From Candidatus Woesearchaeota archaeon (GTDB taxonomy: Archaea > Nanobdellota > Nanobdellia > Woesearchaeales > GW2011-AR4), in the NCBI GenBank assembly GCA_016185945.1, contig JACPMR010000015.1, positions 7,256-71,255 of the forward strand: a stretch of DNA of 64,000 nt, written 5' to 3'. Made by a program: the position numbers and the translations under genes. Under the pieces are notes generated by a model. That model worked only from the letters and a program-made list of their open reading frames with translations. It had not been told where the DNA came from and made no database searches. Below, one piece after another: positions 1 through 64,000 of this stretch. Positions within the stretch are counted from its first letter, which is position 1. Every line of letters begins with the position of its first letter.

Positions 1-134
1 AACGTTCTTTTTCTTGCTTATTACTTTTACTGCTTTCTTTTTTTTGGATTTATTTGCTTTTTTCGTCTTCCTTTTTGCCATTGAATCACCGTTTTTATTT
101 TTAATTTTGCTTAAAATTACATCATTTTTAAATC

Positions 135-449
135 TTACGAAATATCCCTGTGGGTTTCATAAAGAAATGCAGCATCCTCATTATGCTTTTGTAATTCTTC
201 TATCAATTTCCTGAAAATATCATTTGACGAAACAACTTTCTTTGTTTTAATCCATTTTGTAATTGATGAACTGACTTTATTGCATATTTTTTCAGATTCT
301 TGCTCGCTTAAATGAGCGCTCCTGCATGCAAAATAGCACGAGCCGTATACTTTTCTATCATCGTAAATTTCTGTATGCCCTTTTCGCTTTACTATATGCA
401 ATATTGTCTTGTCTTTTGTTTTTTTGATTATTTTTTTTCTTTTTGCCAT
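135..449 (-). CDS. ATP-cone domain protein (NrdR-like regulator candidate)
   Basis: 104 aa ORF; segment VKRKGHTEIYDDRKVYGSCYFACRSA fits the ATP-cone pattern (V-KRdG-xE-FD--KI); Lys-rich N-terminus. Confidence 0.45.
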   Translation of the reverse strand: MAKRKKIIKKTKDKTILHIVKRKGHTEIYDDRKVYGSCYFACRSAHLSEQESEKICNKVSSSITKWIKTKKVVSSNDIFRKLIEELQKHNEDAAFLYETHRDIS

Positions 450-450
450 T

Positions 451-1158
451 TTAGTTAAATGTTATCGTGCCGTTTGCTATCAATATCAAAAGCCACCCAA
501 GCATAACCAAAATAACGCCTATTGCAAGCCTCATATAGGTTCTGTTGTTTTGCTTCCATCTTTTTATTTGTTGTATTTTGGTTCCTCCATAAACCATTAG
601 TAAAATAACTATGAGAGGCATGACGAAGATTATGTTGTACAATATGAGCATTAAAAATGCCACAAAATTAAAGTTTTGCGATAATAAAAGTAGTATTGCT
701 AAGTATGGTGCGCCTGTGCATGGAAGCTCAACGCCTGCAACAAAAATTCCAAGGAATATGACTCCAGGCAGTGTTATTTTCTTAGTCATTTCATGAATCT
801 GCTTTGCCCTTTCTGGCGGTATTGCAAGTGTAATGCCTTGCCCGTACCAAAAGAAATCCTTAATTTCAATTAAGCCAGCAATCACTATTAACAAACCAAC
901 AACAATTGATATGTATTCGCTTACATAAAGCGGGATAGAGCTTAGAAAGTACAAAATGCCTAATCCAGCTAATATATAAGTAACAAATATCGCAAGAATA
1001 TACAAAAGCCCATGATAAAGCATTTCTTTTTTTGTCTTGAAAGCAATCATTATTGAAACAAGAAGTATTAAAACTCCTATAGCACATGGGTTAATCGAAT
1101 CTATCAAAGCTGTTACTACAACTGTGCCAAGTGTCGGCAGATATGCTTCTACTCCCAT
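451..1158 (-). CDS. DsbD/CcdA-family thiol-disulfide transporter membrane protein
   Basis: 235 aa, about 6 predicted TM helices; Cys in TM1 (SINPCAIG) and TM4 (ELPCTGAPY) as in the cytochrome c biogenesis CcdA/DsbD_2 family. Confidence 0.5.
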   Translation of the reverse strand: MGVEAYLPTLGTVVVTALIDSINPCAIGVLILLVSIMIAFKTKKEMLYHGLLYILAIFVTYILAGLGILYFLSSIPLYVSEYISIVVGLLIVIAGLIEIKDFFWYGQGITLAIPPERAKQIHEMTKKITLPGVIFLGIFVAGVELPCTGAPYLAILLLLSQNFNFVAFLMLILYNIIFVMPLIVILLMVYGGTKIQQIKRWKQNNRTYMRLAIGVILVMLGWLLILIANGTITFN

Positions 1159-1159
1159 T

Positions 1160-1906
1160 TTATTTTAGGTAAGGATTTATTTCCTGAACTGGCTTTTCCG
1201 TGAAGATGATTTTTATCCTATCGCCTGGAGGCACTTTTTCGTATGGCGCAATGACATAATCTCCTGGGTTTTGTATTAAATTGCCATTTACAAAGACATA
1301 GAGTTTTGCTGGCTGCTCGTTGCATTTGTCTCCATCATGCATGGAAACTAAGCCATCGTCTGCAGGCATTTTTAATCCGTCATCTGTGATTGAGCCGCCG
1401 ATTGCATAGAAAAATGCGCCTACACTTGCCTGTCTTTCATCCAATATAACTCCCTCAACATGTATTCTCTTGTCTTCATGAGCATGCATTAAATCAACTC
1501 CCTGCTTGTTGGACAACCCTTTTGCTTCAGGAAGGTGCAGTTCTTTGCCACAAACCCATACCTCGAAGTCTGCATGCCAGTGCACAGGACCTTTTGTCAA
1601 TGAAGTTAGGTTAAGATGCAAGGTGGTTATTACAAGGTAAAGGGTTACTATAGCGACAACAATCACAATCAACAAGTAAACTGCTCTTTTATGCAAATCA
1701 TTCATTTTTTTATGAAATAACAATACAACCAAAATCAAAATTCCAAAAGCTATTGAGCCATAGCCAACAACAGCCAACTGGCTTAAAGGGTATAGCTGAG
1801 AATGGTCCAGCATAAATTCTTCTTCTGGCTCACCTTCATGGGCAATAATAGGATATGCAAATAGAATAAAGAGTATAAAAAGCCAAAAAGCCAACCTCTT
1901 TTTCAT
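1160..1906 (-). CDS. exported membrane-anchored protein, His-rich C-terminal domain, function unknown
   Basis: 248 aa; N-terminal signal-like hydrophobic segment, second TM near residue 45-65, several His/Asp clusters (HWHADFEVWVCGKE, LMHAHEDKRIH). Confidence 0.4.
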   Translation of the reverse strand: MKKRLAFWLFILFILFAYPIIAHEGEPEEEFMLDHSQLYPLSQLAVVGYGSIAFGILILVVLLFHKKMNDLHKRAVYLLIVIVVAIVTLYLVITTLHLNLTSLTKGPVHWHADFEVWVCGKELHLPEAKGLSNKQGVDLMHAHEDKRIHVEGVILDERQASVGAFFYAIGGSITDDGLKMPADDGLVSMHDGDKCNEQPAKLYVFVNGNLIQNPGDYVIAPYEKVPPGDRIKIIFTEKPVQEINPYLK

Positions 1907-1992
1907 GATGTTTTATTAAAAGTGATATTATTTAAAGGTTGCTATTAGACATTAGGTAAAGATTTTATGATTTTCATTTATTTAAAATAATT

Positions 1993-2138
1993 TCAATCAC
2001 GTAGCGACCCATTTTCTGCTTAAGGTGATATGGGTGCCCCGCATACTTCTGTGGCACTATATTGCTTGCTTTAAAGTGCCTGAAGCACAAGCGGATTACT
2101 TTATTCACTTGTACATTTAAAAGTCGCTCTCGGGATTG
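1993..2138. repeat. GC-rich intergenic repeat element, copy A (TIR TCAATCACG ... CGGGATTG, core GATATGGGTGCCCCGCATACTTC)
   Basis: Shares terminal motifs and the GGGTGCCCCGCATAC core with copies at 13120, 23896, 36335, 45966 and 63551; lies in a divergent intergenic region. Confidence 0.65.
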
Positions 2139-2257
2139 TTATTTTTATTTTAATGAGATTTTTATTATACTTTTGGAATTAGTTTAATTTTATCAAATTG
2201 GTCCATATATACCAACAAATAAACTTTATAAACTATACTTCTTTCATTTTTGAGTAT

Positions 2258-3496
2258 ATGAATAAGCAGACTTTTAGAAATAAAAACATTGTAATTGGAG
2301 TTACTGGAGGGATTGCATGCTACAAAGTTCTTGACTTGATAAAAGAATTGCGGAACAATGGCGCAGATGCACATGTAATCATGACAGAGAATTCCATGCA
2401 TTTTGTGGATATTAAAGATTTTGAAAAGGCATCTGGAAATGAAGTGCATACAACATTGTTTCATCCAAAGATAAATTATGTTGAATACATCAAGAAAAAC
2501 AAACAAATAAAGCACATTTCATTGGCTGACATTGCTGACTTGTTTCTGGTATGCCCTGCAACTGCCAATATAATAGGGAAAATAGCAAATGGAATTGCAG
2601 ATGATTTGCTTTCCACTTCCATAACTGCAACTATTGCGCCTGTCCTTATATGCCCTGCAATGAATGTCAAGATGTGGAAAAATGCCATTGTGCAGGAGAA
2701 TGTCAAAAAATTAAAATCTTTAAATTATCATTTTGTCGAGCCGGAATATGGGGAACTGGCATGCGGCTATAAAGGGGTTGGGCGGCTTGCAAACTTGAAA
2801 GGGATTATTGAAAGAGTGGGTTTATTGCTTAAACAAAGAAATGATTTGAAAGGGAGAAAAATTCTTGTTACAGCAGGAGCAACTGTTGAGGAAATAGATC
2901 CTGTGAGAGTAATAACGAACAAAAGCTCGGGCAAAATGGGAACAGGCATTGCAGAGCAGGCATTTTTGAGGGGGGCAGATGTTTTTTTATTGAGAGGGTA
3001 TAATTCAATAGAGTCAAACTATAACATCAAAGAAGAAAAATTTACGACAGTGCATGACCTATTTGACAAAATCAAAAAAAACATTAAAAAATTTGGTATT
3101 GTAATACATTCTGCTGCTGTCTCTGACTTTGCAATCAACAATAAGCAAAACAAAAAGATAAAAAGTAACAAAGAACTGCATCTTGAATTAACTCCCACGA
3201 CAAAGATATTTGAAAGGTTAAAGAAATTAAATAAAAGAATATTTCTGGTTGGCTTTAAGGCAGAGTATAATGTCAGCAAAAATGATTTAACAAACAGCGC
3301 TTTTAACCTACTGAAATCTGCCGATGCCGACTTGGTTGTTGCCAATGACGTAGGCAAGACGAACATGGGATTTGATGTTGATACAAATGAGGTTTTTGTT
3401 GTAGACAAAAATAAAAATTTTTTACATATAAAATTAGCTGATAAAAGAATTATTGCTGACAAAATTTTAGATGTTATAGTTGAGAAAATAAAATGA
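2258..3496 (+). CDS. coaBC: bifunctional phosphopantothenoylcysteine decarboxylase / phosphopantothenate-cysteine ligase
   Basis: N-terminal flavoprotein motif NIVIGVTGGIACYK; C-terminal CoaB motif ILVTAGATVEEIDPVRVITNKSSGKMG; start taken at MNKQTF rather than the upstream ORF-track Met. Confidence 0.85.
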   Translation: MNKQTFRNKNIVIGVTGGIACYKVLDLIKELRNNGADAHVIMTENSMHFVDIKDFEKASGNEVHTTLFHPKINYVEYIKKNKQIKHISLADIADLFLVCPATANIIGKIANGIADDLLSTSITATIAPVLICPAMNVKMWKNAIVQENVKKLKSLNYHFVEPEYGELACGYKGVGRLANLKGIIERVGLLLKQRNDLKGRKILVTAGATVEEIDPVRVITNKSSGKMGTGIAEQAFLRGADVFLLRGYNSIESNYNIKEEKFTTVHDLFDKIKKNIKKFGIVIHSAAVSDFAINNKQNKKIKSNKELHLELTPTTKIFERLKKLNKRIFLVGFKAEYNVSKNDLTNSAFNLLKSADADLVVANDVGKTNMGFDVDTNEVFVVDKNKNFLHIKLADKRIIADKILDVIVEKIK

Positions 3497-4329
3497 TTTC
3501 TGCAAAAGCATTTGCGCCTGCAAACATAAGCTGCGTATTCAAGATTCACGAGCACAAAAACCCGAGATGGATGGGCTCTTACGGGTTTGGTTTTACATTG
3601 AATAAAGGTGTTATTGTTGAGGTTTCAAAAGCAAAAAGGACAGAGGTTGTGTTCAACAACCATTCTATAAGTTTTCCTACTGTAAAAAGTGTTGTTGAAG
3701 AATTAGCCAAAGAAAAATTGAGGGTTTATATTAAATCGGAACTGCCTCTTGGCTGCGGATTTGGGTTAAGCGGGGCAAGTGCTTTGGCAACAGCTTATGC
3801 AATTAATAAATTGTTAAAATTAGGAAAAACAAACAAAGAATTGGCAGTCACGGCACATACTGCAGAAGTCGAAAATAGAACTGGTTTAGGAGATGTTGTA
3901 AATCAATATTATGGAGGATTTTGCGTTAAGTTCAAGCCGAGCTCTTATTTTATTGTTGAGAAAATAACATTAAATAATATTAATGTTTATTGCAAATATT
4001 TTAGCAAAATATCAACTAAATCAATAATAACAAATGCAAAAATAAAAAATAAAATAAATGATGCCGCCTCAATTGCATTGGATAAAATAAAACAATTATT
4101 AAAATTTAACAAAAACATTCAACTTAAACAAATAATAAAAATATCAAAGGAATTTGCTGTGAATAGCAAATTATTAATGGATAAAAAAACAATTCAAATA
4201 ATTAGAGAGATAGAAAAAAATAATGGGAATGCATCGATGATAATGCTAGGGAATGCTGTTTTTAGTGATAAAAAGTTTAGAGGCTCAATAAAATTAAAAA
4301 TATCAGATAGAGGCGCACATTTGTTATGA
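3493..4329 (+). CDS. GHMP-family kinase, candidate archaeal pantoate kinase
   Basis: GHMP phosphate-binding motif ELPLGCGFGLSGASALATAYAI; sits between coaBC and a candidate phosphopantothenate synthetase, with start codons overlapping the upstream stops. Confidence 0.55.
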   Translation: MISAKAFAPANISCVFKIHEHKNPRWMGSYGFGFTLNKGVIVEVSKAKRTEVVFNNHSISFPTVKSVVEELAKEKLRVYIKSELPLGCGFGLSGASALATAYAINKLLKLGKTNKELAVTAHTAEVENRTGLGDVVNQYYGGFCVKFKPSSYFIVEKITLNNINVYCKYFSKISTKSIITNAKIKNKINDAASIALDKIKQLLKFNKNIQLKQIIKISKEFAVNSKLLMDKKTIQIIREIEKNNGNASMIMLGNAVFSDKKFRGSIKLKISDRGAHLL

Positions 4330-5021
4330 AAGTTCCAAAATCACATCCAAGATATATTTCATTAAAAACAAGGGATTTGATAGCTGATGGAGTAGAAAAA
4401 GGAATAACATCAATTCATGGACTGATTGCGCATGGAAGAGGTGAGGCATTTGACTATTTGCTTGGTGAGAAAACAACTGATGCTGCAAAAAAATCAATTG
4501 AAGCGGCTGCAGCAATGTTATTATTGGCAAAAAATCCGGTTATTTCTGTAAATGGAAATGCTGCAGTATTAGTTCCAAAAGAGTTGGTTAAATTATCAAA
4601 TTTATTGAATGCTCCGCTTGAAGTCAATATTTTTCATCAATCGAAGCAAAGAGAAATAAAAATAAAAAAACATCTTGAAAAACATGGAGCAAGAAATGTT
4701 TTATTGCCCGACAAAAAATATAAAATAAAGTTTCTTGAGTCAAACAGAAAATATGTAAACCCCCATGGGATTTTAAAGGCAGATGTTGTCTTTGTTCCTT
4801 TGGAAGACGGCGACAGGGCAGAGGCATTAATCAAGAATGGAAAAAAAGTTGTAACTATTGATTTAAATCCATTGTCTAGGACAGCGCAGAAAGCAACAAT
4901 AACTATTGTGGATAATATAACAAGAGCGATGCCTTTGTTAATAAAAAAGATACAACAATATAAAAAATATGATAATAAAAAAAGTTTAAAGCAATCATCA
5001 AAAATTATAAAATCGTTCTAA
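4326..5021 (+). CDS. candidate archaeal phosphopantothenate synthetase (DUF137/COG1701-like)
   Basis: 231 aa; N-terminal segment GLIAHGRGEAFDYLLGE; operonic with coaBC and the GHMP kinase; assignment rests on context plus recalled family features. Confidence 0.5.
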   Translation: MKVPKSHPRYISLKTRDLIADGVEKGITSIHGLIAHGRGEAFDYLLGEKTTDAAKKSIEAAAAMLLLAKNPVISVNGNAAVLVPKELVKLSNLLNAPLEVNIFHQSKQREIKIKKHLEKHGARNVLLPDKKYKIKFLESNRKYVNPHGILKADVVFVPLEDGDRAEALIKNGKKVVTIDLNPLSRTAQKATITIVDNITRAMPLLIKKIQQYKKYDNKKSLKQSSKIIKSF

Positions 5022-5075
5022 AAACCCAAGAATAGCAATATTTAAATACCTATTTCTTAAAGAATAAACGCGATT

Positions 5076-7148
5076 ATGGTAAAGCGCATGGACATTCTGG
5101 AATGGGTTTTTAGGGAAAGGCCTTGGGAACAGCAATTGTCCGAGGTTGAGGCGCTAAGAAGCTCTATTAAGGCACAATTGATATTATTTGATGATTTGTG
5201 GAGAGCTCATCAAACAAAGTTATCAGCAATAAAAGCAATAGCCGAAGGATATCTTCCTTATTTAAAAGATATTCCAGAATTAAATAACATAATAATAACT
5301 AATTTTAAGAAAATACTAGAAGGGATAAATTTCAAAGTTCTGATTAAAAAAATTTTGTACGAATCTACTGAAAGACTGCATGAGATTGAAGTTTTTGTTT
5401 GGAGATATGGTGGAGCAAGTCTTCCAGCATGGGATCCTACTACTGGGGAAAAGATTGTACCAAAAGTGGAAATAAAACCCTATAATATAGAAAGTGCAAA
5501 AAGAGCAATATGGAGCATTGTGAAAGACAAACAAGAGTTGGAAGATTTCATTAGAGATGCCTCAAAACAATTGCTGCCGGAGTTAGAAGCATTAAAGAAA
5601 CTTTACAATGAACAACTAGAACCATTCTTGAGGGAACAGTCAGACAAGGCTGGAAGCGGCATATGGACTGGTTTTAATACAGATGAAAATGAAAGATATT
5701 GGAAGCAAGAAGGTGAAATTATTTTACAAATGAAGAGGATTCTAAGTGACATAATAAATAAGACAATTGTAATGGCTAGACTATGGAGCAGAGTAGAGAT
5801 TGAGGAGCTAAAAACAAAAGAAGAATTCATAAAAGAAGTAGGACAAAAAGTAAGAAAAAAAGTGGGGGTTATGCTGATATCTCAAATATCAGGAACACCT
5901 TATCAAATGAGTGAATTTGAGAATTTCCTAAAAAGCATGGGCTACATAACCTATAATGTAAGGCTTCCTGGACATGCAACTTCTTTAGAGGAATTGTTTA
6001 ATACGCCAGTTGACGAAATTGAAAGATTTTTAATAAGCCAATTCAATTTTTTCTATCAAGCTATGAAAAAAATAAACAATGGTGACGGCAGATTTTATAT
6101 TGCAGGAAATTCCCTTGGCGCTATGATGCCATTACATATAATGGCAAAAAGCTGGAAAGTCGCCATAAAAACAGAAAACTCAGCTAAAAAATTTAATGAA
6201 AAAATTGGTGAAACTGTGACAATACACCCTTATCAAGATATGGTTAAAGGAATTATTTCAATCTCGGCAGCAACAAGCCTTGCCGCAGGTCCACTTCCAT
6301 TTGGAGTTGGGCCACCTATGATTAATCTTGGTACAAAGGTAGCAAAAAATCCTATTGCCTCAAAAATATTAACGCCTATAATGGCTCTTTTAGCAGGCAG
6401 AAAAATACGCAAAGAAGGCATAGTAGATTATGCGGGTTCTGTACATATAAAGATTGAGGGGATTAAGAAAAGAATAGACCCTGACCTCGAACCTGATAGA
6501 TTTTATGAAGCGGTAAGAAATGAGATTAAGCCACTAATTCAAGGAATTTACAGAAAAAAGATAGCTAAAATCAATAATCTAAAACTCAAGAACATAATAA
6601 ATAAAAAGATTGAGGAGATTAAACAAGAAATCAACCCAAATCTTTATCCTGATAGATTTTATGAAACAGCAAAGAAAGAGATTGAATTAATTAGAGAGAC
6701 TTTTAGAGGAATGTCAACTGAGATTAGCGAGATGGAACTTAACAGTATGGTTGAACAGGTAATAGATAATGTAAAAAAGGGACTACATGCATTTGCTGGC
6801 GAAAGTTTGATGGGTGTAAGGCCACTACAAGAAAAAATGCGTGGACAGTCTGTTAAAACATTACTAGGCGGTGTATCCAAATTAATATCACAATTAAGGG
6901 AAGATGTAAAACATATTTATATACCGATTCTTATACTTCAGGGACTTCATGACAGTATAACCCACCCTTCAAGCGCAGATTATATTTATAATAATGTTAA
7001 AACAAATCCAAAATTCAAGAAAAAAAGAATGTTAGAAGGTTCAGGACACACGCCACAGTTAGACTTCGATAAAGATATAGTGTTCGAAGAATCTGTCAAA
7101 TTTATTGAGATGGTAGAAGAAAGTGAAAAAGTGCCTGTATATGGCTAA
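5076..7148 (+). CDS. large alpha/beta-hydrolase-fold protein with N-terminal domain of unknown function
   Basis: 690 aa; nucleophile elbow GNSLG, and C-terminal LQGLHDS and GSGHTP consistent with an Asp/His triad; internal duplicated segment (IDPDLEPDRFYEAVRNEIK / INPNLYPDRFYETAKKEIE) inside a long cap insertion. Confidence 0.5.
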   Translation: MVKRMDILEWVFRERPWEQQLSEVEALRSSIKAQLILFDDLWRAHQTKLSAIKAIAEGYLPYLKDIPELNNIIITNFKKILEGINFKVLIKKILYESTERLHEIEVFVWRYGGASLPAWDPTTGEKIVPKVEIKPYNIESAKRAIWSIVKDKQELEDFIRDASKQLLPELEALKKLYNEQLEPFLREQSDKAGSGIWTGFNTDENERYWKQEGEIILQMKRILSDIINKTIVMARLWSRVEIEELKTKEEFIKEVGQKVRKKVGVMLISQISGTPYQMSEFENFLKSMGYITYNVRLPGHATSLEELFNTPVDEIERFLISQFNFFYQAMKKINNGDGRFYIAGNSLGAMMPLHIMAKSWKVAIKTENSAKKFNEKIGETVTIHPYQDMVKGIISISAATSLAAGPLPFGVGPPMINLGTKVAKNPIASKILTPIMALLAGRKIRKEGIVDYAGSVHIKIEGIKKRIDPDLEPDRFYEAVRNEIKPLIQGIYRKKIAKINNLKLKNIINKKIEEIKQEINPNLYPDRFYETAKKEIELIRETFRGMSTEISEMELNSMVEQVIDNVKKGLHAFAGESLMGVRPLQEKMRGQSVKTLLGGVSKLISQLREDVKHIYIPILILQGLHDSITHPSSADYIYNNVKTNPKFKKKRMLEGSGHTPQLDFDKDIVFEESVKFIEMVEESEKVPVYG

Positions 7149-7158
7149 TGGAATAATT

Positions 7159-7815
7159 TTAAGCTATATGCTTCAAAATCTCACTTAAATCCTTCTTGTC
7201 TATGCAGACATTTGCAACCCTTTTTACTTCGTCGTGCATACAGTTAAATGCAATTCCAAGTCCAGCCTCTTGCATAATTTTTATATCATTTAAATAGTCG
7301 CCGACAAAAACACATTCCTTCAAGCTGATTTTTTCCCGTTCTGCTATTTTTTTAAGAGCCAATGCTTTTGCTTCCATGTCAAACTCTGTTGCTTCCACTT
7401 TAGCGATATTGCCATGCTTATCAAAGTGAATTTTGCTTATGAAGACATCATCAAAAAATTCCCCATAGTTGGGTATAAATTTTTCAAGAACAACATTCAA
7501 AGAGCCTGATATAACTGCAAGTTTTAGTCCTCTTTTTTTAAGCTCATTTAATGTGTCCATTGCACCTTCCATAAGCTTTAGATTGCTCATTGCCTTAAAG
7601 AAATCTTCTTTTTTTGCATTTTTTTCCTTCCATAAGTTTATGTCATGCTCTGCCCACTGCAAATAACTTATCTGTCCATTGAGAAACCTGCTTTTTGCGT
7701 CTTCCCTTCTGTGCCTGTCTGTCTGGAAATAGTCATGGAAAACCTGCCAAGAGAACTTAACATTGTCTATTAAAGTACCGTCAACGTCAAAGCAAACTAA
7801 CTTGTATTTTGGCAT
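7159..7815 (-). CDS. serB: HAD-IB hydrolase, phosphoserine phosphatase-like
   Basis: N-terminal DVDGTLI motif (KLVCFDVDGTLID); C-terminal GDYLND and GLGIAFN motifs typical of SerB. Confidence 0.65.
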   Translation of the reverse strand: MPKYKLVCFDVDGTLIDNVKFSWQVFHDYFQTDRHRREDAKSRFLNGQISYLQWAEHDINLWKEKNAKKEDFFKAMSNLKLMEGAMDTLNELKKRGLKLAVISGSLNVVLEKFIPNYGEFFDDVFISKIHFDKHGNIAKVEATEFDMEAKALALKKIAEREKISLKECVFVGDYLNDIKIMQEAGLGIAFNCMHDEVKRVANVCIDKKDLSEILKHIA

Positions 7816-7849
7816 TTTTGGAATAAAATGGATTTTTTCTTATTACTAT

Positions 7850-8686
7850 TTAGTACATCCCCTTCTTGAAAAAATTTGTTTCGGTGACAAAATCTTTAGT
7901 CTTATTTTCTATTTGGATTAATTCTTCTTTACTAAGTTGATTGAAATTTTTGGCAAGATTTGCATTTTCCTGCACTTCTGGCGGAGTTTTGCACCCAATT
8001 ATTGCCAAGTCAACATCTTGGCTTAGCGCGTAATAGAAGGCTTCTTTCATCGTGATTGAAGACAATGCATTTCTTTGTGCTGTTACCTTCATTGCTATAA
8101 CACCCATTCCTTTCTTTCTAGCTTCTGGAATTACAGAGCTGATAAAAGGCATATAATGAGAATCTCCAGCATTAACACAAAGTAATACAGTATCAAAGCT
8201 GTATCTTCTTATTGCTTCAATAAGAATTTTAGGATCGTGATGTCCTGTAATCCCAATAAACCTTGCTTTACCTTGTTTTTTTGCATCTTCCAATGCATAA
8301 ATTGCTCCATTGCTTGAAAATATTTCATCAATATCCTCTTTTGTGCGCAAATCGTGGAGTTGCAATAAATCAAGATAGTTTGTTTTTAATCTCCTTAATG
8401 AATCTTCGAGAAGCAGCATTGTTCCTTCATAGCCTCTGTCATGCGTTTTTGAAGCCAGGAAAATCTGCTCGCGCTTTGCAAACTTCCATAAATATGCTCC
8501 GAGATAGTCGCGACTTTGCTGGTAGGCAGGGGCAGTATCAAAATAATTAACTCCAACCTCAACTGCTTTTTTAATTACAGCCTCTGCTTCTTTGAAATAC
8601 CCAGTTGTTCTTAAAATTCCCTCTCCACCAAGCCCGAAAATTGTTGCTTGATGCTTGGTTTTGCCTAGTGCTCTGTATGGAAGCAT
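7850..8686 (-). CDS. aldo/keto reductase
   Basis: AKR signature GVNYFDTAPAY; start placed at MLPYRALGKT (ATG at 8684-8686), not the longer ORF-track start. Confidence 0.8.
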   Translation of the reverse strand: MLPYRALGKTKHQATIFGLGGEGILRTTGYFKEAEAVIKKAVEVGVNYFDTAPAYQQSRDYLGAYLWKFAKREQIFLASKTHDRGYEGTMLLLEDSLRRLKTNYLDLLQLHDLRTKEDIDEIFSSNGAIYALEDAKKQGKARFIGITGHHDPKILIEAIRRYSFDTVLLCVNAGDSHYMPFISSVIPEARKKGMGVIAMKVTAQRNALSSITMKEAFYYALSQDVDLAIIGCKTPPEVQENANLAKNFNQLSKEELIQIENKTKDFVTETNFFKKGMY

Positions 8687-8792
8687 ATTCTTATTTAAAG
8701 AGAATTGATACTTAAAGTTTGTGGAATACCATTGCAGTCGTCTGATATAAAAATGCAGATAATAAATAAAATTTATAATGATTGTATTTGAT

Positions 8793-9086
8793 TCAACAAA
8801 ACCTGCCAAACTCTTCCTTCATGTCATAAAATATCTCGCAGAATTTTCTTGTTGCAGCCTTAAGCTCCTTTTGCCCCTTTTTAGTAAGCTTGTATTTCTT
8901 CTCCTTGCCGCTGTCCTTTACCTCTTGTATAAAGCCGCTCTCGCTTAATGCCTTAAGCACGGGATATATTGTTCCGGGGCTCGGCTTTGCGCCTTTTCTC
9001 TTTTTCATTTCTTTCCTGATGTCTTCCCCAGACATGTTTTTTTTGGATATAAGCCTCAATACTATAAAGCTCAGGAACCCCCTCAT
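8793..9086 (-). CDS. PadR-family transcriptional regulator
   Basis: Winged-helix PadR signature RGFLSFIVLRLISKK...GTIYPVLKALSESGFI; about 97 aa. Confidence 0.75.
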   Translation of the reverse strand: MRGFLSFIVLRLISKKNMSGEDIRKEMKKRKGAKPSPGTIYPVLKALSESGFIQEVKDSGKEKKYKLTKKGQKELKAATRKFCEIFYDMKEEFGRFC

Positions 9087-9148
9087 GTCACAGCATTCTC
9101 TCATGCAACTTAATATTTTTAGGGTGTTTATAAATTTTTACCCATTAT

Positions 9149-9211
9149 TGTATCGTATAACCGATACATTTATATATTACCTCATACTACAAATATCGTA
9201 TATCCGATATT
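9149..9211. promoter_or_regulatory. two operator-like palindromes in the divergent PadR / small-ORF promoter region
   Basis: TGTATCG-TATAAC-CGATACA at 9149-9168 and AATATCG-TATATC-CGATATT at 9192-9211; half-sites (T/A)(G/A)TATCG / CGATA(C/T)(A/T) with a 6-bp spacer, between the PadR start and a Shine-Dalgarno-led small ORF. Confidence 0.5.
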
Positions 9212-9229
9212 AATATGGAGGTGCTAAAA

Positions 9230-9370
9230 ATGGAAACTTGCGGATGCTACGGGACAAGAAGCTTCTTCACAAAGGATGAGAAGATAGAAATGCTTAAGGA
9301 GTACAAGGGATCCCTTGAGAAAGAAGCCAAAGGAGTTGGAGAAAGGATAAAACAACTGGAAAAAGAGTAA
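9230..9370 (+). CDS. small Cys-containing protein (46 aa), METCGCYGTRSFF...
   Basis: Not in the ORF track (<60 aa); ATG preceded by GGAGGTG 8 nt upstream; divergent from PadR and downstream of the operator-like palindromes. Confidence 0.35.
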   Translation: METCGCYGTRSFFTKDEKIEMLKEYKGSLEKEAKGVGERIKQLEKE

Positions 9371-9457
9371 TATCCTTATGTTAGAAGGCTTTAAATGCAG
9401 GCTGGATTTACACCCTCTTTTTCCAGCTTGCTAAATTTTTTTAACTTGGAGTGAAAA

Positions 9458-10087
9458 ATGGAGAGAATTATGGAGTTTAATATGGATTTCGGAACTATAG
9501 TCAAGGAAAGGTACGCAACAAAATTATTTGATGGAAAAAAGATACCTGAAGATAAAGTTAATGAGTTAATAGAAATAATAAGATATGCTCCTTCTTCTTT
9601 CAACATACAGCCGTGGAAGATAATTGCAGTAACCGATTCAAAAATTAAGGAAAAGCTTTCACCAGCATCATGGAACCAGCCGCAGATAACTTCCTGCTCT
9701 CGTCTGCTTGTTTTCTGTGCAAACAAGGATATTGCAGGCAACATAGACAAGCTTGAAGAATTGATGATTAAGGCAGGCGCAAAGCCAGAGGATATCAAGC
9801 CATATGTTGACATGATGCGGGGATTTGAAAAAAGCTTGAATGACGAGCAGAAATTAAGCTGGGCTCAAAGGCAAATGTTTCTTGCTTTGGGGAATGCTGT
9901 CAATGGAGCAAAATCACTTGGCTTTGACTCATGCCCGATGGAGGGCTTTAATCCAGAAGAATATGCAAAAATTCTTAAGCTACCAGATAATTTAGTTCCC
10001 ACTGCATTATGCCCGATTGGATATGCGGCAGACAAGCCAAAAACAAAATTTAGGTTTTCTGAGGAAGAGGTATTTGTCTATAAGTGA
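9458..10087 (+). CDS. nitroreductase-family protein
   Basis: Nitroreductase motifs ERYATKLFD, APSSFNIQPWKIIAV, C-terminal GYAADKP. Confidence 0.8.
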   Translation: MERIMEFNMDFGTIVKERYATKLFDGKKIPEDKVNELIEIIRYAPSSFNIQPWKIIAVTDSKIKEKLSPASWNQPQITSCSRLLVFCANKDIAGNIDKLEELMIKAGAKPEDIKPYVDMMRGFEKSLNDEQKLSWAQRQMFLALGNAVNGAKSLGFDSCPMEGFNPEEYAKILKLPDNLVPTALCPIGYAADKPKTKFRFSEEEVFVYK

Positions 10088-10103
10088 AAGAAGGGAATGT
10101 GAA

Positions 10104-10433
10104 ATGAAAAAAATAAAATTCATTGCCATAGAGCAGCTTTTGGAGATGATTGAGAACAAGGAAAACTTTAAGCTGGTGGAAGTCTTAAAAGAAGAAGGCT
10201 ATAAGGAAGGGCATATTCCTGGAGCTATTAACATCCCAGTTGACAACCTGAAAGAGATGGCTCCAAAGCAGCTTGAGAAAACAGACGCGATTGTTGTTTA
10301 CTGCGCAAGCTACCAGTGCCATGCAAGCACAAATGCTGCAAGGATTCTTCTTGACATGGGCTACAATAAAGTGCTTGACTTCAAGGCAAGCAAAAAGGGC
10401 TGGGTTGACGCGGGGTTTGAGCTGGAGAAATAA
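10104..10433 (+). CDS. rhodanese-domain sulfurtransferase
   Basis: Rhodanese active-site loop VVYCASYQCHASTNAARIL; start at MKKIKFIAIEQ (ATG 10104), not the overlapping upstream ORF-track Met. Confidence 0.8.
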   Translation: MKKIKFIAIEQLLEMIENKENFKLVEVLKEEGYKEGHIPGAINIPVDNLKEMAPKQLEKTDAIVVYCASYQCHASTNAARILLDMGYNKVLDFKASKKGWVDAGFELEK

Positions 10434-10435
10434 GT

Positions 10436-10530
10436 TAGATGCCCCTGCGGGGACTTTCATAAGAAAAGATTTTTCTTTTCTTACATTGAACCCCGACCTC
10501 AAGGTCCGCAACCTCACGTTCTGGTCCGTT
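10436..10530. other. GC-rich structured element of unknown identity downstream of the rhodanese gene
   Basis: GCCCCTGCGGGG hairpin, GAAAAGATTTTTCTTTTC hairpin, and a terminal CTACAGGGGC resembling the CTACAGGGAAGCC 3' module of the intergenic repeat family; tRNA-like segments but no complete cloverleaf found by hand. Confidence 0.3.
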
Positions 10531-10782
10531 ATACTACAGGGGCAATAAGAAAGTTGAGAAAAGCGATTTATAAAGTTTCTTAATAACAGAATTCAATTTA
10601 TAAAATAAATCAAAATTTAAAAAATTCAAACAAACTGGCTCCCTAGGAAATTTTATAAGTAGCATAGGGAACCCGCTGTGATTCATGCCTTTAAAGTAGA
10701 TATTCAGAGACAAATTTCCGCTTTTGAACAAATTGTCCATATAGAAAATAATTTTTACTACTAATATATAGTGACAAACCGA

Positions 10783-10818
10783 AAGATTTATAAAGGGTGG
10801 AAAATATAGATTTTCCAT
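10783..10818 (+). promoter_or_regulatory. archaeal TATA-box promoter for the GGDEF gene (likely leaderless transcript)
   Basis: TTTATAAAGG at 10787-10796, about 23-32 bp upstream of the ATG at 10819; no Shine-Dalgarno motif between. Confidence 0.4.
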
Positions 10819-11475
10819 ATGGACGGAGATAAATTAGAACCAAGAGTAAGACAACTTGAAGAATTGATAAGGACTGTAGAAGGGGTTAGTGAACAAAAAA
10901 AACAAGAAATGTTGGAATTAGTTCACCAAGTATCACTGCACGACCCACTTACAGAACTTCCTAATAGAACTCTGTTTGCTAGAAGATTTAACGAAGAGGC
11001 ACATAGAGCTGCAAGACATGGGCAGCCTTTAGCAGTTTTAGCACTTGATTTAGACTATTTAAAAAGATATAATGATATGTATGGACATCTACAAGGAGAT
11101 AGGGCGTTAATACACGTTGCATATTTGTTGACTCGACAGAGAAGACCTGAAGACATAGTAGCAAGAATTGGCGGAGAAGAATTTGATGTAGTGCTTCCTG
11201 AAACTGACGAAAGAGGTGCTGTCACAGTTGCTGAAGATATTTTAAGAAGATTTAGATCACATCCAATTAACGATTATGTTGGGCTTCCAGAAAGAGCAGA
11301 AGCAACATATTTCAAAAAAAGAACATTCCGCGATCTTACTATGAGCATTGGCGTAGCTACCTGCACGCCAAAAACTAATTCAGATGCTCTCCTATTACCA
11401 GCCGATGCTGATAAAGCGTTATACTCAGCAAAAGAAGCTGGAAGAGATAGGTATGTTGTTTATCGAAGTAGATAG
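10819..11475 (+). CDS. GGDEF-domain diguanylate cyclase (bacterial-type, intact I-site and A-site)
   Basis: Near-consensus GGDEF domain: DPLTELPNRTLF, LDLDYLKRYNDMYGH, I-site RPED, active site RIGGEEF, C-terminal SIGVA...ALYSAKEAGRDRYVVY; short N-terminal coiled coil; locally elevated GC. Confidence 0.85.
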   Translation: MDGDKLEPRVRQLEELIRTVEGVSEQKKQEMLELVHQVSLHDPLTELPNRTLFARRFNEEAHRAARHGQPLAVLALDLDYLKRYNDMYGHLQGDRALIHVAYLLTRQRRPEDIVARIGGEEFDVVLPETDERGAVTVAEDILRRFRSHPINDYVGLPERAEATYFKKRTFRDLTMSIGVATCTPKTNSDALLLPADADKALYSAKEAGRDRYVVYRSR

Positions 11476-11480
11476 TTCTC

Positions 11481-13037
11481 TCATTCCCCCCAATCCCTCA
11501 AGCTAATCTGCCCTTTTCTTTTGTTTTCAGGCACTTCTAATTGCTCCTGTCCAAGTTGTTTTTTGACGCTTAAGGCAACTTTCTCTCCCAGTAATTGAGA
11601 TAACGTTGCTAAGTCTGTGTTTTTGACATCCTTTATGTCCCTTATTCTGTTCCTGAACAAGATTCTTGCTCTTACCCTTCCTATGTTTTCCAATCTTATC
11701 AAAGGCAGCAATTCTTCTTTTATTCCATACTTCAATCTTAACCTTAACTTGATAATTTCCTTTATCAGTGATTGGTAATGCAATATCTTGCATATTTCCT
11801 CTGTTGCATAAAGAAGCCAGTCTGCAATGTCAAGCTTTGTTCTTAGTTCGCCTGGCCTTATGTTAAATTCCTCCAATAAGAATTCCTCATCCTGTTCACT
11901 AATCCACTGGTAAAACATCATGGCCGTCTTTACGGAGTTTAAAAACTCTTCATATTCCGGCTCGTACATTGACGGCTCGTTCTCAAGCAGGAAATCCGAG
12001 AATTCAAGCAAGGATTCCTGTATTCTGTCATATTCCCTAATGCCGACCCTGAGCAACGGCCTTATTTCAAGGGTATGGGAGAGCATCTGCAGGAAAGAAA
12101 AATCATTGATTTTTTTGTCAGACGCATTTCTCAGGCAGGTTATTATGAAATTTGCTGTCAACGGATCGATGTAAAGCTCGGCAACCCTCTTGCCGATTAA
12201 AGTAGCTTTGAATTTTTCATCTTCAAGCTCGTTTGCACTCGCAAAATCATCTGCAGACGACATTATTAACTCCCATTCCTCGAGCAAATCAATAACTTTG
12301 TTAAGTGTAGAATGCAATTTCCTTAAGTCCTTGAACTGATAAGCATAGAAAGTTTTGTCAAAAAAATCAAAAAGCTGCTTTTTTGTTGTTGTAAAGTTTG
12401 CTGCTATAAGAGATAAAACATAAGTTCTAAGCACTGGCTCGACTGCAAGCTTTGAGTAAATCTCTTCAGGAGTCCCGTCAATGTATTTTTCCTCTATCTT
12501 TTCCTTTTCCGAGTTTGTTGCTGCAATTGCAATTGCTTGCCCTTCTTTGTCATAGTTTGGACGTCCTGCTCTTCCTGACATCTGCATATAATCCAAAACA
12601 GGAATCCAAGTCAAGCCATGCAATGTGTATCTTCTCAAGTCTTTTAAAATAGATCTGTACGCCGGTAAATCTACACCGTACGCAAGAGTTGGCGTGGAAC
12701 ATATTATTTTTATTACTCCACTCCTGAAATTTTCCTCTATCAATCTTCTTTGCTTTTCTACCAAGCCAGCGTGATGGAATGCAATGCCCTTTTTCAGGCA
12801 TAAAGCAAGTCGTTCGCATTGCTTTGTAGGGCGGGAAAGGGTGTTCAAAGCACCCTCTGAAAGCAAGCTTAATTTTTCATCATCAGTTTTTATTTTCTTT
12901 GAAATTTCCTCTGCTGTCTTTTCTGCTGATTTTTTCGTGTTTGCAAAAACCAGTGCCTGCTTTCCAAGCTTTATAGTGTCTAAAGCGATATTTAGAACAG
13001 CACTATCAAATTCATCATCAATTTTGATTGATGCCAT
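11481..13037 (-). CDS. Hel308/Ski2-like helicase lacking the N-terminal RecA1 (Walker A/B) domain
   Basis: Helicase C-terminal motifs LVFANTKKSAEKTA, GIAFHHAGL, STPTLAYGVDLPA, QMSGRAGRP, followed by winged-helix/ratchet/HhH-like regions; ORF begins directly in RecA2; a repeat element lies immediately upstream. Confidence 0.6.
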   Translation of the reverse strand: MASIKIDDEFDSAVLNIALDTIKLGKQALVFANTKKSAEKTAEEISKKIKTDDEKLSLLSEGALNTLSRPTKQCERLALCLKKGIAFHHAGLVEKQRRLIEENFRSGVIKIICSTPTLAYGVDLPAYRSILKDLRRYTLHGLTWIPVLDYMQMSGRAGRPNYDKEGQAIAIAATNSEKEKIEEKYIDGTPEEIYSKLAVEPVLRTYVLSLIAANFTTTKKQLFDFFDKTFYAYQFKDLRKLHSTLNKVIDLLEEWELIMSSADDFASANELEDEKFKATLIGKRVAELYIDPLTANFIITCLRNASDKKINDFSFLQMLSHTLEIRPLLRVGIREYDRIQESLLEFSDFLLENEPSMYEPEYEEFLNSVKTAMMFYQWISEQDEEFLLEEFNIRPGELRTKLDIADWLLYATEEICKILHYQSLIKEIIKLRLRLKYGIKEELLPLIRLENIGRVRARILFRNRIRDIKDVKNTDLATLSQLLGEKVALSVKKQLGQEQLEVPENKRKGQISLRDWGE

Positions 13038-13119
13038 AAGGTAAAAGAAGAAATGATTGTTTATAAAGATTGTTGAATTAAATTTAAAATTCATTGACAA
13101 AAATAATAAAATAAATTAA

Positions 13120-13341
13120 CAATCAGCGACCCATGCACTTCCATGAAGTAAAATGGGTGCCCCGCATACTTCTTCCTGCACTATATTGCAGGCGATAAAG
13201 TGCAACTGCGTGGCATGTGAGCGAGTTCGCTGTTGCGTGCGAGAACGCTCGCACGCTCGCGTTCAGGTCGAGCTCACTCGCATGTCACTGGCTGTGGTTC
13301 CCTCATCGCAAAGGCGGCTACAGGGAAGCCCCGTGATTGAA
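13120..13341. repeat. GC-rich intergenic repeat element, copy B (long form with extra GC hairpins)
   Basis: CAATCAGCGACCCATG ... AAAATGGGTGCCCCGCATACTTC ... hairpins GCGTGCGAG-AACG-CTCGCACGC and GAGCTCACTCGC ... GGCTGTGGTTCCCTCATCGCAAAGGCGGCTACAGGGAAGCCCCGTGATTGAA; TIR CAATCA.. / ..TGATTG. Confidence 0.7.
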
Positions 13342-13406
13342 ATAAATAATTTAATCATTGTTTTTAGGAAGCCTCTTTGATTGAATTATAAATTTATTAA
13401 TGCTTT

Positions 13407-15296
13407 TTACACCACATTCACATTCATTATCTGCTCAACTTTTTCAATTCCGTCGCTTACTGTAACTTTAATAACTTTTGTGCCTTTGCTTGTGAATGTT
13501 CTTTGATGGCTGGAAGTTGCCTTATACTTTTCCAAAAGCCCAAAGTTCCATGTGTAAGTCAGTTCATCTCCATCGTCGTCAACTGCTTTCACAAATAAAA
13601 GAACAGGCTGATTTGCTCTTGCTATTACGCTTTTTGTCGAATCAATTATTTTAGGCGCCCTGTTTTTATCCGTTACCTCAACTTTTGCAATTTGCCTTGT
13701 CTCTGCCTTGCCATCGCTTGCAACAAAAATCAAGTCAAGCTTCTTTGTTTCCTTTTTATTTGCTATATCAAAACTTGGTGTCCACAAGAATGCATTTCCT
13801 TTAATTGAATAGTCCTCTGGAGCATTATCAATCCTGAATGTCATTTCATCCCCGTCTGGGTCGTGGGCATTTAGAAGTATTGCAATATTGTCGCCTTCCA
13901 TTGCTTTTACACTCTCAATCTTGCCGAACAATGGCGCCCTGTTTGTTTGCTGTATGTTAATCTGCACAAACTTTGATGTTTCAAGCAAGCCGTCGCTTGC
14001 AGTTACTTTTACATAATAAATTCCTGCATCATCATAGCCTGAATTGAAAGTGTCAGAATCCATAAAGCCGGAGTATCTTAAAGTTATCTTATTTTCATCC
14101 AAGTCATATGCTTTTGGCACAATTTTTAATGTTTCGCCCTCATTTATTGCTATGGGCTCCATGTCTTCAATTAGGGGGGCTCTATTTACATCCTTGACTG
14201 TGATTATTATATTTTGAATAATTTTCTTGTCTTTTGAAGATGCAATAAACTGAACATAGAAGCTCTTGCTCAAAACCCTGAACTTGTCCATAACTTTATC
14301 TACGAAGCCCTCTTTCCTTACTGTGTCAAAATTTGTTTTCCATGCGAATACATTGCCTTCAAGCATTGCGCCTTCTGGCAGATTGTTTGCAGAATAAGTT
14401 ATTTCATCTCCGTCAGGCTCATTTGCACTTAGTGTTATTTTTACTTCCTCATTCTCATTTATTACTTTGTTCTCAACTTTCTCAAAAAAAGGCGCTCTGT
14501 CAACATCATTTACGATCACCTTAACAATTTTGTCGCCGCTGAAGCCTTTGCCTTCTGCATGAACTTTGAATTCATAAGCGCCTGCATCCTGATAAGCAGT
14601 CTTCCACTCATTCTTGCTTAGCGGCTCTGAAATGGAGTAAGCCAAGCCGTATTTTTCAAAATTGGGTAGCTTTAACTTAACAACCTCATTTTCATTAACA
14701 GCAACATCGCTTATGCCATTTAACAAACCTTCAACATCAACATTCTGTGCATTAACTTGCCATTCCTTGCTTGCTGAACTTATTACATCAGAAACAGAAG
14801 CGGTTATTCTATGAGAGCCAGCGTCGTTATAGGTTGTGTCATAAGTGAATTCCTGCCCATCCGCGACTTTTTTGTCGTCCAAAAACCACTCGTAGCTTAA
14901 AGCATCTTTGTTTAAATCACTTGCTGAAACTTTAAATTCAATAGAATCGGTTTCCTTAATGCTTAAAGTATCCTGCCTTGGGCTGAACGAATCTATCTTT
15001 GGGCTTTCTTCTTTCTTGTTGACAACAATCAGCACTTCCTGCGATGTCTCTGTAACGCCGTCAGAAACAGTTATTGTGGTTTTATGCTCGCCTGCATCTC
15101 CGTAACCAGTTTGCCATTCGCCGTTTTCATTGAGAGGAGGAGCGTAAGTTATCGTAAGCTTGTCCGCATCAGGGTCTGCTGCATTCGGCACTAGGCTTAT
15201 CTTTTCAGTTTCCTGGATTACAAAAGTAGTGGCTGAATACACAAGATGGGGGAATATTAAAAAGATGATTAGCAATAATACAATCCTTTTATTCAT
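13407..15296 (-). CDS. secreted surface protein with tandem cadherin-like/Ig-like Ca-binding repeats
   Basis: 629 aa; N-terminal signal peptide; repeated ~95-aa units with NRAPLF/NRAPKI starts and DPDGDE/DDDGDELTYTW motifs. Confidence 0.6.
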   Translation of the reverse strand: MNKRIVLLLIIFLIFPHLVYSATTFVIQETEKISLVPNAADPDADKLTITYAPPLNENGEWQTGYGDAGEHKTTITVSDGVTETSQEVLIVVNKKEESPKIDSFSPRQDTLSIKETDSIEFKVSASDLNKDALSYEWFLDDKKVADGQEFTYDTTYNDAGSHRITASVSDVISSASKEWQVNAQNVDVEGLLNGISDVAVNENEVVKLKLPNFEKYGLAYSISEPLSKNEWKTAYQDAGAYEFKVHAEGKGFSGDKIVKVIVNDVDRAPFFEKVENKVINENEEVKITLSANEPDGDEITYSANNLPEGAMLEGNVFAWKTNFDTVRKEGFVDKVMDKFRVLSKSFYVQFIASSKDKKIIQNIIITVKDVNRAPLIEDMEPIAINEGETLKIVPKAYDLDENKITLRYSGFMDSDTFNSGYDDAGIYYVKVTASDGLLETSKFVQINIQQTNRAPLFGKIESVKAMEGDNIAILLNAHDPDGDEMTFRIDNAPEDYSIKGNAFLWTPSFDIANKKETKKLDLIFVASDGKAETRQIAKVEVTDKNRAPKIIDSTKSVIARANQPVLLFVKAVDDDGDELTYTWNFGLLEKYKATSSHQRTFTSKGTKVIKVTVSDGIEKVEQIMNVNVV

Positions 15297-15328
15297 TTAT
15301 TCCCCCCCTCGAAATGAAAAGAAAAAAT

Positions 15329-16363
15329 TTATTTTTTCTGCACTATGTCTGTTATAACAGGCGGCCTGTTGACATTCTCAACAGTTATTGCCAATTTCTG
15401 CTCTGTTGTGTCCTGCCCGTCAGATGCCGTTATAGTAACTTCATAAGTGCCTGCACTTGCATAATCTGTCTGCCATGTGAACGCATTGTCTTCCTGCGCA
15501 AACCTGTTGTCGCTGATTGAGTATGCTATTGAATCCCTATCATCATCTGTTGCCAATGCTGTTATGACAATCTTGTCTGTCTCTTTTGCGGATATGTCTT
15601 CTAATTTCTCCAAAACCGGCTGCCTGTTCACATTTTTGATATCCACCGACCATATCTTGCTTGTGCTTGACAAGCCATCAGACACTTCCACCTTGATTGT
15701 ATGTGTGCCTGCATCCTCGTAAGTTGATTGGTAGGTATATTTGTCTTCATTGCCTACGTCAGTGCCGTCAAACTTCCAGGCATATGACAAAGAATCTTTA
15801 TTTAAATCGCTTGCTGTGACGGTAAATTCAATTGCTTGGGTTTCATCAATTGCCAAGCCGCTTTCGATTGGCTTTGCGCTGTCGATTGTTGGCGCCTCTT
15901 CTTTTTTGTTTACAATTATCAAAACATCTCTTGCAGTTGTTGATTCCCCATCTGATACCGTAACTGTGACTGTGTATTCGTCTGCATCTCCATAGTTTGT
16001 TTGCCATTCGCCGTTTTCGCTTAATGGCGATGTAAATGTGAAAACAAGGCTTGTGTCTCTGTCAGGGTCTTCTGCTCTTGGTGATAAGCTTACCAAATCA
16101 GTTTCCTGAACAACCACAACAACTGGCTTTTCCCCTGTTGGTTTTTCCATTATTTCTTCTTTAACCTCGACTTTGGGCTCTTCTTCCTTGGTTGCTTCGC
16201 CAGTCACTTCGGGCTTTTCTTTTGTAACATTTTCCATACTTACATTTTCAGCTGGCTTTGTAGCATTAGGAGCACCATACAAAGTTTGATATACTTCACA
16301 ACTGCTTAACAAGAATACAGAAACAATTAGCAATGCCACCAATTTTTTATTAAAGTCCATCAT
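15329..16363 (-). CDS. lipoprotein-like surface protein with cadherin-like/Ig-like repeats (paralog of adjacent gene)
   Basis: 344 aa; signal peptide with LLSSC lipobox-like motif; Glu/Lys/Pro-rich linker then repeats homologous to 13407..15296 (NRQPVL, NRPPVI, VSDG motifs). Confidence 0.6.
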   Translation of the reverse strand: MMDFNKKLVALLIVSVFLLSSCEVYQTLYGAPNATKPAENVSMENVTKEKPEVTGEATKEEEPKVEVKEEIMEKPTGEKPVVVVVQETDLVSLSPRAEDPDRDTSLVFTFTSPLSENGEWQTNYGDADEYTVTVTVSDGESTTARDVLIIVNKKEEAPTIDSAKPIESGLAIDETQAIEFTVTASDLNKDSLSYAWKFDGTDVGNEDKYTYQSTYEDAGTHTIKVEVSDGLSSTSKIWSVDIKNVNRQPVLEKLEDISAKETDKIVITALATDDDRDSIAYSISDNRFAQEDNAFTWQTDYASAGTYEVTITASDGQDTTEQKLAITVENVNRPPVITDIVQKK

Positions 16364-16519
16364 GCACCCTCCTTTATTCTGAAAATAAGTGTTGCTATTC
16401 TAAAATAATAACTTGTATTTAAACTTTGTGGTAGTTAAAAGATTTTTAAATAACCTATAAAAATAACATTCAATAAATTGCAAAGGATTCATTCTAAATA
16501 AATTTGTATTGAAAAGAAA

Positions 16520-16594
16520 TGGGCTCGGCGGGACTTGAACCTGCGACCTCTGCCTTATCAGAGCAGCGCTCTAACCAAGCTGAGCTACGAGCCC
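16520..16594 (-). tRNA. tRNA-Ile (anticodon GAU)
   Basis: Minus-strand cloverleaf GGGCUCG-UA-GCUC-AGCUUGGUUA-GAGC-G-CUGCU-CUGAUAA-GGCAG-AGGUC-GCAGG-UUCAAGU-CCCGC-CGAGCCC-A; 7-bp acceptor; one A-C mismatch in the T-stem. Confidence 0.8.
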
Positions 16595-16649
16595 AACAAA
16601 TAATGGAATAATATTTAATTTATAAAGTTTATTAGAAGGAAAAATATAG

Positions 16650-16800
16650 CGCCCTTGACCAGACTTGAACTGGTGACCTTCCATTCCTTTACTAGGATTT
16701 ACGGTGTCTAACCCTGTAGGATAACAGCTTCGTAGTTTCTACCAGAACTCGTACGCTCCACCTATTGCTCCATGCCTTTGCATGTCTGAGCTACAAGGGC
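16650..16800 (-). tRNA. intron-containing tRNA (151 nt; at least two non-canonical introns; isotype unresolved, possibly Arg-UCU)
   Basis: Perfect 7-bp acceptor GCCCUUG/CAAGGGC, canonical U8-A9-GCUC-AG start of the D-arm, T-arm ACCAG-UUCAAGU-CUGGU; about 75 extra nt between D-arm and T-arm including a CAUGCAAAGGCAUG hairpin inside the D-loop. Confidence 0.55.
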
Positions 16801-17570
16801 GTCAAAAATTTTTTAAGTTCTGGTAGATTAGAAACAATTGAACCTTCAAATTCTTTATAAAACTTTCTAGTTAATGATGGGATAAAAAATACAACTTTAT
16901 AACCAAGTTTATTATAGTCTTTGAGTTTCTTCTTTATATGACTAATTCTATCTTTATTGGGATGCTTCCATTCTGTTACTTCAATAATTTTATCATCAAT
17001 TTTAAAGTCAGGAAAATAAACTTTTCCATCTACATTAATATAAGGCTCATACTCAAAACCTATGCTTTCTTGAATTAAAAAATTCCCTATTTTCTGTTCT
17101 AATAAATTTCTTACAGGAATTTCATTATCTAGGCAATATAGATAGCCCCTACCAACTTTCTTGAATCTTTCGTACTGCCAAATATGATATTGTTTTGGAA
17201 GATTTTTTTTCATATATTTATGCCATTTCTTCATTCGCTTGGAACTTATTTTTCTTAGTCTCTCAATCTCGTACTGTAATGTTCCTTCTCGTATCTTCTT
17301 AAGCACGCAGTTTTTTCCACCTTTGATTTGACCCCAATTTTTAGGGAGGTGTTCTAAAATTTCATTTTTGTATTTGGACAAATCTTCATCAATAAATTTC
17401 AGTATTTTTTCTAGTCTATCCGTTCTTACGCATGTCAATTCGAATTTATACTTATAAACCGAACCTTTTGACAGGGTCAATATTTTGCACAATTTCCTTT
17501 CAGAACCAGCTTTGGTTATTGCTCTGCAAATTATTTCTTTTTGCACTCCTTTTTTAAATTTTAAAACCAT
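16791..17570 (-). CDS. HTH plus DUF559/Vsr-like endonuclease-domain protein
   Basis: 259 aa; C-terminal YFPDFKIDDKIIEVTEWKH ... GYKVVFF resembles the DUF559 endonuclease-like pattern (PDF..IIEVdG..H ... GW-V-RF); 3' end overlaps the 5' end of the intron-containing tRNA by about 10 nt. Confidence 0.4.
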   Translation of the reverse strand: MVLKFKKGVQKEIICRAITKAGSERKLCKILTLSKGSVYKYKFELTCVRTDRLEKILKFIDEDLSKYKNEILEHLPKNWGQIKGGKNCVLKKIREGTLQYEIERLRKISSKRMKKWHKYMKKNLPKQYHIWQYERFKKVGRGYLYCLDNEIPVRNLLEQKIGNFLIQESIGFEYEPYINVDGKVYFPDFKIDDKIIEVTEWKHPNKDRISHIKKKLKDYNKLGYKVVFFIPSLTRKFYKEFEGSIVSNLPELKKFLTPL

Positions 17571-17728
17571 AACATTGGTGGTGTTAACTTATATTTAAGC
17601 ATTACTAAGCTATAGGGGCATGAAGTTTTGAGATAAAAGAATCGTTTAAATAGGTTTCGTTAAAGTAAAATTGTGATTTCTCAGAAACAAATTCAACCCG
17701 TTGCCTTCGGCAACAATATTTACTGCTC

Positions 17729-17758
17729 GGTGTCGCTTGTCTGCCATTCAGCGACACC
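17729..17758 (-). terminator. GC hairpin immediately downstream of the FKBP gene
   Basis: GGTGTCGC-ttgtctgccattca-GCGACACC, 8-bp perfect stem, 8 nt after the stop at 17767; a second hairpin GTTGCC-TTCG-GGCAAC at 17700-17715; no clear U-tract. Confidence 0.3.
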
Positions 17759-17766
17759 TCGCCTGT

Positions 17767-18183
17767 TTATGCATTAACGGCAACAACCTTAACCTTGAAT
17801 GTCAGTTCCTTTCCTGCCAATGGATGGTTCAAGTCAATTGTAACAACATCTTCTTTCACTTCTTTCACAACAGCAGGCATCCTTTCTCCATTCGGCCCCT
17901 TAAGGAGTAATGTCCCGCCTGCCTGAACTTCTGGAGGGAATTTATCCCTTGGGATTTTTGCTATCAATCTGCTGTCTATATCTCCATAAGCGTCTTTTGG
18001 ACTTATCTTGAATGTTTTTTCTTGATTGAGATTCATTTCCTTTATTTGATTTTCAAAGCCTGGAATTACTTCTCCATTGCCTATAGTTAATTCCAATGGC
18101 TGTTTGCCTTCGCTTGAATCAAATACAGTACCATCATTCAAAGTGCCTGTGTAATGGACTTTTATTTTGTCTCCTTGGTTCAT
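17767..18183 (-). CDS. FKBP-type peptidyl-prolyl cis-trans isomerase (SlyD-like, with IF insertion)
   Basis: KIKVHYTGTLNDGTVFDSS, LELTIGNGEVIPGFE, NHPLAGKELTFKVKVV: FKBP domain with insert-in-flap region. Confidence 0.8.
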   Translation of the reverse strand: MNQGDKIKVHYTGTLNDGTVFDSSEGKQPLELTIGNGEVIPGFENQIKEMNLNQEKTFKISPKDAYGDIDSRLIAKIPRDKFPPEVQAGGTLLLKGPNGERMPAVVKEVKEDVVTIDLNHPLAGKELTFKVKVVAVNA

Positions 18184-18235
18184 TGGAATACCTAAAAAAC
18201 GGGAAAAATAAAGATGGTATTTAAAGGTATTGTGA

Positions 18236-18604
18236 TTATCTTACAAACTCGACGTTTTCGAAGCCTTTGAATGCATAATCTCCTGTCACGAATTTTAAGT
18301 TTAATTTTAATGCAGCCACATATCCAATGCAATCAGTAAAGCTAAATCTTTTTTTATTATTTGCAAGTTTGAACTTATTTGCGTCTTTGATTATATCATC
18401 ATCTGTGCTCATGATTAATGGCAGTATAAGATTGTATATTCTTTCTGCCTCTTCATTTCCAAAATTCTTCAAGTAATAGAAATGAATTTCCATAATGTTA
18501 AATATTGTTGTTCCGGCTTCTATCGGGCTGATAGAGTAATTACTGTACTTAGGGTTTTGTGTAGCTATTTCTATCAGCGCATAAGTGTCCAGAAAGTATT
18601 GCAT
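18236..18604 (-). CDS. vapC: PIN-domain ribonuclease toxin (VapC-like)
   Basis: MQYFLDTYALIE (first acidic residue), FTDCIGYVAA, TGDYAF: PIN catalytic residues; start taken at the internal Met so that it abuts vapB. Confidence 0.7.
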   Translation of the reverse strand: MQYFLDTYALIEIATQNPKYSNYSISPIEAGTTIFNIMEIHFYYLKNFGNEEAERIYNLILPLIMSTDDDIIKDANKFKLANNKKRFSFTDCIGYVAALKLNLKFVTGDYAFKGFENVEFVR

Positions 18605-18605
18605 T

Positions 18606-18827
18606 TTACCTATTCCATTCCTTCCTAAGCTCGTCTTTTGCCTTCTGCGCATCAATTTTTAGATGCTTGCTTGCGCCCCACAATTTGCTTAAATCAACTT
18701 TCGGGATAATCTCGAAAGTAACTTCCTGGCCGACTTTTAGTTTTCTCTCTTTGACATAATGCGGAGGAACAGTCAAAACAATGCTGTTTCCTGACTTCCT
18801 GACTCTTGTAGTTGGCATATTAATCAC
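18606..18827 (-). CDS. vapB: AbrB/MazE-type antitoxin (VapB-like)
   Basis: 73 aa; SpoVT/AbrB swapped-hairpin signature VRKSGNSIVLTVPPHYVKERKLKVGQEV; directly upstream of and overlapping the PIN gene. Confidence 0.65.
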   Translation of the reverse strand: MINMPTTRVRKSGNSIVLTVPPHYVKERKLKVGQEVTFEIIPKVDLSKLWGASKHLKIDAQKAKDELRKEWNR

Positions 18828-18917
18828 CTATGTAATACATATGTAATACGGAAGTATTTAAAGGTTTTGGGTAGGAATATAGGAAATATTTAAATTATCA
18901 AAACTTATCCTGTATAT

Positions 18918-19703
18918 ATGAAAGAGAAAGCTGTAGAAAAAGTGGAAAATTTCATTGATTTATCCATGCCTATTGTGAAAGCCGCTGTTAACATACCTAC
19001 TTTAGGTTTTGGTGGAGCTGTTATCGAAATATTTCAAACTGACTACCGATTATCAAAAGAAAGGAATATTAAAGAGTTTTTTGAAAGTATAGACAAAAAA
19101 CTAAAGGAAATAGGAATACAAATTGATGAGACAATTAAAGAAAGGCTGAAATCTCCTGAATTCTATCAGATTATCACAAGAATACTAACTAAAATTCAAA
19201 TAGAAAGTAGAAAAGAAATAAGAGAGATTTATTCAAATTTACTTATTCAATTACTTAAGGAAGAACCAAAAATTAATTTTAATCAAAAATTATTTTATTT
19301 AGAAATATTGGGAAATTTAAATGAAGACCATATTAAAATATTAAGTGTTTTTTATAAGGAAGGGGAAGTAAAAAGCAGATTTAGACTAGATTCACTTTAT
19401 GAAAAGACTCGATGTTATGAAACCAAGAAATTAAAAAAAGGTGATCCAGATTTTGATTTTATGGGATTTAAAGAACGGAAAACTCTAAATTATGCGAAAT
19501 CTTCTTATTTTAAAGGTTTAGTAAGTGACTTAGTTGGTAAACAAATAATTGATATTTTTCAAGAAATTGAATCAACCCCAGAATACAAAGAAGAGGGAGA
19601 TGTTAGAAAAGAGTTAAAATCTATTGAATCAGAAATAAAGGAAGAATATGAAGGAACAGAATTGGGATTAAGTTTCTATAAATTTGTTCTGACTTATAAA
19701 TGA
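18918..19703 (+). CDS. hypothetical protein, first gene of a two-gene module (possible Abi-like partner)
   Basis: 261 aa, no recognisable catalytic motif; hydrophobic Gly-rich N-terminal segment IPTLGFGGAVIEIF; co-oriented, 35 bp upstream of a PD-(D/E)xK nuclease-like gene. Confidence 0.4.
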   Translation: MKEKAVEKVENFIDLSMPIVKAAVNIPTLGFGGAVIEIFQTDYRLSKERNIKEFFESIDKKLKEIGIQIDETIKERLKSPEFYQIITRILTKIQIESRKEIREIYSNLLIQLLKEEPKINFNQKLFYLEILGNLNEDHIKILSVFYKEGEVKSRFRLDSLYEKTRCYETKKLKKGDPDFDFMGFKERKTLNYAKSSYFKGLVSDLVGKQIIDIFQEIESTPEYKEEGDVRKELKSIESEIKEEYEGTELGLSFYKFVLTYK

Positions 19704-19738
19704 AAAATCAAAATTTTTAAAGGAATTCAGATTAATTT

Positions 19739-20635
19739 TTGAACATGGATAATTCAATCAAAGAAAAGATAAAAAATCACATTTTAGAGCATGGATTTTT
19801 ATTAGAAGAAGAAACTAAAACTTTCTTAGAGTTACAAGGATGGGAATGTGAAAGAAATGCTCATTTCGTCGATCAAGATGTTCCAACCGAATCAAGAGAG
19901 ATTGATATAATTGCCCGTAATTTTAGTTGGTATAAAAATTTTGACCCAAAAAGGATTCTAGTTAGATTTGATTTAATAATTGAATGTAAAAACTATAAAG
20001 ATCCAATAGTATTTTTTTCTACTAATAAAACTAGAGAGGACAAAGAAATTTTCTTTTCAAAAGAATTGATCAATTTTTTTACTACCCATGATACTGTTTA
20101 CGTGCCTATTCCAGAATCACAAAATAAAAAAGTTATATCTGTTGCTGAATTCTTGAAAATTGATAAATATCATCATTTTTTTAATAGTAATTTAAAAGCC
20201 ACAAACCTTAATTTATCAAGAGTTAAGTCTGATTATTCATTCTCAAATATAAAATTATATGAAGCTACTATATTACCATTAATCAAAGCAAATGACTGGT
20301 ACAGAGCAGACCGTAAGAATAGTGTTAAACTTTTTGCTGGAAATAGTATCCACGTACCATTTTCATTTATTATTCCAATTTTAGTACTTGGTAATGATTT
20401 TTTTGAAGCATATTTTGAAAATGGAGAGCTTAAATTAAAAAAATCAGATTATATTCAATTTATTTCTGATTATAGATCCAAAAATATAAATGGACGTTTC
20501 CAAATTGATATAGTGAATAAAAGTTATTTTGAAAATTATCTAAAAGAAAAAGTAGATGTGACTATTAATAAGGTTAGTGAAGTTATATTAAATAACTTCC
20601 AAGATATAGATAGATTTAGTCATATTTCAAATTAA
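19739..20635 (+). CDS. PD-(D/E)xK (restriction-endonuclease-fold) nuclease-like protein with C-terminal domain of unknown function
   Basis: N-terminal segment EIDIIARNF ... RFDLIIECKNY supplies a D ... D-x4-E-C-K motif typical of Mrr/NERD-like nucleases; about 200 aa of unassigned C-terminus. Confidence 0.5.
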   Translation: MNMDNSIKEKIKNHILEHGFLLEEETKTFLELQGWECERNAHFVDQDVPTESREIDIIARNFSWYKNFDPKRILVRFDLIIECKNYKDPIVFFSTNKTREDKEIFFSKELINFFTTHDTVYVPIPESQNKKVISVAEFLKIDKYHHFFNSNLKATNLNLSRVKSDYSFSNIKLYEATILPLIKANDWYRADRKNSVKLFAGNSIHVPFSFIIPILVLGNDFFEAYFENGELKLKKSDYIQFISDYRSKNINGRFQIDIVNKSYFENYLKEKVDVTINKVSEVILNNFQDIDRFSHISN

Positions 20636-20643
20636 AAATATAA

Positions 20644-21039
20644 TTATTTAATAATTGAAGTATTAATAAGATTTTGTGTAGTTCCTAAATATCCTCCAAA
20701 CCATAAAGCTGCTATGATTAAGATAGAAAAGGAACCGTATGCTAAAAAACTAATTTGATAGAACTCAACTGGAAGACTTTCTTTTGATAGATAAGCTACT
20801 AAGGCAATTATACCTATAATTGTACCAATATTAAGATAAATTTGAAACCAGTTAGGTAAATTATTGAAATAATGATAAAAGATCTGCCATAATAATAAAG
20901 AATTTAAAAAAATGCCAACTCTTCCTATATAAGATTGTCTAAATTCAACAATACCTGCAACTACTAATCCTATCATAGCAATATATGATAGGGATTTTGG
21001 TAGTATTATTAATGTCTCAATCATTAAAGGTGTTGTCAT
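20644..21039 (-). CDS. small integral membrane protein (4 TM), unknown function
   Basis: 131 aa, four hydrophobic helices. Confidence 0.4.
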   Translation of the reverse strand: MTTPLMIETLIILPKSLSYIAMIGLVVAGIVEFRQSYIGRVGIFLNSLLLWQIFYHYFNNLPNWFQIYLNIGTIIGIIALVAYLSKESLPVEFYQISFLAYGSFSILIIAALWFGGYLGTTQNLINTSIIK

Positions 21040-21082
21040 GGTTATAAATTAATAAAAATAATGTTTAAATTTATTGACTAAG

Positions 21083-21400
21083 TTAAGAGTTTATTACATC
21101 TTGTGCAATTTTCTTATAAATTAAATGTAATAAATTATATTTATTATTTTTTTTATTTATCTGGAAATATTTTGATTTATCATCTTCCCTTGTTTGTACA
21201 ATTAAATTTTTATCTAATAAATCTTTAATTGCATTTCTAACTGCTGTTCTTGATAATCCAGTACCTTTATGAATTTGAGTTATGGTAAAATCAAAATTCT
21301 CTCCTAAAAAAAAGAAATCAAGAACTTTAATGGTATTATTAGTACCAAAAACATTTTCAAAAAGGGGTTTACCTAAAAGTAATTTTTGTTTCATCGCCAA
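21083..21400 (-). CDS. winged-helix transcriptional regulator
   Basis: 105 aa; HTH segment ITQIHKGTGLSRTAVRNAIKDLLDKNLIV. Confidence 0.5.
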   Translation of the reverse strand: MAMKQKLLLGKPLFENVFGTNNTIKVLDFFFLGENFDFTITQIHKGTGLSRTAVRNAIKDLLDKNLIVQTREDDKSKYFQINKKNNKYNLLHLIYKKIAQDVINS

Positions 21401-21516
21401 TTCACCTCTTATTTGAAAATGACTACTGAAGTATTATAATAAATCATAAAGTTTAAATATCAGTACACCCTAACTCCTTATAGGTGTATGTTAGGGTGAC
21501 TGACAAAAAACTTTTC

Positions 21517-21756
21517 TTATCTTTTTCTTGGAACAAAAGTTAACTTACCATTTTTCAATGGAATAATTTCCTTTCTTTCAATCAAGCCATCAATTGATTT
21601 ATCCGAATTTTTGGTATTTATACCAATATTTTTTAGATAAACAACAATCTCTGCTCGATGAAAGCTGGTTATTCCAGCGTTCTTTAATTCGATAAGATAG
21701 TTTTGTACTATGTTATCTATGGGCCTCATCGTAATCACCTTCCCCCACCGACCCAA
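21517..21756 (-). CDS. small hypothetical protein
   Basis: 79 aa ORF followed by a 9-bp perfect inverted repeat CACCCTAAC ... GTTAGGGTG at 21457-21495. Confidence 0.3.
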   Translation of the reverse strand: MGRWGKVITMRPIDNIVQNYLIELKNAGITSFHRAEIVVYLKNIGINTKNSDKSIDGLIERKEIIPLKNGKLTFVPRKR

Positions 21757-21950
21757 GCAGGTTTAAACATGATTTTTCAGGAGGAAAAATCAATGGCAAA
21801 TACAACAATTTCTTTTTGGAAGGTGATTAGTCGTTGCCGACTAACAAGATGTGTTATTCTTAGAGTTTATAAATGTTTCCTTTTTAGAACATTATCGTCT
21901 TAAAAAAGACATAAACTAAACCTATAGATTTGGAATAAACCCTTTCTAAA

Positions 21951-22040
21951 CCTCCACTTCCCTCTCCACCACAATCTTCCCTGTCACACTCCTCACTATT
22001 TGATTGATTATCTCCAAATCATAGAATTGTTTTAGTGAAA
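21951..22040. repeat. degenerate direct duplicate of the 3' end of the radical SAM gene (att-like)
   Basis: CCACTTCC ... ACAATCTTCCCTGTCACACTCCTCA matches CCACTTCC ... ACAACCTTCCCAGTCACGCTCCTCA at 22331-22420 (the real gene end), about 22/25 identity in the core and weaker on the flanks; the copies bracket the Bro-N fragment. Confidence 0.55.
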
Positions 22041-22124
22041 GCATTCATAGCCTCAAAAAGCATTCAAATACCACTGGACATTCCCAGACAAAGTATTTAA
22101 AGCAATACTTGTACTCATGCCAAC

Positions 22125-22352
22125 ATGGAGCCTGAAAACGCCCTTGTAGTATTCCAAGGCAAGAAAATAAGGAGAACTTGGTTTAATGATGAGTGGTGGT
22201 TTGTAGCCGTTGATATTGTAGAGGCATTGACTGACTCAAAAGACCCTAATGGCTATTTAAAGGATATGCGAAGGAGGGATGAAGGCTTTGCTCAAGGATG
22301 GGGGCAAATTGCCACCCCCCTTTCTATTGATACACCACTTCCACTTTCTTAA
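22125..22352 (+). pseudogene. Bro-N (phage antirepressor N-terminal) domain fragment
   Basis: 75 aa: ALVVFQGKKIRRTWFNDEWWFVAVDIVEALTDSKDP fits the Bro-N pattern (F-F ... IR ... WF-A-DVA--LG); truncated, GC-richer than surroundings, 3' end overlaps the radical SAM gene. Confidence 0.5.
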
Positions 22353-23814
22353 CAACCTTCCCAGTCACGCTCCTCAACATCTGCCCCGTAACCTCAATGT
22401 CATAAAACTTCTTCAACTCTAGTCTTCCTTTAACCCCAACAATGATAGGATATGTTCCAAATTGACGGCAAAAAGTTGTATTCCCATCATAAATCTCGGC
22501 ATAGCAATTAGTCAAAACTGTTCCATTTGGAATTACTCTCTGGAGCATTGGCCAGTCAATCTTCTGCCTTATGTCATTGCGCCATTTCCAATATAATTTC
22601 TTGTTCTTCTTCAGGAACTTGTCTTTGCCTTCATTGTACAAAGAAGTGCCTTCAAATATTGCAACCTGCCTAATATTTATCCTGCGAAGCATCAATCCTT
22701 CATTGTAAATTCTTGAAAGCCATTTCATGTTTTCTTCATGCGTTTTCTTGGTTTCATTCCTCAAGCCGAATATTATGTTGACTCCGGGCAAAAACTTAGG
22801 AAGTCCATCAGAGCCTCCTTCAGAGCCATACTTGTTCAAAATCTTAATTGCTTCATAAGCAATATTTGGCGGAGTGTTCAAAGTGTTTGCCTTGACAACT
22901 TCCATGTCAAATGATTCAATTCCAAAAGCAGCTATGTTGCCTGAAGTGCAATACTTCACAACAGCTTTTGTGATTGCAAAATCATTCTGCCTGTCCATCA
23001 CAACTTTTACAGGGTTTACATTGTCAATGTGCAAAACTTTTATGCCAGGGCATTTCTCATTGATTTCTTTTAACAATTCAGCAGCATAAGGCAAAGTGTA
23101 AAAGCATGTCTGCTTTCCCAATCTAAAGTAGCGAGCGCCAAGCTTGTAAAACTCAATAATTTCATTCAGAACATCCTCTTTATTCCTGAACTCAACCTTA
23201 TTCTTCAAAGGCTCTGTGCAGAAAGAGCATTTTCCAATGTCGCAGCCATGCCCTGTCTCAATCTCAACCATTCTCAAGCCAGGAATCTGTTTTATGATTG
23301 ATGCCCCTTTAACGGAATATTCCTTAACATCCTTGTACGGAAAATTAAACATCAAATGCTCAACCTTGTCAAAAATGCTTAAATCCGCCTTCTCAAAGAA
23401 CCTGCCTCCGAATAATTGCGTGCCAAACACGGCAGGCCCTGTCAAAATCTTCCTGCATTTCAAATCCTTTAACATCGGGATAATCTCGTGCAAAGTGCCA
23501 GGCACAGCAGAAAGATACTTTCCGGGAACGTGAACGCCAAGAACAACAACCAAAGTTTGTGTTTCCTCCAATATTTTTTCAATATTTTTGTGATTTACAG
23601 TCAGATTGTATGTTGTTATGTCGGTTTTTTGTGATAATTTTGTCTCCTTGACAATTCCGTTATGCTTCTTCCATAACCTCAAATCATCAATTGTCAGGTA
23701 ATTAACATCTTCATTAAGGTAGCCGGCTATGTACCTTGGGTATGTGCCAAGGTAAGGAGGCACTCCCAAGCCAGCGGGCTCGTCAGTATAGCAGTCAATT
23801 ATAGTATAAGTCAT
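22324..23814 (-). CDS. radical SAM superfamily protein (archaeal subfamily, unusual CX4CX2C cluster)
   Basis: 496 aa; Cys cluster GHGCDIGKCSFCTEP (C-x4-C-x2-C); N-terminal domain of unknown function (MTYTIIDCYTDEPAGLGVPP) is a possible B12-binding-like module. Confidence 0.65.
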   Translation of the reverse strand: MTYTIIDCYTDEPAGLGVPPYLGTYPRYIAGYLNEDVNYLTIDDLRLWKKHNGIVKETKLSQKTDITTYNLTVNHKNIEKILEETQTLVVVLGVHVPGKYLSAVPGTLHEIIPMLKDLKCRKILTGPAVFGTQLFGGRFFEKADLSIFDKVEHLMFNFPYKDVKEYSVKGASIIKQIPGLRMVEIETGHGCDIGKCSFCTEPLKNKVEFRNKEDVLNEIIEFYKLGARYFRLGKQTCFYTLPYAAELLKEINEKCPGIKVLHIDNVNPVKVVMDRQNDFAITKAVVKYCTSGNIAAFGIESFDMEVVKANTLNTPPNIAYEAIKILNKYGSEGGSDGLPKFLPGVNIIFGLRNETKKTHEENMKWLSRIYNEGLMLRRINIRQVAIFEGTSLYNEGKDKFLKKNKKLYWKWRNDIRQKIDWPMLQRVIPNGTVLTNCYAEIYDGNTTFCRQFGTYPIIVGVKGRLELKKFYDIEVTGQMLRSVTGKVVKKVEVVYQ

Positions 23815-23895
23815 AAGAAAATAGTATTCTTAGCAACTTAAAAATCTTTTTATGTGTTATAAGTTTATACGCAATTAAAATATAAATAAAAAATT

Positions 23896-24044
23896 CAATC
23901 ACGATGGCGACCCATGCGCTTCCTAAGCTAAAATGGGTGCCCCGCATACTTCTTTGGCACTTTATCATCAGCAATCAAGTGCAAGCATCAGAGGCTGTGG
24001 TTCCCTTATCACGATGGTATAGACAGGGAAGCCCAGTGATTGAA
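23896..24044. repeat. GC-rich intergenic repeat element, copy C
   Basis: CAATCACGATGGCGACCCATG ... AAAATGGGTGCCCCGCATACTTC ... CAATCAAGTGCAAGCATCAGAGGCTGTGGTTCCCTTATCAC ... CAGGGAAGCCCAGTGATTGAA; clear TIR CAATCACG / CAGTGATTG. Confidence 0.7.
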
Positions 24045-24169
24045 AATTTTTAAAACTTAGTTTTTTATGTACGAATTGATTATATTCTTTAAAATATATA
24101 TCAAACTTGCATTTTTAGCAAAAAGCTTAAATAGACATATTTTGAAATATTCTCTTTACACACAAGGAG

Positions 24170-24535
24170 GTGGTGTATATCGCAGATGTACAGAAAACAT
24201 ATGCAATGGTTATAGGTGCAGTTCTTGTGCTTGTAGGGTTAATCGGATTCTTCAATGCGCCTATATTTGGAGTGTTTGGAGTCAACACAGCGCAGAACTT
24301 GTTGCATCTTGTGGGAGGAGCCTTAATGCTCTGGTTTGGATACAAAGGAAGCGGCAAGACAGCCAACACATGGCTTGGCTACATCTCAGCTGTTGTAGCT
24401 GTTCTCGGCTTTGTGCCAGGAGCAAAGGATTTGCTTGCAAGCATTTTTGCCATCAACATGGCAATAACATGGCTGCACGCAGCAATAGCTGTTGTTTCAT
24501 TGGGAGTTGCTTTTGGAGTTAAAGGTGCAGCATAA
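24170..24535 (+). CDS. small membrane protein (DUF4383-like, 4 TM)
   Basis: 121 aa, GC-richer codon usage; GTG start 7 nt after a strong AAGGAGG Shine-Dalgarno; preferred over the overlapping ORF 24067..24522, whose cysteine-rich translation looks spurious. Confidence 0.5.
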   Translation: MVYIADVQKTYAMVIGAVLVLVGLIGFFNAPIFGVFGVNTAQNLLHLVGGALMLWFGYKGSGKTANTWLGYISAVVAVLGFVPGAKDLLASIFAINMAITWLHAAIAVVSLGVAFGVKGAA

Positions 24536-24555
24536 GCTGCATTCTTTTTTCTTTT

Positions 24556-24750
24556 ATGAAGAATAAAATTTTTGATGTGCTAGGAACCATATTGCTATTT
24601 ATTGGATTTTTTCTTGCCTTTTTGCCGCATGCAGTACATACCACTATCGGCTTAGGTGGTGAAACTTCACATTTCAGGCATATCTTAATAGGAATGGCAC
24701 TTGTGATAATTTCACTTGTTATTTTAATAAAAAACAGACACCAAAAGTAA
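24556..24750 (+). CDS. small 2-TM membrane protein
   Basis: 64 aa, two hydrophobic helices, follows the previous gene by 20 bp. Confidence 0.35.
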   Translation: MKNKIFDVLGTILLFIGFFLAFLPHAVHTTIGLGGETSHFRHILIGMALVIISLVILIKNRHQK

Positions 24751-24914
24751 AGAATAAAAAAATATATTAAGGTCACTTAATACCCTATGCTTGATTTGAA
24801 TGGGCACAAATGTATCAAAAAGAGTAATGCTTATGCATCTATACTCACGGACAAAAATAATTATACAATAGTTGTCCGTTCGTAATATGTCGGAAATTGC
24901 AAAATAAATTATAA

Positions 24915-25000
24915 ATTGTTGCGATTTCCGCTGAGTTGAGCGAGCGAGATATGAACGCGAGCTTGCGAGCGTTCTCGCAATCGCCATGCAAGCATCGCCT
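24915..25000. repeat. GC-hairpin module of the repeat family (copy D, partial)
   Basis: GCTGAGTTGAGCGAGCGAG ... TTGCGAG-CGTT-CTCGCAA ... CCATGCAAGCATCGCC; shares the GAGCGAG hairpin module with copies B and K. Confidence 0.5.
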
Positions 25001-25075
25001 TAGAAAATGCGCTTAAAAAATTGGACAAAAATATTAAAACACTAAACTTGGACTCTATCAACAAGAAACGGAATA

Positions 25076-25837
25076 GTGAACATGGCTAAAATAATACTTA
25101 ATGCTGCGTTTATACTTTTACTTTTTATTTTAATGATAATTTTAGACTCAATTTACTTCTATCTTAACTGTTATTACGGATTTTTCTCACAGGCCGGCAT
25201 TGTTAGAAGTGGTTCCCGCAACAAAAGGAACGTAGCTATCACATTCGATGACGGCCCTTCAAAGTATACGGATAAAATCCTCGATATTCTCAAAAACAGA
25301 AAGGTGAAAGCAACCTTTTTTTTGGTTGGGGAACAAGTAGGGCAATATCCGCATATTGCTAGAAGAATAGTCGAAGAGGGACATGACATAGGCAATCATT
25401 CTTTTGCCCATTCAAGGCTTTCCCTGAGGACAAAAAAGACCGTCATGGAACAAATAGAAAAAGCTGAGAGAATAATAAAAAAAATTACAGGCAAAAAAGC
25501 ATTATATTTTAGACCGCCAAATGGAAACTACGATCAAAATCTTAGAGAGATTCTTGTAAGAAAAGGCTACAAAATGGTTCTCTGGACAATATCATCTTAT
25601 GACTGGATGAATCCCGGAGTCGGTATCATCATTTCAAAGGCTACAAAACGCGCGAAAAATGGAGACATTATCCTTTTTCACGATTCGGGAGGATTAATAA
25701 AATCTCATATGATGGGCAGAGAGCAGACAATCAATGCCCTCCCAAAAGTGATTGATGAGCTAAAGAAAAAAAGATTAATGCCAGTAAAAATAAGCAGGTT
25801 ATTAAAAGATAACTACAACTCGCCGCTCGGGGGCTAA
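25076..25837 (+). CDS. polysaccharide deacetylase (NodB-homology) family protein
   Basis: N-terminal TM then ITFDDGPSKYT, ATFFLVGEQV, HDIGNHSFAH: NodB motifs 1-3. Confidence 0.8.
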   Translation: MNMAKIILNAAFILLLFILMIILDSIYFYLNCYYGFFSQAGIVRSGSRNKRNVAITFDDGPSKYTDKILDILKNRKVKATFFLVGEQVGQYPHIARRIVEEGHDIGNHSFAHSRLSLRTKKTVMEQIEKAERIIKKITGKKALYFRPPNGNYDQNLREILVRKGYKMVLWTISSYDWMNPGVGIIISKATKRAKNGDIILFHDSGGLIKSHMMGREQTINALPKVIDELKKKRLMPVKISRLLKDNYNSPLGG

Positions 25838-25966
25838 CTGCACCCTAAAGGGATGAGGTATTGAACTCTTGCCAATATTGCAAAAATTAAAAATTTTTCT
25901 TCACAAAATAAATCACGATTCAGAATGATAAAAAAATTTATATAAGGCTGTCAAACAGCAGTTTCC

Positions 25967-26569
25967 ATGGTATGGGAATTAACAACTGCTATTGTCATCT
26001 TGCTTTTGATTATATTCTTGTTGAATTTCTACAGAGACCCTAAGAGAAGAATACCGAAAGGAAACAATATCGTGGCTCCTGCAGATGGCAGTGTAATAAA
26101 CATTTTGAGGATAAACAAAAGTGATGCTAACATCAGAAAAGGCATGCTTGGAAAAATAAAAATATTGACAAAAGACATCGCAGAAGAATGTTATGTCATC
26201 TCTATCTTCATGTCCCCTTTAGACGTTCACATCAACAGGGCGCCTATCGACGGCAAAATAAAAGCCGTAAAATACACAAAAGGCAGGTTTTTTGAGGCGT
26301 ACAACTTGGAAAAGAGCCTTGAAAATGAAAGAAATGAAATAATAATTCAGAACAAAAAAATGAAAGTCAAGGTTATACAGGTGGCGGGCTTTCTTGCAAG
26401 GAGAATAAAATGCTATGTCAAAAAGAATCAAAAGGTTAATAAAGGGCAAAAAATAGGCATGATATCCTTGTCAAGCCAGACAACATTGGTAATTCCGGCA
26501 TGGGTGGATTTAAAGGTTGAGATTAATGATGGAATGAAAGCTGGAGAAACCATATTGGCAGAGTGGTAA
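25967..26569 (+). CDS. phosphatidylserine decarboxylase-related protein (short archaeal type)
   Basis: 200 aa; N-terminal TM; FMSPLDVHINRAPIDGKI and C-terminal GQKIGMISLSSQTTLVIP resemble the PSD family, although the canonical LGST cleavage motif is not obvious. Confidence 0.55.
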   Translation: MVWELTTAIVILLLIIFLLNFYRDPKRRIPKGNNIVAPADGSVINILRINKSDANIRKGMLGKIKILTKDIAEECYVISIFMSPLDVHINRAPIDGKIKAVKYTKGRFFEAYNLEKSLENERNEIIIQNKKMKVKVIQVAGFLARRIKCYVKKNQKVNKGQKIGMISLSSQTTLVIPAWVDLKVEINDGMKAGETILAEW

Positions 26570-26572
26570 TTT

Positions 26573-27178
26573 ATGGAATTGCTGTCTATGGATTATTTAG
26601 TTGTTATTTCTATGACTATTGTATTGATTAGCGGAATATACCAATTTTATTTTTGGTGCGAGAGAAAACATATCAGACCATGCAGGAGCTTACTTACTTT
26701 TTTAGATTCTTGGTTCAGTTGCCATCCCAGCTGGATTTGGATTTACGCGGGTTTGTATTACCCGGTGATTATTCTTGCAACTTTAACCTTAAAAGACACA
26801 CGCCATTTCGCATATACCACATTTAGCTATATTGTTTTGATGTTACTACAAATGATTTTTTTTCTTCTCTTCCCAGTCGAGACTCCTGTCCAATGGAGAA
26901 AGCAGGTATCCGGTAACTCCATATCAGAAAGATTCCTTCGACTTGTTCATAAGGCAGATACTGACTCAAATTGCTTCCCAAGCATGCATGTTAGCGTTGC
27001 AATGCTTACCTCACTACATTTAACCGCTAATGTGCCGAAACTTGGTTTGTGGACACTTTTATTTCCACTCCTCATCGCACTCAGCACACTTTATACCAAG
27101 AGGCATTATTTTTTGGATACAGTTCCAGGAGCGATACTTGGATGGATAGTTTTTAGGATTTATAATTTGATATACTAA
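26573..27178 (+). CDS. PAP2-superfamily membrane protein (Aur1/sphingomyelin-synthase-like motifs), paralog 1
   Basis: SNCFPSMHVSVA (PSGH-like) and YTKRHYFLDTVPGAILGW (SR-x5-H-x3-D-like) on a 6-TM scaffold; paralogous to 30027..30719. Confidence 0.55.
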   Translation: MELLSMDYLVVISMTIVLISGIYQFYFWCERKHIRPCRSLLTFLDSWFSCHPSWIWIYAGLYYPVIILATLTLKDTRHFAYTTFSYIVLMLLQMIFFLLFPVETPVQWRKQVSGNSISERFLRLVHKADTDSNCFPSMHVSVAMLTSLHLTANVPKLGLWTLLFPLLIALSTLYTKRHYFLDTVPGAILGWIVFRIYNLIY

Positions 27179-27259
27179 TGAAATCAAAAGATTAATAAAA
27201 TAAGTTTGGTTAATTTTACACTTATGATAGTTGATAAATCAAAAAACATAAATGAAACA

Positions 27260-27793
27260 ATGGTATTTTTTTCTACATTTTTGAAGAATCCAAAAGAAGT
27301 TAGCGCATTAATTCCCACTCCGAAGTTTTTAATTGACAAACTGCTGGAAGAGATTGATTTTGAAAATGCCAAGTATATTGCGGAATACGGCGCTGGCACT
27401 GGTTGTATAAGTGCCGAACTTCTCAAAAGAGCTGGAAAAGACGCAAAGATATTGTGCTTTGAATTAAATAGGACTCTGTTTAAATACCTAAAAGAGACTC
27501 TAAATGATGATAGGCTAAAAATAATTGGTGATAGTGCTGAAAAGGCAGCAGAATATGCAGTGAATTATGAAATTCCTTATTTTGATTATGTGATATCAAC
27601 ATTGCCATTCACTCATTTAGAGCCGGATACAAAAACTAAAATTCTTGTTGAAACTAAAAAGATTTTGAGCAACAAAGGAAAGTTTATATTTTACAAATTA
27701 TTCCCGCTTTACGAAAGAAACCTAAGAAAAATTTTCTCTAGAACATCGATGAAATTTGCATCTCCCTGCCTTGTATATGTATGCGGGAAGTAA
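27260..27793 (+). CDS. class I SAM-dependent methyltransferase, PmtA-type phospholipid N-methyltransferase candidate
   Basis: FLKNPKEVSALIPTPKFLIDKLLEEIDFENAKYIAEYGAGTGCISAELL is colinear with the N-terminal region and motif I of bacterial phospholipid N-methyltransferase (COG3963-like); embedded in a lipid head-group cluster. Confidence 0.5.
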   Translation: MVFFSTFLKNPKEVSALIPTPKFLIDKLLEEIDFENAKYIAEYGAGTGCISAELLKRAGKDAKILCFELNRTLFKYLKETLNDDRLKIIGDSAEKAAEYAVNYEIPYFDYVISTLPFTHLEPDTKTKILVETKKILSNKGKFIFYKLFPLYERNLRKIFSRTSMKFASPCLVYVCGK

Positions 27794-27797
27794 ACAA

Positions 27798-28868
27798 ATG
27801 AAACTAAAAATCAGAAAGGAAAGGATTTTCTTTGCGCTTACTTTTTTAAGGATAGTGCTTGCTTTTGTAGTGGCTGTTTCCATCTCGCTAAACAGAAGAA
27901 ACATAGCATTGTTTATTTTCATTTTTACGGCATTAGTCGGGTTCTTTGAGAATTTCATATCAAAAAAATACCCTTCGCAATTGCGCTCCATAATGGATTT
28001 TTTTGCCGACAAGCTTCTCGTCAATCTAACAGCGATAACACTTACATTAGGCGGTGTAATCCCCATATGGGCAACTGCGATTATTCTTGCTAGAGACATG
28101 CTTACAATAATCGGAGGCATAATTCTTTTTTACAAAAACTTGAAAAGGGAATTCAAGTCAAGTGTGCTCGGCAAAATAAGCTACTTCTTTCAGATTATGG
28201 CATTGATACAGATTATAATTAACCTGCAGATTGACTGGTATGCGATGTCGGCTGCGTTAGTGCTTACAGTCGCTTCAGGGATTTATGCGCTTGTAAAATC
28301 TGAGTTCAGGTTTACAAGGAAAAAAACCGACCTTGACGAGTTTAGGATATACAATCTAATAAAGTTTGCCGATATATTCACCCTGATGAATGTTGCGCTT
28401 GGGCTTGTAAGCATAGTTTTCGCCATAGACAGCAATTTCGATTATGCTGCTTTTGTGCTGCTCATTGCAGTTGCTTTTGATTATCTCGACGGTAAAATTG
28501 CCAAGTCTATGCAGCAGCAAAATCCATTCGGCAAGGAGCTTGACTCTTTGGCTGATACAGTTTCATTCGGCGTTGCGCCTGCAATATTCGGATTCAGCCT
28601 CATGCAGTTTACCTCAGACATAAGGTATTTTCAAATAACTTTTGGCATGATATCTTTTACGGTTTTCTTGTTCTGCGGTATTCTGAGGCTCGCGAGATAC
28701 AATATAATGGACATCAAAGGCGCATTTCAGGGAATGCCAATCACGCTGAATGGCATCATTATTCCGCTTGCCTACTTCATTGGAGTCCCCATCAAATTCT
28801 ATCCCTACATTTACTTATTGCTCGGGATATTTATGGTTTCTTCATTCAGAATAAAGAAGCTGCCTTAA
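27798..28868 (+). CDS. CDP-alcohol phosphatidyltransferase, two-domain (degenerate N-terminal copy plus canonical C-terminal copy)
   Basis: C-terminal half DYLDGKIAKSMQQQNPFGKELDSLADTVS fits D-G-x2-A-[RK]-x8-G-x3-D-x3-D; the N-terminal half has a degenerate version (ENFISKKYPSQLRSIMDFFADK); start taken at MKLKIRKER. Confidence 0.65.
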   Translation: MKLKIRKERIFFALTFLRIVLAFVVAVSISLNRRNIALFIFIFTALVGFFENFISKKYPSQLRSIMDFFADKLLVNLTAITLTLGGVIPIWATAIILARDMLTIIGGIILFYKNLKREFKSSVLGKISYFFQIMALIQIIINLQIDWYAMSAALVLTVASGIYALVKSEFRFTRKKTDLDEFRIYNLIKFADIFTLMNVALGLVSIVFAIDSNFDYAAFVLLIAVAFDYLDGKIAKSMQQQNPFGKELDSLADTVSFGVAPAIFGFSLMQFTSDIRYFQITFGMISFTVFLFCGILRLARYNIMDIKGAFQGMPITLNGIIIPLAYFIGVPIKFYPYIYLLLGIFMVSSFRIKKLP

Positions 28869-29974
28869 GCAATCGCTGTTTTCTTTAGCGTCTTTTTGGG
28901 CAGCCTCAAAAACTTGAATATATAACCAATCATTGTTAGATACACCATTACGAGTGTTGCTATCATCAAATAAAAGCTGTATCCAAAATTGACATTGTAT
29001 CCAAAACTTATCAAAATAGAGATTATGGTTATATAAGTTAAGCTTACACTTACCCTTGATATAAAAGTTACAGGTACTATTTTTGTTCTCTTGGCATAAG
29101 CCACTTTTAAAGCGCCACTAATCAAAGAAGGCACAACCAGAAACACAAACCATGATGCATCAATGTAATTTTTTATGATAAAAAGAATAAATGTGGCTAT
29201 TATCAGTGTCCAATCTGTAAAAGAGTCTAAGGCGCTTCCAAGTTCTGTCTTCTGGTTCATTAGCCTTGCTGAGATTCCATCAAGCTTGTCAGTCAAGGTT
29301 ATTATTGCAAAAATAAACAAAGATATCTGTATTTTTGAACTCAAGAGGTAGTACCCAAAAGGGGCAATCAGTACAAATCTTGTCAAAGTTATTATGTTTG
29401 GCGTATTAATTACTTTATTGCCTGTCATTTGTCTTATTCTGATTAGGTATTCAAGCCCTGACACGAGGGTAAGAAAAACAGCGCCAAGCATTGCGTACCA
29501 GCTAAATGGCAACTTTAAAAGAACAAACACAATTGCAATGCTTTGCACCACTGTTTTTGCCTTTCCAAATGTGCTCGCTGGCACAACTATCCTGCTTGGC
29601 AATAGGTAAATTCGTATTGCGGTTATTATTATTTCCCTAACAATAATTGCAACAGCCATCCACAGCTCAACGCCCTTGCCGATTAGGAATATTAATGCCG
29701 TTGAAATCAGCAGCTTATCTGCAATCGGATCTATAAGCTTGCCAAATTCAGTAACCTGTTTTTTCTTTCTCGCAAAATATCCGTCCAAAAAATCGGATAC
29801 AGAAAGCAGTCCAAAGATAAATGCCGACAAGATGTTTTTATAAAGTATGTCAGCCAAAAGAATTACCGCAAATAAAGGTATCAAGCCTATCCTGATGATT
29901 GTTATTTTGTTGGGAATGTTGGATTTGAATTGCATGTTCTCAGAGTATTCAGTGCCGTTTAAATAATTTTGCAA
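28865..29974 (-). CDS. tandem CDP-alcohol phosphatidyltransferase (two complete catalytic motifs in one polypeptide)
   Basis: Motif 1 DFLDGYFARKKKQVTEFGKLIDPIADK and motif 2 DKLDGISARLMNQKTELGSALDSFTDW both match D-G-x2-A-R-x8-G-x3-D-x3-D perfectly; about 12 TM segments. Confidence 0.75.
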   Translation of the reverse strand: MQNYLNGTEYSENMQFKSNIPNKITIIRIGLIPLFAVILLADILYKNILSAFIFGLLSVSDFLDGYFARKKKQVTEFGKLIDPIADKLLISTALIFLIGKGVELWMAVAIIVREIIITAIRIYLLPSRIVVPASTFGKAKTVVQSIAIVFVLLKLPFSWYAMLGAVFLTLVSGLEYLIRIRQMTGNKVINTPNIITLTRFVLIAPFGYYLLSSKIQISLFIFAIITLTDKLDGISARLMNQKTELGSALDSFTDWTLIIATFILFIIKNYIDASWFVFLVVPSLISGALKVAYAKRTKIVPVTFISRVSVSLTYITIISILISFGYNVNFGYSFYLMIATLVMVYLTMIGYIFKFLRLPKKTLKKTAIA

Positions 29975-30026
29975 GGATTAAAATTACAATCTTATTTGGC
30001 AAGCATTCTATAGACTGGAATGATAA

Positions 30027-30719
30027 CTACACTATTATCGTGTAAACCAGCCATCCAAGAAGTATTCCTGGCAAAATGTCGGCAACCTGATGCTGCTTGA
30101 CGAACAGGCAGCTTATTGCAATCAGGAATATAAAAATCAGAGAATAGTAAGACATAACTGGCAGAAGGATTAGCCCTGCGTATGTCGCAACTGAGCAATG
30201 CATGCTTGGGAAGCAATTTCTCCCATTGTCTAGCTTTTGAACGAATTTTAGGAATTTTGTGGATAATGAATTAGCTTTATATTTCCGCCAGCTTGACGGC
30301 ACAGTGCATGGAAACAAAAGGAAACATATTGATTGAAGAAGAAGAAGCAGTAGCCCGCCGAAAATCAGGTTTACGCCTTCCTCTATCGAGTTTATCGAAA
30401 CGGCAACATAACCAATAAGCAAATAATATGAAAAACTGTAAATCCAAATAAATTGCGGCCAAAAGGGTATGTAATCGTCCAATCTTGTTTTCAAGCACCT
30501 TGTCCTAAAAAAGTAATTATTGCGTTGCACCCAAAAAAATATTTGGTAGCTTCCGGTGACAACCACTGCAAGAACCGAAGTAAACACAAGATACTGGTAG
30601 TAAGTCAAGGGCGAGTTGATGAATGTTTTGCCAAAATAGTAGTAAATAAAAGAGAAAGCGATTGTGCCGAGAAATATCAGCAACATATACTTGGGGCTGA
30701 TACCGCTTTTAGCCTTCAT
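30027..30719 (-). CDS. PAP2-superfamily membrane protein, paralog 2
   Basis: RNCFPSMHCSVA and VKQHQVADILPGILLGW paralogous to 26573..27178; start placed at MKAKSGISPKYMLLIF to avoid a 70-bp antisense overlap with the next gene (alternative starts at 30803 or 30833). Confidence 0.5.
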   Translation of the reverse strand: MKAKSGISPKYMLLIFLGTIAFSFIYYYFGKTFINSPLTYYQYLVFTSVLAVVVTGSYQIFFWVQRNNYFFRTRCLKTRLDDYIPFWPQFIWIYSFSYYLLIGYVAVSINSIEEGVNLIFGGLLLLLLQSICFLLFPCTVPSSWRKYKANSLSTKFLKFVQKLDNGRNCFPSMHCSVATYAGLILLPVMSYYSLIFIFLIAISCLFVKQHQVADILPGILLGWLVYTIIV

Positions 30720-30762
30720 AAAAGAAAAAATTTTATAATAGCTTAAATAATTTTCTAAAGGA

Positions 30763-31257
30763 ATGTGCAATAAAAAACCTATTTTGCTGATTTTTTTAGT
30801 CATTTTTATGTCAGGGTGCGGCGAAGCTGACAAGGAGAGGATTGCAAAAGAACTTGTTTATAAACATGCAAAAGCGTGGGAAACGGGCAATTATGAGCTT
30901 CTTAATTCCGTATTGCATGACGATGTTGTTTTTGCCTATCCGGGAAGGAGATTGAACAAACAGGAGACACTTGCTGACTTGATTGATTATAACAAGTCAT
31001 TCAGAGACACAAAAATATATATCAACAAGATTATTATCGAGGGTGACAATTTGGCTGTAGAATGGCAGTTTGCATCGACAAATATAAAAACAGGAAACAG
31101 GACTGCAGTCAGCGACGCCATAGTCGGGAAGATTAAAGATGGAAAGTTTGTAGTTTGGAAGGAATACCTTGACGGGCGAGTAAGTAGGATGCAGGCTACT
31201 GGCGAGCTACCTCTTGAAGAAGGGCAGGAGCCATTTCCGTGGCCAAGGAAGAAGTAA
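30763..31257 (+). CDS. NTF2-like (SnoaL/ketosteroid-isomerase-fold) lipoprotein
   Basis: Signal peptide with lipobox LIFLVIFMSGC; NTF2-like core DVVFAYPG ... DNLAVEWQF ... DGKFVVWKEYLD. Confidence 0.55.
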   Translation: MCNKKPILLIFLVIFMSGCGEADKERIAKELVYKHAKAWETGNYELLNSVLHDDVVFAYPGRRLNKQETLADLIDYNKSFRDTKIYINKIIIEGDNLAVEWQFASTNIKTGNRTAVSDAIVGKIKDGKFVVWKEYLDGRVSRMQATGELPLEEGQEPFPWPRKK

Positions 31258-31258
31258 G

Positions 31259-31894
31259 ATGAAATACGATTTGCATATGCATACTTTTTACTCAAAATGC
31301 AGCAATCTGAAGCCGCAAACTATACTAAAGCTGGCAAAAAAGAAAAAGCTAGACGGGATTGCGATAACAGACCATCATGAGATAAAAGGCGCCTTGGAAG
31401 TAAAAAAACTCAATAAAGACAAAGGCTTTGAAGTGATTGTAGGCGAGGAGATTAGTACAAATTATGGAGATGTTTTAGTTTATTACTTAAACAAAAAAAT
31501 TGACAAAATAGATTTCTATGAAGTCTCTGAAGAGGCAAAACGACAGAATGCGCTGATAACAATAGCCCATCCCTTCAGAACAACTTTGGTGCATAACCAC
31601 AGATTTAAGTTACCATTAGAAAAGGTAAAACATAACATTGATGCGATTGAATGCTTCAACGCAAGAACATTGCCAGGCGACAACAAAAAAGCAAATGAAG
31701 CTGCGGAAAAGCTAAAGGTTGCAAAAACTGGTGGCTCGGACTCACACTTTTTATTTGAAATAGGAACTGCACATACAATTTTTGAAGGCAGTTTAAGGAC
31801 AGCATTAAAAAGAAAGCAAACAAAGATTGCTGGCACAATCATGTTTGGGGCTTTTGGAGGCGTGTTGAGTTACCTGAGGAAAAAAATCTTTTAA
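31259..31894 (+). CDS. PHP-domain metal-dependent phosphoesterase
   Basis: MKYDLHMHTFYS ... GIAITDHH ... IAHPFR: PHP histidine motifs; start taken at MKYDL rather than the overlapping upstream Met. Confidence 0.75.
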   Translation: MKYDLHMHTFYSKCSNLKPQTILKLAKKKKLDGIAITDHHEIKGALEVKKLNKDKGFEVIVGEEISTNYGDVLVYYLNKKIDKIDFYEVSEEAKRQNALITIAHPFRTTLVHNHRFKLPLEKVKHNIDAIECFNARTLPGDNKKANEAAEKLKVAKTGGSDSHFLFEIGTAHTIFEGSLRTALKRKQTKIAGTIMFGAFGGVLSYLRKKIF

Positions 31895-32451
31895 GATAAT
31901 TCATCCCTTAATTCATAAGTACTCTTAAGCAAATCCAGTGTCTGTTTTTTTATGTTTTTTTTATTCTTTATATGAATTAACTTTCCTATGTTTATTGTCG
32001 AGCTAAATGGCTTGCTGGAAAATCTTATGCCCATTGGCAGGATGGGCGTTCTGGTTTCAAGGGCAAGCCTTACAGCCCCTGTCTTTGGATTTTCTTTGCG
32101 GTCCTTTCTTTCCAAAATGCCCTCAGGAAAAATACCCACTATGCCTCCTGATTCGATAACTTTTTTTGCTCCCTGATAAGCTTGCTTGGGGTCAAACAAA
32201 AGGATGGTGCCCGCCCACTTGCTGTAAATTTTAGTTTTAGCAAACCAGAACAATGGCACGGATATAAAATGCACTTTTCTGTTTAATTTACTGATTATAA
32301 GATAACCAACCAATAAATGATCCAAATGATGCTCATGATTTGCTACGACTATAAACGGGGTTTTAGGGGGAACATTCTCTACACCTTTGACTCTTTTTAT
32401 GATTACTCTTAAAAGAGGTAAAAACAGCAATTTGGATATTGGATATACCAT
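31891..32451 (-). CDS. lysophospholipid acyltransferase (PlsC/LPLAT-family) protein
   Basis: VVANHEHHLDHLLV (H-x4-D acyltransferase motif I) and GIFPEGI (FPEG motif III); 186 aa. Confidence 0.65.
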   Translation of the reverse strand: MVYPISKLLFLPLLRVIIKRVKGVENVPPKTPFIVVANHEHHLDHLLVGYLIISKLNRKVHFISVPLFWFAKTKIYSKWAGTILLFDPKQAYQGAKKVIESGGIVGIFPEGILERKDRKENPKTGAVRLALETRTPILPMGIRFSSKPFSSTINIGKLIHIKNKKNIKKQTLDLLKSTYELRDELS

Positions 32452-32667
32452 TTTTCAGCTTATTATCAAAATAGTTTGTTCTTACAATAACGACAATATA
32501 ATTTCTTGGAGATTGCCATATAAATTTTTAATAAATATTTAAAAGTTGGCATTAGGATAAAATTTTAGCATTATTGGTCCATTAAATTCAGAAAGACTTA
32601 TAAACATTTAAGTATTAGTATTTTTTGAATTGTACATTTTTATAAACTATAGGCTGCTTCCAAAAAT

Positions 32668-33363
32668 ATGATAAGCATTTTAGTACCTACTTATAACGAA
32701 GAGAAGTATCTTCCTAATTTATTGGATTCCATTGAAAAACAAACTTACAAAAATTACGAAATTATTGTAGCAGATGCCAATTCTAAAGACAAAACAAGAC
32801 GTATAGCAAAAAAATACGGATGCAAAGTTGTGAAAGGGGGGCTAACTGCTGTCGGCAGGAATAATGGCGCAAAGGCGGCAAAAGGTGACATACTATTGTT
32901 TTTGGATGCCGATATGCAGTTGCCTGATGAATTTTTTTTGGCTAGAGCCCTTCATGAATTTAAAAGACTAGATCTTGGAGCGCTTGCATGCTGGTATACT
33001 CCGAAAGAAAATAAGTACATTTACAAACTTTATTGGATTGTTGCACATACAATTCGACTCGTGTTGCAGTTCTTTAAGCCATACGGGGCAGCTGCGATTA
33101 TGACTACAAAGAAAATGCATTTTAGAGTAGGAGGATTTATAGAAAAGCCAGCACTAATGGAGGAGCATATTTATGCAAGAAATATATCTAAAATCAAAAA
33201 AGTAAGATTGCTACCATGGATTAGGGTAAGAGTATCAATGCGCAGATTTAAGTCAGAAGGGCTATTTAGTATCATAAAGAAATATTTGATGCTTGAAATT
33301 TATGAGTTATTAAAAAAAGAGCCCACTTATAAGGATTTTGACTATAAATTTGGCAAATTCTGA
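32668..33363 (+). CDS. family 2 glycosyltransferase
   Basis: ISILVPTYNEEKYL ... EIIVADANSKDKT ... LFLDADM: GT2 DxD-type signatures. Confidence 0.75.
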   Translation: MISILVPTYNEEKYLPNLLDSIEKQTYKNYEIIVADANSKDKTRRIAKKYGCKVVKGGLTAVGRNNGAKAAKGDILLFLDADMQLPDEFFLARALHEFKRLDLGALACWYTPKENKYIYKLYWIVAHTIRLVLQFFKPYGAAAIMTTKKMHFRVGGFIEKPALMEEHIYARNISKIKKVRLLPWIRVRVSMRRFKSEGLFSIIKKYLMLEIYELLKKEPTYKDFDYKFGKF

Positions 33364-33457
33364 TATACTCAAAAGAAGGCAAAAGAATAAGGTAAAGCGG
33401 TTTAATACCATAACATTATGCAAAACTATTTAAATTAATATTTAAAAGTTTTCTCTT

Positions 33458-34006
33458 ATGGCGGAGTCCCTTGTAACATTCTTAGTGAAATGCTTTTATC
33501 TAATGCTTCCAGCATATTTTGCCAATATGGCTCCGGTGATTGTGAAAAAAATCAATTTGCTTGCTTTTCCGATTGATTTTAATAAGCGCATAGGCAATAA
33601 GCCAATATTGGGCAAAAACAAAACCTTTAGGGGCTTGATTTTTGGGGTGATTTTTGCGATAATTGTTGCTTACTTGCAGTTTTTGCTGTATGGGGCAGAG
33701 TTATTTAGGAATTTCTCATTCCTTAATTATCAAAACTGGCTTTTGTTTGGGTTTTTGATGGGATTAGGTGCCTTGGTGGGCGATTTGGCAAAGAGCTTTA
33801 TCAAAAGAAGGCTCGGCTTAAAGCCAAGTGAGAGATTTGTGCCAGTTGACCAGATAGATTTTGTTATTGGAGCTTTAGTTTTTGTAATGCCTTTGCTTGA
33901 GATAACATTCAAGATATTTTTGACATCTTTGATATTAAGTTTTGTACTGGACATTATAATAAACCACATTGCTTTCCACCTGAGAGTAAGAAATGAGAAA
34001 TGGTGA
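33458..34006 (+). CDS. carS: CDP-archaeol synthase candidate (CarS, CDP-2,3-bis-O-geranylgeranyl-sn-glycerol synthase)
   Basis: 182 aa polytopic membrane protein; ILGKNKTFRGLIFG resembles the CarS (DUF46) conserved K-T-W/F-R-G segment; lies in the lipid cluster. Confidence 0.55.
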   Translation: MAESLVTFLVKCFYLMLPAYFANMAPVIVKKINLLAFPIDFNKRIGNKPILGKNKTFRGLIFGVIFAIIVAYLQFLLYGAELFRNFSFLNYQNWLLFGFLMGLGALVGDLAKSFIKRRLGLKPSERFVPVDQIDFVIGALVFVMPLLEITFKIFLTSLILSFVLDIIINHIAFHLRVRNEKW

Positions 34007-34474
34007 CTAGACCAAAAATAGAACATTTGCAATCAAAATGAACCCAAGATTATAAAAAATAACCTTATGACCATTCTTTTCTTTTTTGCTGTATACCAAA
34101 GAAGCTGTCGGCAATCCATACAGCAAAATCAAGCTTGACTCTATAATAAATAGGTTTGAATTTTTTGAGCCGAGAAAAAACAAAATTCCCAATAGAGTGT
34201 AAGCGATTATGGTTTTCTTAAATAAATCTGCCATCTTGTATTCGACAAATGCCAAAAATACAAAATAAGCAAGCAGTATAAGCAGGCTAAATTTGTCATT
34301 AAAATAGTAAAACATTGTGAAAATAGAAATCAAAATTAGCAAAATCTCCCTTCCATGCACAAAATATTTTTTCAGTGGCTTTTGCTCTTCCGGAGCTATT
34401 TTCACAAGCGCTATGCCGCTTAACAACCCCAGATATGAGGTTACAGAAGCAAAAAAATAATTTATGAATTGCAT
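34007..34474 (-). CDS. small integral membrane protein, unknown function
   Basis: 155 aa, 4-5 hydrophobic helices. Confidence 0.35.
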   Translation of the reverse strand: MQFINYFFASVTSYLGLLSGIALVKIAPEEQKPLKKYFVHGREILLILISIFTMFYYFNDKFSLLILLAYFVFLAFVEYKMADLFKKTIIAYTLLGILFFLGSKNSNLFIIESSLILLYGLPTASLVYSKKEKNGHKVIFYNLGFILIANVLFLV

Positions 34475-34475
34475 C

Positions 34476-34928
34476 TTAAGTCATTCTGTCTATCTTATTT
34501 ATTCTTCTGATGTGCCTTTCTTCGTTTCTGAAATCTGTATTTAGCCATAATTTTACTGCTTTTATTGCTTCGTCTTTTGGCAGAAATCTAGCCCCAAGGG
34601 AGAGTATGTTGGCATTGTTGTGGGTGCGCGAAAGCCTGACAATTTCCATATTGCCTCCGTAATACAAAGCAACCCTTACGCCTTTTACTCTGTTTGCAAC
34701 TATTGCTTCGCCTTGCCCTGATGCACCAAAGATTATGCCTCTGGCATTTTTGTTTTTTGCAACTTCCTTTGCTACAGGCACGATAAAATCAGGGTAATCA
34801 TCCAACTTGTCAAACGAATGCGCGCCCTTGTCAACAACTTCATAGTTATTTTTGATGAGGCATCTTTTGATGTATTCTTTTAATTGAAATCCAGCGTGGT
34901 CTGAGCCAAGAAATATTTTAGGTTTCAT
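34476..34928 (-). CDS. rpiB: ribose-5-phosphate isomerase B (RpiB/LacAB family)
   Basis: MKPKIFLGSDHAGFQLKEY ... GIIFGASGQGEAIVANR ... ALYYG: RpiB signatures; start at the internal Met (ATG 34926-34928). Confidence 0.8.
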   Translation of the reverse strand: MKPKIFLGSDHAGFQLKEYIKRCLIKNNYEVVDKGAHSFDKLDDYPDFIVPVAKEVAKNKNARGIIFGASGQGEAIVANRVKGVRVALYYGGNMEIVRLSRTHNNANILSLGARFLPKDEAIKAVKLWLNTDFRNEERHIRRINKIDRMT

Positions 34929-35034
34929 TACTAATAAATCTAAACTTGTTGCTTTTAAATCTTTCTCAAAATGTTTGAAAATATTAAAAATTCGTTCAAT
35001 AAATACTTCAATAATATATATCAACAATCACGAG

Positions 35035-35172
35035 AGCTTCCTTTAGAAGTAAGCATGATGAAGGAGACCTGCTTTTGCAGAAGGCACTTTCTATCGCAGC
35101 AATCAAGTGCAGGAAGAAGAGGCTGTGGCTCCCTTACCACAAAAGCAGCTACAGGGAAGCCAGATTTTTGAA
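35035..35172. repeat. GC-rich intergenic repeat element, copy E
   Basis: CAATCACGAGAGCTTCC ... GAAGTAAGCATGATGAA ... CAATCAAGTGCAGGAAGAAGAGGCTGTGGCTCCCTTACCACAAAAGCAGCTACAGGGAAGCC; right end degraded (CAGATTTTTGAA). Confidence 0.65.
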
Positions 35173-35198
35173 TAATAATTAGAAATCTTAATTGACTT

Positions 35199-35465
35199 TT
35201 AATACCAACTGCCTCGCCAAGTTGAGTGCCCCCATTGAATGAGCAAGTCGACTCCCAAGCGCTCTACTTGTAATGGCACGTCACAGGCGCCAAAGCACGA
35301 GCCCATCCATATTACTACATTGGCATTTGTATTTTTCTCTATTGCCTGCTGTATCTCTTTTGCCCTTGGCTTCAAGCCGTCCGGCAGCTGAACGCAGACC
35401 AGCTTTGAGTTTTCCTTGGTGATTCTTTCTATGACTTTGTGAAGTTCAAGGTCGTATGGGTCCAT
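35199..35465 (-). pseudogene. Dph2 (diphthamide synthesis 2-(3-amino-3-carboxypropyl)histidine synthase) N-terminal fragment
   Basis: 88 aa: LVCVQLPDGLKPRAKEIQQAIE ... VVIWMGSCFGACDVPLQVERLGVDLLIQWGHS matches the Dph2 N-terminus (P. horikoshii VLIQSPEGL ... YGACD ... LGHS), then diverges (TWRGSWY-stop) exactly where repeat copy E begins; the remaining ~240 aa of Dph2 are absent. Confidence 0.6.
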
Positions 35466-35525
35466 AAGAGTAAGAGAATGGTTAGATAGTTTAAAAATTT
35501 ATTGAGACGGGAGGGAATATAATTT

Positions 35526-35921
35526 TTATCTGCATTTTTTGTATTCGCCAAACAATTCTGGCAGGGTTTTTCCTTCTGGAGATTTTACTGGGATTGTGAT
35601 AACCATTCCAGGTCTTAAAGCACTTGAGGGAAGACAATTTACTTCTATAACATAATCATGCGCCAAGCTATTTGGACCTACAATCCCTTCAATAGTATCT
35701 CCTGACCTAACTCGATACTTTTCTAATGTGTATCGCTCATTTACAGCGCCTGCATTTATATCATATACACTTTCTGTTAAAGCACCATCAAATATCCTAA
35801 CAATATCAACTCCTGAACCATGTAAAATCTCAGCTAATCCTTTTCTTAATCCAGGCTGAGTTGCTAAAGCAGCAGCTGCTAACAAAGTTAGTCCAACTCC
35901 AACTCTTTGTTTATTTACCAT
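35526..35921 (-). CDS. secreted protein, GC-rich codon usage, unknown function
   Basis: N-terminal signal peptide MVNKQRVGVGLTLLAAAALA; segment YRVRSGDTIEGIVGPN is loosely LysM- or DPBB-like. Confidence 0.4.
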   Translation of the reverse strand: MVNKQRVGVGLTLLAAAALATQPGLRKGLAEILHGSGVDIVRIFDGALTESVYDINAGAVNERYTLEKYRVRSGDTIEGIVGPNSLAHDYVIEVNCLPSSALRPGMVITIPVKSPEGKTLPELFGEYKKCR

Positions 35922-35926
35922 TTTTC

Positions 35927-36076
35927 TCACAAAAACATCTCATCCATCTCAAATTCAGACAAGTCCTTCTTATTGAGCAATTTAGCAAAATCCTTATCCT
36001 TCATCTTTTTCCTTTCACTTCTCAAATTTTCAATTTGCTCCATGTCCTCGTCCAAGAATAATTCGTCCATTTCCAT
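35927..36076 (-). CDS. small acidic protein (49 aa) upstream of the secreted protein
   Basis: MEMDELFLDEDMEQIENLRSERKKMKDKDFAKLLNKKDLSEFEMDEMFL; not in the ORF track (<60 aa); stop overlaps the downstream start. Confidence 0.3.
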   Translation of the reverse strand: MEMDELFLDEDMEQIENLRSERKKMKDKDFAKLLNKKDLSEFEMDEMFL

Positions 36077-36334
36077 TTTAGTATGTTGAGCTGTTATAAT
36101 CCTGGTTCGGAGTGTAATCTACCTGCTTCTCGTTCTTTGCAGAAGGATTGTCCTCTGCTATTGCGCATGCCAAACACATTTTAACCCCCAACTTTTGTAA
36201 TATGTTATTACTTCGTAGTGATATAACTAGTATATAAAGTTTTCGATAAATATAGTAAAATAGATAATTTCAATATAGAAAATAAGTACTATAAACAATT
36301 ATTAAAGTATATCCAACAAAAACAGAAACGACTT

Positions 36335-36458
36335 TTGTAAGTAGGCATGATAAAAGTAAACCGTTGTGAGTTAAGTGCTATAGTGCTAAGCGTTCAAGCA
36401 CTGCAGCAGTATGCGGGGCACCCATATTACATGGTTGTGAACATGGCGCTGATTGATT
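36335..36458. repeat. GC-rich intergenic repeat element, copy F (rearranged; core in inverted orientation)
   Basis: GTAAGTAGGCATGATAAAAG (forward, as in copy E) followed by GCAGCAGTATGCGGGGCACCCATATTAC (reverse complement of the GGGTGCCCCGCATAC core) and the terminal GCGCTGATTGATTG (reverse complement of CAATCAATCAGCGC). Confidence 0.6.
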
Positions 36459-36495
36459 GTTCTTATAATTGGTTATTGTGATTAAATTTATTCTA

Positions 36496-36816
36496 TCACT
36501 TAACAGGATGCCTCATATAATGCTTGCAGCTAAAGCAATAATAGATTAATCTATGTTTATGCAACCTAACTCTACAATTAACTCCTGGAACAAGATATTT
36601 GTGGCAGTGCTTGCAGAATCTTTTCTTTAATTGAGAAGGCAGCTTTATCTTGTATTTCATTGCAATCCTTCTTGCAAGTTTTACATATTTGTCAGAAAAC
36701 TTGCTGTCTTCTTTGAATACTTCCTTTGCATGCTGGAACAAGAAATTAATCCTGTTTTTGGCTATTTTAACTTGCTGCGCTGGTTTTTTATAATGTTTGC
36801 GGGGCATTTTTATCAA
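36496..36816 (-). CDS. rpp21: RNase P protein subunit Rpp21 (Rpr2/RNP4)
   Basis: 106 aa; zinc ribbon CKHCHKYLVPGVNCRVRL ... YYCFSCKH; basic N-terminus typical of Rpp21. Confidence 0.7.
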   Translation of the reverse strand: MIKMPRKHYKKPAQQVKIAKNRINFLFQHAKEVFKEDSKFSDKYVKLARRIAMKYKIKLPSQLKKRFCKHCHKYLVPGVNCRVRLHKHRLIYYCFSCKHYMRHPVK

Positions 36817-36852
36817 AAGAAATAAAGCTAAATTATAAAGTTTGTCAAATAA

Positions 36853-38907
36853 TTAAACAAACAACGGCACCAGAACTAGGGTTATTGTACTTAACAGCTT
36901 AATCAAGACATGCAAGCTTGGGCCTGCTGTGTCCTTAAATGGGTCTCCTATTGTATCTCCAGTTACTGCTGCCTTGTGAGCTTCACTTCCCTTGCCGCCA
37001 TGTTCGCCTTCTTCAATAAGCTTCTTTGCATTGTCCCATGCACCGCCGCCTGTGTTTAGCAACAATGCCATCAAAATGCCTGTAATAGTTGCAACCATCA
37101 AGTAAGCTGCAGCAGCCTCATACTTAAGAACAACTCCGACAATAACGGTTACAACAACAACAAGTAACCCAGGCAATATCATTTCTTTCAAAGACGCCTT
37201 AACACATATGTCAACAACTTTGGCGTAGTCGGGCTTTTCCTTGCCTGTCATTATGCCTTTTTTCTCCTTCCACTGCCTCCTGACTTCATGGACAATTGTG
37301 TAGGCAGCATCTCCAACTGCCCTTATGGCAAATGCGCTGAACAAAAATATCAGCATTGCACCAATCAAAGCGCCAACAAAGACATCAATCTTTGCAATAT
37401 CAACTGTAACAACTTTCATGCCTGTGTGCTTTGCAACATCATCAAGGTAAGCTGTAAACAAAAGAAAAGCTGCCAAAGCAGCACTTCCAATAGCGTAGCC
37501 TTTTGTCAATGCCTTTGTTGTATTGCCTACTGCATCAAGCTTGTCTGTTCTTTTTCTAACAGCACTAGGAGCATTGCTCATCACAACAATGCCGCCTGCA
37601 TTATCGGTTATTGGACCAAAATTATCCATTGCAAGTATGTAAGCTGCTGTTGCAAGCATCCCCATTGTGGCAATTGCTGTCCCATAAAGTCCGCCATGCG
37701 CAAGGTTACTCATCTGCCCAAACTTGAAGGAAACAAGCAAGGCAATTGAAAGAACAATTACAGGCAATACAGTTGCTTCAAGCGCAACTGCAAATCCACT
37801 TATTATGTTTGTTGCATGCCCTGTCAAAGATGCTTTGGCTATGCTCTTTACAGGCCTGTAAGTTGATTCTGTATAGTAAACTGTGATCCAGACAATCAAA
37901 ATGCTTGTTATTATGCCAACCAATCCAGCATAGAAAAACCATATGTTGTTAAGAAGCCATTTTGTTGCTGCATAGAATGCGATTGCTGCCAAGAAGCTTG
38001 TTATGTAATAGCCCCTATTCAATGCAGTCATGGGGTTTTCGTTTTCATTTCTTAGCTTGACAGACATAATGCCAATCATTGTTGCTATCAATCCAAATGC
38101 CCTGACAACCAAGGGGAACAAAACTCCTTTAATGCCGAAGTATGGAAATAAAGCAACTCCAAGTATCATTGCTCCTATGTTTTCAGCAGCAGTGCTCTCA
38201 AACAAATCTGCTCCTCTGCCAGCGCAGTCTCCAACATTATCGCCAACCAAGTCCGCAATAACTGCCGGATTTCTAGGATCGTCTTCTGGAATTCCTTTTT
38301 CAATCTTGCCTACCAAATCAGAGCCGACATCCGCTGCTTTTGTGTAGATTCCGCCGCCAAGCTGGGCAAACAGCGCAACAAAGCTAGCGCCAAATCCATA
38401 GCCAACAATCAGGAAAGGAACTTCCTTTGGATCTGTGCCAATGCTAAACAATGAGTAAATCAAGGCAACCCCTAGCAAGGACATTGCAACTATTACAATG
38501 CCGGATATAGCGCCTGAGCGCAACGCAACAACAAAAGCGTCATTCATGCTTTTCCTTGCAGCGCTTGCTGTCCTTATATTAGCCCTTATGGAAATCCACA
38601 TGCCGACAATGCCTGCAATAGCAGAGCTTACTGCCCCAAACAGGAAAGCAATGCTTGTTCGCCATCCCAAACCAGTATTGCCGAAGAATGCATATGCTGC
38701 ATAAATGATAATAGCAAGGACAATTGAGAGTATTGCTATTGTTGTGTACTGCCTCTTCAGGAATGCTTCTGCGCCTATCTTTATTGCAGCTGCAACTTCC
38801 TGCATTGCTTCCGAGCCAGTGTCTTTTTTTAGAATCTGCCTTGTCAAGTAGCCGGCAAAAAGCAATGCCAAGACGCTAATGGTAATAACAATACTGAGAT
38901 AAACCAT
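36853..38907 (-). CDS. hppA: membrane-bound proton-translocating pyrophosphatase, K+-independent type
   Basis: 684 aa, about 15 TM; GYGFGASF ... DVGSDLVGK ... [16 protein letters not shown] ... [20 protein letters not shown] (Lys at the A/K position marks K+-independence) ... DNAKK; start at MVYLSIV. Confidence 0.85.
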
Positions 38908-38984
38908 TGGTTTTGGGAAAAAATAGGTATATATAAAGGTTTTTGTGAATGTTGTTTTCAGTCCTTTAAAATAGTAAAAATTAT

Positions 38985-40283
38985 ATGCATGCAGTTCCAA
39001 ATACACTTAAAATGCTGGAATTCCTAAAGAAAATATTCAAAAGCGAGGAGCAGGAAGTAAAAAAAGCTGCTGAAATAAAGCTGCAATATCTTGAGGAATG
39101 GATTGGAGAGCAGGCAAAGCCATTGACGGAAGATACACAGTACAAAATTGAAGAAATATTTATGAGGGTTAGCGAGGAACTGCAAAGGGCAAGGATTAAT
39201 GTCGAAACTTTGGAGAATGCAAAGCTGCAAAACCCAAATATACCATTCAAAGCAAAGCAGTATATGGAAGGCAACAGGAAGGCATACATAAGAGCAATAA
39301 ACTCCTTTCTTGGACATGCAGAGATAAACAACAAAGATTATTTTTATCTTTTGGATTTCTGCAAATTGTTTGATAGGTTAATAGACGATTTAAATAAGGG
39401 AACTTTTAGGAGCTATACAATACTGCAGGAGTTTTTTGCAAATGAAACAAATAAAATCGCTGAAAACCTCAAGAGTTTTGATGATTTATTCAAAGAGCTT
39501 AAATCCGTGCTGAACAGCAAAAAGATTGTAGCTGTAAATAATTCCAGGCAGAAGGCCCAGAACTTGAGCGCAAAAACAAAGCAGAAAATAAACATAGATG
39601 TGGATTTCAAAAATGCAGAGGCAAGCTTAAAGCTGGCAAATGAAGAGAAAGATTCAGTTATGGCGGAGATAATGGATTTCAGCAAAGGTGATTCCCACAA
39701 TAATTTTGTTAATTTAAACGAAGAGAAAAAGAATAAAGAAAGGGAATTTTATCAAGATCAAGATCGAATACTGCAAAGCTTTTCCGTGCTTGAAAGACCG
39801 TTGAGGAAATATTCGCATGTTGCATTCGAGCACGAGGAGATTGTTCTGGATTATCTGAAGCAGCCGATTGAGACTCTGGCCAATGACAAAGAAATGAAGA
39901 TTGCTGAAATTCTGAAAAATATGGAAAAATTGCTAGATGAAAACCAAATACAGATTGATGAGAAGAAAAGGGAAAAATCACTTGAAGAGATAAAGAAACT
40001 GAACAAGGAATTTTTGGAGCAATTCACCAAGAAATATTATTCGTTTAAATCCGAGATTGAGGAAATTGACAACAAAATAAAGATGACTGGTGTGCCAGAT
40101 AAATTCAGGAACTTTAATAAGCAGCTTGAGGATATTAATTTGAGGATTGAGAAAAACAATGAAGAGTATGAAAAACTGAAAAGTGATGTTGTCAAGATAA
40201 ACAATTCAATTGAAAGCCTGAAGAGCGAGATTGAAGGCGATGTTAAGGAGATTTTTGGGGAGGATATTAAGATTGTTGTTTGA
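38985..40283 (+). CDS. coiled-coil protein, unknown function
   Basis: 432 aa, Lys/Glu-rich with heptad-like periodicity throughout; no enzymatic motifs. Confidence 0.4.
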   Translation: MHAVPNTLKMLEFLKKIFKSEEQEVKKAAEIKLQYLEEWIGEQAKPLTEDTQYKIEEIFMRVSEELQRARINVETLENAKLQNPNIPFKAKQYMEGNRKAYIRAINSFLGHAEINNKDYFYLLDFCKLFDRLIDDLNKGTFRSYTILQEFFANETNKIAENLKSFDDLFKELKSVLNSKKIVAVNNSRQKAQNLSAKTKQKINIDVDFKNAEASLKLANEEKDSVMAEIMDFSKGDSHNNFVNLNEEKKNKEREFYQDQDRILQSFSVLERPLRKYSHVAFEHEEIVLDYLKQPIETLANDKEMKIAEILKNMEKLLDENQIQIDEKKREKSLEEIKKLNKEFLEQFTKKYYSFKSEIEEIDNKIKMTGVPDKFRNFNKQLEDINLRIEKNNEEYEKLKSDVVKINNSIESLKSEIEGDVKEIFGEDIKIVV

Positions 40284-41835
40284 ATTTTTTATAACATTCT
40301 TCCAAAGCTTCTATAGCGGGCAATCTTCCATCTTTTTCGATTAACTCCAAAGTTGCACCGCCTGCATTTGATATAATGGTAAAAGCTTCTTCACCATTCC
40401 ACCTTCTTATAATTGCTGCTGTGTCACCGCCTGCGCCTATCGTAACAGCGCCTTTATTTTTTGCTTCTTTAATAGCTTCGAACAGCTTTTTATTGGTTTG
40501 AGAAAATTTTTCTACTCTAGGATCTTCGATAGAAAGGGGTCCTGCCAGGATTAGCATATATGAATTTTTTACATTTTTGCAGATTAAATCTAAAGTCTCT
40601 GGACCAGGAGCAACTCCAAGCCAGCCATCTGGAATTCCAGCAGGAGCATTGTAAACTTTAAGCTCTGCATCTTTAGGAAGATTTCCATACCTATCAGGAG
40701 ACTTGTTTGTTATTGTATGGTCTGCGTTAAGCATAACTTCAACTTCTTTAGCAGCCGCCTTCAATAAAACCTGTGCTGCAAAGATTATCTGCTCGCCTAT
40801 CTCTTTCCATTCGACAAAAGAATTGCCAATCAGATTTTTTATTTCTTCGTCAGAAACTCCAATAAGTTCTTTTAGTTTGTCACTTTTTTCTTTTTGCAAG
40901 CTTTCCTGAACTTCAGTTGCGGTTTTTGAGGATTTTTCTATTTTTTTGTTATATTCATCAATTATGCTTTCGGCTTCATTAATTCTTTTTTCTATAACAT
41001 CTAAAAATTCTTTAGCCAAAAGAAATGTGTAAGTGACTGCACCTTGCACAATTAGTGCATCGCCTTTTTTCATTTTGTCCAAAAGAGAATGTGTTACAGT
41101 TATTTTTGAGGTTATTCCTACTTGTGTTTCGATTTTTTTACCTGATAAAAAGTAGACAAATGCCCCTCTGTTTTTTTCCTGCAAAAGTTTTGATATATTG
41201 CCTATATACTTGATTACTTCAACGTATTTAAAGCCAAAGCCAGCTTTGCCTCCATTTTCAACAATGTAAAGAGGAACGCTGACAACAGTTGCCTCTGGGC
41301 GCATGTTCTGGGCTTCTGCTTCATTAACATAAACTGCATTATGCCCAGCTAATGACGCAATAAACTTAGCAAATTCTTTGTCATTTGCATTTGCTTCTGG
41401 GTCGTATCTGACATTTTCCAAAACGATAATCTGCCCTTCTTTTAAATTATTAACATCATTAACAACTTCCTCTTTATTTCTGTAAACACTTCTGGGCTTG
41501 CTGCCGTCCAAGCAATTTGGAGTCAAAAGAACTGGATGGTTTAGCAAACCTTCTTCTTTTAATATTTCTTGCAAGCGCAAAGCAACAGGCGCCATGCTCA
41601 ATTCTGGGTCTTCACCTTTTGGTCTGCTTAACCAACCTGGCTCGAGAATGATTTTTGCATTATTTTTTATTAAATAAGCCAATGTTTGTATAGTGTCTCT
41701 TATACGAGAATCGTCTGAGACTCTTTTAGCATCCAATAAACTTTTGCTAGAATCAAGAGGAACATCAAAGCCACACCTTAAAATAACTCTTTTTCCCCTA
41801 ACATCCAAATCATTCAAAGTGAAAAATTTATGCAT
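40267..41835 (-). CDS. pgk: phosphoglycerate kinase with a ~100-aa internal coiled-coil insertion
   Basis: N-terminal LNDLDVRGKRVILRCGFDVPL and C-terminal GAGGDTAAI ... ISNAGGATLELIE are canonical PGK; 522 aa versus about 410 expected, the extra segment (NEAESIIDEYNKKIEKSSK ... EIKNLIGN) lying between the N and C domains. Confidence 0.85.
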   Translation of the reverse strand: MHKFFTLNDLDVRGKRVILRCGFDVPLDSSKSLLDAKRVSDDSRIRDTIQTLAYLIKNNAKIILEPGWLSRPKGEDPELSMAPVALRLQEILKEEGLLNHPVLLTPNCLDGSKPRSVYRNKEEVVNDVNNLKEGQIIVLENVRYDPEANANDKEFAKFIASLAGHNAVYVNEAEAQNMRPEATVVSVPLYIVENGGKAGFGFKYVEVIKYIGNISKLLQEKNRGAFVYFLSGKKIETQVGITSKITVTHSLLDKMKKGDALIVQGAVTYTFLLAKEFLDVIEKRINEAESIIDEYNKKIEKSSKTATEVQESLQKEKSDKLKELIGVSDEEIKNLIGNSFVEWKEIGEQIIFAAQVLLKAAAKEVEVMLNADHTITNKSPDRYGNLPKDAELKVYNAPAGIPDGWLGVAPGPETLDLICKNVKNSYMLILAGPLSIEDPRVEKFSQTNKKLFEAIKEAKNKGAVTIGAGGDTAAIIRRWNGEEAFTIISNAGGATLELIEKDGRLPAIEALEECYKKFKQQS

Positions 41836-41944
41836 AGAGAATGGGATTTATGTAATTTTTAAAAGGTTTGCGGTTTAAGTTGCGAAATTCGTTAAAAATA
41901 AAATTAAATATCATTACAAAAGACAATAAAATATTATTAAAAAT

Positions 41945-42150
41945 CAATCACTAACGAGAGCAATTTTTTGGGATTAAATTGCATTAAAACAATGAGATTA
42001 AATCAATCCCGAGAGCGTCCTTTATAAGTAATCGCGAATAAGGAAACCAGCTTTTGCTATCGCACTTTATCTTTAGCAATCAAGTGCAGATAGAAGTGGC
42101 TGCGGTTCCCTTATCACAAAAGCAGCTACAGGGAAGCCCTCGTGATTGAA
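41945..42150. repeat. GC-rich intergenic repeat element, copy G (possibly two nested/tandem units)
   Basis: CAATCACTAACGAGAGC ... second TIR-like CAATCCCGAGAGCG at about 41994 ... CAATCAAGTGCAGATAGAAGTGGCTGCGGTTCCCTTATCACAAAAGCAGCTACAGGGAAGCCCTCGTGATTGAA. Confidence 0.7.
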
Positions 42151-42186
42151 TTATAATTTTAATATAATTAGTATAATGATGTAATT

Positions 42187-44142
42187 TCAAACCATTAAAG
42201 GCACAAAAACAATCGCAACTATTGACATCAGCTTAATCAAGATATTCAAAGAAGGTCCTGCTGTGTCTTTGAAAGGATCTCCAACTGTGTCGCCGACAAC
42301 TGCTGATTTATGAGCTTCAGAGCCTTTGCCGCCAAGGTTGCCTGCCTCTATGTACTTTTTTGCATTGTCCCATGCACCGCCAGAATTAGCCATGAAAATT
42401 GCCAGAGAAAAACCAGTTACAATAGAGCCGACAAGCAGCCCTCCTAATGCCTCCAAGCCAAAAAAATAGCCAACTATAATAGGGGCAAAAATTGCCAACA
42501 AGGAAGGCATTACCATCTGCCTTAAAGCGCTTCTTGTGCTTATTGCTATGCATCTCTCATAGTCGGGCTTTGCCTTGCCTTTAGCAAGTCCTTTTATTTC
42601 CTTCCATTGTCTTCTTACTTCCTCAACAATCCCAGAAGCTGCTTTTCCCACTGCCTGCATTGCAAATGAACTGAACAGGAAAGGAAGCATCCCGCCAATG
42701 AACAAGCCAATTATTACATTTGGGCTAGAGATGCTCATTACTTGAATTTTTGTAATTTGAGTGAAGCTTGCGAATAATGCTAATGCAGTCAATGCAGCAC
42801 TTCCAATTGCAAAGCCCTTTCCAATAGCTGCGGTTGTGTTGCCGACTGCATCAAGCAATTCTGTTTTTTCTCTGACATCTTTGCCAACCTTTGCCATCTC
42901 TGAGATGCCTGCTGCATTATCAGCCACTGAGCCGTAAGTGTCGATAGCAAGTGTTATGCCCAAAGTTGAAAGCATTCCCACTCCTGCAATTGCTATGCCA
43001 TAAAGCCCTGCAAACTTGTAAGCAACTAAAACAGCAATTGAAACCACAAGAACAGGAATCAAGGTTGAGAACATTCCGACAGCAAGCCCTTGAATTACAT
43101 TTGTGCCTGCACCTGTCCTTGCTGCAGCTGCAATGCTTTTTGTCGGAGCATTTTTGTTTGATGTCATGTATTCTGTGAATAAGCCGATTACAACACCGAC
43201 AATCAAGCCCGCCAATGCTGCATAGAAAATTCCAATGTCAAGTTTCTGGTATTTGACAAGCAAAAATGAGAAAATTGCAGTCAATATAGTGCTTATGTAC
43301 AAGCCATTGTTTAATGCATTAAACAAATGCTTTTCATCCTTTGCCCTTACAAAAAATATTCCAATTAATGAAGCTAAAATCCCTAATGCAGCCAAAGCCA
43401 AAGGAAATATTACATGGCTAACTCCAAATAAAGCCACGCCTATAACCATTGCAGCTATTATGCTGTTGACATAACTTTCAAACAAGTCAGCACCCATGCC
43501 TGCGACATCACCTACATTGTCGCCCACATTATCGGCTATAACTGCTGGATTTCTTGGGTCGTCTTCTGGTATCCCTTTCTCGACCTTGCCAACCAAGTCA
43601 GCGCCAACATCCGCTGCCTTTGTATAAATTCCTCCCCCAACCCTTGCAAATAAAGCAATTGAAGATGCGCCAAAGCCAAATCCAAATATTATGTTTGGAT
43701 CGCCAAAAATTTGGTAAAGAATTGTAACTCCTAATAAGCCAATGCCTACAACGCTTAACCCCATGACAGAGCCAGAGTAAAAAGCAAGCCTTAAGCCCTC
43801 CCCTATATGCTTTTTAGTTGCCTCTGTTGTTCTTGAGTTTGCTCTTGTGGCAATCCTCATTCCAATATTTCCTGCCAATGCAGAAGAAAAGCCGCCAATT
43901 ATGAAAGATATTGCAAGCTTTTGCCCGTTTTCAAGAAAGAAAAACATTATTAATGCAACAATAAGTATGAAAATAACCAAAAATTCATATTCTTTTTTCA
44001 GAAAAATCAAGGCTCCTTTATGGATTGCCTCAGAAATTTCCTGCATTTTGGCAGTGCCTGCTGGCTTCTTTAATATGTAGAAAGCGAGAAATAAGGCAAC
44101 TAGCAATGATAAGATGCTTATGCTGATAATGAATTGAAGCAT
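42187..44142 (-). CDS. hppA: membrane-bound pyrophosphatase, K+-dependent type (H+ or Na+ pumping)
   Basis: 651 aa; GFGFGASS ... DVGADLVGK ... [16 protein letters not shown] ... [20 protein letters not shown] (Ala at the A/K position marks K+-dependence) ... DNAKK. Confidence 0.85.
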
Positions 44143-44335
44143 AACAAGTTTTGTATAGATTTATCTATATAAATATATATGATTTTAACTCCTTGCCTTA
44201 ACCCAGAAATAAAGGTAAATCGCAAATCCAATAAACAGCAACAGGTTAATAATATGAAAAGCAATAGGCAGCCATTTCAGAATTTTTATCTTTGTTTCTT
44301 TTTTCATTATTTGGATTTTTGTTTATTATTATTTA

Positions 44336-44475
44336 TAGGCGAGGCGGGGGTAGCTGGCGAGTGAGTCTCTCACGAGCCTCACAAGTCGGGTGCCGCCGAG
44401 CAGTAAAATTTGCGAAGCGGATTGAAATATTTTATATCGAAATGTTTTATTTTAAGTTTTCCTTTAGTTAATATG
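44336..44475. repeat. GC-hairpin repeat element, copy H (shares a module with copy J)
   Basis: GCGAGGCGGGGG ... GGCGAGTGAGTCTCTCACGAGCCTCAC ... TTTGCGAAGCGGATTGAAAT ... TGTTTTATTTTAAGTTTTCCTTTAGTTAATAT; the 3' half is near-identical to 58450-58515. Confidence 0.6.
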
Positions 44476-44542
44476 ATTTTTACTGTTTGCCTTTGCCAAT
44501 TAGGCATTTTCAATAAATTTAATTTTTTCAAAAAAACAAAAA

Positions 44543-45160
44543 TCATGCCTTTGCCTTTATTCTTTTCATCCTGAAGATGTTCTCCCTTTCTATCTCCTCC
44601 AATCTTAGCTGGATAAATGCCCTTACTTTTTCCAAATTGGGGATTACTATAAATTCCAATGCATTTACCCTTCTTTTTGTTTTTTCTATCTCGCTGAGCA
44701 GTTTTCTCATCGAGGTTTCAACTTCTGCAGCAAGGATTATTTTTTCGACTACTTTTTCATAGGCTGCCGCCGCCTCGTCAACTGCAGATGAATTATAGAC
44801 GCCATAGCCCCTTTCCATGAATGCCTTTTCTATCTCAGAAGATTCTATTTTTGGTACTTTCACTCCCATAATGTTTTTTGTTTCAAGCTTTACTTCCGGC
44901 ATGTCCTTAATTGCCATTGCAATTGATTTGACTTTCAAGTCACCTTCCAGAGTTCTTGCAATGTTGATTTTTTCCAATGCAACTTTATATTCGTTGACTA
45001 ACTCTTCCCTCAAAGTTTTTGCTTTCTTCAGTATTTCAAAGAACTCAAGAATCAAGCCGTCTCTTTTCTTCTTCAGCAAGCTGTAGCCAGATTTGGCTAG
45101 CTTGATTTGCTTTTTTAGCTTCAATAATTCGCTTCTGGTTGGCTTAATGTCTTGGGGCAT
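44543..45160 (-). CDS. atpD: A-type ATP synthase subunit D
   Basis: 205 aa; MPQDIKPTRSELLKLKKQIKLAKSGYSLLKKKRDGL, canonical AtpD N-terminus; last gene of the ATPase operon. Confidence 0.8.
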   Translation of the reverse strand: MPQDIKPTRSELLKLKKQIKLAKSGYSLLKKKRDGLILEFFEILKKAKTLREELVNEYKVALEKINIARTLEGDLKVKSIAMAIKDMPEVKLETKNIMGVKVPKIESSEIEKAFMERGYGVYNSSAVDEAAAAYEKVVEKIILAAEVETSMRKLLSEIEKTKRRVNALEFIVIPNLEKVRAFIQLRLEEIERENIFRMKRIKAKA

Positions 45161-45162
45161 TT

Positions 45163-45912
45163 TTATAAAAATTTCTTCAATAAATCAATTTCATTATGTG
45201 TATTATGTACCTCAAACCTTCTCAAATCAAAATAGCCATTGTGATGCGGAGTGTTTATCATAATTCCTCCAACCAATGCTATTTTTCCATTAAAATGATG
45301 TTTTAGGCTTTCTATAATTTTCATCATTGCTTCATCAACTAGCATGTAATTAACTTCAACTAATTCTTTGATATGATTTTGGGAAGAAATAATTCTATAA
45401 GCATGGGACAGCATCATTTTTTCAACTGAGTACTGCTCCATATCAAGAGCATCTTCAACTGGCTCATATTTCTTGCCGTTTTTCATTGACTCCTTATATT
45501 TGTTCAAAAACGAGATTGCTGCACCGCAAGCTGTTGATTCATGAAATTGATTTTCCCTTAGAACTTTTCCTAGTTCTCCTTTTGGTGAAATTCCTACATG
45601 AGGGCCATAAAGTATCACAAAATTAACTTCAGATTGGTTATTTGGTGCATGATGCGAAAATGCAGCAAAGCCTGTTTTTCCTCTGAATGGATATCCTGTC
45701 AAACCTCCCAATGGAAATTGATGCTCTCCATAATATGATTTGAAACTTGTTACATCTCTGTTTAACTCATCAGGGCAAGTTGAAAATCCAAATAAAGTAT
45801 TTTTTGGAGTGAATTGATGGGTTTTCATTAAAGTGTCTACAACTTCAATAGTCAATTTGTGCCCTTCAATTGCTTTTGGAAAATGCTTCAATAAAGTTTC
45901 CGTCATTATCAT
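45163..45912 (-). CDS. LCIB/DUF1445-like protein with a beta-carbonic-anhydrase-like Cys-His-Cys site (candidate)
   Basis: 249 aa; Cys46 (FSTCPDELNRD), His105 (YGPHVGIS), Cys129 (HESTACGAA); the spacing (about 59 and 24 residues) matches my recollection of the zinc ligands of LCIB-family beta-CA-fold proteins; sits between atpB/proteolipid-2 and atpD. Confidence 0.35.
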   Translation of the reverse strand: MIMTETLLKHFPKAIEGHKLTIEVVDTLMKTHQFTPKNTLFGFSTCPDELNRDVTSFKSYYGEHQFPLGGLTGYPFRGKTGFAAFSHHAPNNQSEVNFVILYGPHVGISPKGELGKVLRENQFHESTACGAAISFLNKYKESMKNGKKYEPVEDALDMEQYSVEKMMLSHAYRIISSQNHIKELVEVNYMLVDEAMMKIIESLKHHFNGKIALVGGIMINTPHHNGYFDLRRFEVHNTHNEIDLLKKFL

Positions 45913-45965
45913 TTTTTACAAAATATTAATTTGATTTTTTATTGGTCAATAATAAGTTCTAAAAC

Positions 45966-46137
45966 CATCAAGCAACCCTTTTTCTTCCAGATAGTGATAT
46001 GGGTGTCCCGCAGTAACAATTGCACTTGATTGCTTTGCTTTATAGTGCAACATTCAAAAGCGGTTTACTTTCAACGGCAAAGTCCGTTGACACCTTGTGG
46101 GCATAAAGCCACATTTACAAAAGTCGCTCTTGATTTG
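45966..46137. repeat. GC-rich intergenic repeat element, copy I
   Basis: CATCAAGCAACCC ... GATATGGGTGTCCCGCAGTAAC ... CAACGGCAAAGTCCGTTGACACCTTGTG (shared with copy K) ... AAAAGTCGCTCTTGATTTG (matches the copy A end AAAAGTCGCTCTCGGGATTG). Confidence 0.65.
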
Positions 46138-46255
46138 TTAGATTTTTATTAATTATTTTTTAATTAAATTATTTAATTTGTAATGAAATTATTCTTGTCA
46201 ATTCGTATTCTGGAAATATTACTAAAGTTACTCCCTTGTTTAAACAATCTTCTAC

Positions 46256-46507
46256 TTATATTCCGCCAGCCAAGTTCAATATCAATATGGCTATTACCAG
46301 CCCAAATATCACCAATGTTTCTGGTATTACGGTAAGGATTAACGCCTTACCAAACATCTCTTCCTTTTCAGCAGCTGCGCCTACAGCTGCAGCCCCTATC
46401 GTGCTTTCAGCTATTGCTGCTCCGATAGCACTTAAGCCTATGGCAATACCAGCCCCTATTGCTATTAAACCTGTTTCTATTGCCATTTTTTGCTCCGTTA
46501 TAAACAT
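46256..46507 (-). CDS. atpK: A-type ATP synthase proteolipid (c/K subunit), second paralog
   Basis: 83 aa, two TM helices, ALILTVIPETLVIFGLVIAILIL with the conserved ion-binding Glu; paralog of 52285..52512. Confidence 0.7.
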   Translation of the reverse strand: MFITEQKMAIETGLIAIGAGIAIGLSAIGAAIAESTIGAAAVGAAAEKEEMFGKALILTVIPETLVIFGLVIAILILNLAGGI

Positions 46508-46522
46508 AAAATTGTTCCGTTT

Positions 46523-47893
46523 TTACTTTATCTCCTTGTAATATTTCTTCCTCAATTCTGGGCTTATTCTTGTCAGTTCACTCTCTGGCAGCAATCCGAG
46601 TAGTTTCCAGCCCAAGTCAAGGGTTTCTGCAATGCTCCTTTCTTCATCCCTTCTTTGCCTTACAAACTTGTCCTCAAACTCGGCAGCTAATTTTAAAAAT
46701 TTTTTATCTCTTTCGCTCAATGCCTCTTCGCCAACAATCGCAACTAATCCGCGTAAATCCCTGCCTTCTGCATAAGCAGCATAAAGCTGGTCACTTACTT
46801 GCTTGTGGTCTTCTCTTGTTCTTGTTGGCCCAATGCCCAAATTCATTAACCTTGAAAGTGAAGGCAATACATCAATGCAAGGGTAAATTCCTTTCCTGTG
46901 CAGTTCTCTCAACAAAACAATTTGCCCTTCTGTAATATAGCCAGTCAAGTCAGGAATTGGGTGAGTAATGTCGTCTCCAACCATTGTTAAGATTGGAATT
47001 TGGGTAATGCTTCCTTTCTTTCCTTTGATTACTCCAGCCCTTTCATAAATTGTTGCCAAGTCAGTGTACATATAACCAGGGTAGCCCCTTCTCCCCGGGA
47101 TTTCTTCACGAGCAGCGCCAATTTCGCGAAGCGATTCGCAATAGTTAGTAATGTCTGTAAGAATGACAAGAACATGAGCGTCATGCTCGAATGCAAAATA
47201 CTCTGCGCAGGTCAAGGCCATTCTTGGTGTGACAAGACGCTCAACAGCCGGATCATTTGCAAGATTGAGGAAAACAACGCTTCTTTCAATTGCGCCTGTC
47301 TGCTGGAAATCGTTAATGAAGTACTGCGCTTCCTCGTTTGTTATGCCCATTGCAGCGAAAATAACGACAAAGTTTTCCTGCCTACCGACAACTTTTGCCT
47401 GGCGAGCAATCTGCAAAGCAATTTCATTATGAGGCAAGCCAGAGCCTGAAAACAAAGGCAGTTTCTGCCCCCTGACAAGGGTATTCATTGCATCTATTGT
47501 TGACAATCCGGTCTGTATGAAGTCATGCGGAGAAGCTCTTGCAAAGGGGTTTATTGCAGCGCCAATTATGTCTAATTTCTTTTCCGGTATTATTTCCGGG
47601 CCGCCATCAATCGGCTTGCCAGAGCCGCTTAAGACACGTCCAAGCATGTCATTTGAAACACTCAACTTTAAAGTGTCTCCCAAAAACTTGACTCTTGTAT
47701 CAATATCTATTCCAGCAGTTCCCTCAAACACCTGAACAACTACAATATCGTCGCTAGTATCAAGGACTTGCCCATTTTTTATTTCTCCATTAGGCAGAGC
47801 AATCTTAACAATATCGGCATATCCAATTGGCTCTGTCTTCTCTACAAAAATCAAAGGGCCTGCAACTCTTGTTATGGTTTTGTATTCCTTCAT
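46523..47893 (-). CDS. atpB: A-type ATP synthase subunit B
   Basis: 456 aa; [12 protein letters not shown] ... [16 protein letters not shown] ... canonical regulatory-subunit motifs. Confidence 0.9.
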
Positions 47894-48612
47894 GCTCTCA
47901 CTCTTAAAGTAAGTTCTAAAAAGTTGGTTAAAATTTTTTTTCTATTACGGCCATATTCTTCTTTTATGTTATTGAAATCTTCCCTTAAAGAATCTGCATT
48001 AACAGACTTCAAATCAGGGTCTTTTAGTATCCACTCATCAAGCAGAGAGCCGGTTAATTCCAAATGCCCTTGAAACCCATAAGCACTTCCTCCAACTTTT
48101 ATAACTTGGTTTTTGCAATATTTTCCAGTTGCCAATAACGACATACCATGCCCTAGTTTTACAGTTTCGCCATGTAAGTGGAATATTCTCATGGGCGATT
48201 TAATTCCTTTAAAGATTTGGTCATTTTTGCCTTCGTCTGTTAACTCCATTTCAAAATAATTTCCTTCAGGATCCCTCCATCCAATTTCTTTTATGAAATT
48301 TTTGTGAACCTCACCACCCATAGCCTTTACTAATGTTTGTGCACCCAAACAAATCCCTAAATAGGGCAGTCCAAAATTAACTGCCTCCCTGATTCTTCTA
48401 ATTTCATTTTTCATTTTGAGTGTGCTGTCATTTGCACTATCCGGACCACCCAAAACAATCAGTGACATATAATCAGTAGGGTCTGGAAAAATTTGCCCTT
48501 TGCTTAAGTCGAATATATCATAAGGGATATCGTTTTCCTTTAAGATAGCCTCTATAAATCCAGGGCCTTCCCTGTCAATATTTTTTACAATCAAAACTTT
48601 TTTTCCATTCAA
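47890..48612 (-). CDS. class I glutamine amidotransferase (GATase1-like, stand-alone), inserted between atpA and atpB
   Basis: 240 aa; nucleophile elbow GICLGAQ, C-terminal FQGHLE (His/Glu of the triad); start and stop codons overlap atpA and atpB. Confidence 0.75.
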
Positions 48613-50333
48613 ACCTTCAACTCCTTTTCCATCTGGAGTGTTATTTCCTCAAGCAATTTTTCATAGTCTTTGGCGAATTTGACTTCGCTCAGCCTGTCTT
48701 TTGATTTTGTTGCAAGTATCTGATGAACTCTAACTCCCCCGTCCATTGCTCTATTGCCAAGTTTTGAAAAATGAGAGATTGCCTTCATAATCCTGTATGT
48801 TTTTTTCAAGTCACAGTAAGTGTCGATTTCGTGGAATGCATTCTGCTGCAATAAGACTTCTCTGATTAATCTCGCAACCTGCAAAACCAATTGTTGCCTT
48901 TCAGGCAAAGCATCTGAGCCGACAAGTTGGACAATCTCAAGCAGTTTTTCCTCTTCCTGCAAAATGCTCATCATCTCTCCAACCAAAACATGCCAGTCAC
49001 CTGCAATATGCTTTGCATACCATGGCTGTAATGTTCCCAAATACAATGAATAAGATGTGAGCCAATTTATTGACGGAAAATGCCTTCTTTGAGCAAGTTT
49101 TGCATCAAGAGCCCAGAAGCATTTTGTAACTCTTAAAGTGCTTTGTGTGACTGGCTCTGAAAAGTCGCCGCCAGGAGGTGAAACCGCTCCGATAATGCTG
49201 ACACTTCCTTCTTTCTTTGTTCCAAGAGTGATTACTCTGCCTGCACGTTCATAGAATTGCGCCAATCTTGTGGATAAATAAGCAGGATAGCCCTCCTCGC
49301 CAGGCATTTCCTCTAATCTTGATGAAATTTCCCTCATTGCTTCTGCCCATCTTGATGTTGAGTCAGCCATCAATGCAACTGAATACCCCATATCCCTGAA
49401 GTATTCTGCAATTGTAACTCCTGTATATACACTTGCTTCTCTTGCTGCAACCGGCATGTTGCTTGTGTTTGCAATAAGAACGGTTCTGTTCATCAATGGC
49501 TTACCGCTTCTTGGGTCTATCAGTTCAGGAAACTCTGTAAGAACTTCTACCATTTCATTTCCTCTTTCGCCGCAGCCGACATAAACTATGATATCTGCGT
49601 CAGACCATTTTGCAAGCTGTTGCTGTGAAACCGTCTTTCCAGCTCCAAACGGTCCAGGAATCGCTGCTACGCCTCCTTTTGCCAGTGGGAATAAAGAATC
49701 AAAAATTCTTTGCCCTGTAATCAATGGGAATTCTGGCTTCAGCTTTGAACTCACTGGACGGGCAATTCTTACAGGCCAATTATGCTTTAGGCGAAGCTCA
49801 AATCCATTGTCGAGCTTTCCAATGACGTCGTTGACTGTGAATTTTCCAGATTTAATCTCAATAATCTTTCCTTTTTGGTTTGGTGCCACCATAACTTTAT
49901 GCATAACGCCCGGGTTTTCTTCAATTTCGCCAATAATCTGTCCTGCATTAACTGAGTCGCCATTTTTTACAACTGCCTTGAAATCCCATTTCTTTGATTG
50001 GTCAAGTCCAGGAGCATCAACGCCTCTTTTGATGAAATCCCCCATCTGCTTAATCAAGACAGGCAAAGGCCTTTGGATTCCATCATAAATGCCACCAAGC
50101 ATTCCTGGGCCAAGCTCAACCTTCAACGGCTCGCCTGTGTTTACAACTGGCTCGCCTGGCTTGATTCCAGAAGTGTCCTCATAAACCTGAATGATTGCCT
50201 TTTCCCCTTCAATCTGTATGACTTCACCCATCAAATTTTCATTACCAACTCGGCATACATCATACATTCTCGGCTTTATGCCTTTGGCTACAACAACAGG
50301 GCCTGCAATCCTGTATAAAATTCCTTTGTCCAT
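48609..50333 (-). CDS. atpA: A-type ATP synthase catalytic subunit A
   Basis: 574 aa from [14 protein letters not shown]; Walker [23 protein letters not shown]; no intein-sized insertion. Confidence 0.9.
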
Positions 50334-50334
50334 T

Positions 50335-50634
50335 TTATCTCCACAAATCAACCCCTATTGATTTTTTTATTAACCTTTTAAGGCTGTCCTGCTCAGTTTT
50401 TGTTGATACAGGAATGAAAACAGGGTCAACAGATGCCTCTATTTCAAGCCTTTCATGCATGTCAAGAGCATCCATTATTTTTTCATCAACAACCACAATT
50501 CCTATGTCTTTCCTATTTTTCATATGCTTCAATTCATTATAGTAATTGCCAGTCAATTCTATGGTGTCCTTTATGCCTGCTAACTGAAAACCAACCACGA
50601 ATTCGCTGCCTCCGACAACTGCGATTTTTACCAT
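50335..50634 (-). CDS. atpF: A-type ATP synthase subunit F
   Basis: 99 aa; [21 protein letters not shown] typical of AtpF. Confidence 0.75.
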
Positions 50635-50635
50635 C

Positions 50636-51733
50636 TTAATAAACCAATTGACTTTCGATAAATTCTTCGCTTAGCCCAAGCTGTTTGCCTTTAACAATCA
50701 CCTTCAAATTTCTGACTTCGATATCTTTTGCAAACATATAGCCAAGGATAACATCAACCGTTAATGGATGCTGGTGCGTAAATAAAATTAATTGCTTCAG
50801 CAAGTATTTGTAAAGTTCTGTCTCAAGCACTATCAATGAGTTGCTTTTCTTGAATTCCTCAATGCCTTTTGCAACCAAACTGCCGTATTCAGTTTTACCC
50901 AATGCCTTTGAAAGTTCGTCTAGATTATCAACATCCGCCAAGGATGTGATTTTCGAGTCTCTTAAATAATCACCCGTTGGAATAATAAAATTCTTTACAA
51001 CGTCTTTGCCCAGCTTTGCCTTTTTCATCCTCAGCAATGTTAACAGGTTCAATACCTCAACTTCTTTAAGCAAGAAGTTTTTGAATAATGCTTCTTCTTT
51101 CGGAAGAATTTTTGAAAATTGAATCAAATGACTGTAATAATATTTGTCAAACGCATTTTCTACACTCACTAGATTATTCTTTTCGCGAAAGTCCTTTAGG
51201 GCGTCTTGTAACAATGAAAAATCCACAATTCCATTGCCTTTTAAAATTTCTTCAATAGAGTCCTTTTTCAAAAGGTTTGTCAGAAAATCGTAGCTCAATG
51301 TGCCTGCAGCTGTTATGGAACTTAAGATAATCTTTTCACTTGCATTTGTAAATTTTCCCCTCAGTATGGTTTTGATATCCTCGATATCCTTTCTTTTTAT
51401 ATACTCCTTAACAAGCAATGCCAGCTCCTCGGAGGATATTCTTATCAATTTCTTAAATGACCCAGAAAGATTTCTGTTCAATGCAAGCTCCAACAAATCC
51501 GCTCCCGAGTATTCCCTGGCTAATTCATTGATTTCTTTTTTGTAATGTGATTCCTGAAGAAATTTTGCAATTTCGCTGAAGCTCATCTTGAGCATTTTCA
51601 AGTAGTCGTCCCTTCTAAAAAGCAAAGCCCTCATTACAACAGTCCTTACATAAGTGTAAGGATAAAAGCCAAGCCTTATCTTCCTCCTCAGTTTTTGTCC
51701 TTCAGCCAGTTTTGATTTTAACATTTTAACCAA
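50636..51733 (-). CDS. atpC: A-type ATP synthase subunit C
   Basis: 365 aa helical protein between atpE and atpF; N-terminal YPYTYVRTVVMRALLF as in AhaC/subunit d. Confidence 0.7.
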   Translation of the reverse strand: MVKMLKSKLAEGQKLRRKIRLGFYPYTYVRTVVMRALLFRRDDYLKMLKMSFSEIAKFLQESHYKKEINELAREYSGADLLELALNRNLSGSFKKLIRISSEELALLVKEYIKRKDIEDIKTILRGKFTNASEKIILSSITAAGTLSYDFLTNLLKKDSIEEILKGNGIVDFSLLQDALKDFREKNNLVSVENAFDKYYYSHLIQFSKILPKEEALFKNFLLKEVEVLNLLTLLRMKKAKLGKDVVKNFIIPTGDYLRDSKITSLADVDNLDELSKALGKTEYGSLVAKGIEEFKKSNSLIVLETELYKYLLKQLILFTHQHPLTVDVILGYMFAKDIEVRNLKVIVKGKQLGLSEEFIESQLVY

Positions 51734-52271
51734 GTAATATGCTGCTTATATGCTGCAATTCTTTGTCTTTTACATTCTGAAGCAAAACCTCAAAGCTGTA
51801 ATCCACTCTTATTGTTTTGTCCTTGTTCTCTGCTATCAGGCCGCCAATAATATCGACAGGCTCGGCATTAAGTCCCTTAAAGAACTTCGTGTCCCTTTTG
51901 TTGCAGTAAAAATACTCTGCCTCGATGTCGTTTTTTGCTTTTTCAAGCAATTTTTTAGCGTACTGCTCTCTCTTTTTGTCGTCCAAGCTTTCAAGCCTTC
52001 TATTAGCTTCATCAAAAACTTCATCAACAGCTTGCTTCTTGACGTCAAGAATCATTTTTTTGTTAGTGAGTTCTGCTGAGATTGTTTCCTGTCTTTTAAG
52101 TACTTCAATCATTTTTTTTGTTTCTGCTTCGCTTTTTTCCCTCATTTCCTCTATTTTCTTCTCAGCTTCCCTCAGCACCCGGTTAGCTTCCTTTCTAGCT
52201 CCGGCTATCAAAGCCACTGACTCTTCTTCAGCATGCTTAATAATTTCTTCCTTTATTTTTTCAATTCCCAT
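51726..52271 (-). CDS. atpE: A-type ATP synthase subunit E
   Basis: 181 aa; N-terminal charged coiled coil and C-terminal globular domain; operon position after the proteolipid. Confidence 0.7.
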   Translation of the reverse strand: MGIEKIKEEIIKHAEEESVALIAGARKEANRVLREAEKKIEEMREKSEAETKKMIEVLKRQETISAELTNKKMILDVKKQAVDEVFDEANRRLESLDDKKREQYAKKLLEKAKNDIEAEYFYCNKRDTKFFKGLNAEPVDIIGGLIAENKDKTIRVDYSFEVLLQNVKDKELQHISSILLG

Positions 52272-52284
52272 ATTTTGCTCAAGC

Positions 52285-52512
52285 TTAATACTTAAGCGTC
52301 AGTATCAATATTGACACGACTAGCCCGAAAATGACAATTGTTTCTGGTATTACAGTAAGGATTAATCCCTTACCGAAGAGCTCTTCCTTTTCGGCCATTG
52401 CACCGATTGCAGCAACGCCTATGTTCTTTTCAGCCCATGCTGCCGCAAATGCGGAACTAGCAAGCGCTATTGCAGAGCTCAATGCCAAAAGCCCACTACT
52501 CAATTCAACCAT
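52285..52512 (-). CDS. atpK: A-type ATP synthase proteolipid subunit K (c)
   Basis: 75 aa, two TM helices, GLILTVIPETIVIFGLV with the conserved Glu. Confidence 0.8.
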   Translation of the reverse strand: MVELSSGLLALSSAIALASSAFAAAWAEKNIGVAAIGAMAEKEELFGKGLILTVIPETIVIFGLVVSILILTLKY

Positions 52513-52526
52513 TTTTCTTTACCTCC

Positions 52527-54395
52527 TCAATTTTGTTTTTTGATTCCAAATGGCACATATTTGCTTGCGCCACCATGGAAAAATTTTGAAAAAAACTCAA
52601 CATAATGCAATCTTAATGAATGCAAAAAGCTTCCCAACAAACCCAAGCCAATGTTGATTATGTGTCCAATTAAAAGTATTATTACTCCAAATAATATCAT
52701 GACAGGGCTGCCGTGAAAGAACTGCTCGCTTTGGTGGTTTATCACCATGGCTAATTGCACTGAGCTTACTCCTATTGCCATAAGTCGCGCATATGATAGG
52801 GTATTGCTAAATAAACTTGGGATTTCTATTGGCCCTCTAACACCCTCTCCTTTGTAAAGCATTAAGATGATTATTATAAACAGTAATATAATACCTATAA
52901 CAAGATTTAACAGGTTAATTAATGAATTTATATATAAATACAAAAGCAACACGAGTCCAATTTGTAATATAAACCAACTTCCTTTTGCATAAATCGCATG
53001 CACAAGTCCGTGGGATTTAAACTCGTTTATAAATCCTAGCGTAAATCCAATGTTAAGGTGCACTACCCCTATGCCAATTGCTATGTAAAGCAAAGGCATT
53101 AACTCGTGTGACCTGCTCAGCAAATGGGGTATTTCTCTTCCAAACAATTCCTCAAAACCAAAGAACTCGCCAAAAATTAAGCCAAAAATCATTGTTGAAA
53201 GTGACGCCAGAATAAAGATATTGAAGAAATGCCTTGCTTTTGGAATCATTTTTTTAAGCACCAAAGCGATAATCAATGTCACAAGTCCATAGCCAAAATC
53301 ACCAAGCATGAATCCAAATAGGATTGGAAATGTCAAAAACAGGAAGAATGTGGGATCAAGTTCTTTGTATAAGGGCATTGTGTAAAGATTCATAAGGACC
53401 TCGAATGAATTTATTAGCTTTGGATTTTTAAGCTTTATTGGAACTTTGTCGTGCTTCTTGGCCGGCTCGAAATGCACTAAAATTTTGTTTTTTGTCGCTG
53501 TTTTTAATCTTTCTATAGATTTGCTTAAATCGTCAGTTGGAATCCATCCTTTGATGAGAAAACTGCTGGGTGTTGATGCAAACATCAAAGGAGCTTCTGC
53601 TTTTTCCAGCTCTATCCTTAAGAATTTGTCTGCTGCCAGCAAAAAGCTTTCGTATTCATTGCTTAATTTTTCAAGATTTTTTTTGACGCTTTCTATTTTA
53701 TTGTGAAGCTTTGAGATTTCCTCTTCAATTTTACTCAAATTGCTTAGCGCAGTTCCTTTGAAATCGCTTATATGTATAAAGTTTAGAGGCAAAAATCCTG
53801 CTTTTTGCAAAAACTGGATTATTTGCTCTTTCTTTTTAACATCAACAAATAAAACTATGAAAATGCCTTTTTGTGTTGCGCTGTCAAACAGCATGAATTC
53901 ATTTGTTATTTTTGACAATTCTTCTCTTAGTGTCAAGATGTATTTTGACTTGATGTATCCGATAAAATAAGCCAGTGATTTATAAGAGATAAAATATTCA
54001 AGAGGAACATTGACATCTTTTAGAATTTCCAGCTCTTGCTTTACAGCGTCTTTTTTTGCCAATTGCTCTTCTATACTCTTCAGTCCCTCTAAATTTTTGG
54101 TTACCTCATCGCTGAGCTTTTTCGTTGTTGATTCTATCTCCAAAAGACTCTTTTTAAGCTTGAATGTGGCTTCTTCCTGCTTAATGTTTAATGTAGAGAT
54201 TAACGCTCTTATTTTGACTAGAATTTCAGAAAGTTTGCTTGCACTCTCCAATGGCTTGCCTATGTCTGCTAATTTGCTTTTGGAGTGCTCAACGATGTGG
54301 AGTATTTTCATATCATGAAGTTCTTTAACAGCAGTCTCTTGCACATTGTTTGGGCCTGCTATTATTACCCTGCTCATCCGGTAAGGAGCCAGCAT
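52527..54395 (-). CDS. atpI: A-type ATP synthase subunit I (a-subunit homolog)
   Basis: 622 aa; about 330-aa N-terminal soluble coiled-coil domain then 7-8 TM helices with the conserved Arg-containing helix (LSYARLMAIG). Confidence 0.8.
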   Translation of the reverse strand: MLAPYRMSRVIIAGPNNVQETAVKELHDMKILHIVEHSKSKLADIGKPLESASKLSEILVKIRALISTLNIKQEEATFKLKKSLLEIESTTKKLSDEVTKNLEGLKSIEEQLAKKDAVKQELEILKDVNVPLEYFISYKSLAYFIGYIKSKYILTLREELSKITNEFMLFDSATQKGIFIVLFVDVKKKEQIIQFLQKAGFLPLNFIHISDFKGTALSNLSKIEEEISKLHNKIESVKKNLEKLSNEYESFLLAADKFLRIELEKAEAPLMFASTPSSFLIKGWIPTDDLSKSIERLKTATKNKILVHFEPAKKHDKVPIKLKNPKLINSFEVLMNLYTMPLYKELDPTFFLFLTFPILFGFMLGDFGYGLVTLIIALVLKKMIPKARHFFNIFILASLSTMIFGLIFGEFFGFEELFGREIPHLLSRSHELMPLLYIAIGIGVVHLNIGFTLGFINEFKSHGLVHAIYAKGSWFILQIGLVLLLYLYINSLINLLNLVIGIILLFIIIILMLYKGEGVRGPIEIPSLFSNTLSYARLMAIGVSSVQLAMVINHQSEQFFHGSPVMILFGVIILLIGHIINIGLGLLGSFLHSLRLHYVEFFSKFFHGGASKYVPFGIKKQN

Positions 54396-54396
54396 T

Positions 54397-54738
54397 TTAT
54401 ATAGTTTCCTCGAACTTTTTCATTACAAACTCGACAGCTTTTGCTTTGTTTTTTTCTGTCTTTGCCTTTAACTGCTTTGCTTGCGCTTTGCCTTCTGCCA
54501 TTTTTTCTTCTGCAACAAGTTTTAGCTTTTCTCTGAAATCCGCCAGCTTTTTTTCCTGCCCTTTTCCAATTTCCCCCTCTTTTTCTGTAATTAATCTTGA
54601 AGAATTTCTAGATGCTTCTCGCAAGATTGACTCGCTTTCCCTTTTGGCTCTTTCTATTATTTCGTCTGCCTTTTTCTCTGCTTCCTTGATTTCCAGCAAA
54701 ATCTCTGCTTCCTGTGAATTTTTTGATTCGGCTTCCAT
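54397..54738 (-). CDS. atpH: A-type ATP synthase subunit H
   Basis: 113 aa highly charged coiled coil (EAEKKADEIIERAKRE ...), first gene of the operon. Confidence 0.6.
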   Translation of the reverse strand: MEAESKNSQEAEILLEIKEAEKKADEIIERAKRESESILREASRNSSRLITEKEGEIGKGQEKKLADFREKLKLVAEEKMAEGKAQAKQLKAKTEKNKAKAVEFVMKKFEETI

Positions 54739-55020
54739 TTTTATCTCGAGAGCAAATTGGCTTTTTCGAGCGTCTTAATAAAATATTCTATTTGTTATAG
54801 GGAAAACATTTGTAAATAACAAATATAAAATACTTACTATATATTTTTCTTATTTTATATTTGGGTTTTATTTTTTAACAAAGCTATGTTCTTTTGAGCC
54901 ATGTCTTTTGAGCAATTTGTGCTTTATGCAAAGTATTTTGCGGCATTAATAGCCGGTATTATCATAGGAAGGCTAACAATGGCTATACAATATGCTCTTA
55001 TAAAGCCGAAGCCCAAATAG

Positions 55021-55893
55021 TTATCTTTCTATCTCTTTTGTGATAGCCCAGTCTGTGATTACCTCTGCTATAGTTGTCAATGAATTCCTTATCCTTTCCA
55101 TATCATAATACTTTATGTCTTTAACCTCAAAATTCCCAATTTTGCTGACTTTTTTTATGAATTGCAGTGCTGTTTTGTGGTTTAGGGTGTTAGTATTCTC
55201 TATTATGCTTTGAAGCTGATCAATCACATCATAAATCTTATTCAGAAATTCCAGTTCCTTGTTGCTTATCCTGATTAAATGGTCAACCGTCCTTTCCAAA
55301 TCTTTGGAGATTAAAGAGATATAATACAAATCAATTGTTTTAAGCTTTGTTACTCTTTCAAAAGCCAATGAGCTAATAATTGATTTCTCAATAATCATCT
55401 TAATTCTGTCAATCTCGTCTTCGTACCTTTCAATAAGCTCCTTGTCATAGCTCTTCTGCATTACTGTTATCATGTTCTTTATCTTCTTTACCATTGTCTT
55501 GAGCAATGACTCTGGATCGCTAATGGAAACAGCGCCATGGCATGTTATCTGCTTCTTGTCAATTTCGACTGATTCCAGGCTGATTAATCGCTTCTGGTTG
55601 AGAAGTTTTGTGAAGTCCATTTCCTTTTCAAGGTTAATTTCAAATGAGCTTGCAGGATTGACATAGCAAGCAACTACGAGCTTATGTATAATGTCTTGGT
55701 CGTCTTCTGAAATGCTGAATTTCAAATGTTTTAGTTTTTTTTCAATAATGTGCGGAGAAACAATTAAAGTGCCGTCGCTGCTCTGCTCTATGCTTACCTT
55801 TGACTTTGAGCCTATTTTATGCTCTCTGCACCACAATGTAGGCAAATAGAGGTAATGCATGTCGCCTGTCTTCTGCACATTTCTAACTTCCAT
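55021..55893 (-). CDS. regulator with N-terminal AbrB/SpoVT-like domain and C-terminal PhoU-like helical repeats
   Basis: MEVRNVQKTGDMHYLYLPTLWCREHKIG (swapped-hairpin-like) followed by about 200 aa of helical repeats as in archaeal PhoU-type phosphate-uptake regulators. Confidence 0.4.
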   Translation of the reverse strand: MEVRNVQKTGDMHYLYLPTLWCREHKIGSKSKVSIEQSSDGTLIVSPHIIEKKLKHLKFSISEDDQDIIHKLVVACYVNPASSFEINLEKEMDFTKLLNQKRLISLESVEIDKKQITCHGAVSISDPESLLKTMVKKIKNMITVMQKSYDKELIERYEDEIDRIKMIIEKSIISSLAFERVTKLKTIDLYYISLISKDLERTVDHLIRISNKELEFLNKIYDVIDQLQSIIENTNTLNHKTALQFIKKVSKIGNFEVKDIKYYDMERIRNSLTTIAEVITDWAITKEIER

Positions 55894-56015
55894 ATATTTA
55901 GTAAGTACTTAGGCAGTATTTATAAAACTTTTGCATTATTTGTTGATTTATTTTCTATATAGAAGAATAATATATAAGAATAAAGTTTTTATACACAAAA
56001 ATCTTTTAATTAGTT

Positions 56016-56441
56016 ATGAAAGTTAAAGAGGTACTACACAGAATTATGAAGATTTCTTCCGACACTAGTGTTGCTGAAGCTGCAAGAATAATGAGTGAGA
56101 AGCTGACTGGTTCTGTTTTAGTGGAAGAAGATGGTGATGTTATTGGTATAATGACTGAAAGGGATATGATGCGCAAGGTTGTTGCAAAAGCCAAAAATGC
56201 CAATCAGTTGAAAGTGAAAGACATAATGAGCACTCCCCTCATTACGATTGATGCAAACGAGGATATTTTAGAGGCAAGCAGAATAATGGATCGGCACAGG
56301 ATAAGAAGACTTATTGTTGTTGAAGATGGTAAGATTATAGGGAAAGTCACAGCCAATAGCATTTCTAGAAATCTTAAATATTTGTTAGCGAGAGACACGT
56401 CAATGTATTCTAAAACCGAATATTATGGGCATAGAGAATAA
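56016..56441 (+). CDS. CBS-domain pair protein
   Basis: 141 aa; two CBS motifs (VLHRIMKISSDTSVAEAARIM ... and LITIDANEDILEASRIM ... RLIVVEDGKIIG). Confidence 0.75.
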   Translation: MKVKEVLHRIMKISSDTSVAEAARIMSEKLTGSVLVEEDGDVIGIMTERDMMRKVVAKAKNANQLKVKDIMSTPLITIDANEDILEASRIMDRHRIRRLIVVEDGKIIGKVTANSISRNLKYLLARDTSMYSKTEYYGHRE

Positions 56442-56484
56442 AAACAATAAAATTTATTAGACAAGCGCATGTCCTCATTCATAT

Positions 56485-56624
56485 GCGCCGGTAGCTCAGC
56501 TTGGTGAGGCTAGCGAGCACTCGCTTTGCTTCGTGCAAATAGAGCGAAAGGTTCCTAACCTTTAGGCCGGGGGCATGATTGAGTACATGCTCTTTCATCC
56601 CGAATTCGAATCCTCCCCGGCGCG
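56485..56624 (+). tRNA. tRNA-Arg (anticodon CCU) with two non-canonical introns (D-arm ~36 nt; T-arm position 53/54 ~31 nt)
   Basis: Acceptor GCGCCGG/CCGGCGC (7 bp); U8-A9-GCUC-AGCUUGGU D-arm start; anticodon arm AAAGG-UUCCUAA-CCUUU at 56547-56563 (U33, anticodon CCU, A37); T-stem 5' GGGGG at 56569-73 separated by 31 nt from the T-loop UUCGAAU + CCUCC; D-arm 3' half GAGC-G at 56542-46 follows a 36-nt insertion containing the GCGAGCACUCGC hairpin. Confidence 0.6.
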
Positions 56625-56975
56625 TTTATAAATTTAAAAATAAATATAAATCTAACTATATGATACCCATTATCTGCTTCAGCGATGTGGGTACCCCTCA
56701 TATAACTTGTTCCACCTAATGATGAACAATAAAGTGCATTAAGCACACTGCCTCGTACTGATGAGGAACCCATGGAGTAGTGCTATCTAGCATAGCATGA
56801 AAAATTGTATCCGAAGCGAGAGAGCAGAAAAAATTATTTGAAATCGAAGTACATTCTTAAATTACAAGAAACATTGCCAACCACAAAAATCTTTTAGCAA
56901 ATTGTTGTGGTTGGCAAGATAGCAAACCACAGCTATTATACCCATCTATTTCTGTGGTTTGCTATATAAGTAAAT

Positions 56976-58388
56976 TTATTTCACAAACCTCTTCACAATC
57001 TCCATCACTTTCTTCCCATCAACCTTTCCCCTGTACTTTGCCATTATCAAGCCCATATAGGCGCTTTGCGTCAGATTTGGTTTTTCTTCAATTATTTTTT
57101 TTATTTCTTTTTCCAAATCTTTTTCAGAAACAGATTCAAAATGCTTTATATCGATTTTCTCTCCAAGCGCCTTTTTTTCCAATAAATCCATTATGGCTTC
57201 TTTTGCTATTTTTCCTTCAGCAAAATATGAAAGCACTTCCTCAAAATCTTTAACATCTAATTTTCCTTTTATTTCAGTGGGTGTATTTACTATAGTCCTG
57301 GCTATAAGCAAAGGCTCTAATTTTCCCAATTTTTTTACAAGAGATTCAAATTCTGTGTCAATCAAATCTTTTCCTACACCTTTAGGCAATCCGTATTTTT
57401 TCTCGAATTCTTCAACTTTTTCTGTTAATAATTTTGGTAATGATTTTCTTAGTCTCTCAATATATGTTTTGTCAACTCTTACTGGCAAAACATCTGTTTC
57501 AGGGTAAAGACGAGCAGCACCCGGCAATGGCCTAAGAAAAGCTGCTGTGAAGTTTGGCTCTGCCTTTCTTACCTCTTTTTCAAGCTTCTTGCCGTGATTT
57601 ATTGCCTCAAGCTGCCTTTTCACTTCATATTCTATCACTTTAGGAATGCTTCTCAAGTCCTGAAAGCCCTTTATCTCTGTTCGTGCTCCGCCTGATATTG
57701 AAATATTGACATCCTGCCTTATTGTACCAAGCCCTCTTTTTACTCCTTCAACGCTTCGCAGAATCATGCCGATATGAGCAGCAACCTCTTTTGCATGTTC
57801 AGGACTTTTTATGTCGGTGCTTGTTGCAATTTCTATTAGAGGAATGCCTAATCTGTCAAGCCTGTACCTTACAAAGTCTTTGTCTTCTTCTAATTTCTGT
57901 GCTGCCTCTTCTTCTAGGCAGATTGTTGGAATTCTAACATTACCAAGAGAAGTTTCAATAAAACCATTGATTGCAACCAATACAGTCCTCTGAAAGCCTG
58001 ATACGTTACTGCCATCAACAACAGTCTTGCGCATTACTTGAATTTCGTCGACTATTTTTGCGTTTAACAATAAAGCAACTTTCAATGTTGTTTCAAGGGC
58101 TTGCGTGTTCAATTTATGTGGCGGCTCTTCGTCTGTCTCTACAAGGCAAACATCCTCGGAATTTGCCTCATAGATTATCTTCTTTTTCTTCATCATCTCA
58201 AATTCCGCTGCAACATCTATGTCGCCTGTTTCTCCAGCTACCGCCTTCAATTTTCTCTCGAATTTTATGTCTGGTTCTTTAGTAGAATTCAAAGTAAGGC
58301 AATTGCAGAATAGTTTTTTGCCTTCTAATTGCTGGTGGATTTCTAAACCACATTTAAATCCAATTTCTTCATAGTTTATTTTTTCCAT
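56976..58388 (-). CDS. gatE: glutamyl-tRNA(Gln) amidotransferase subunit E
   Basis: MEKINYEEIGFKCGLEIHQQLEGKKLFCNC: GatB/GatE catalytic N-terminus; C-terminal YqeY-like helical domain; 470 aa, shorter than typical GatE. Confidence 0.8.
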   Translation of the reverse strand: MEKINYEEIGFKCGLEIHQQLEGKKLFCNCLTLNSTKEPDIKFERKLKAVAGETGDIDVAAEFEMMKKKKIIYEANSEDVCLVETDEEPPHKLNTQALETTLKVALLLNAKIVDEIQVMRKTVVDGSNVSGFQRTVLVAINGFIETSLGNVRIPTICLEEEAAQKLEEDKDFVRYRLDRLGIPLIEIATSTDIKSPEHAKEVAAHIGMILRSVEGVKRGLGTIRQDVNISISGGARTEIKGFQDLRSIPKVIEYEVKRQLEAINHGKKLEKEVRKAEPNFTAAFLRPLPGAARLYPETDVLPVRVDKTYIERLRKSLPKLLTEKVEEFEKKYGLPKGVGKDLIDTEFESLVKKLGKLEPLLIARTIVNTPTEIKGKLDVKDFEEVLSYFAEGKIAKEAIMDLLEKKALGEKIDIKHFESVSEKDLEKEIKKIIEEKPNLTQSAYMGLIMAKYRGKVDGKKVMEIVKRFVK

Positions 58389-58411
58389 TTTTTATTATGT
58401 GTTATCATAGA

Positions 58412-58515
58412 TAGTGAGCGAGGTTAATACCTCGCGAGGGTAACATTTGCCGAAGGCGGATTGAATTGGTAGTTATTATGTTTTATTTCAAGTTTTTCTT
58501 TAGTTTATATTTTTG
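58412..58515. repeat. GC-hairpin repeat element, copy J
   Basis: GTGAGCGAGG-TTAATA-CCTCGCGAGGG hairpin, then TTTGCCGAAGGCGGATTGAATT ... TGTTTTATTTCAAGTTTTTCTTTAGTTTATAT, near-identical to the 3' half of copy H. Confidence 0.6.
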
Positions 58516-58623
58516 TGCTTCTTGTCCTACTTAAAAACTAACATTTTTAAGTTCGTCAGAAACTTCGTTTATGCCGATGCCAATTTGGACATTTCAATAA
58601 AAATTATTTCTTCAAGCAATGAA

Positions 58624-58863
58624 TTATTTCCTTTCCCAAACAACAACATTATCTTTAGCGACTTTTTTTATCCTATGCAATGGGATGTTTGTTTCTTCCT
58701 CATTGTCCAAAACCATAAAAGAACCTTCCAGTTTTTTAATTTTTGTATAAGGGATTTTTATTAATGTTTTTTGAATCCTGTCAAAATAAAAAAGTGTATA
58801 TTGCTCTGGGTTTTCCCTTTTGTCCCATTTTATCTTGTTGAGCAAATCTTTGATTGTAATCAT
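58624..58863 (-). CDS. DUF504-like small protein
   Basis: 79 aa; KWDKRENPEQYTLFYFDR ... ETNIPLHRIKKV ... VVVWER resembles the archaeal DUF504 pattern. Confidence 0.45.
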   Translation of the reverse strand: MITIKDLLNKIKWDKRENPEQYTLFYFDRIQKTLIKIPYTKIKKLEGSFMVLDNEEETNIPLHRIKKVAKDNVVVWERK

Positions 58864-60176
58864 CAGTACAAAAACGCTTTCTCGTCGGTTCTTTCGCTTA
58901 TTTCACCAGCATAGCTTGTGAGCATCATTTCCTTTACTTCTTCAATGTTCTTTGCTTGAGGCAAAACCCAGCCAAGCTTTATGTAAGCAGTTTCTGGAAG
59001 CATGTCCTCTGCAAAGATGCAATTTAACTCCACTGACAATTTTCGCAAATTTGCATAAACATAAGGATGGACTCTGCCGTAAATTGTCTGTGTTGCAATG
59101 ACAACTGGCACTCCATTGTCAATAAGCTCCTTGATTTTTTTAATGAGAGAGTATTTGGGATTTATTGTAGGAACATGCCCAAGCGCAGTGGCAGCAATGA
59201 CAACTCCCTTATACTTTTTCTTTCTGTAGTAATCCATCACATCAGGATCCATTCCAGGATAAACATAAACCAAAGCTGTCTTGTGCTCGAATTTGTCGTC
59301 AACAATAACTTTTTGGCTATTCCTTTTTTTATAGTTTGGGTTTAAAATCTCTATTTTTCCATCCTCATAAACTTTTGCCAGTGGTAATTCATTTATCGGG
59401 CGAAAAGCATCCCTTCTGCTTGTGTGCATCTTCCTTACTTTCGTGCCCCTGTTTAGGATGCAGTAATTGTCATTAGTTGTGCCATGCAAACAGGTTACAA
59501 CTGCTGCTCCGTCAAACTTTGATGCAGCTTGGACTGCGCAAAGTAAGTTTGAGAATGCATCTGAAGAGCCTCTGTCAATGCTTCTCTGGGCTGCTGTAAA
59601 TATAACAGGCTTGTTCAAGTTTCTAAGGAAAAACGACATGGCTGCTGTCGAGAAATGTAAAGTGTCTGTGCCTTGCGTTACAACAACTCCTGCAACTTCA
59701 TTTTCATTCAGTTCTTTTGCAATACTTCTTGCCATCAATTGCCAGTCCTTCGGAGACATGTCCTCGCTCATTATGCCCATAACTTTCTCTGCCCTTAGAT
59801 TTGCAACATTCTCCAGCTCTGGAAGCATTGCAATGAAGTCCTCTGCTGTGTAGTGGGCATAAACGCCCCCTGTCCTATAATCAACTTTTGAAGATATAGT
59901 GCCTCCAAATGAAAGAATAGAAACAGTTGGAAGCCCTTTTTTATGGATTGATTTTGATTTTTCTTCTTTCTTTTTTTCGTATTTCTTTATTACTTCAATC
60001 TTTTTTATTTTTTTGTTGTCTATTCCAATGCCATAGCCATTGTCGAGTTTGATAATGGTATGATCCTTCTCAAAAATCTCAGGGCGAGGCATAAGAATTC
60101 CTTCATAAGTTGCTTCGTCTGCATATACTTTAACAACATCTCCATACTCTGGTTTCATAATAAAATCCGGTTTCAT
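58863..60176 (-). CDS. gatD: glutamyl-tRNA(Gln) amidotransferase subunit D
   Basis: Asparaginase-like domain VSILSFGGTISSKVD ... TQGTDT ... ; N-terminal GatD-specific domain. Confidence 0.85.
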   Translation of the reverse strand: MKPDFIMKPEYGDVVKVYADEATYEGILMPRPEIFEKDHTIIKLDNGYGIGIDNKKIKKIEVIKKYEKKKEEKSKSIHKKGLPTVSILSFGGTISSKVDYRTGGVYAHYTAEDFIAMLPELENVANLRAEKVMGIMSEDMSPKDWQLMARSIAKELNENEVAGVVVTQGTDTLHFSTAAMSFFLRNLNKPVIFTAAQRSIDRGSSDAFSNLLCAVQAASKFDGAAVVTCLHGTTNDNYCILNRGTKVRKMHTSRRDAFRPINELPLAKVYEDGKIEILNPNYKKRNSQKVIVDDKFEHKTALVYVYPGMDPDVMDYYRKKKYKGVVIAATALGHVPTINPKYSLIKKIKELIDNGVPVVIATQTIYGRVHPYVYANLRKLSVELNCIFAEDMLPETAYIKLGWVLPQAKNIEEVKEMMLTSYAGEISERTDEKAFLY

Positions 60177-60217
60177 AATAAAAAAGTTAGAATAAGTTTA
60201 TTTAAATGTTTTCAAAA

Positions 60218-60478
60218 TTACTTCCCAACCCAATTATAAACCCAAGCAAAAATAATTCCTGTGATTAAGCCACCAACAAAAAGAACAACTAAGCCGATAA
60301 CAAAAGCGTCAATTGTTATCACAGGCGGCTGTAAAGCAAGCATGTTGTAAGTGACTTTCTTTGCAAGATTAACAACAAAGTTGGGAAATAGCCATATTAC
60401 AATTGTGCGGATTACATAACAAATCACCAAGAATACACCCAAAGCAAGTCCTAATGATAATGGTTTTAGTTTCGCCAT
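60218..60478 (-). CDS. small 2-3 TM membrane protein
   Basis: 86 aa hydrophobic ORF. Confidence 0.35.
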   Translation of the reverse strand: MAKLKPLSLGLALGVFLVICYVIRTIVIWLFPNFVVNLAKKVTYNMLALQPPVITIDAFVIGLVVLFVGGLITGIIFAWVYNWVGK

Positions 60479-60511
60479 TTTAATTGATGAATTTTATTGT
60501 CTATTTTAATT

Positions 60512-60815
60512 TTTCAATCCGCCTGCGGCAAAAATTTGGATATTAACTTATTATTTCAATCCGTCGTGCTTCGCACGACAATTTCTTGGCGCGTCGGCAT
60601 TGACTTGTGAGCGAGTGAGACGAGCTCACTCGCATGCCACTGCTGTGGAAGTTTATTGTTTTCATGCTCCACCTCCACGCCTATTTATTTTGACTGCCAG
60701 CGATACGTCCCTGAGCTGGGTCCCCATCAACGACAAAGTTCGTTGACACCTTGTGCAAGTGGGATTTAACAATCCCACGGACCTTGCAGATGCTGGGAAG
60801 CGAAGTTGTTTGAAA
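60512..60815. repeat. composite GC-rich repeat element, copy K (about 300 bp, several hairpin modules)
   Basis: TTCAATCCGCCTGCGG; TTCAATCC-GTCGTGC-TTC-GCACGAC hairpin; GAGCGAGTGAG-ACGAG-CTCACTCGC hairpin plus CATGCCACTGCTGTGG (as in copy B); AACGACAAAGTTCGTTGACACCTTGTG (as in copy I). Confidence 0.65.
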
Positions 60816-60851
60816 AATTTTTAATTGTTGATTTTTAATTTAACATAATTT

Positions 60852-63455
60852 TTACCCCATATAGCCCGGCTTTTCCTCAAGCATCTGTTTTGCCCTTGTA
60901 GCAGTGAAGTGATCATGTAGTTCTTCATATGCCTTTTCAACGTCTTTTGTAACGCTGGGTCTTACCTTTTCAAGTGCCTTTTCAAAATGCCTTTTGTAGA
61001 TTTCCTTTGAATTTATGTCTTCCCTCAATGCAAGTATTGCTGCTTCCCTGCATACTGCTTCGATGTCAGCACCAACATAGCCGTCTGTTTTTTTGGTGAG
61101 ATATTTTAATAAATCTTCTCTGCTTTTCAAATTTTCACCATCAACTAACTTATCGCTTTCGTACTCAATTGTTGATTCTCCTTTCTCTGTTTTTGCAGCA
61201 AGCATTTTCTTCTTTATCGGCTGCTCCTCAACAGCAATAGGCATGCCTTTTGTATGAACTTTAAAAATTTCAAGACGGGTTAGCTCGTCTGGAATTGGAG
61301 TCAAAATCATCCTGTCAAATCTTCCTGGGCGCAGCAATGCAGTATCCACAATGTCAGGCCTGTTTGTTGCTGCGATTATGACAACATCATGCAAGTCCTC
61401 CAAGCCGTCAATCTCTGTCAAAAGCTGATTTACAACTCTTTCACTTACATGGCTGTCAGAGCTTGCTCCTCTTCTTGGAGCAAGAGCATCAATCTCATCA
61501 AAGAATATAATGCATGGGCTTACTTGTCTTGCTTTCTTGAAAACTTCTCTAACTGCCTTTTCGCTTTCGCCAACCCATTTGCTTAAAAGCTCAGGCCCTT
61601 TAACCAAGATAAAGTTTGCCTCGCTTTCATTTGCTACCGCCTTTGCAAGCAAGGTTTTTCCAGTTCCAGGAGCGCCAAACAACAATATGCCTTTTGGAGG
61701 TCTTACTCCCAATCTTTTGAATGACTCTGGATGCTTCAAAGGCCATTCAACTGCCTCAATTAATTCCTGCTTAACGATTGCCAATCCGCCTATGTCTGCC
61801 CATTTGACATTTGGAATTTCAACAAGAACTTCTCTAAGCGCAGATGGACGTACAACCTTCAATGACTCTTTAAAGTCGTGCTGCGTGATCACAAGCTTTT
61901 CAAGCAGTTCCTTTGGCAATGGCTCATCTTCCTTCAGCCTTATATCAGGAAGCACTCTTCTCAAAACAATCATTGCTGCTTCCTTTGCCAAAGAAGCCAA
62001 GTCAGCTCCAACAAAGCCATGGGTTATTTCTGCCAATTCCTTAAGAGAAACTATTTTCAAGTTATAGTTCAGTTTGTCCATGTATCTCTTTAATTTTGAT
62101 ATTTCAATTTTTTTAAACAATTCGTTCTTTTCGGGGTTTTCAACAAGATACTTGTTTATTGTCTTTTCCAATCCCCTTGAGTTTGCATCTTTGTATCTAA
62201 GCAAGTTCAAGATTGCTTCCTTGTACTCTAACTCAAATTCGCTTTCTTTAACTATGTTTTCCTTTGTGTACAATGGCATATTTCTTGTGTGAATTTTCAG
62301 GATGTTTAATCTTCCCTCTTTACTTGGCACTCCAATCTCTATTTCCCTATCAAATCTACCGGGCCTTCTCAAAGCAGGATCGAGGATGTTTGGAACATTA
62401 GTTGCTGCTATCACAACAACCTTTCCTCTACTCTGCAAGCCATCCATTAATGCGAGCAACTGTGCAACTACTCTTCTCTCAACCTCTCCTCTTGTTTCCT
62501 CTCTTTTTGAGGCAATTGCATCAATCTCGTCAATGAAAATTATGGAAGGGGCGTTCTTTTCTGCTTCCTCAAATTTCTTTCTTAAGTTTTCTTCACTTTG
62601 TCCATAATACTTAGACATTATTTCAGGACCATTAATCAAAATAAAATGAGAGTTTGTTTCGTTTGCAACTGCTTTTGCCAATAATGTTTTTCCAGTTCCA
62701 GGAGGTCCATGCAATAAAACTCCTTTTGGCGCTTCTATGCCCAGTCTTTCAAAAATTTCGGGATGCTTTAACGGCAGCTCAACCATTTCCCTTACTTTCT
62801 TGATTTCGTCTTCCAAGCCGCCTACATCCTCATAGGTTATGTCTGGAACTCTTTCTTCCTCTATTTCAACTGCCTCTGAGCGGAACTCTATTTCAGTTGA
62901 GTCAAGGATAATGACTGGCTGTTTTGGGTTTGTGTCAACAACAACAAACTTTATGTCGCCAAAGCCAATTCCCATCATGCTTTCATCAAGAATGCTGAAA
63001 ATGTCTTCATCAAAGAAAGGATTGGACATCATTGTTGTTTTTCTTCTTCTTGCTCCTCCCAAAGAGACTATATCTCCTTTCACAACAGCCCTGCCTAGAA
63101 GCCCTTGCTTGAATATTTCTGGAGAAGCCCTTATGACAATGCCTTTTCTTGCGGGAGCTATAATGACTTTCTTTGCCTCCTTGACAAGCGCTTTTCTAAT
63201 CTTTACTATTTCTCCTATACCAGTCTTGGCGTTCTTTCTGATAATACCATCCATTCTTATGATATTAAGTCCTATATCACCTGGATAAGAACGGTCTGCA
63301 ATGGCAACTGTTTTACGCTCGCCTTCAATCTCAACTATGTCGCCTGCTTTTATGTCTACTTCAGATAAGTAGCCAGAATCAATCCTTACAATGCCCTTGT
63401 TTACATCATCTTGGATGGCTTCTGCAACCTTAAGCTTTAGTTCTTTTTCCACCAT
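60852..63455 (-). CDS. cdc48: CDC48/VAT AAA+ ATPase with lineage-specific insertions
   Basis: N-domain, two AAA modules (Walker A GPPGTGKT twice, Walker B IIFIDEID / [11 protein letters not shown]); 867 aa versus about 740 typical, extra Lys/Glu-rich segments in the helical lid of D1 (~80 aa) and D2 (~60 aa). Confidence 0.9.
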
Positions 63456-63550
63456 TTTGTGTTAACTAATGAATAGGTATAGTGTTTTATAAATCTTTTG
63501 TTTAAAGATTTTTTAGGTTAATCTTATACATTAACAAATTTTAATGTAAT

Positions 63551-63730
63551 AATCCGAGACCCTTCGAAAACCAAAGATTTTCGATAGCTCGCAATTCCTA
63601 CGGAATTGCTTTGCATTGGATAGCTTCGCTGAAATGGGTGCCCAAAAAATAATCTTTGCACTTTATTCCTTACATTATAGTGCTACTGGCGTATGCATGG
63701 TACCTGTGCTTGATTCACGGGAGAAAGAGG
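63551..63730. repeat. GC-rich intergenic repeat element, copy L
   Basis: AATCCGAGACCC ... GCAATTCC-TACG-GAATTGC hairpin ... GAAATGGGTGCCCAAAA ... CTTGATTCACGGGAG (reverse-TIR-like). Confidence 0.55.
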
Positions 63731-63775
63731 ATTGTTTATTGGTTGTTTTATTTGATTTTATTTATTGTCTTGTAG

Positions 63776-64000
63776 TCATCCGATATAACCTTTGTCGGGA
63801 GAGCCAACCTGCACTTTTGGCAATGGAATAGGTGGAGGCAGATTGATTTCTTGACTTAGAATTAATGCTTGTACATTGCATTTTGTAAGTATTGTGTTAA
63901 GCATTCCTGCCATAACCTCTTGCGGCAGCTTTTTATCTTTCTTCCAATCATTTAATAATTCCTTTGCCTTTTTCGGCTCTTCAAGGTAAAGAAGCTCGCC
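63776..64000 (-). CDS. C-terminal part of an unidentified protein (gene continues beyond the window edge)
   Basis: Minus-strand frame open from the window edge to the TGA at 63776-63778 (… LLYLEEPKKAKELLNDWKK … KVQVGSPDKGYIG-stop); no family assignment. Confidence 0.3.
   Translation of the reverse strand, partial: GELLYLEEPKKAKELLNDWKKDKKLPQEVMAGMLNTILTKCNVQALILSQEINLPPPIPLPKVQVGSPDKGYIG

Follow-up and report, generated by a model that had tools for sequence, protein, structure and literature searches.

The interval at 16.8-22.3 kb of the window, by which we mean the whole 64,000-nt stretch of DNA analyzed, probably comprises two variable loci that are independent of each other, with a core FKBP gene between them: a slot of exchangeable cargo on one side and a homing-type nuclease cassette on the other. 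The host belongs to the Woesearchaeota and is a DPANN archaeon. The first-pass annotation had described a single accessory island bounded by tRNA genes. All the features that it listed were found at or near their assigned positions, and the region is indeed accessory, being highly variable among close relatives when 55 related Woesearchaeota loci, anchored on the radical SAM (rSAM) gene and labelled L001, L003, etc., were compared. The single island was not upheld, however, since the core FKBP gene splits the interval in two.

Organization of the Locus

The backbone conserved in the related loci runs in the order rSAM, FKBP, tRNA-Asn, tRNA-Ile, and cadherin-like genes. The corresponding features of the window are as follows.

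22324..23814, minus strand: core rSAM gene; the working copy of a duplicated end occupies its last ~100 nt (22324-22420)
17767..18183, minus strand: FKBP-type peptidyl-prolyl isomerase (FKBP_C Pfam, 1e-21), a core gene and not island cargo
16650..16800, minus strand: tRNA-Asn(GTT) with four BHB introns (alignment to intron-less orthologues, BHB scan, in-silico splicing)
16519..16595, minus strand: intron-less tRNA-Ile(GAT) (ARAGORN; Rfam RF00005, 67.6 bits)

FKBP was found in 19 related loci and directly adjoins the rSAM 3' end in L003 and L014, with a gap of 27-30 bp. Because this core gene lies next to rSAM in these two loci, the 16.8-22.3 kb block consists of two unrelated variable loci and is not bounded by the tRNAs.

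The Nuclease Cassette at tRNA-Asn

The tRNA-Asn(GTT) gene was overlooked by ARAGORN at default settings and by Rfam at the gathering threshold. Its parts, all on the minus strand, are listed below.

16800-16786, 16764-16750, 16728-16722, 16705-16699, and 16678-16650: exons
16785-16765: intron 1, at position 15/16 (D-loop)
16749-16729: intron 2, at position 30/31
16721-16706: intron 3, at position 37/38
16698-16679: intron 4, at position 44/45

Removal of the four introns in silico yielded a perfect 73-nt Asn(GTT) cloverleaf in ARAGORN, and the intron at 15/16 showed full BHB covariation. The features associated with this gene are as follows.

16791..17570, minus strand: 259-aa ORF for an XRE-HTH plus Vsr/DUF559-like PD-(D/E)xK nuclease (family alignment, AF2, Foldseek)
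17605..17619, minus strand: displaced copy of tRNA-Asn nt 1-15 (exon 1A, GCCCCTATAGCTTAG), of the L016 allele type, ending exactly at the 15/16 intron site
17620..17661, minus strand: native tRNA-Asn promoter region (AACGAAACCTATTTAAAC...), common to nuclease-free alleles
16641..17604 (approximate), minus strand: laterally shared cassette of a BRE/TATA-like box, the nuclease ORF, and the complete tRNA-Asn (blastn and border alignment against L062)

As originally described, the nuclease ORF runs into the tRNA 5' end: its last 10 nt, stop codon included, overlap nt 1-10 of tRNA-Asn. The AF2 model of the ORF (pLDDT 92.9) matched the catalytic domain of I-Bth0305I, Bax1, XRE repressors, DUF559, and Vsr proteins in Foldseek, the best compact match being the I-Bth0305I catalytic domain (prob 1.00, rmsd 3.2 A, 76 columns). 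A match to the phrog_29037 endonuclease was also obtained. In the predicted structure, a Vsr/DUF559-like nuclease fold is established, and the initial domain calls were correct for this HTH-nuclease protein as well as for the VapBC-like pair, the winged-helix (wHTH) protein, and the Bro-N fragment described below. The family contains approximately 77 proteins, of which those with a named source all come from DPANN archaea. E175, D188, and E197 are invariant across it; against the homing-nuclease reading, neither an EDxHD nor a (D/E)xK lysine signature stands out clearly among its members. Every complete member checked ends inside a tRNA 5' end, except in two lineages, where it stops 10-27 nt short of the tRNA; one adjoins tRNA-Thr. 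At least 19 DPANN lineages have the gene strictly at the tRNA 5' end, and frameshifted, deleted, or fragmentary copies were also seen.

The cassette is inserted at position 15/16 of a resident tRNA-Asn, whose promoter and nt 1-15 are retained upstream. Both the upstream 15-nt copy and the promoter match nuclease-free alleles; the promoter region showed 84-87% identity (blastn) to L003, L001, and L016, where it lies directly 5' of tRNA-Asn. A second copy of tRNA nt 1-15 is present upstream of the ORF in approximately 10 lineages. The D-loop intron was found in 19/19 nuclease-linked tRNA-Asn genes versus 2/19 nuclease-free ones (Fisher p = 1.2e-8, uncorrected for phylogeny), and the three states through which a homing cycle would pass, namely an empty site, the intron by itself, and the intron with the nuclease, were all found. 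The region at ~16641-17604 is best read as a homing-type element, in which a free-standing nuclease gene is fused to a complete multi-intron tRNA-Asn. Its architecture, its recurrence, its presence/absence states, and one clear lateral transfer are observed directly, whereas DNA cleavage, the target site, and immunity through the intron are inferred. The nuclease would cut tRNA-Asn genes that lack the cassette, at D-loop position 15/16 or close to it, and repair would copy the cassette and its intron-bearing tRNA into the broken gene; the cassette tRNA would itself resist cleavage because it bears the intron. The earlier suggestion of a tRNA as integration target was right in that the tRNA is involved, but it is hit at its 5' side (position 15/16) by the nuclease cassette and is not a 3'-end att site.

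It is unlikely, though not without plausibility, that the nuclease ORF lies inside a ~0.85-kb BHB intron at 15/16, with the upstream 15-nt copy as the real exon 1 under the native tRNA promoter. The splicing endonuclease would then release the ORF-bearing intron to serve as mRNA, an arrangement compatible with homing. Archaeal rRNA introns carrying LAGLIDADG genes provide a parallel. The upstream copy does sit behind the native promoter, ends exactly at 15/16, and keeps GCT[CT]AG, which is able to pair with the same GAGC at the 3' splice site. Splicing from this copy would spare the ORF stop codon, whereas RNase P acting at the downstream copy would remove it. In addition, the upstream and downstream copies are identical (15/15) in five divergent lineages, which is unexpected for a simple decaying relic and fits either frequent re-homing or a true exon of an ORF-bearing intron. 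Nevertheless, two acceptor-stem positions of the upstream copy in the window are mismatched to the 3' strand, and in at least six lineages that keep an intact ORF and tRNA, this copy is degenerate or absent. A conserved BRE/TATA-like box, and not a conserved h' helix, begins at the base that follows the upstream copy, and the downstream copy with its mini-intron alone makes a complete tRNA gene.

The Cargo Slot Between rSAM and FKBP

The features on the other side of FKBP are as follows.

18184-22323: hypervariable cargo slot between the core rSAM and FKBP genes
18606-18827 and 18236-18601, minus strand: AbrB/MazE-like antitoxin and PIN toxin, a VapBC-like pair (Pfam, NCBIfam antitoxin models)
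18918-19703, plus strand: Abi_alpha protein (PF14337, 3e-10, above cut-off)
19739-20635, plus strand: 298-aa partner of Abi_alpha with an E...SREID...ECK signature
20644..21756, minus strand: GC-poor block of a 131-aa protein, a 105-aa wHTH protein, and a 79-aa ORF, unique to this genome
21946..22046, minus strand: relic of the rSAM 3' end (LSLKQFYDLEIINQIVRSVTGKIVVEREVEV*) with a clade-typical tail
22072..22332, plus strand: Bro-N gene fragment (upstream region and ~70 of ~276 codons), truncated on meeting the rSAM stop

The stretch at 18184-22323 is a hypervariable slot of defense and toxin genes in a small DPANN genome. In relatives, it ranges from 27 bp to more than 7.6 kb; L003 and L014 have no cargo in it, with only 27-30 bp between the core genes, and elsewhere the cargo is mostly singleton. 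Across loci, this cargo includes AbrB-PIN, Abi_alpha and its partner, Fic, GNAT, CARF/Csa3, Bro-N, and CRISPR-Cas genes (Cas6, Cas8a-like, Cas7). The integrase fragments expected of a decaying element were not found, as no integrase or recombinase was detected in the window interval or among 29 cargo proteins scanned from the two slots of related loci. Turnover of the cargo probably proceeds by recombination that is anchored in the core genes on either side.

The AbrB-PIN pair, for which the Pfam matches (PIN 3e-4; AbrB/MazE 3e-3) are both below the Pfam cut-offs, is kept in eight related loci (L001, L004, L007, L009, L013, L018, L023, and L029). Two co-oriented genes of supposedly unknown function are both present, but the first is the Abi_alpha gene. 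The second had been credited with a PD-(D/E)xK motif; its E...SREID...ECK signature is conserved over a family of 464 representatives, and this motif marks the 298-aa partner as a putative nuclease. The partner had no Pfam or PDB match, and its structure model was unusable. The two-gene module also occurs in L009, with 91% (Abi_alpha) and 56% (partner) amino acid identity. The GC-poor block had no homologue in the 55 related loci. The sequence of the 131-aa protein suggests a membrane protein with four spans, and profile matches place the 105-aa protein among MarR/Csa3-like winged-helix proteins. The anticipated GC shift was present, with GC content down to 21-29% across 18850-21550.

The Duplicated rSAM 3' End

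The suspected similarity between 21951-22040 and 22331-22420 proved significant. Against a profile of 51 rSAM C-termini, window positions 21949-22041 scored 44.8 bits (hmmsearch, E = 1.9e-11), and the DNA local alignment of the relic with the working end scored 42, compared to 19.1 ± 2.3 (maximum 30) for 500 shuffles. The two copies match at 66 of 91 aligned columns (72% identity) and share no identical core. The relic gave blastn matches to the rSAM 3' ends of 13 loci, and its tail, VVEREVEV*, is that of L023, L008, L009, L003, and L001. The working tail, ...VVKKVEVVYQ*, is atypical, and its KKVEVVYQ* resembles L024 and L050. The Bro-N fragment matches residues 1-72 of the 286-position PADLOC profile PDC-S13 (1e-17) and aligns at 70% identity with the first 70 residues of a Bro-N protein of 276 aa from L054; in the DNA alignment, its junction with rSAM falls in a shared AAAGGG. 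No mosaic was seen in rSAM when the gene was examined by sliding window, which counts against the cargo-slot scenario.

The displaced gene-end copies of the region record insertion or replacement events, as had been proposed, and the rSAM duplicate fits best with a one-off recombination scar. In one such event, a foreign tail would have taken the place of the last rSAM codons, and the native 3' end of ~100 nt, displaced downstream, would be decaying as a relic; homology-facilitated illegitimate recombination that ended in microhomology is the probable mechanism. The truncated Bro-N gene would need a pre-truncated donor or a second deletion, which counts against the cargo-slot scenario.

We consider it improbable that a site-specific integrase-type element entered the rSAM 3' end or the tRNA, duplicated the end as attL/attR, and has since decayed. 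A significant direct duplicate does flank a foreign Bro-N fragment, the working end is of another allele type than the relic, as expected if an element supplied the replacement, and the neighboring block is low in GC. However, the att-like duplication first proposed at rSAM has no identical core and encloses only the 276-nt Bro-N fragment, leaving the GC-poor genes outside the repeats, and no comparable relic was found in the 55 related loci, which together argue against classical att-site integration. The absence of an integrase from the proteins scanned, and the core status of FKBP, by which the tRNAs do not bound the block, also speak against such an element.

Lateral Transfer of the Cassette

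Excepting intron 4, the cassette is 94-100% identical to that of L062 (blastn, 93.9% over 987 nt; flanks, 77.5% and 68.5%). The match runs from the base after the upstream 15-nt copy to ~6 nt past the tRNA, and the step from 68-78% to 94-100% identity falls at two sharp borders, the 15/16 site and the tRNA 3' end, across two independent assemblies. The 3' half of the ORF has 98-100% nucleotide identity, which implies conservation at synonymous sites as well. All 55 rSAM-anchored relatives lack the gene. The window and L062 are the only pair with cassette identity clearly above the flanks, and two other pairs look vertical. Although cassette and flanks have diverged to a similar or a non-comparable extent in most family pairs, and gene order around tRNA-Asn is partly conserved, a vertically inherited host gene syntenic with tRNA-Asn, with the L062 identity due to an assembly or binning artefact or to strong selection, is very improbable given the identity jump at functional sites, the ORF 3' half, the absence from relatives, the pseudogenised copies, and the displaced exon copy.

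Comparison With Known Systems

The slot resembles defense islands and variable hotspots: its flanks are conserved, it is empty in some relatives, and TA, Abi, CRISPR-Cas, Fic, and CARF genes are exchanged rapidly within it. Unlike typical defense islands, it lies in a small DPANN genome with no visible integrase or transposase and carries the scar of a displaced core-gene end.

Free-standing homing endonucleases with a nearby intron act in collaborative homing, as with F-CphI at cyanophage psbA and T4 SegB in a tRNA cluster; these come from phages and combine GIY-YIG or EndoVII-type enzymes with group I introns. The cassette shares with them a nuclease gene beside, not inside, an intron-bearing target gene, an intron that would interrupt the presumed recognition site, and co-inheritance of the nuclease and adjacent gene as a block. 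No counterpart for archaeal BHB introns is described in the literature searched. I-Ssp6803I is a PD-(D/E)xK homing endonuclease in a bacterial tRNA-fMet group I intron. For EDxHD/Vsr-like homing endonucleases, the reference is I-Bth0305I (Taylor et al., 2011; PMC3239194). Enzymes of the latter type and the window ORF have an N-terminal HTH-type DNA-binding region and a C-terminal Vsr-like nuclease, and, as with I-Ssp6803I-type genes, are tied to an intron insertion site in a conserved gene. Those genes reside within self-splicing group I introns or inteins of bacteria and phages, whereas the window ORF lies at a protein-spliced archaeal BHB intron site, overlaps the tRNA 5' end, and has no evident EDxHD motif.

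By analogy, a close precedent is the tRNA-Thr(GGU) of Caldiarchaeum subterraneum, which is disrupted by a mobile insertion and was read as intron gain via a mobile element (Sugahara et al., 2012; PMC3293823). Both cases leave a tRNA 5' fragment upstream and have a ~0.8-kb ORF (813 bp there, 780 bp here) directly 5' of a complete tRNA with an extra non-canonical intron (PMC3293823). The Caldiarchaeum case differs in its single population, 1.87-kb insert (0.96 kb here), extra repeated 'a' region, and multiple genomic copies, and its ORF is only predicted to act in DNA binding or recombination, compared to the structurally assigned Vsr/DUF559-like nuclease here. The present cassette, in contrast, occurs in at least 19 DPANN lineages, strictly at the 5' end of the tRNA, and its insertion point is the conserved BHB intron site 15/16. 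A cassette wedged in a four-intron tRNA-Asn may help explain the spread of archaeal tRNA introns.

Gene order and variable slots

Comparison of the window with 55 related loci anchored on the core radical SAM gene (rSAM; fetched loci carry an L number) demonstrated a common backbone composed of a membrane protein, rSAM, a first variable slot (slot 1), FKBP, a second variable slot (slot 2), tRNA-Asn, tRNA-Ile and two cadherin-like genes. Domain, tRNA and duplicate scans recovered every feature listed in the first-pass annotation, and its observations were therefore confirmed. Its interpretation as one tRNA-flanked island holding an att-like duplication was supported only in part: the variable cargo and the tRNA-overlapping nuclease stood, but FKBP (domain scan, 1e-21) proved to be a core gene, lying 27–30 bp after rSAM in L003 and L014, where slot 1 is empty. 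We consider the tRNA-Asn nuclease cassette to be the part worth following, and slot 1 to be ordinary.

Features of the region (window coordinates)
13407-16363 (-): two large secreted proteins containing internal repeats of cadherin/Ig-like modules, downstream of the tRNAs; kept in relatives at 47–78% identity
16519-16595 (-): tRNA-Ile(GAT), intron-less in the window
16641-17604 (-): cassette, a 259-aa nuclease ORF (16791-17570) plus the complete tRNA-Asn
16650-16800 (-): tRNA-Asn(GTT), 151 nt, with clean acceptor stem and T arm
17662-17766 (-): spacer of high GC separating FKBP from the tRNA promoter, with two strong hairpins
18184-22323: slot 1
21946-22046 (-): displaced copy (relic) of the rSAM 3' end, translation LSLKQFYDLEIINQIVRSVTGKIVVEREVEV then stop
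22324-23814 (-): rSAM, C-terminus LELKKFYDIEVTGQMLRSVTGKVVKKVEVVYQ then stop

The source is a low-GC archaeon of the Woesearchaeota (DPANN), and the rSAM protein has relatives of 80–90% identity annotated as Woesearchaeota or Nanoarchaeota. The exact rSAM and winged-helix (wHTH) proteins had no record in the contig index, and a search of the same index with the membrane protein returned only a short contig of the same organism.

The content of slot 1 varied among the relatives. Apart from the empty sites, it ranged from 0.35 to >7.6 kb, and its cargo clusters were nearly all singletons. The empty sites between conserved flanks and the variable, unrelated cargo indicate that slot 1 is a cargo hotspot. 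Across relatives the cargo includes Abi_alpha, AbrB-PIN, Fic, GNAT, CARF/Csa3-wHTH, Cas6, Cas8a-like, Cas7 and Bro-N proteins and, judged by this gene list, is rich in defence and toxin–antitoxin functions. Slot 2 is also variable, with Fic, leuCD-leuB, CHRD and MFS genes. In L054, the same rSAM-downstream slot (5821-12917) carries a type I CRISPR-Cas set (Cas6, a Cas8a-like CXXC protein and Cas7/Csa2) with a full-length Bro-N gene in its middle. No integrase or recombinase was matched by Pfam, NCBIfam or PHROG in any ORF of 16.5–22.4 kb, nor was one found among 29 cargo proteins from both slots of related loci. Window 20552-21933, a stretch with no counterpart in the related loci, falls within a block of 21–29% GC.

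The AbrB-PIN pair of the window, a candidate VapBC-type toxin–antitoxin pair, scored below the Pfam gathering thresholds (PIN, 21.9 bits against 23.6; MazE, 18 against 24.7), and the pair and its order are conserved in eight loci. The MarR-type wHTH match was also sub-threshold in Pfam. Two co-oriented genes had been described as being of unknown function, the second with a PD-(D/E)xK motif. The first is Abi_alpha (PF14337; 40.9 bits against a cut-off of 29; 3e-10; profile positions 2-195/196), which had no match in the viral-contig scan. For the second, encoding a 298-aa protein (p298), only the motif itself was recovered. Its conserved residues are E21, D54 and E80-C-K82 (40-sequence alignment), and no match was found in Pfam, PDB, PADLOC, PHROG or NCBIfam. 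An AF2 model built from two sequences was unusable (pLDDT 33), and hhalign against the tRNA-linked nuclease family gave a probability of 1%; p298 is thus a nuclease candidate on its motif alone. Among the 55 related loci, the two genes occurred together only in L009, with 91% (Abi_alpha) and 56% (p298) amino acid identity (window 18918-20635 vs. L009 2263-3982), a disparity within one two-gene module that points to uneven divergence or a mosaic.

Duplicated rSAM end

The reported duplication of the rSAM 3' end is significant: searched with a profile built from 51 rSAM C-termini, the relic scored 44.8 bits (E = 1.9e-11), and its DNA alignment score against the working end was approximately 10 standard deviations above shuffles. 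An att-like origin of the duplication was not supported. The copies, which enclose just 276 nt, match at 72% of positions and have no stretch of identity that could serve as a core, and a profile search found no comparable extra copy in any of the 55 related loci. The enclosed sequence is a Bro-N fragment, the 5' quarter of the gene (positions 1-72 of a 286-position PADLOC profile, 1e-17; sub-threshold in Pfam), whose homology to the full-length 276-aa L054 gene ends at the rSAM stop, inside a shared AAAGGG. The tail of the relic (VVEREVEV, then stop) is that of the closest relatives, whereas the working tail is atypical and resembles those of L024 and L050; the relic is therefore a displaced native end. 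Tandem elements were also considered, and neither profile nor repeat search found a third rSAM-end copy. A sliding-window nearest-neighbour test of rSAM for mosaicism was uninformative, since all relatives are 80–86% identical. The relic is best read as the scar of one replacement event and not as an att site. In L034 (11287-11360), the rSAM match ends at residue 429, and tRNA-Asn follows approximately 70 nt on with no FKBP, which could reflect either a deletion that took out the rSAM 3' end together with the entire slot or a fault in the assembly.

tRNA-Asn gene with four predicted introns

The tRNA-Asn gene was called neither by ARAGORN in default and intron modes nor by Rfam at both thresholds. 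Its identity was obtained by alignment to intron-less orthologues, and a scan for bulge–helix–bulge (BHB) geometry placed four introns at positions 15/16, 30/31, 37/38 and 44/45. In silico removal of all four left a perfect 73-nt cloverleaf, which ARAGORN called as Asn(GTT). A relaxed ARAGORN call of Leu(TAG) for this second tRNA was dropped in favour of the four-intron solution. The central helix is complete (4/4) in three introns; that at 37/38 has 3/4 pairs and a 3-bp h' helix. Across about 20 loci, the 15/16 intron shows full covariation in its h' helix, with the central helix and bulges unchanged. On this geometry the four are archaeal BHB introns, and their splicing is predicted. The maximum known per archaeal tRNA was three in a 2015 review (PMC4390854). 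Standard tRNA finders miss this gene, and DPANN tRNA complements may be under-called.

The tRNA-Asn genes of L062 and L063 were likewise solved to four introns at equivalent positions. That of L065 has four at another set of positions with a lower score, and that of L056 has four by eye but not by the solver. The fourth intron (44/45) of the window (16679-16698, 20 nt) is wholly unlike that of L062 (~2063-2077, 15 nt) in sequence and length, although the surrounding exons and other introns are 96–100% identical; this points to replacement at a fixed site within a very short time. tRNA-Ile(GAT) contains at least one intron in L060 (4890-5060, with very long inserts), L014 (13484-13580) and L053 (13116-13210).

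Nuclease adjoining the tRNA

The 259-aa product is identical to HYX02_06325 (Woesearchaeota) and belongs to a family of approximately 77 members, typically about 259 aa, whose source-named members are all DPANN archaea. The metagenome scan used a 19-sequence alignment as query, and a viral-contig scan for the family gave no match. A Pfam domain, the XRE-type HTH, is on record for just one member. The AF2 model (pLDDT 92.9) has an N-terminal XRE-type HTH, which matches XRE HTH proteins, and a C-terminal PD-(D/E)xK domain, whose best compact PDB match is the I-Bth0305I catalytic domain. Viral structural matches were DUF559, Vsr and phage homing endonucleases. As modelled, the protein would join a DNA-binding domain to a nuclease fold of the class that homing endonucleases use. 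Residues E175, D188 and E197 are invariant in the family, and H203 is kept in closer members only. The protein resembles the EDxHD/Vsr-like homing endonucleases (PMC3239194) in layout and in its I-Bth0305I-like fold, but an E-D-x-H-D motif is not clearly evident. The HTH region of the family is also found joined to other C-terminal regions, in ORFs of 177–432 aa (L099 481-1776, L100 4442-4972 and L101 5923-6612).

The earlier description of an HTH plus DUF559/Vsr-like endonuclease ORF overlapping the tRNA 5' end was borne out by these fold matches and by the stop codon, which occupies tRNA-Asn nt 8-10 (overlap 16791-16800). With the stop inside the tRNA, RNase P processing of a co-transcript would leave a non-stop mRNA, and nuclease expression may be coupled to tRNA maturation via this shared region.

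Nuclease linkage to tRNA 5' ends was recurrent. All complete members that were checked have an ORF ending 10–57 nt inside the tRNA gene, except in two lineages where it ends 10–27 nt upstream, and the variable C-terminal tails (ASVA, PS, PP and PL) are translated tRNA nt 1-15. The partner is tRNA-Asn in nearly all members and tRNA-Thr(TGT) in one distant member (L083 1231-2125). In L079 and L085, also distant members, the nuclease adjoins a tRNA-Asn with a 5' intron at 8/9, not 15/16. Both the tRNA targeted and the site used seem to have changed within the family. In all solved nuclease loci, the 5' third of the tRNA holds an intron, which in tRNA-Asn loci lies at the D-loop site. Of the solved tRNA-Asn genes, 19/19 with the nuclease and 2/19 without it carry a D-loop intron.

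Cassette borders and lateral transfer

In the window, the ORF is preceded by the native tRNA-Asn promoter and a copy of tRNA nt 1-15 (exon 1A, 17619-17605) that ends exactly at the 15/16 intron site. About 10 lineages have such an upstream exon copy, followed by a conserved BRE/TATA-like box. In five divergent lineages, exon 1A is identical to the downstream copy within the complete tRNA (exon 1B), an identity compatible with homing that recurs often or, alternatively, with a genuine intron containing the ORF.

Window 17624-16641 is 93.9% identical to L062, and identity reaches 98–100% in the 3' half of the ORF and through most of the tRNA. The cassette as a whole is 94–100% identical, whereas the flanks are 68–78% (AbrB-PIN-FKBP genes, 77.5%; cadherin-like genes, 68.5%). 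The left border is the first base past exon 1A, upstream of which the window matches the nuclease-free L016 and L003, and the right border lies about 6 nt beyond tRNA-Asn. Exon 1A follows the L016 type (GCCCCTG/A) and the working acceptor stem the L062 type (GCCCTTG/CAAGGGC), indicating that the whole tRNA came with the cassette. The window and L062 are the sole clear pair of this kind, with no further mosaic pair among 18 loci.

The 259-aa ORF is absent from all 55 related loci, several of which have FKBP immediately ahead of tRNA-Asn. The nuclease thus occupies a fixed site at the tRNA 5' end, polymorphic for presence and absence and, in the window, bordered at 15/16. Empty, intron-only and intron-plus-nuclease alleles of tRNA-Asn all occur. 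Some nuclease copies carry frameshifts or internal deletions or persist as fragments, with pseudogenes in L090, L091 and L098.

The spacer at 17662-17766 contains a 9-bp hairpin (GGTGTCGCT/AGCGACACC) and a 7-bp hairpin (GTTGCCG/CGGCAAC), with a folding z-score of -3. The 30-nt sequence of the first occurs once in the window and in none of the 104 fetched loci. The spacer may act as a terminator or encode a small RNA.

Proposed homing and tRNA intron gain

Allele states, borders, decay and the transfer between the window and L062 together are the pattern of a homing cycle, from which we infer cleavage. We tentatively propose, with low confidence, that the family drives the movement of archaeal tRNA introns, acting through cutting and co-conversion with immunizing BHB introns. 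In such a scheme, the HTH plus Vsr-like nuclease would cut intron-less tRNA genes in the 5' third, its gene would then be co-converted together with BHB introns, and these introns would render the copied tRNA immune to cutting. This would amount to a form of "collaborative homing" in which the introns are spliced by proteins.

The nearest known parallel is the tRNA-Thr locus of Caldiarchaeum, where a 5' tRNA fragment is followed by an insert of 1.87 kb, which carries an 813-bp ORF, and by a restored tRNA that bears an additional intron. Its authors attributed the gain of this intron to a mobile element (PMC3293823); the likeness to the cassette is one of published layout. In the literature we searched, no nuclease gene was described as linked to BHB tRNA introns in DPANN.

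Slot 1 adds a defence hotspot from an archaeon with a reduced genome. The tRNA locus bears on two long-standing open questions, namely, how BHB introns come to occupy new, non-canonical tRNA sites and why some lineages accumulate many. Proposals for their arrival at non-canonical tRNA positions include intron transposition, mobile-element integration and protection against integration (PMC4390854), and the Caldiarchaeum report is a case study for the mobile-element route. The nuclease/tRNA locus offers a recurrent and testable system, with one family, all stages visible and one caught transfer whose border falls at the intron site itself. If the proposed scheme is true, it would explain the gain and pile-up of non-canonical tRNA introns, here up to four per gene, and would place on a concrete molecular footing the view that introns shield tRNA genes from selfish DNA.

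Follow-up and report, generated by a model that had tools for sequence, protein, structure and literature searches.

An Abi-alpha family gene and a solitary PD-(D/E)xK-type nuclease-like gene in an accessory island of a Woesearchaeota archaeon

The locus described here lies within a 64,000-nucleotide stretch of a Candidatus Woesearchaeota contig, referred to throughout as the window, and belongs to an island bounded on one side by an FKBP gene and on the other by a radical-SAM gene. GC content falls to 0.25-0.28 over 19-22 kb of the window, against about 0.37 elsewhere in it. Two open reading frames on the forward strand, which the first-pass annotation had singled out, were recovered at positions 18918-19703 (gene 1, 261 aa) and 19739-20635 (gene 2, 298 aa when read from a TTG start). 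The most likely start of gene 2 is ATG 19745 rather than TTG 19739, because the NCBI model has 296 aa, the ortholog on a syntenic contig from Hainich (L001) begins with MDNSIKEK, and a TTTAAA box is centred 26.5 nt upstream of this codon. Gene 2 is therefore numbered below as a 296-aa protein (19745..20635), and the spacer that separates it from gene 1 measures 35 bp to the TTG or 41 bp to the ATG.

Upstream of the pair, and outside it, the reverse strand carries a gene for a putative PIN-domain, VapC-like toxin (18236..18604; Pfam PIN, E 2.9e-4, 21.9 bits for a cutoff of 23.6) and an AbrB/MazE-fold antitoxin-like gene that would be its VapB-like partner (18606..18827; MazE_antitoxin, E 2.8e-3, 18.0 bits for a cutoff of 24.7). 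The two genes have a VapBC-like order with 1-nt spacing and are kept together in L001, where the PIN ortholog is 85% identical in amino acid sequence and has a PF01850 match on record; L001 also has ParE/RHH and Fic genes. The earlier description of an island adjoining a VapBC system was upheld in the form of a variable island with a VapBC-like pair, both Pfam scores being just below threshold.

Downstream of gene 2, again on the reverse strand, a low-GC insert absent from L001 contains a gene for a 131-aa multi-pass hydrophobic protein (20644..21039), which has its own TTTAAA box at -27.5. It is followed by genes for a 105-aa winged-helix (wHTH) protein of MarR/TrmB-like type (21083..21400) and for a 79-aa protein (21517..21756). 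Positions 21947..22028 on the same strand match L001 4494-4575 at 83%, and their translation (...RSVTGKIVVEREVEV, then the stop codon) fits the C-terminus of the L001 radical-SAM protein. Judged by this match, the segment is what remains of the former 3' end of the radical-SAM gene and constitutes an att-like duplication marking an insertion at that site. Between the old and the current radical-SAM 3' ends, a forward-strand fragment of 75 aa resembles Bro-N (22125..22352; Pfam E 1.2e-3, sub-threshold) and was probably left behind by an integrated element.

Gene 1 (18918..19703) belongs to the Abi_alpha (DUF4393) family. In a Pfam profile search it matched PF14337 with an E-value of 3e-10 and 40.9 bits (cutoff 29) over residues 47-256, corresponding to profile positions 2-195 of 196, and the precomputed PF14337 match on the identical NCBI protein agrees with this assignment. 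By these profile scores gene 1 is a genuine member of the family, so that the Abi-alpha/DUF4393 likeness first suggested with reservations now stands above the Pfam gathering threshold. The Gly-rich hydrophobic N-terminal segment noted at the same time is also present (residues 18-39, PIVKAAVNIPTLGFGGAVIEIF): the homolog alignment shows it conserved among close relatives, and it lies outside the Pfam domain as a feature specific to the subfamily of gene 1. With a mean Kyte-Doolittle value of 1.35, the segment is less hydrophobic than a classical transmembrane helix.

Abi-alpha of Enterococcus faecalis is a single-gene abortive infection system shown experimentally, the founding member acting alone when cloned on a plasmid (PMC6356687), and a published table of defence systems (PMC12915292) lists it among those made of a single protein. 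Compared with this protein (EF2833 from prophage 6 of E. faecalis V583, "AbiAlpha" in defence-system tables), gene 1 fits the family profile end to end, is of similar size (261 aa versus 272 aa) and is likewise a stand-alone gene in a horizontally acquired island. The two differ in host, a DPANN archaeon as opposed to a Firmicute prophage, and in the additional conserved N-terminal segment of the gene 1 subfamily. Gene 1 is tied to Abi-alpha at the profile level only; it has no BLAST-level similarity to the phage-borne members, as tblastn showed for cultured-phage proteins, and a search of viral contigs with the gene 1 alignment found nothing. Relatives with 38-51% identity occur at four loci (L003, L004, L029 and L030), where they have unrelated neighbours and no fixed partner.

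Searches with gene 2 against Pfam, NCBIfam, PADLOC, PHROGs and PDB sequences found nothing, yet it belongs to a sizeable family: 591 cluster representatives, most of them full length, were recovered at E<=1e-3, and 96 met the stricter E<=1e-10. Nearly all members are stand-alone proteins of 250-330 aa, with a patchy distribution over bacteria, DPANN archaea and phages. Neither gene 2 nor 71 of its relatives gave a Pfam match above threshold, Hjc and NucS included. Against the defence models of PADLOC-DB v2.0 the 71 relatives gave two isolated weak matches in one member each (AbiLi, 3e-4; Csn2, 1.2e-3), and assignment of gene 2 to a known PADLOC system was rejected, as it matched no model. Residues 190-285 matched DnaK (E 0.008) when a two-sequence profile was used, but this match was judged spurious because it was lost with the 71-sequence profile. 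Gene 2 itself had a single weak match among plasmids, and a tblastn search of cultured phages with one family member (P0162) returned nothing. Comparison of the window with L001 gave a dN/dS of 0.26, and gene 2 is therefore under purifying selection. Its homologs thus point to a family that is real and yet included in none of the curated libraries Pfam, NCBIfam, PADLOC and PHROGs.

The predicted catalytic core of gene 2 comprises residues ~17-94 (19793..20026, forward strand), in which a helix with E21 precedes beta strands bearing D43, D54 and the E80-C81-K82 triplet. Across alignments of 22-71 homologs the invariant columns are E21, D43, R51, E52, D54, E80, C81, K82, K181 and P211; E21, D54, E80 and K82 are invariant in 22 sequences, and E21, D43 and D54 in 71. 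The motif EIDIIA...LIIECKNY, on which a restriction-endonuclease fold had first been proposed, is not a product of chance, although the aspartate of "RFD" (D76) is not conserved; the catalytic set therefore consists of E21/D54/E80/K82 and not of the D-x4-E-x-K arrangement proposed at first.

To characterize the fold, we used a confident AlphaFold2 (AF2) model with a pLDDT of 88.7 and a pTM of 0.87; a model built from a two-sequence alignment (pLDDT 33.9) was discarded. The catalytic residues are located on predicted helix 20-30 and on strands 50-66 and 69-82, while the C-terminal ~200 residues are modeled as a long helix that carries the invariant K181, a sheet of five strands and another long helix at the C-terminus. 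Foldseek placed AF1548, the R2 restriction-like endonuclease and lambda exonuclease at the top of its matches, and the matches among viral structures were viral Hjc and PD-(D/E)xK proteins. All of these matches are of low statistical significance (best E 0.015) and extend over only ~50-90 N-terminal residues; no fold match was found for the C-terminal ~200 residues in PDB or viral structures. The invariance of the motif residues, the consistent PD-(D/E)xK identity of the top fold matches and the register of the motif with that of Hjc (E21/D54/E80/K82 against E9/D33/E46/K48) all support the restriction-endonuclease-type core proposed earlier. Gene 2 most likely has a PD-(D/E)xK-type catalytic core with its acidic and lysine residues intact, and on alignment and model together it is predicted to be a nuclease.

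With Hjc (PDB 1GEF) and other minimal PD-(D/E)xK nucleases, gene 2 shares the order helix-Glu, strand-Asp, strand-Glu-x-Lys, and AF1548/1Y88 is its best PDB fold match. It nonetheless reaches no family threshold for Hjc, AF1548/1Y88, YraN/UPF0102 or NERD: the Pfam matches to NERD and UPF0102 are sub-threshold (E about 0.09), the hhalign probability against 1GEF is only 17%, and the Foldseek E-value is the 0.015 given above. Gene 2 is also 2.4 times longer than Hjc, with ~200 extra residues that match nothing, and its genomic context is variable, not of a housekeeping kind. A housekeeping Hjc or NucS identity in a conserved non-defence context, which the first-pass annotation had itself raised, was rejected, there being no Pfam match and the neighbourhoods being heterogeneous and often mobile. 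Type II restriction-modification was rejected as well, as no DNA methyltransferase adjoins gene 2 in the window and none recurs around the family. Gene 2 also resembles solitary restriction-like or Abi nucleases, among them Type IV modification-dependent enzymes of the Mrr type and single-gene PD-(D/E)xK defence effectors, in standing alone with no adjacent methyltransferase, in its patchy distribution, in its carriage on phages and integrative elements and in having defence genes as neighbours. It differs from them in matching neither Mrr_cat in Pfam nor any PADLOC model and in having no recognisable DNA-modification reader domain.

The neighbourhoods of the gene 2 family include several mobile and defence-associated genes. 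In five samples, a HEPN_AbiU2 gene lies two genes upstream of a family member in a tight co-oriented array; the single unannotated gene between them encodes 184 aa and is unrelated to Abi_alpha. A phage-borne member is found next to capsid and portal genes, and an SSV-type integrase lies beside the member on a Nanoarchaeota contig (L008). Tyrosine integrases, ImmA/IrrE and Fic occur near others, and a Dam-type gene lies near the family at one locus only (L025). PADLOC matches among the flanking genes comprised PDC-S13, a Type I S subunit, PDC-S05, a 2TM effector, dCTPase and a caspase, and a PADLOC search of ten unannotated neighbours gave nothing. Because many neighbours are ordinary metabolic genes, this gene content is only suggestive of a defence-island context for the family.

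L008 also links the family to other genes of the window. The homolog of the 105-aa wHTH protein (53% identity, E 1e-42 by blastp) adjoins the family member there, with a homolog of the 79-aa protein (36% identity) encoded between the two. All-against-all clustering of 205 neighbours of the family recovered no hidden recurrent partner except this wHTH and small-protein pair. Such an arrangement, together with the SSV-type integrase, the window's remnants of an att-like duplication and of Bro-N, the member adjoining phage structural genes and the Hjc-like catalytic register, would fit a nuclease that serves not host defence but the maintenance, recombination or replication of an integrated mobile element, whether resolvase-like or end-processing, with the wHTH and 79-aa proteins as part of the element backbone. 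We consider this explanation unlikely: the wHTH and small-protein link holds in only 2 of ~21 loci, L001 has gene 2 without either gene, many bacterial members are situated amid housekeeping genes with no element backbone, and both the length of gene 2 and its poor scores against Hjc profiles set it apart from that resolvase.

The first-pass annotation had read genes 1 and 2 as a candidate two-gene defence module. This proposal was not borne out, since at the loci examined the two families co-occur within one lineage only, essentially the outcome that the annotation had itself named as counting against a module. Examination of gene-neighbourhood conservation found the pair in the window and on syntenic contigs from Hainich (L001, L002 and L026) only, and because this adjacency is limited to one lineage with conserved synteny, it carries little weight as evidence. 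No Abi_alpha gene was detected near gene 2 relatives in 17 genome loci (collected with a subfamily alignment, and hence biased toward the "CECKNN" subgroup), 2 viral loci and 5 further contexts, and none adjoins the family at any of about 21 independent loci. Conversely, gene 2 is absent from all four informative loci of gene 1 relatives.

Each of the two genes also has a promoter-like element of its own. A TATA-like TTTAAA box (18889..18894, forward strand) is centred 26.5 nt upstream of the ATG of gene 1 as a putative leaderless promoter, and the box of gene 2 (19716..19721, forward strand) occupies the same position relative to ATG 19745. Throughout the window, TTTAAA upstream of long ORFs clusters at -25.5 to -28.5 (9 of 17 occurrences), and TTTAAA or TTTATA is found at -30 to -23 in 18 of 58 genes. 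The two boxes may be separate promoters of gene 1 and gene 2, although transcription may also read through from gene 1. Immediately behind the gene 1 stop codon lies a T5 run that might serve as an archaeal terminator.

The evolutionary record of the two genes is likewise divided. Sliding-window comparison with L001 defines a block of ~0.92 kb (18880..19800, forward strand) with 95-100% identity, between flanks that are about 80% identical. The block runs from the putative promoter through Abi_alpha and the spacer into gene 2, of which it takes in the first ~55 nt; the breakpoint thus falls inside the 5' end of gene 2. Synonymous divergence (dS) is 0.195 for Abi_alpha, 1.27 for gene 2 and 1.25-2.4 for the flanks, and protein identity is 91% for Abi_alpha and 56% for gene 2. 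The block looks like a recently exchanged cassette, and on these divergence values the locus is a mosaic in which gene 1 and gene 2 have different evolutionary histories. The pairing of 91%-identical Abi_alpha alleles with 56%-identical gene 2 alleles argues against co-adaptation.

These observations bear on the proposal of a lineage-specific two-gene abortive infection system of recent origin, in which Abi-alpha would sense infection or anchor at the membrane and would activate or partner the nuclease. Its attractions are the co-orientation of the genes only 35-41 bp apart, their adjacency in L001, L002 and L026, the extension of the high-identity block through the spacer into gene 2, and the occurrence of another Abi-type gene, HEPN_AbiU2, two genes ahead of a further family member. 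Such a system is nevertheless improbable given the confinement of the adjacency to one syntenic lineage, the failure of either family to accompany the other elsewhere (0 of ~21 and 0 of 4 loci), the promoter-like box before each gene, the unequal divergence of the alleles and the ability of E. faecalis Abi-alpha to function with no partner. Even less credible is a toxin-antitoxin-like pair, in which one gene would neutralise the other, gene 2 being the nuclease toxin and gene 1 its antidote or vice versa, and which would stabilise the island with no virus sensing. Toxin-antitoxin genes do abound at the locus (PIN and AbrB-like genes in the window; ParE/RHH and Fic in L001), and a solitary nuclease requires some control to spare its own cell. 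Such a pairing is however very hard to reconcile with a gene 2 family whose members stand alone in the great majority and lack a conserved small partner, with a 261-aa Abi_alpha protein in which the Pfam search detected no antitoxin-like DNA-binding fold, and with the lack of co-occurrence elsewhere.

The reading that we favor, with a probability of roughly 0.6, is that the region consists of two accessory genes, each acquired horizontally, transcribed on its own and forming a unit by itself, that have come to lie side by side in a hot spot for integration and toxin-antitoxin genes. Both genes probably have an antiviral role. Gene 1 would act alone, as E. faecalis Abi-alpha does, so that an infected cell is killed or lysed prematurely, and its Gly-rich hydrophobic segment may act at the membrane. 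Gene 2 would be a solitary metal-dependent PD-(D/E)xK nuclease, a self-contained DNA-cutting effector of defence or exclusion for which gene 1 is not needed, and it might either restrict foreign or modified DNA or be activated by infection. The family travels as a stand-alone gene between bacteria, DPANN archaea and phages. That the gene 2 family represents a previously undescribed family of single-gene antiviral nucleases, common to DPANN archaea, many bacterial phyla and phages, and that in the Woesearchaeota lineage of the window it may have come to act jointly with Abi-alpha, is a tentative proposal that we hold at less than even odds.

The genomes of DPANN archaea are tiny and encode few CRISPR or restriction-modification systems. 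These archaea are reportedly enriched in, and reliant on, compact single-gene defence systems (PMC12988326). The present locus offers a concrete DPANN case, in which an Abi-alpha homolog that appears to have been recently exchanged between groundwater populations lies beside a solitary nuclease-like gene of an uncatalogued family. It also illustrates that two defence-like genes adjoining in one lineage are not evidence of a system; this pair fails the co-occurrence test. The interest of the locus lies mainly in the nuclease family of gene 2, which, if antiviral, would provide a small and easily testable defence candidate spanning archaea, bacteria and phages.

The two open reading frames lie where the first-pass annotation placed them, at window positions 18918-19703 (+, 261 aa; gene 1) and 19739-20635 (+, 298 aa when read from TTG; gene 2), in sequence derived from a MAG of Candidatus Woesearchaeota, and proteins identical to both are recorded at NCBI as HYX02_06345 and HYX02_06350 on a 311-kb contig. 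Gene 2 probably starts at the ATG at 19745, giving 296 aa, since the NCBI model, the start of its ortholog in L001 (a contig, syntenic with this region, from a related Woesearchaeote of groundwater) and a correctly spaced TATA-like box all favor this codon. GC content is 0.25-0.28 between 19 and 22 kb, compared with ~0.37 in the rest of the window, marking this region as compositionally foreign. The reading we favor, with a probability of about 0.6, is that two single-gene units are stacked here: a lone Abi-alpha and a solitary predicted nuclease for defence or exclusion.

The suggested affinity of gene 1 to Abi-alpha/DUF4393 proteins was confirmed by its match to Pfam Abi_alpha (PF14337, formerly DUF4393), which covers profile positions 2-195 of 196 (E 3e-10) at 40.9 bits, above the curated cutoff of 29. 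The founding member, EF2833 from prophage 6 of E. faecalis V583, is a single gene of 272 aa that, when cloned alone, produces classical abortive infection with premature lysis against phage Idefix (PMC6356687), and a published table of defence systems lists 'AbiAlpha' among those made up of one protein (PMC12915292). PADLOC, NCBIfam and PHROGs yielded nothing further, and searches of cultured phages and of viral contigs turned up no BLAST-level relative. Gene 1 adds a member to a known family, and its host is an unusual one. Residues 18-39 of gene 1 form a Gly-rich hydrophobic segment that the Pfam domain does not include and that is conserved in a small DPANN-type subfamily, with P18, A22, N25, T28, G30, G33 and I36 invariant across six sequences; the segment has a mean hydropathy of 1.35, lower than that of a typical transmembrane helix. 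Gene 1 alone would serve as the abortive-infection protein, perhaps acting at the membrane via this segment, by analogy with the premature lysis that EF2833 causes.

Gene 2 probably falls within a known superfamily; its own family, however, is absent from the curated libraries searched. The protein matched nothing in Pfam, PADLOC, NCBIfam, PHROGs or PDB sequences, and a word-indexed search returned only itself and one homolog at 55% identity. An exhaustive profile search recovered 591 family cluster representatives at E<=1e-3, 96 of them at E<=1e-10; nearly every one is a stand-alone protein of 250-330 aa that matches end to end. No member of a 71-sequence set could be credibly assigned by Pfam, NCBIfam or PADLOC, and a profile built from that set found no match among PDB sequences. 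One member, in Polaribacter sp. (L020, 5992-6812), is broken into ORFs of 73 and 206 aa, probably by a frameshift that left a pseudogene; such decay is consistent with an accessory gene that can be dispensed with.

The first-pass annotation had joined the two genes into a candidate two-gene defence or abortive-infection module. The 55% homolog does sit beside an Abi_alpha gene, in L001, where the order is FKBP, Fic, PIN, AbrB-like, ParE, RHH, Abi_alpha, gene 2, radical SAM. Two further contigs (L002 and L026) come from the same population as L001, and adjacency in all three is inherited synteny, not independent co-occurrence. Gene-2 relatives were examined at 17 genome loci (Nanoarchaeota, Bacteroidota, Cloacimonadota, Planctomycetota, Desulfobaccales, Chloroflexia and Synechococcus), on two viral contigs and in five further metagenomic contexts. 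None of their neighbours matches a gene-1 HMM, and clustering of 205 neighbours revealed no recurrent partner apart from a pair of small genes at one Nanoarchaeota locus (L008, below). Abi_alpha was likewise absent from the 25 of 76 Pfam families listed for 56 flanking genes and from precomputed Pfam annotations of the five metagenomic contexts. Reciprocally, no gene-2-family member lies near the gene-1 relatives (38-51% identity) at L003, L004, L029 and L030.

Each gene also carries its own TTTAAA, centred at -26.5 from the ATG. Across the window, 9 of 17 TTTAAA occurrences upstream of long ORFs fall at -25.5 to -28.5, and 18 of 58 genes have a TATA-like hexamer (TTTAAA or TTTATA) at -30 to -23; this bunching 25-29 nt before the ATG, a spacing typical of leaderless archaeal transcripts, points to leaderless transcription of many of the Woesearchaeote's genes from canonical TATA boxes. 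Just past the stop codon of gene 1 is a T5 run. A toxin-antitoxin-like pairing of these adjacent genes is highly improbable. Their histories differ as well. Between the window and L001, the PIN, antitoxin and radical-SAM flanks share ~80% nucleotide identity (dS 1.25-2.4; 85-87% aa identity) and gene 2 shares 67% (dS 1.27, dN 0.33; 56% aa), whereas Abi_alpha reaches 93.6% (dS 0.195; 91% aa). A block of ~0.92 kb at 95-100% identity (window ~18880 to ~19800; L001 2740-3660) comprises the putative promoter, Abi_alpha, the spacer and the first ~55 nt of gene 2. Set against flanks at ~80% with dS above 1.2, this block indicates that the Abi_alpha cassette alone was recently exchanged or recombined between two Woesearchaeota populations, with a breakpoint inside gene 2; gene 2 itself is old and fast-evolving. 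We consider it unlikely that Abi-alpha and the nuclease, adjacent in these contigs, constitute a lineage-specific system. Taken together, the missing co-occurrence, separate TATA-like boxes and differing histories argue against the module, for which the first-pass annotation had itself named missing co-occurrence as a refutation, and the two-gene architecture, from which the apparent newness of the finding derived, does not hold up.

The surrounding island bears an insertion footprint. A displaced copy of the radical-SAM 3' end (21947-22028, -) encodes ...RSVTGKIVVEREVEV before its stop, close to the L001 radical-SAM C-terminus ...RSVTGKVVVEREVEV, while the live gene now closes with ...KVVKKVEVVYQ (22324-22433, -); a Bro-N-like fragment (22125-22352) lies between the old and live ends. 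The doubled end marks where an element inserted into the 3' end of the gene and supplied a new one. Of the two relatives, only L001 has a Fic-domain gene (L001 459-1343) and a ParE/RHH-like pair (L001 2175-2683), and only the window has the membrane, wHTH and 79-aa genes; footprint and differing cargo identify the FKBP-to-radical-SAM stretch as an insertion hot spot whose cargo varies between relatives. A 259-aa protein (16791-17570, -) adjoins tRNA-Ile (16519-16595, -), the sole tRNA gene of the window; its C-terminal region is endonuclease-like (phrog_29037 'endonuclease', E 1.7e-6; PADLOC PDC-S68, E 9e-5) and its N-terminus has a very weak HTH-like match (YdaS_toxin, E 0.14), so that it could be a further mobile or defence-related nuclease.

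Homologs of the wHTH protein (21083-21400, -) and of the 79-aa protein (21517-21756, -) also flank the gene-2-family member of L008, a Nanoarchaeota MAG unrelated to that of the window (302-637, 53% identity, E 1e-42; 712-957, 36% identity), which encodes an SSV-type archaeal integrase (PF16795, E 8e-38) at 5816-6436. Also present in L008 are a 429-aa ORF that lacks annotation and a pair of small genes resembling, by eye, an RHH antitoxin and a RelE-like toxin. The recurrence may reflect a shared DPANN mobile or integrative-element backbone. Gene 2 might then be a mobile-element maintenance or resolvase-like nuclease tied to this backbone, a reading we rate as improbable.

Family members occupy accessory or mobile settings, including a locus with phage capsid and portal genes (L024), a 42-kb viral contig that encodes a Dam methylase (L025), and others with tyrosine integrases, ImmA/IrrE, Fic and many ORFans. 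In five samples (L038-L042; SRR306815xx, about 150-2850), a tight co-oriented array encodes HEPN_AbiU2 (212 aa), a 184-aa protein, the nuclease-like member (283 aa) and a 178-aa protein; the 184-aa and 178-aa proteins have no PADLOC match, and the array might be a multi-gene defence cassette. The 56 flanking genes, drawn from 15 distinct genome loci (two per side where available), included PADLOC matches to PDC-S13, Type I S subunit, PDC-S05, CBASS-type 2TM effector, dCTPase and caspase, and Pfam matches to Nmad3, CdiI_3, rve and deaminases; many are ordinary metabolic genes.

A defence role for gene 2 is plausible. It would be a solitary metal-dependent DNA nuclease, predicted to function in defence or exclusion, either attacking foreign or modified DNA in a restriction-like manner or being switched on by infection. 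Only tentatively do we propose that gene 2 and its relatives form a new family of single-gene antiviral nucleases shared among archaea, bacteria and phages. DPANN archaea reportedly carry few CRISPR and restriction-modification systems and are rich in compact single-gene systems (PMC12988326), a leaning that fits two stacked single-gene units in this Woesearchaeote.

Follow-up and report, generated by a model that had tools for sequence, protein, structure and literature searches.

In a Woesearchaeota-like archaeon, the radical SAM gene of the window (the whole analysed stretch of 64,000 nucleotides) ends in what we consider best explained, with about even confidence, as the scar of an illegitimate, homology-anchored recombination at the boundary of a hypervariable defence island. 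DNA of a diverged relative would have been joined in, with the radical SAM gene itself or conserved genes beyond the island as the homologous anchor, and the other end would have been sealed by a non-homologous join at the level of microhomology. The outcome would be two non-identical alleles of the last ~100 nt of the gene in direct orientation, of which one (copy A) completes the gene and the other (copy B) is orphaned. The promoter and the first 70 codons of a Bro gene of the PDC-S13 family would have been trapped between them, after a break ~15 nt past a GC-rich palindrome. The features concerned are as follows.

18871-21945, no strand: variable island directly beyond copy B, of low GC content (26%), defined by composition, Pfam and PADLOC
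18918-19703, plus strand: Abi_alpha gene, in the low-GC island
19739-20635, plus strand: gene for a 298-aa protein of unassigned function, in the low-GC island
within the low-GC island, minus strand: gene for a 131-aa membrane protein
21083-21400, minus strand: gene for a 105-aa winged-helix/Csa3-like regulator, in the low-GC island
21517-21756, minus strand: 79-aa ORF, in the low-GC island
21946-22046, minus strand: copy B, a displaced radical SAM 3' end of another allele type (tblastn, blastn and alignment)
22047-22124, plus strand: upstream region of the Bro gene, 78 nt, containing the promoter region, aligned with L020, L063 and L004
22125-22352, plus strand: 75-aa ORF, made up of the first 70 codons of a Bro-N + DinD-like (PDC-S13) gene and then five antisense radical SAM codons
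22294-22323, no strand: GC-rich imperfect palindrome, AAGGA-TGGGGGCAAATTGCCACCCCCC-TTT, inside the Bro fragment and 5 nt from the radical SAM stop codon
22334-22335, no strand: junction between copy A and the antisense Bro fragment, placed by the limit of Bro homology and the limit of the L060 alignment
22335-22424, minus strand: copy A, the functional radical SAM 3' end, of the ‘ELKKFYDIEV...KVVKKVEV’ allele, aligned with L060, L062, L024 and L050
22324-23814, minus strand: radical SAM gene, 496 aa, intact, ending in copy A

The radical SAM gene passed the Pfam threshold for Radical_SAM (PF04055; E = 2.7e-9, 37.9 bits against 29.5) and is conserved across the Woesearchaeota/Nanoarchaeota, with homologs of 72-89% identity and synteny in 55 genomes; JGI labels its relatives ‘radical SAM with C-terminal helix-hairpin-helix’. 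The relatives are all MAG or metagenome contigs, and the exact protein of the window has no record in the contig index. Because all of them are only ~80% identical at the nucleotide level, crossover points along the gene could not be mapped: sliding identity resolved no breakpoint, and no donor or pre-event genome was found among them. The real end of the gene, which lies in copy A, encodes LELKKFYDIEVTGQMLRSVTGKVVKKVEVVYQ followed by a stop codon. Alignment with L060, L062, L024 and L050, which carry the same tail type, showed that the native last one or two codons and the stop are missing from copy A. The dN/dS of copy A against relatives is 0.02-0.04.

Copy B corresponds to the last ~100 nt of a radical SAM gene without the upstream gene body, and encodes LSLKQFYDLEIINQIVRSVTGKIVVEREVEV followed by a stop codon. 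It lies in direct orientation to copy A at a distance of 288 nt (277 nt from the stop codon of A to the first base of B). The initial annotation had described a decayed copy of the gene end at this place, and a second gene end is indeed present: in tblastn against the whole window, 17 of 29 residues of copy B were identical to the gene end (E = 6.6e-8), and the identity of 22/25 nucleotides claimed for the best stretch was reproduced. Formal alignment, which had been proposed as a check, gave a local nucleotide score of 42 for A and B against 18.7 ± 2.4 in 500 shuffles, none of which reached 42. However, copy B is not a decayed form of copy A, with which it shares only 62% of nucleotides overall. 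It belongs to the ‘PLKQFYDLEI...KIVVEREVEV’ type followed by a stop, and in blastn its identity to the gene ends of other genomes was 73-90% (82-90% in the comparison that sets it apart from A). Its closest allele is that of L053 (pS 0.25, dN/dS ~0.68), to which the radical SAM gene body of the window is ~78% identical; the pS of copy A against the relatives tested was 0.5-0.8 in most comparisons. Close homologs show mosaics of both tail types and of both the ‘ELKKFYDIEV’ and the ‘PLKQFYDLEI’ types. Copies A and B are different alleles. The dN/dS contrast marks copy B as a displaced gene end under relaxed constraint, which is no longer selected and is now decaying. We do not call B strongly decayed, given that only two of its substitutions (M to I and L to V) change a position that 120 homologs keep invariant; decay is better supported by the dN/dS contrast.

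The 75-aa ORF with a truncated Bro-N core, reported in the initial annotation as overlapping the end of the radical SAM gene, exists as described and overlaps the last 29 nt of that gene. More than 200 database proteins match it at 60-90% identity (best E = 2.4e-37), and several of them carry PF02498. When the ORF alone was compared with the Pfam Bro-N profile (PF02498), as the annotation had suggested, it scored 19.8 bits (E = 0.0012, profile positions 1-29 of 96) and stayed below the gathering threshold (25.6 bits); the domain breaks off at ~60% of its length. However, the ORF shares 70% identity with the first 70 residues of a 276-aa L054 protein, which itself scores 51.5 bits on the same profile, and on these matches the Bro-N homology of the fragment is solid despite its own sub-threshold score. 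The PADLOC profile PDC-S13, which has a Bro-N N-terminal domain and a DinD-like C-terminal part (the latter called from JGI names and sequence inspection) and corresponds to PHROG 15286, matched the L054 protein over positions 1-275 of 286 (E = 8.9e-109) and the window ORF over positions 1-72 of 286 (E = 1.1e-17), which is not a full-length match. The window gene is a truncated member of PDC-S13, probably a pseudogene, and keeps about a quarter of the protein. PDC-S13 is a PADLOC candidate defence family only, so that an anti-phage role is putative, and a literature search for the name found no mention. The family shares the Bro-N domain with the Bro-N/Ant phage antirepressors; the PHROG Ant families gave weak matches (the fragment reached E = 0.002-0.007, the full-length relative 1e-8), whereas the best full-length matches were PDC-S13 and a PHROG without assigned function. 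Family members sit in CRISPR adaptation modules in some genomes.

The fragment itself is well preserved, with no internal stops, no frameshifts and a dN/dS of 0.02-0.04 against intact relatives. Its upstream region retains a conserved motif, CCACTGGACAT, at 22071-22081, which occurs once in the window, and a TATA-like TATTTAAA at 22094-22101, whose end lies 24 nt before the Bro ATG. Among the ORFs of at least 30 aa between copies A and B, the Bro fragment is the only one on Bro-derived DNA, and the others are short antisense or overlapping frames.

At the junction with copy A, Bro homology (PLSIDT) extends to about 22334-22336, and homology of the radical SAM gene to L060 stops at ACCACTTCCAC, leaving an overlap of 2-3 nt. 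The radical SAM reading frame runs three codons into the antisense Bro DNA, so that its last codons, (V)YQ, and its TAG stop (22324-22326) come from antisense Bro codons 67-70. On the other side, the Bro upstream region abuts copy B at 22046/22047 with no shared sequence. A 9-mer, CCCTTTCTA, is common to Bro (22318-22326) and the terminus of copy B (21940-21948). Both junctions are illegitimate. We rejected TAGAAAGGG, which follows both stop codons, as an att core because its occurrence at copy A belongs to the Bro gene proper (codons P-L-S-I) and does not keep register with the rest of the repeat. A search of metagenomes, in which the initial annotation had hoped to find an intact version of the element, used a degenerate pattern (the palindrome and antisense GKVV within 20-45 nt); it gave no matches, and no metagenome contig with the A/Bro junction was found.

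Directly beyond copy B, part of the low-GC island (18854-20551) is 82% identical in L009, where it follows the radical SAM stop immediately. The cargo at this position differs among relatives: a methyltransferase in one, MazE/ParE, PIN and a DDE transposase in another, HNH in another, and in yet another Cas6 with further CRISPR-Cas-like genes and Bro. Bro relatives occur in this same defence-rich variable region in L054, L020 and L004, and two relatives, L020 and L034, have other deletions into the radical SAM 3' end. No att-like repeats flank the low-GC island, tblastn found no third copy of the gene end in the window that could bound the island as an element, and none of the five island genes matched a recombinase in Pfam, PADLOC or PHROG. 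In gene content, what follows the radical SAM gene in the relatives is a hypervariable defence island, and the Bro-N/DinD-like gene appears to belong to its normal repertoire and not to a virus remnant.

These observations fit the recombination scar, as do the differing cargo of the relatives, their other deletions into the gene end and the recurrence of Bro genes in the region. Its junctions lack extended homology (2-3 nt at A/Bro, none between the Bro upstream region and B, and the 9-mer nearby), and sequence of another lineage stands beside the conserved anchor (copy B nearest to the L053 type, and the low-GC cargo shared with L009). Against it, no donor or pre-event genome was found, two illegitimate junctions demand a pair of events unless one junction was already present in the donor, and foreign DNA enclosed by direct repeats of a gene 3' end is also what insertion by an integrase classically leaves.

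The initial annotation had leaned to a reading of this kind, namely that a virus or plasmid integrated into the 3' end of the gene and was later mostly deleted. In its fullest form, an element carrying its own gene 3' end would have been inserted by an integrase, with A as the new end and the host end B displaced; a second step, a deletion from just inside the end of A to Bro codon 70, would then have removed most of the element together with the integrase. We regard this rival as unlikely. Foreign DNA was joined at this site and is bracketed by direct repeats of the gene end. Integration also accounts naturally for the allelic difference between A and B and for the fact that the decaying copy is B. 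In E. coli icd, phage 21 and e14 leave such a displaced gene-end fragment. The Bro family is also found in viral contigs: an IMG/VR profile search returned 238 relatives, several near contig ends, whereas a single-protein query had returned none. However, virus or plasmid markers are absent. Neither the ORF list nor Pfam, PADLOC or PHROG revealed an integrase, recombinase or replication gene or any other mobile-element gene between or beside the copies, and the repeats share no identical core, the longest exact in-register match being 7 nt (TGAGGAG) within the most conserved codons of the gene. Moreover, A brings an incomplete gene end, cut before the stop. Intact elements using the same target were not seen in the 62 related loci (none has a second radical SAM gene end within 10 kb), in IMG/VR, where a close-relative scan with the radical SAM protein as single query found no relative of it in the viral contigs, or with the metagenome pattern. 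Defence islands and CRISPR loci are the settings in which the close relatives of the window Bro gene were seen in this analysis.

A rearrangement within a single genome, in which the gene end was duplicated, a nearby Bro piece was copied in by replication template switching and the copies diverged later, seems improbable to us. In relatives the radical SAM gene is indeed followed within a few kb by Bro genes, microhomologies are found at the junctions or close to them, and a palindrome able to stall replication adjoins the break. However, copy B matches the allele of another lineage in both its 5' part (PLKQFYDLEI) and its tail (VVEREVEV) and lacks the appearance of an A that diverged at random, and a divergence of 38% in situ should have wrecked the equally unselected Bro fragment, which is intact. 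A misassembly of co-occurring strains with A-type and B-type ends at the island boundary is very improbable, since the shared words of at most 9 nt (2-3 nt or none at the junctions) are far below assembler k-mer sizes and the radical SAM frame stays open across the junction with a stop present, as expected of a real selected junction, even though an assembly from an uncultured organism is likely, the boundary is strain-variable and the junction is absent from the other data sets (contig index and metagenome pattern).

The palindrome near the break was an unexpected find. More than 120 metagenome contigs, with GC contents of 0.30-0.67, contain an exact match to its core, the 21-mer TGGGGGCAAATTGCCACCCCC at 22299-22319, and in one large subfamily the core appears frozen in this exact form over hosts of 30-67% GC. 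In the family as a whole, the Bro-N/DinD-like gene has a perfect palindrome at a fixed position, and its arms covary. The window gene breaks 15-17 nt past it, and that of L063 does likewise, independently. Some split genes of the family are frameshifted, with five, seven or eight C in place of six, and ‘orphan’ copies of ~30 nt were found within unrelated sequence. We dropped the idea that these orphans are CRISPR spacers or ectopic spacer insertions; a repeat-like flank was seen in L072 only (spacing 73 nt), and no flanking repeats were found at the others. Rfam gave no match on 21700-22600, and a literature search for the 21-mer on both strands found nothing.

Tentatively, we propose that the gene-internal palindrome of the PDC-S13 family could be a functional DNA cis-element that is also a hotspot of breakage and slippage. 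Under this same tentative proposal, it might serve as an operator for the family's own protein, or as a site of hairpin/cruciform cleavage or of recombination. A hotspot would explain the truncated copies, the frameshifted split genes and the orphan copies together. Should it prove functional, a candidate defence family that is widespread but uncharacterised would have a conserved cis-element, and this site of binding, cleavage or attenuation would give a concrete handle on the role of the PDC-S13 protein; it would then outweigh the scar in importance.

The scar matters little alone, being one more case, this time from a DPANN archaeon, of a conserved anchor gene with defence-island cargo swapped beside it. 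It does suggest that island swaps can be sloppy while the anchor gene stays open. For annotation, it follows that a Bro-N match alone is no marker of a virus, as the gene here is a candidate defence gene, and that a duplicated gene end alone is no proof of integrase activity.

Two known systems invite comparison. Prophages and elements that insert in the 3' end of a protein gene and supply a replacement end include phage 21 and e14, both of which use icd in E. coli, and integrases that target tRNA genes are related cases. The locus resembles such insertions in having a working end and a displaced, non-identical, decaying copy in direct orientation with foreign DNA between them. However, it has no integrase and no identical core, its replacement end is truncated and fused to antisense Bro, only the 288-nt interval separates the copies, and no related genome carries an element at the site. 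The other system is homology-facilitated illegitimate recombination, in which one homologous anchor is combined with a microhomology join, as in natural transformation of Acinetobacter and Streptococcus pneumoniae; to our knowledge it has not been demonstrated in DPANN archaea. The locus resembles it in the conserved anchor beside variable cargo, the microhomology of 0-3 nt (or 9 nt), the partial duplication of the anchor and the presence of alleles from different lineages.

Judging by the names of its nearest proteins and of 55 syntenic genome loci, the window belongs to a DPANN archaeon of the Woesearchaeota/Nanoarchaeota type; its overall GC content is 37%. Read in the sense of its radical SAM gene, the order is the working 3' end of that gene (copy A), 288 nt of Bro DNA, a second, displaced gene end (copy B) and a low-GC island:

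22324-23814, minus strand: radical SAM gene, 496 aa
22125-22352, plus strand, opposite to radical SAM: 75-aa ORF with the first 70 Bro-N codons, which together with the Bro promoter region makes up the 288 nt between A and B
21946-22046: copy B, the last ~100 nt of a radical SAM gene including the stop codon
18871-21945: variable island, 3.1 kb, GC 26%

The island encodes Abi_alpha, a 298-aa unknown protein and a membrane protein, as well as a 79-aa ORF and a winged-helix regulator for which PADLOC gave weak matches to PDC-M05A and Csa3. Its far side is formed by conserved genes, namely an AbrB-like/PIN pair and an FKBP isomerase.

The initial annotation of this site described a real feature overall, and the duplicated gene end was borne out. 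A and B share 17 of 29 residues (tblastn against the whole window, E=6.6e-8), they are the only two copies that this search found in the window, with no third, and their local pairwise alignment scored 42 against 18.7±2.4 in shuffles. The reported stretch of 22/25 identical nucleotides was also reproduced. What did not survive is the view of B as a decayed copy of A. The two are 62% identical in nucleotides over 29 codons, and the identity between B and gene ends found in other genomes is 73-90%. In 120 homologues (P0001-P0120, with L056:11378-11500), the final 35 residues consist of recurring variants combined as mosaics, with the segment reading either 'ELKKFYDIEV' or 'PLKQFYDLEI' and the tail either 'KVVKKVEV..' or 'KVVVEREVEV'; A is of the first type in both parts and B of the second in both. 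These mosaics, together with homologue P0001, whose C-terminus has the two tails in tandem (KVVKKVEVEREVEV), suggest frequent recombination or slippage in the repetitive GTGGAAGTGG tail. The allele nearest to B is that of the related locus L053, at a synonymous difference of 0.25; for A, the difference from the tested relatives was 0.5-0.8 in most comparisons. B differs from L053 by 12 non-synonymous and 5 synonymous changes (dN/dS 0.68), as against a dN/dS of 0.02-0.04 between A and its relatives. Given its allele type and this ratio, B is therefore not a decayed duplicate of A. It is a gene end freed from selection, either derived from a different lineage or once native to this one.

Next, we located the junctions. 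Bro homology ('...GWGQIATPLSIDT') extends to about 22334-22336, and A-type radical SAM homology restarts at 22335. A has lost its native last 1-2 codons and native stop, both of which are present in three relatives (L060, L062 and L024), and the present end, V-Y-Q-TAG, is the antisense of Bro codons 67-70. At the opposite junction, the sequence upstream of Bro is conserved relative to L020 and L063 to about 22066, including CCACTGGACAT (22071-22081) and a TATA-like box that stops 24 nt short of the ATG; this upstream region meets B at 22046/22047 with no sequence in common. The 9-mer CCCTTTCTA is present both in Bro (22318-22326) and at the B stop codon (21940-21948). We rejected it as an att core because it is out of register with the remaining A/B repeat; it may represent microhomology. 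Separately, the conserved promoter-proximal motif CCACTGGACAT-N6-9-GGCAAA-N-TATTTAAA was observed upstream of Bro genes in the window (22071-22101), L020 (~9860-9900), L004 (13030-13070) and L063. The same motif lies ~35 nt after the radical SAM stop in L050, L054 and L023, where it precedes non-Bro genes, one of them Cas6-like and another coding for an unknown protein of 294 aa, and it may be a common operator plus TATA box for island genes.

The assignment of the 75-aa ORF to Bro-N stands through its relatives, but not through the Pfam model, in which it scored 19.8 bits against a threshold of 25.6 because the domain is cut. The ORF is 60-90% identical to >200 database proteins and 70% identical to residues 1-70 of the full-length 276-aa protein of L054, which itself scores 51.5 bits on Bro-N. 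Over its full length, this protein fits the profile of PDC-S13, a candidate defence family in PADLOC (positions 1-275 of 286, E=8.9e-109); the fragment in the window covers positions 1-72 (E=1.1e-17). In PHROG, the top-scoring family has no known function, with antirepressor families far weaker, and relatives carry the JGI label 'DNA-damage-inducible protein D'. The fragment contains no stop or frameshift and shows a dN/dS of 0.02-0.04 against intact genes, so the truncation is either recent or tolerated. In L063 (700-1670), the ~150-nt Bro upstream region is tandemly repeated with a Bro gene start after each copy, and the gene of the first copy is cut after PLSIDT.

Immediately beyond the radical SAM stop, nearly all relatives differ in their cargo, which may be a methyltransferase, MazE/ParE together with PIN and a transposase, an HNH protein, or Cas6 with further CRISPR-Cas-like genes; a Bro gene or remnant occurs in this variable downstream region in three relatives (L054, L020 and L004). 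In L009, an Abi module like that of the window starts 83 nt after a B-type stop codon, and the shared block (window 18854-20551, L009:2348-4046; Abi_alpha and the 298-aa unknown, 26% GC) is 82% identical. The additional 1.4 kb of the window (20552-21945: membrane protein, winged-helix regulator and 79-aa ORF) was found in none of the fetched loci. Other deletions have taken part of the radical SAM 3' end in L020 and L034. In L020 (5669-7063) the gene ends FCRQFG-GKVVSYKYVIV* and is missing the ~31 residues (TYP...SVT) found between QFG and GKVV in relatives; in L034 (10001-11287) the match ends at residue 429, with the conserved far-side genes ~700 nt on.

The proposal that a virus or plasmid integrated into the radical SAM 3' end and was later mostly deleted is only partly supported: foreign DNA does lie at the gene end. 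We found no recombinase gene in the A-B interval or the island, no repeats flanking the island, and no second gene end within 10 kb in any of 62 related loci. Single-protein (close-relative) queries found neither radical SAM relatives nor close Bro-gene relatives in viral contigs, and a degenerate pattern of the window junction had 0 matches in the metagenome collection. The most economical reading, which we hold with about as much confidence as doubt, is illegitimate recombination. Island cargo would have been exchanged between diverged relatives, anchored on one side by homology in the conserved flanking gene and sealed on the other by a non-homologous join; this would have orphaned one gene end and cut short an island gene. 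Either A with the Bro fragment or B with the island could be the incoming DNA; no breakpoint is visible along the radical SAM gene, all relatives being ~80% identical. In the classical alternative, an element would have brought a replacement gene end with it on integration and later lost most of its interior in a large deletion. This model accounts for the two alleles just as well and with the same number of events, but it has no positive support beyond the A/B repeat, and we consider it rather unlikely. An intragenomic rearrangement is improbable, and an assembly chimera more improbable still. The feature is best classed as a recombination scar of an ordinary kind at the edge of a defence island, with a truncated PDC-S13-type gene.

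Inside the Bro coding sequence, the 21-mer TGGGGGCAAATTGCCACCCCC (22299-22319) encodes W-G-Q-I-A-T-P. It is identical in all four family members found independently of it (window, L054, L063 and L065), the only ones informative about its frequency, and in >120 metagenome contigs that were picked by exact match, have GC contents of 0.30-0.67 and encode proteins only 50-70% identical. The context is nearly always AAAGGG...C-TT (sites: window 22294-22323; L054:9063-9083; L063; L065-L069; L070-L192). Intact genes have a run of six C in the motif; runs of seven (L065-L069, L118, L148, L178), five (L104, L138, L141) or eight (L153) are frameshifted, so that two overlapping ORFs take the place of one gene. 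Five assemblies from different samples share an identical L065-type split (77 aa + 221 aa), and random sequencing error is therefore not its cause; the length changes may reflect phase variation, recoding or plain pseudogenes. About one tenth of the matches are cut short soon after the motif, and L063 breaks within 2 nt of the break position of the window copy before running into different sequence. Orphan ~30-nt copies also occur in unrelated sequence, without Bro homology on either side (L070:7531, L071:5885, L072:296, L077, L101, L109, L157, L172). Some fall within other ORFs, one comes from a viral contig of 63% GC, that of L072 is inside a 73-nt tandem duplication, and those of L077 and L109 adjoin palindromes of the sister-subfamily type (GTACAAATTGTAC, GTCCGAAAAAATCGGAC).

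The motif is an imperfect palindrome, and at the same position the sister subfamily has perfect palindromes with other arms, where the peptide is quite different and reads '..LTTNCSQLKM..' or '..LSEKIGQLKL..'. Over the family as a whole (L193-L202 and L203-L282; alignment A1), one fixed position of the coding sequence carries a perfect palindrome with an A/T centre of 1-5 nt, its arms being 5-13 bp long and different between members. Across 11 distinct sequences, 87% of cells pair, compared with 60±3% when shuffled and 31-43% for slid controls; compensatory changes, affecting both sides, occur at 11 of the 13 pairs, and G-U pairs are almost absent. Among 47 distinct family members from viral contigs, an unbiased sample, 45 have a perfect palindrome with arms of 5-13 bp, located 98-111 nt before the PSPKAEPF codons. 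The other two are L236, whose best hairpin (4 bp) lies elsewhere (-77), and L204, where a 5-bp palindrome lies at -100. Arms average 7.7 bp, compared with 4.3 bp elsewhere in the same genes. Two plasmid copies (L195 and L196) lack the palindrome. Symmetry that keeps so strictly to Watson-Crick pairing suggests a site acting at the DNA level, perhaps the operator of a dimer or a hairpin/cruciform substrate; an RNA hairpin is possible. That the palindrome might be the breakage point of the window truncation, we only infer. Rfam had no match at this region, and a search of the paper library found neither the TGGGGGCAAATTGCCACCCCC sequence nor the PDC-S13 family name.

We suggest that this conserved palindrome embedded in a coding sequence is the only item of the present finding worth follow-up. 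IMG/VR viral contigs contain 238 relatives of the Bro family. The L054 gene lies after Cas6 and before more CRISPR-Cas-like genes, that of L065 adjoins a Cas4-like nuclease, and on the Arcobacter cloacae plasmid pACLO (L197, 58385-59281) a palindrome-bearing Bro-N family gene is flanked by cas4 and cas1b in the adaptation module of a type I-B CRISPR system. The family is therefore common to phages and defence islands.
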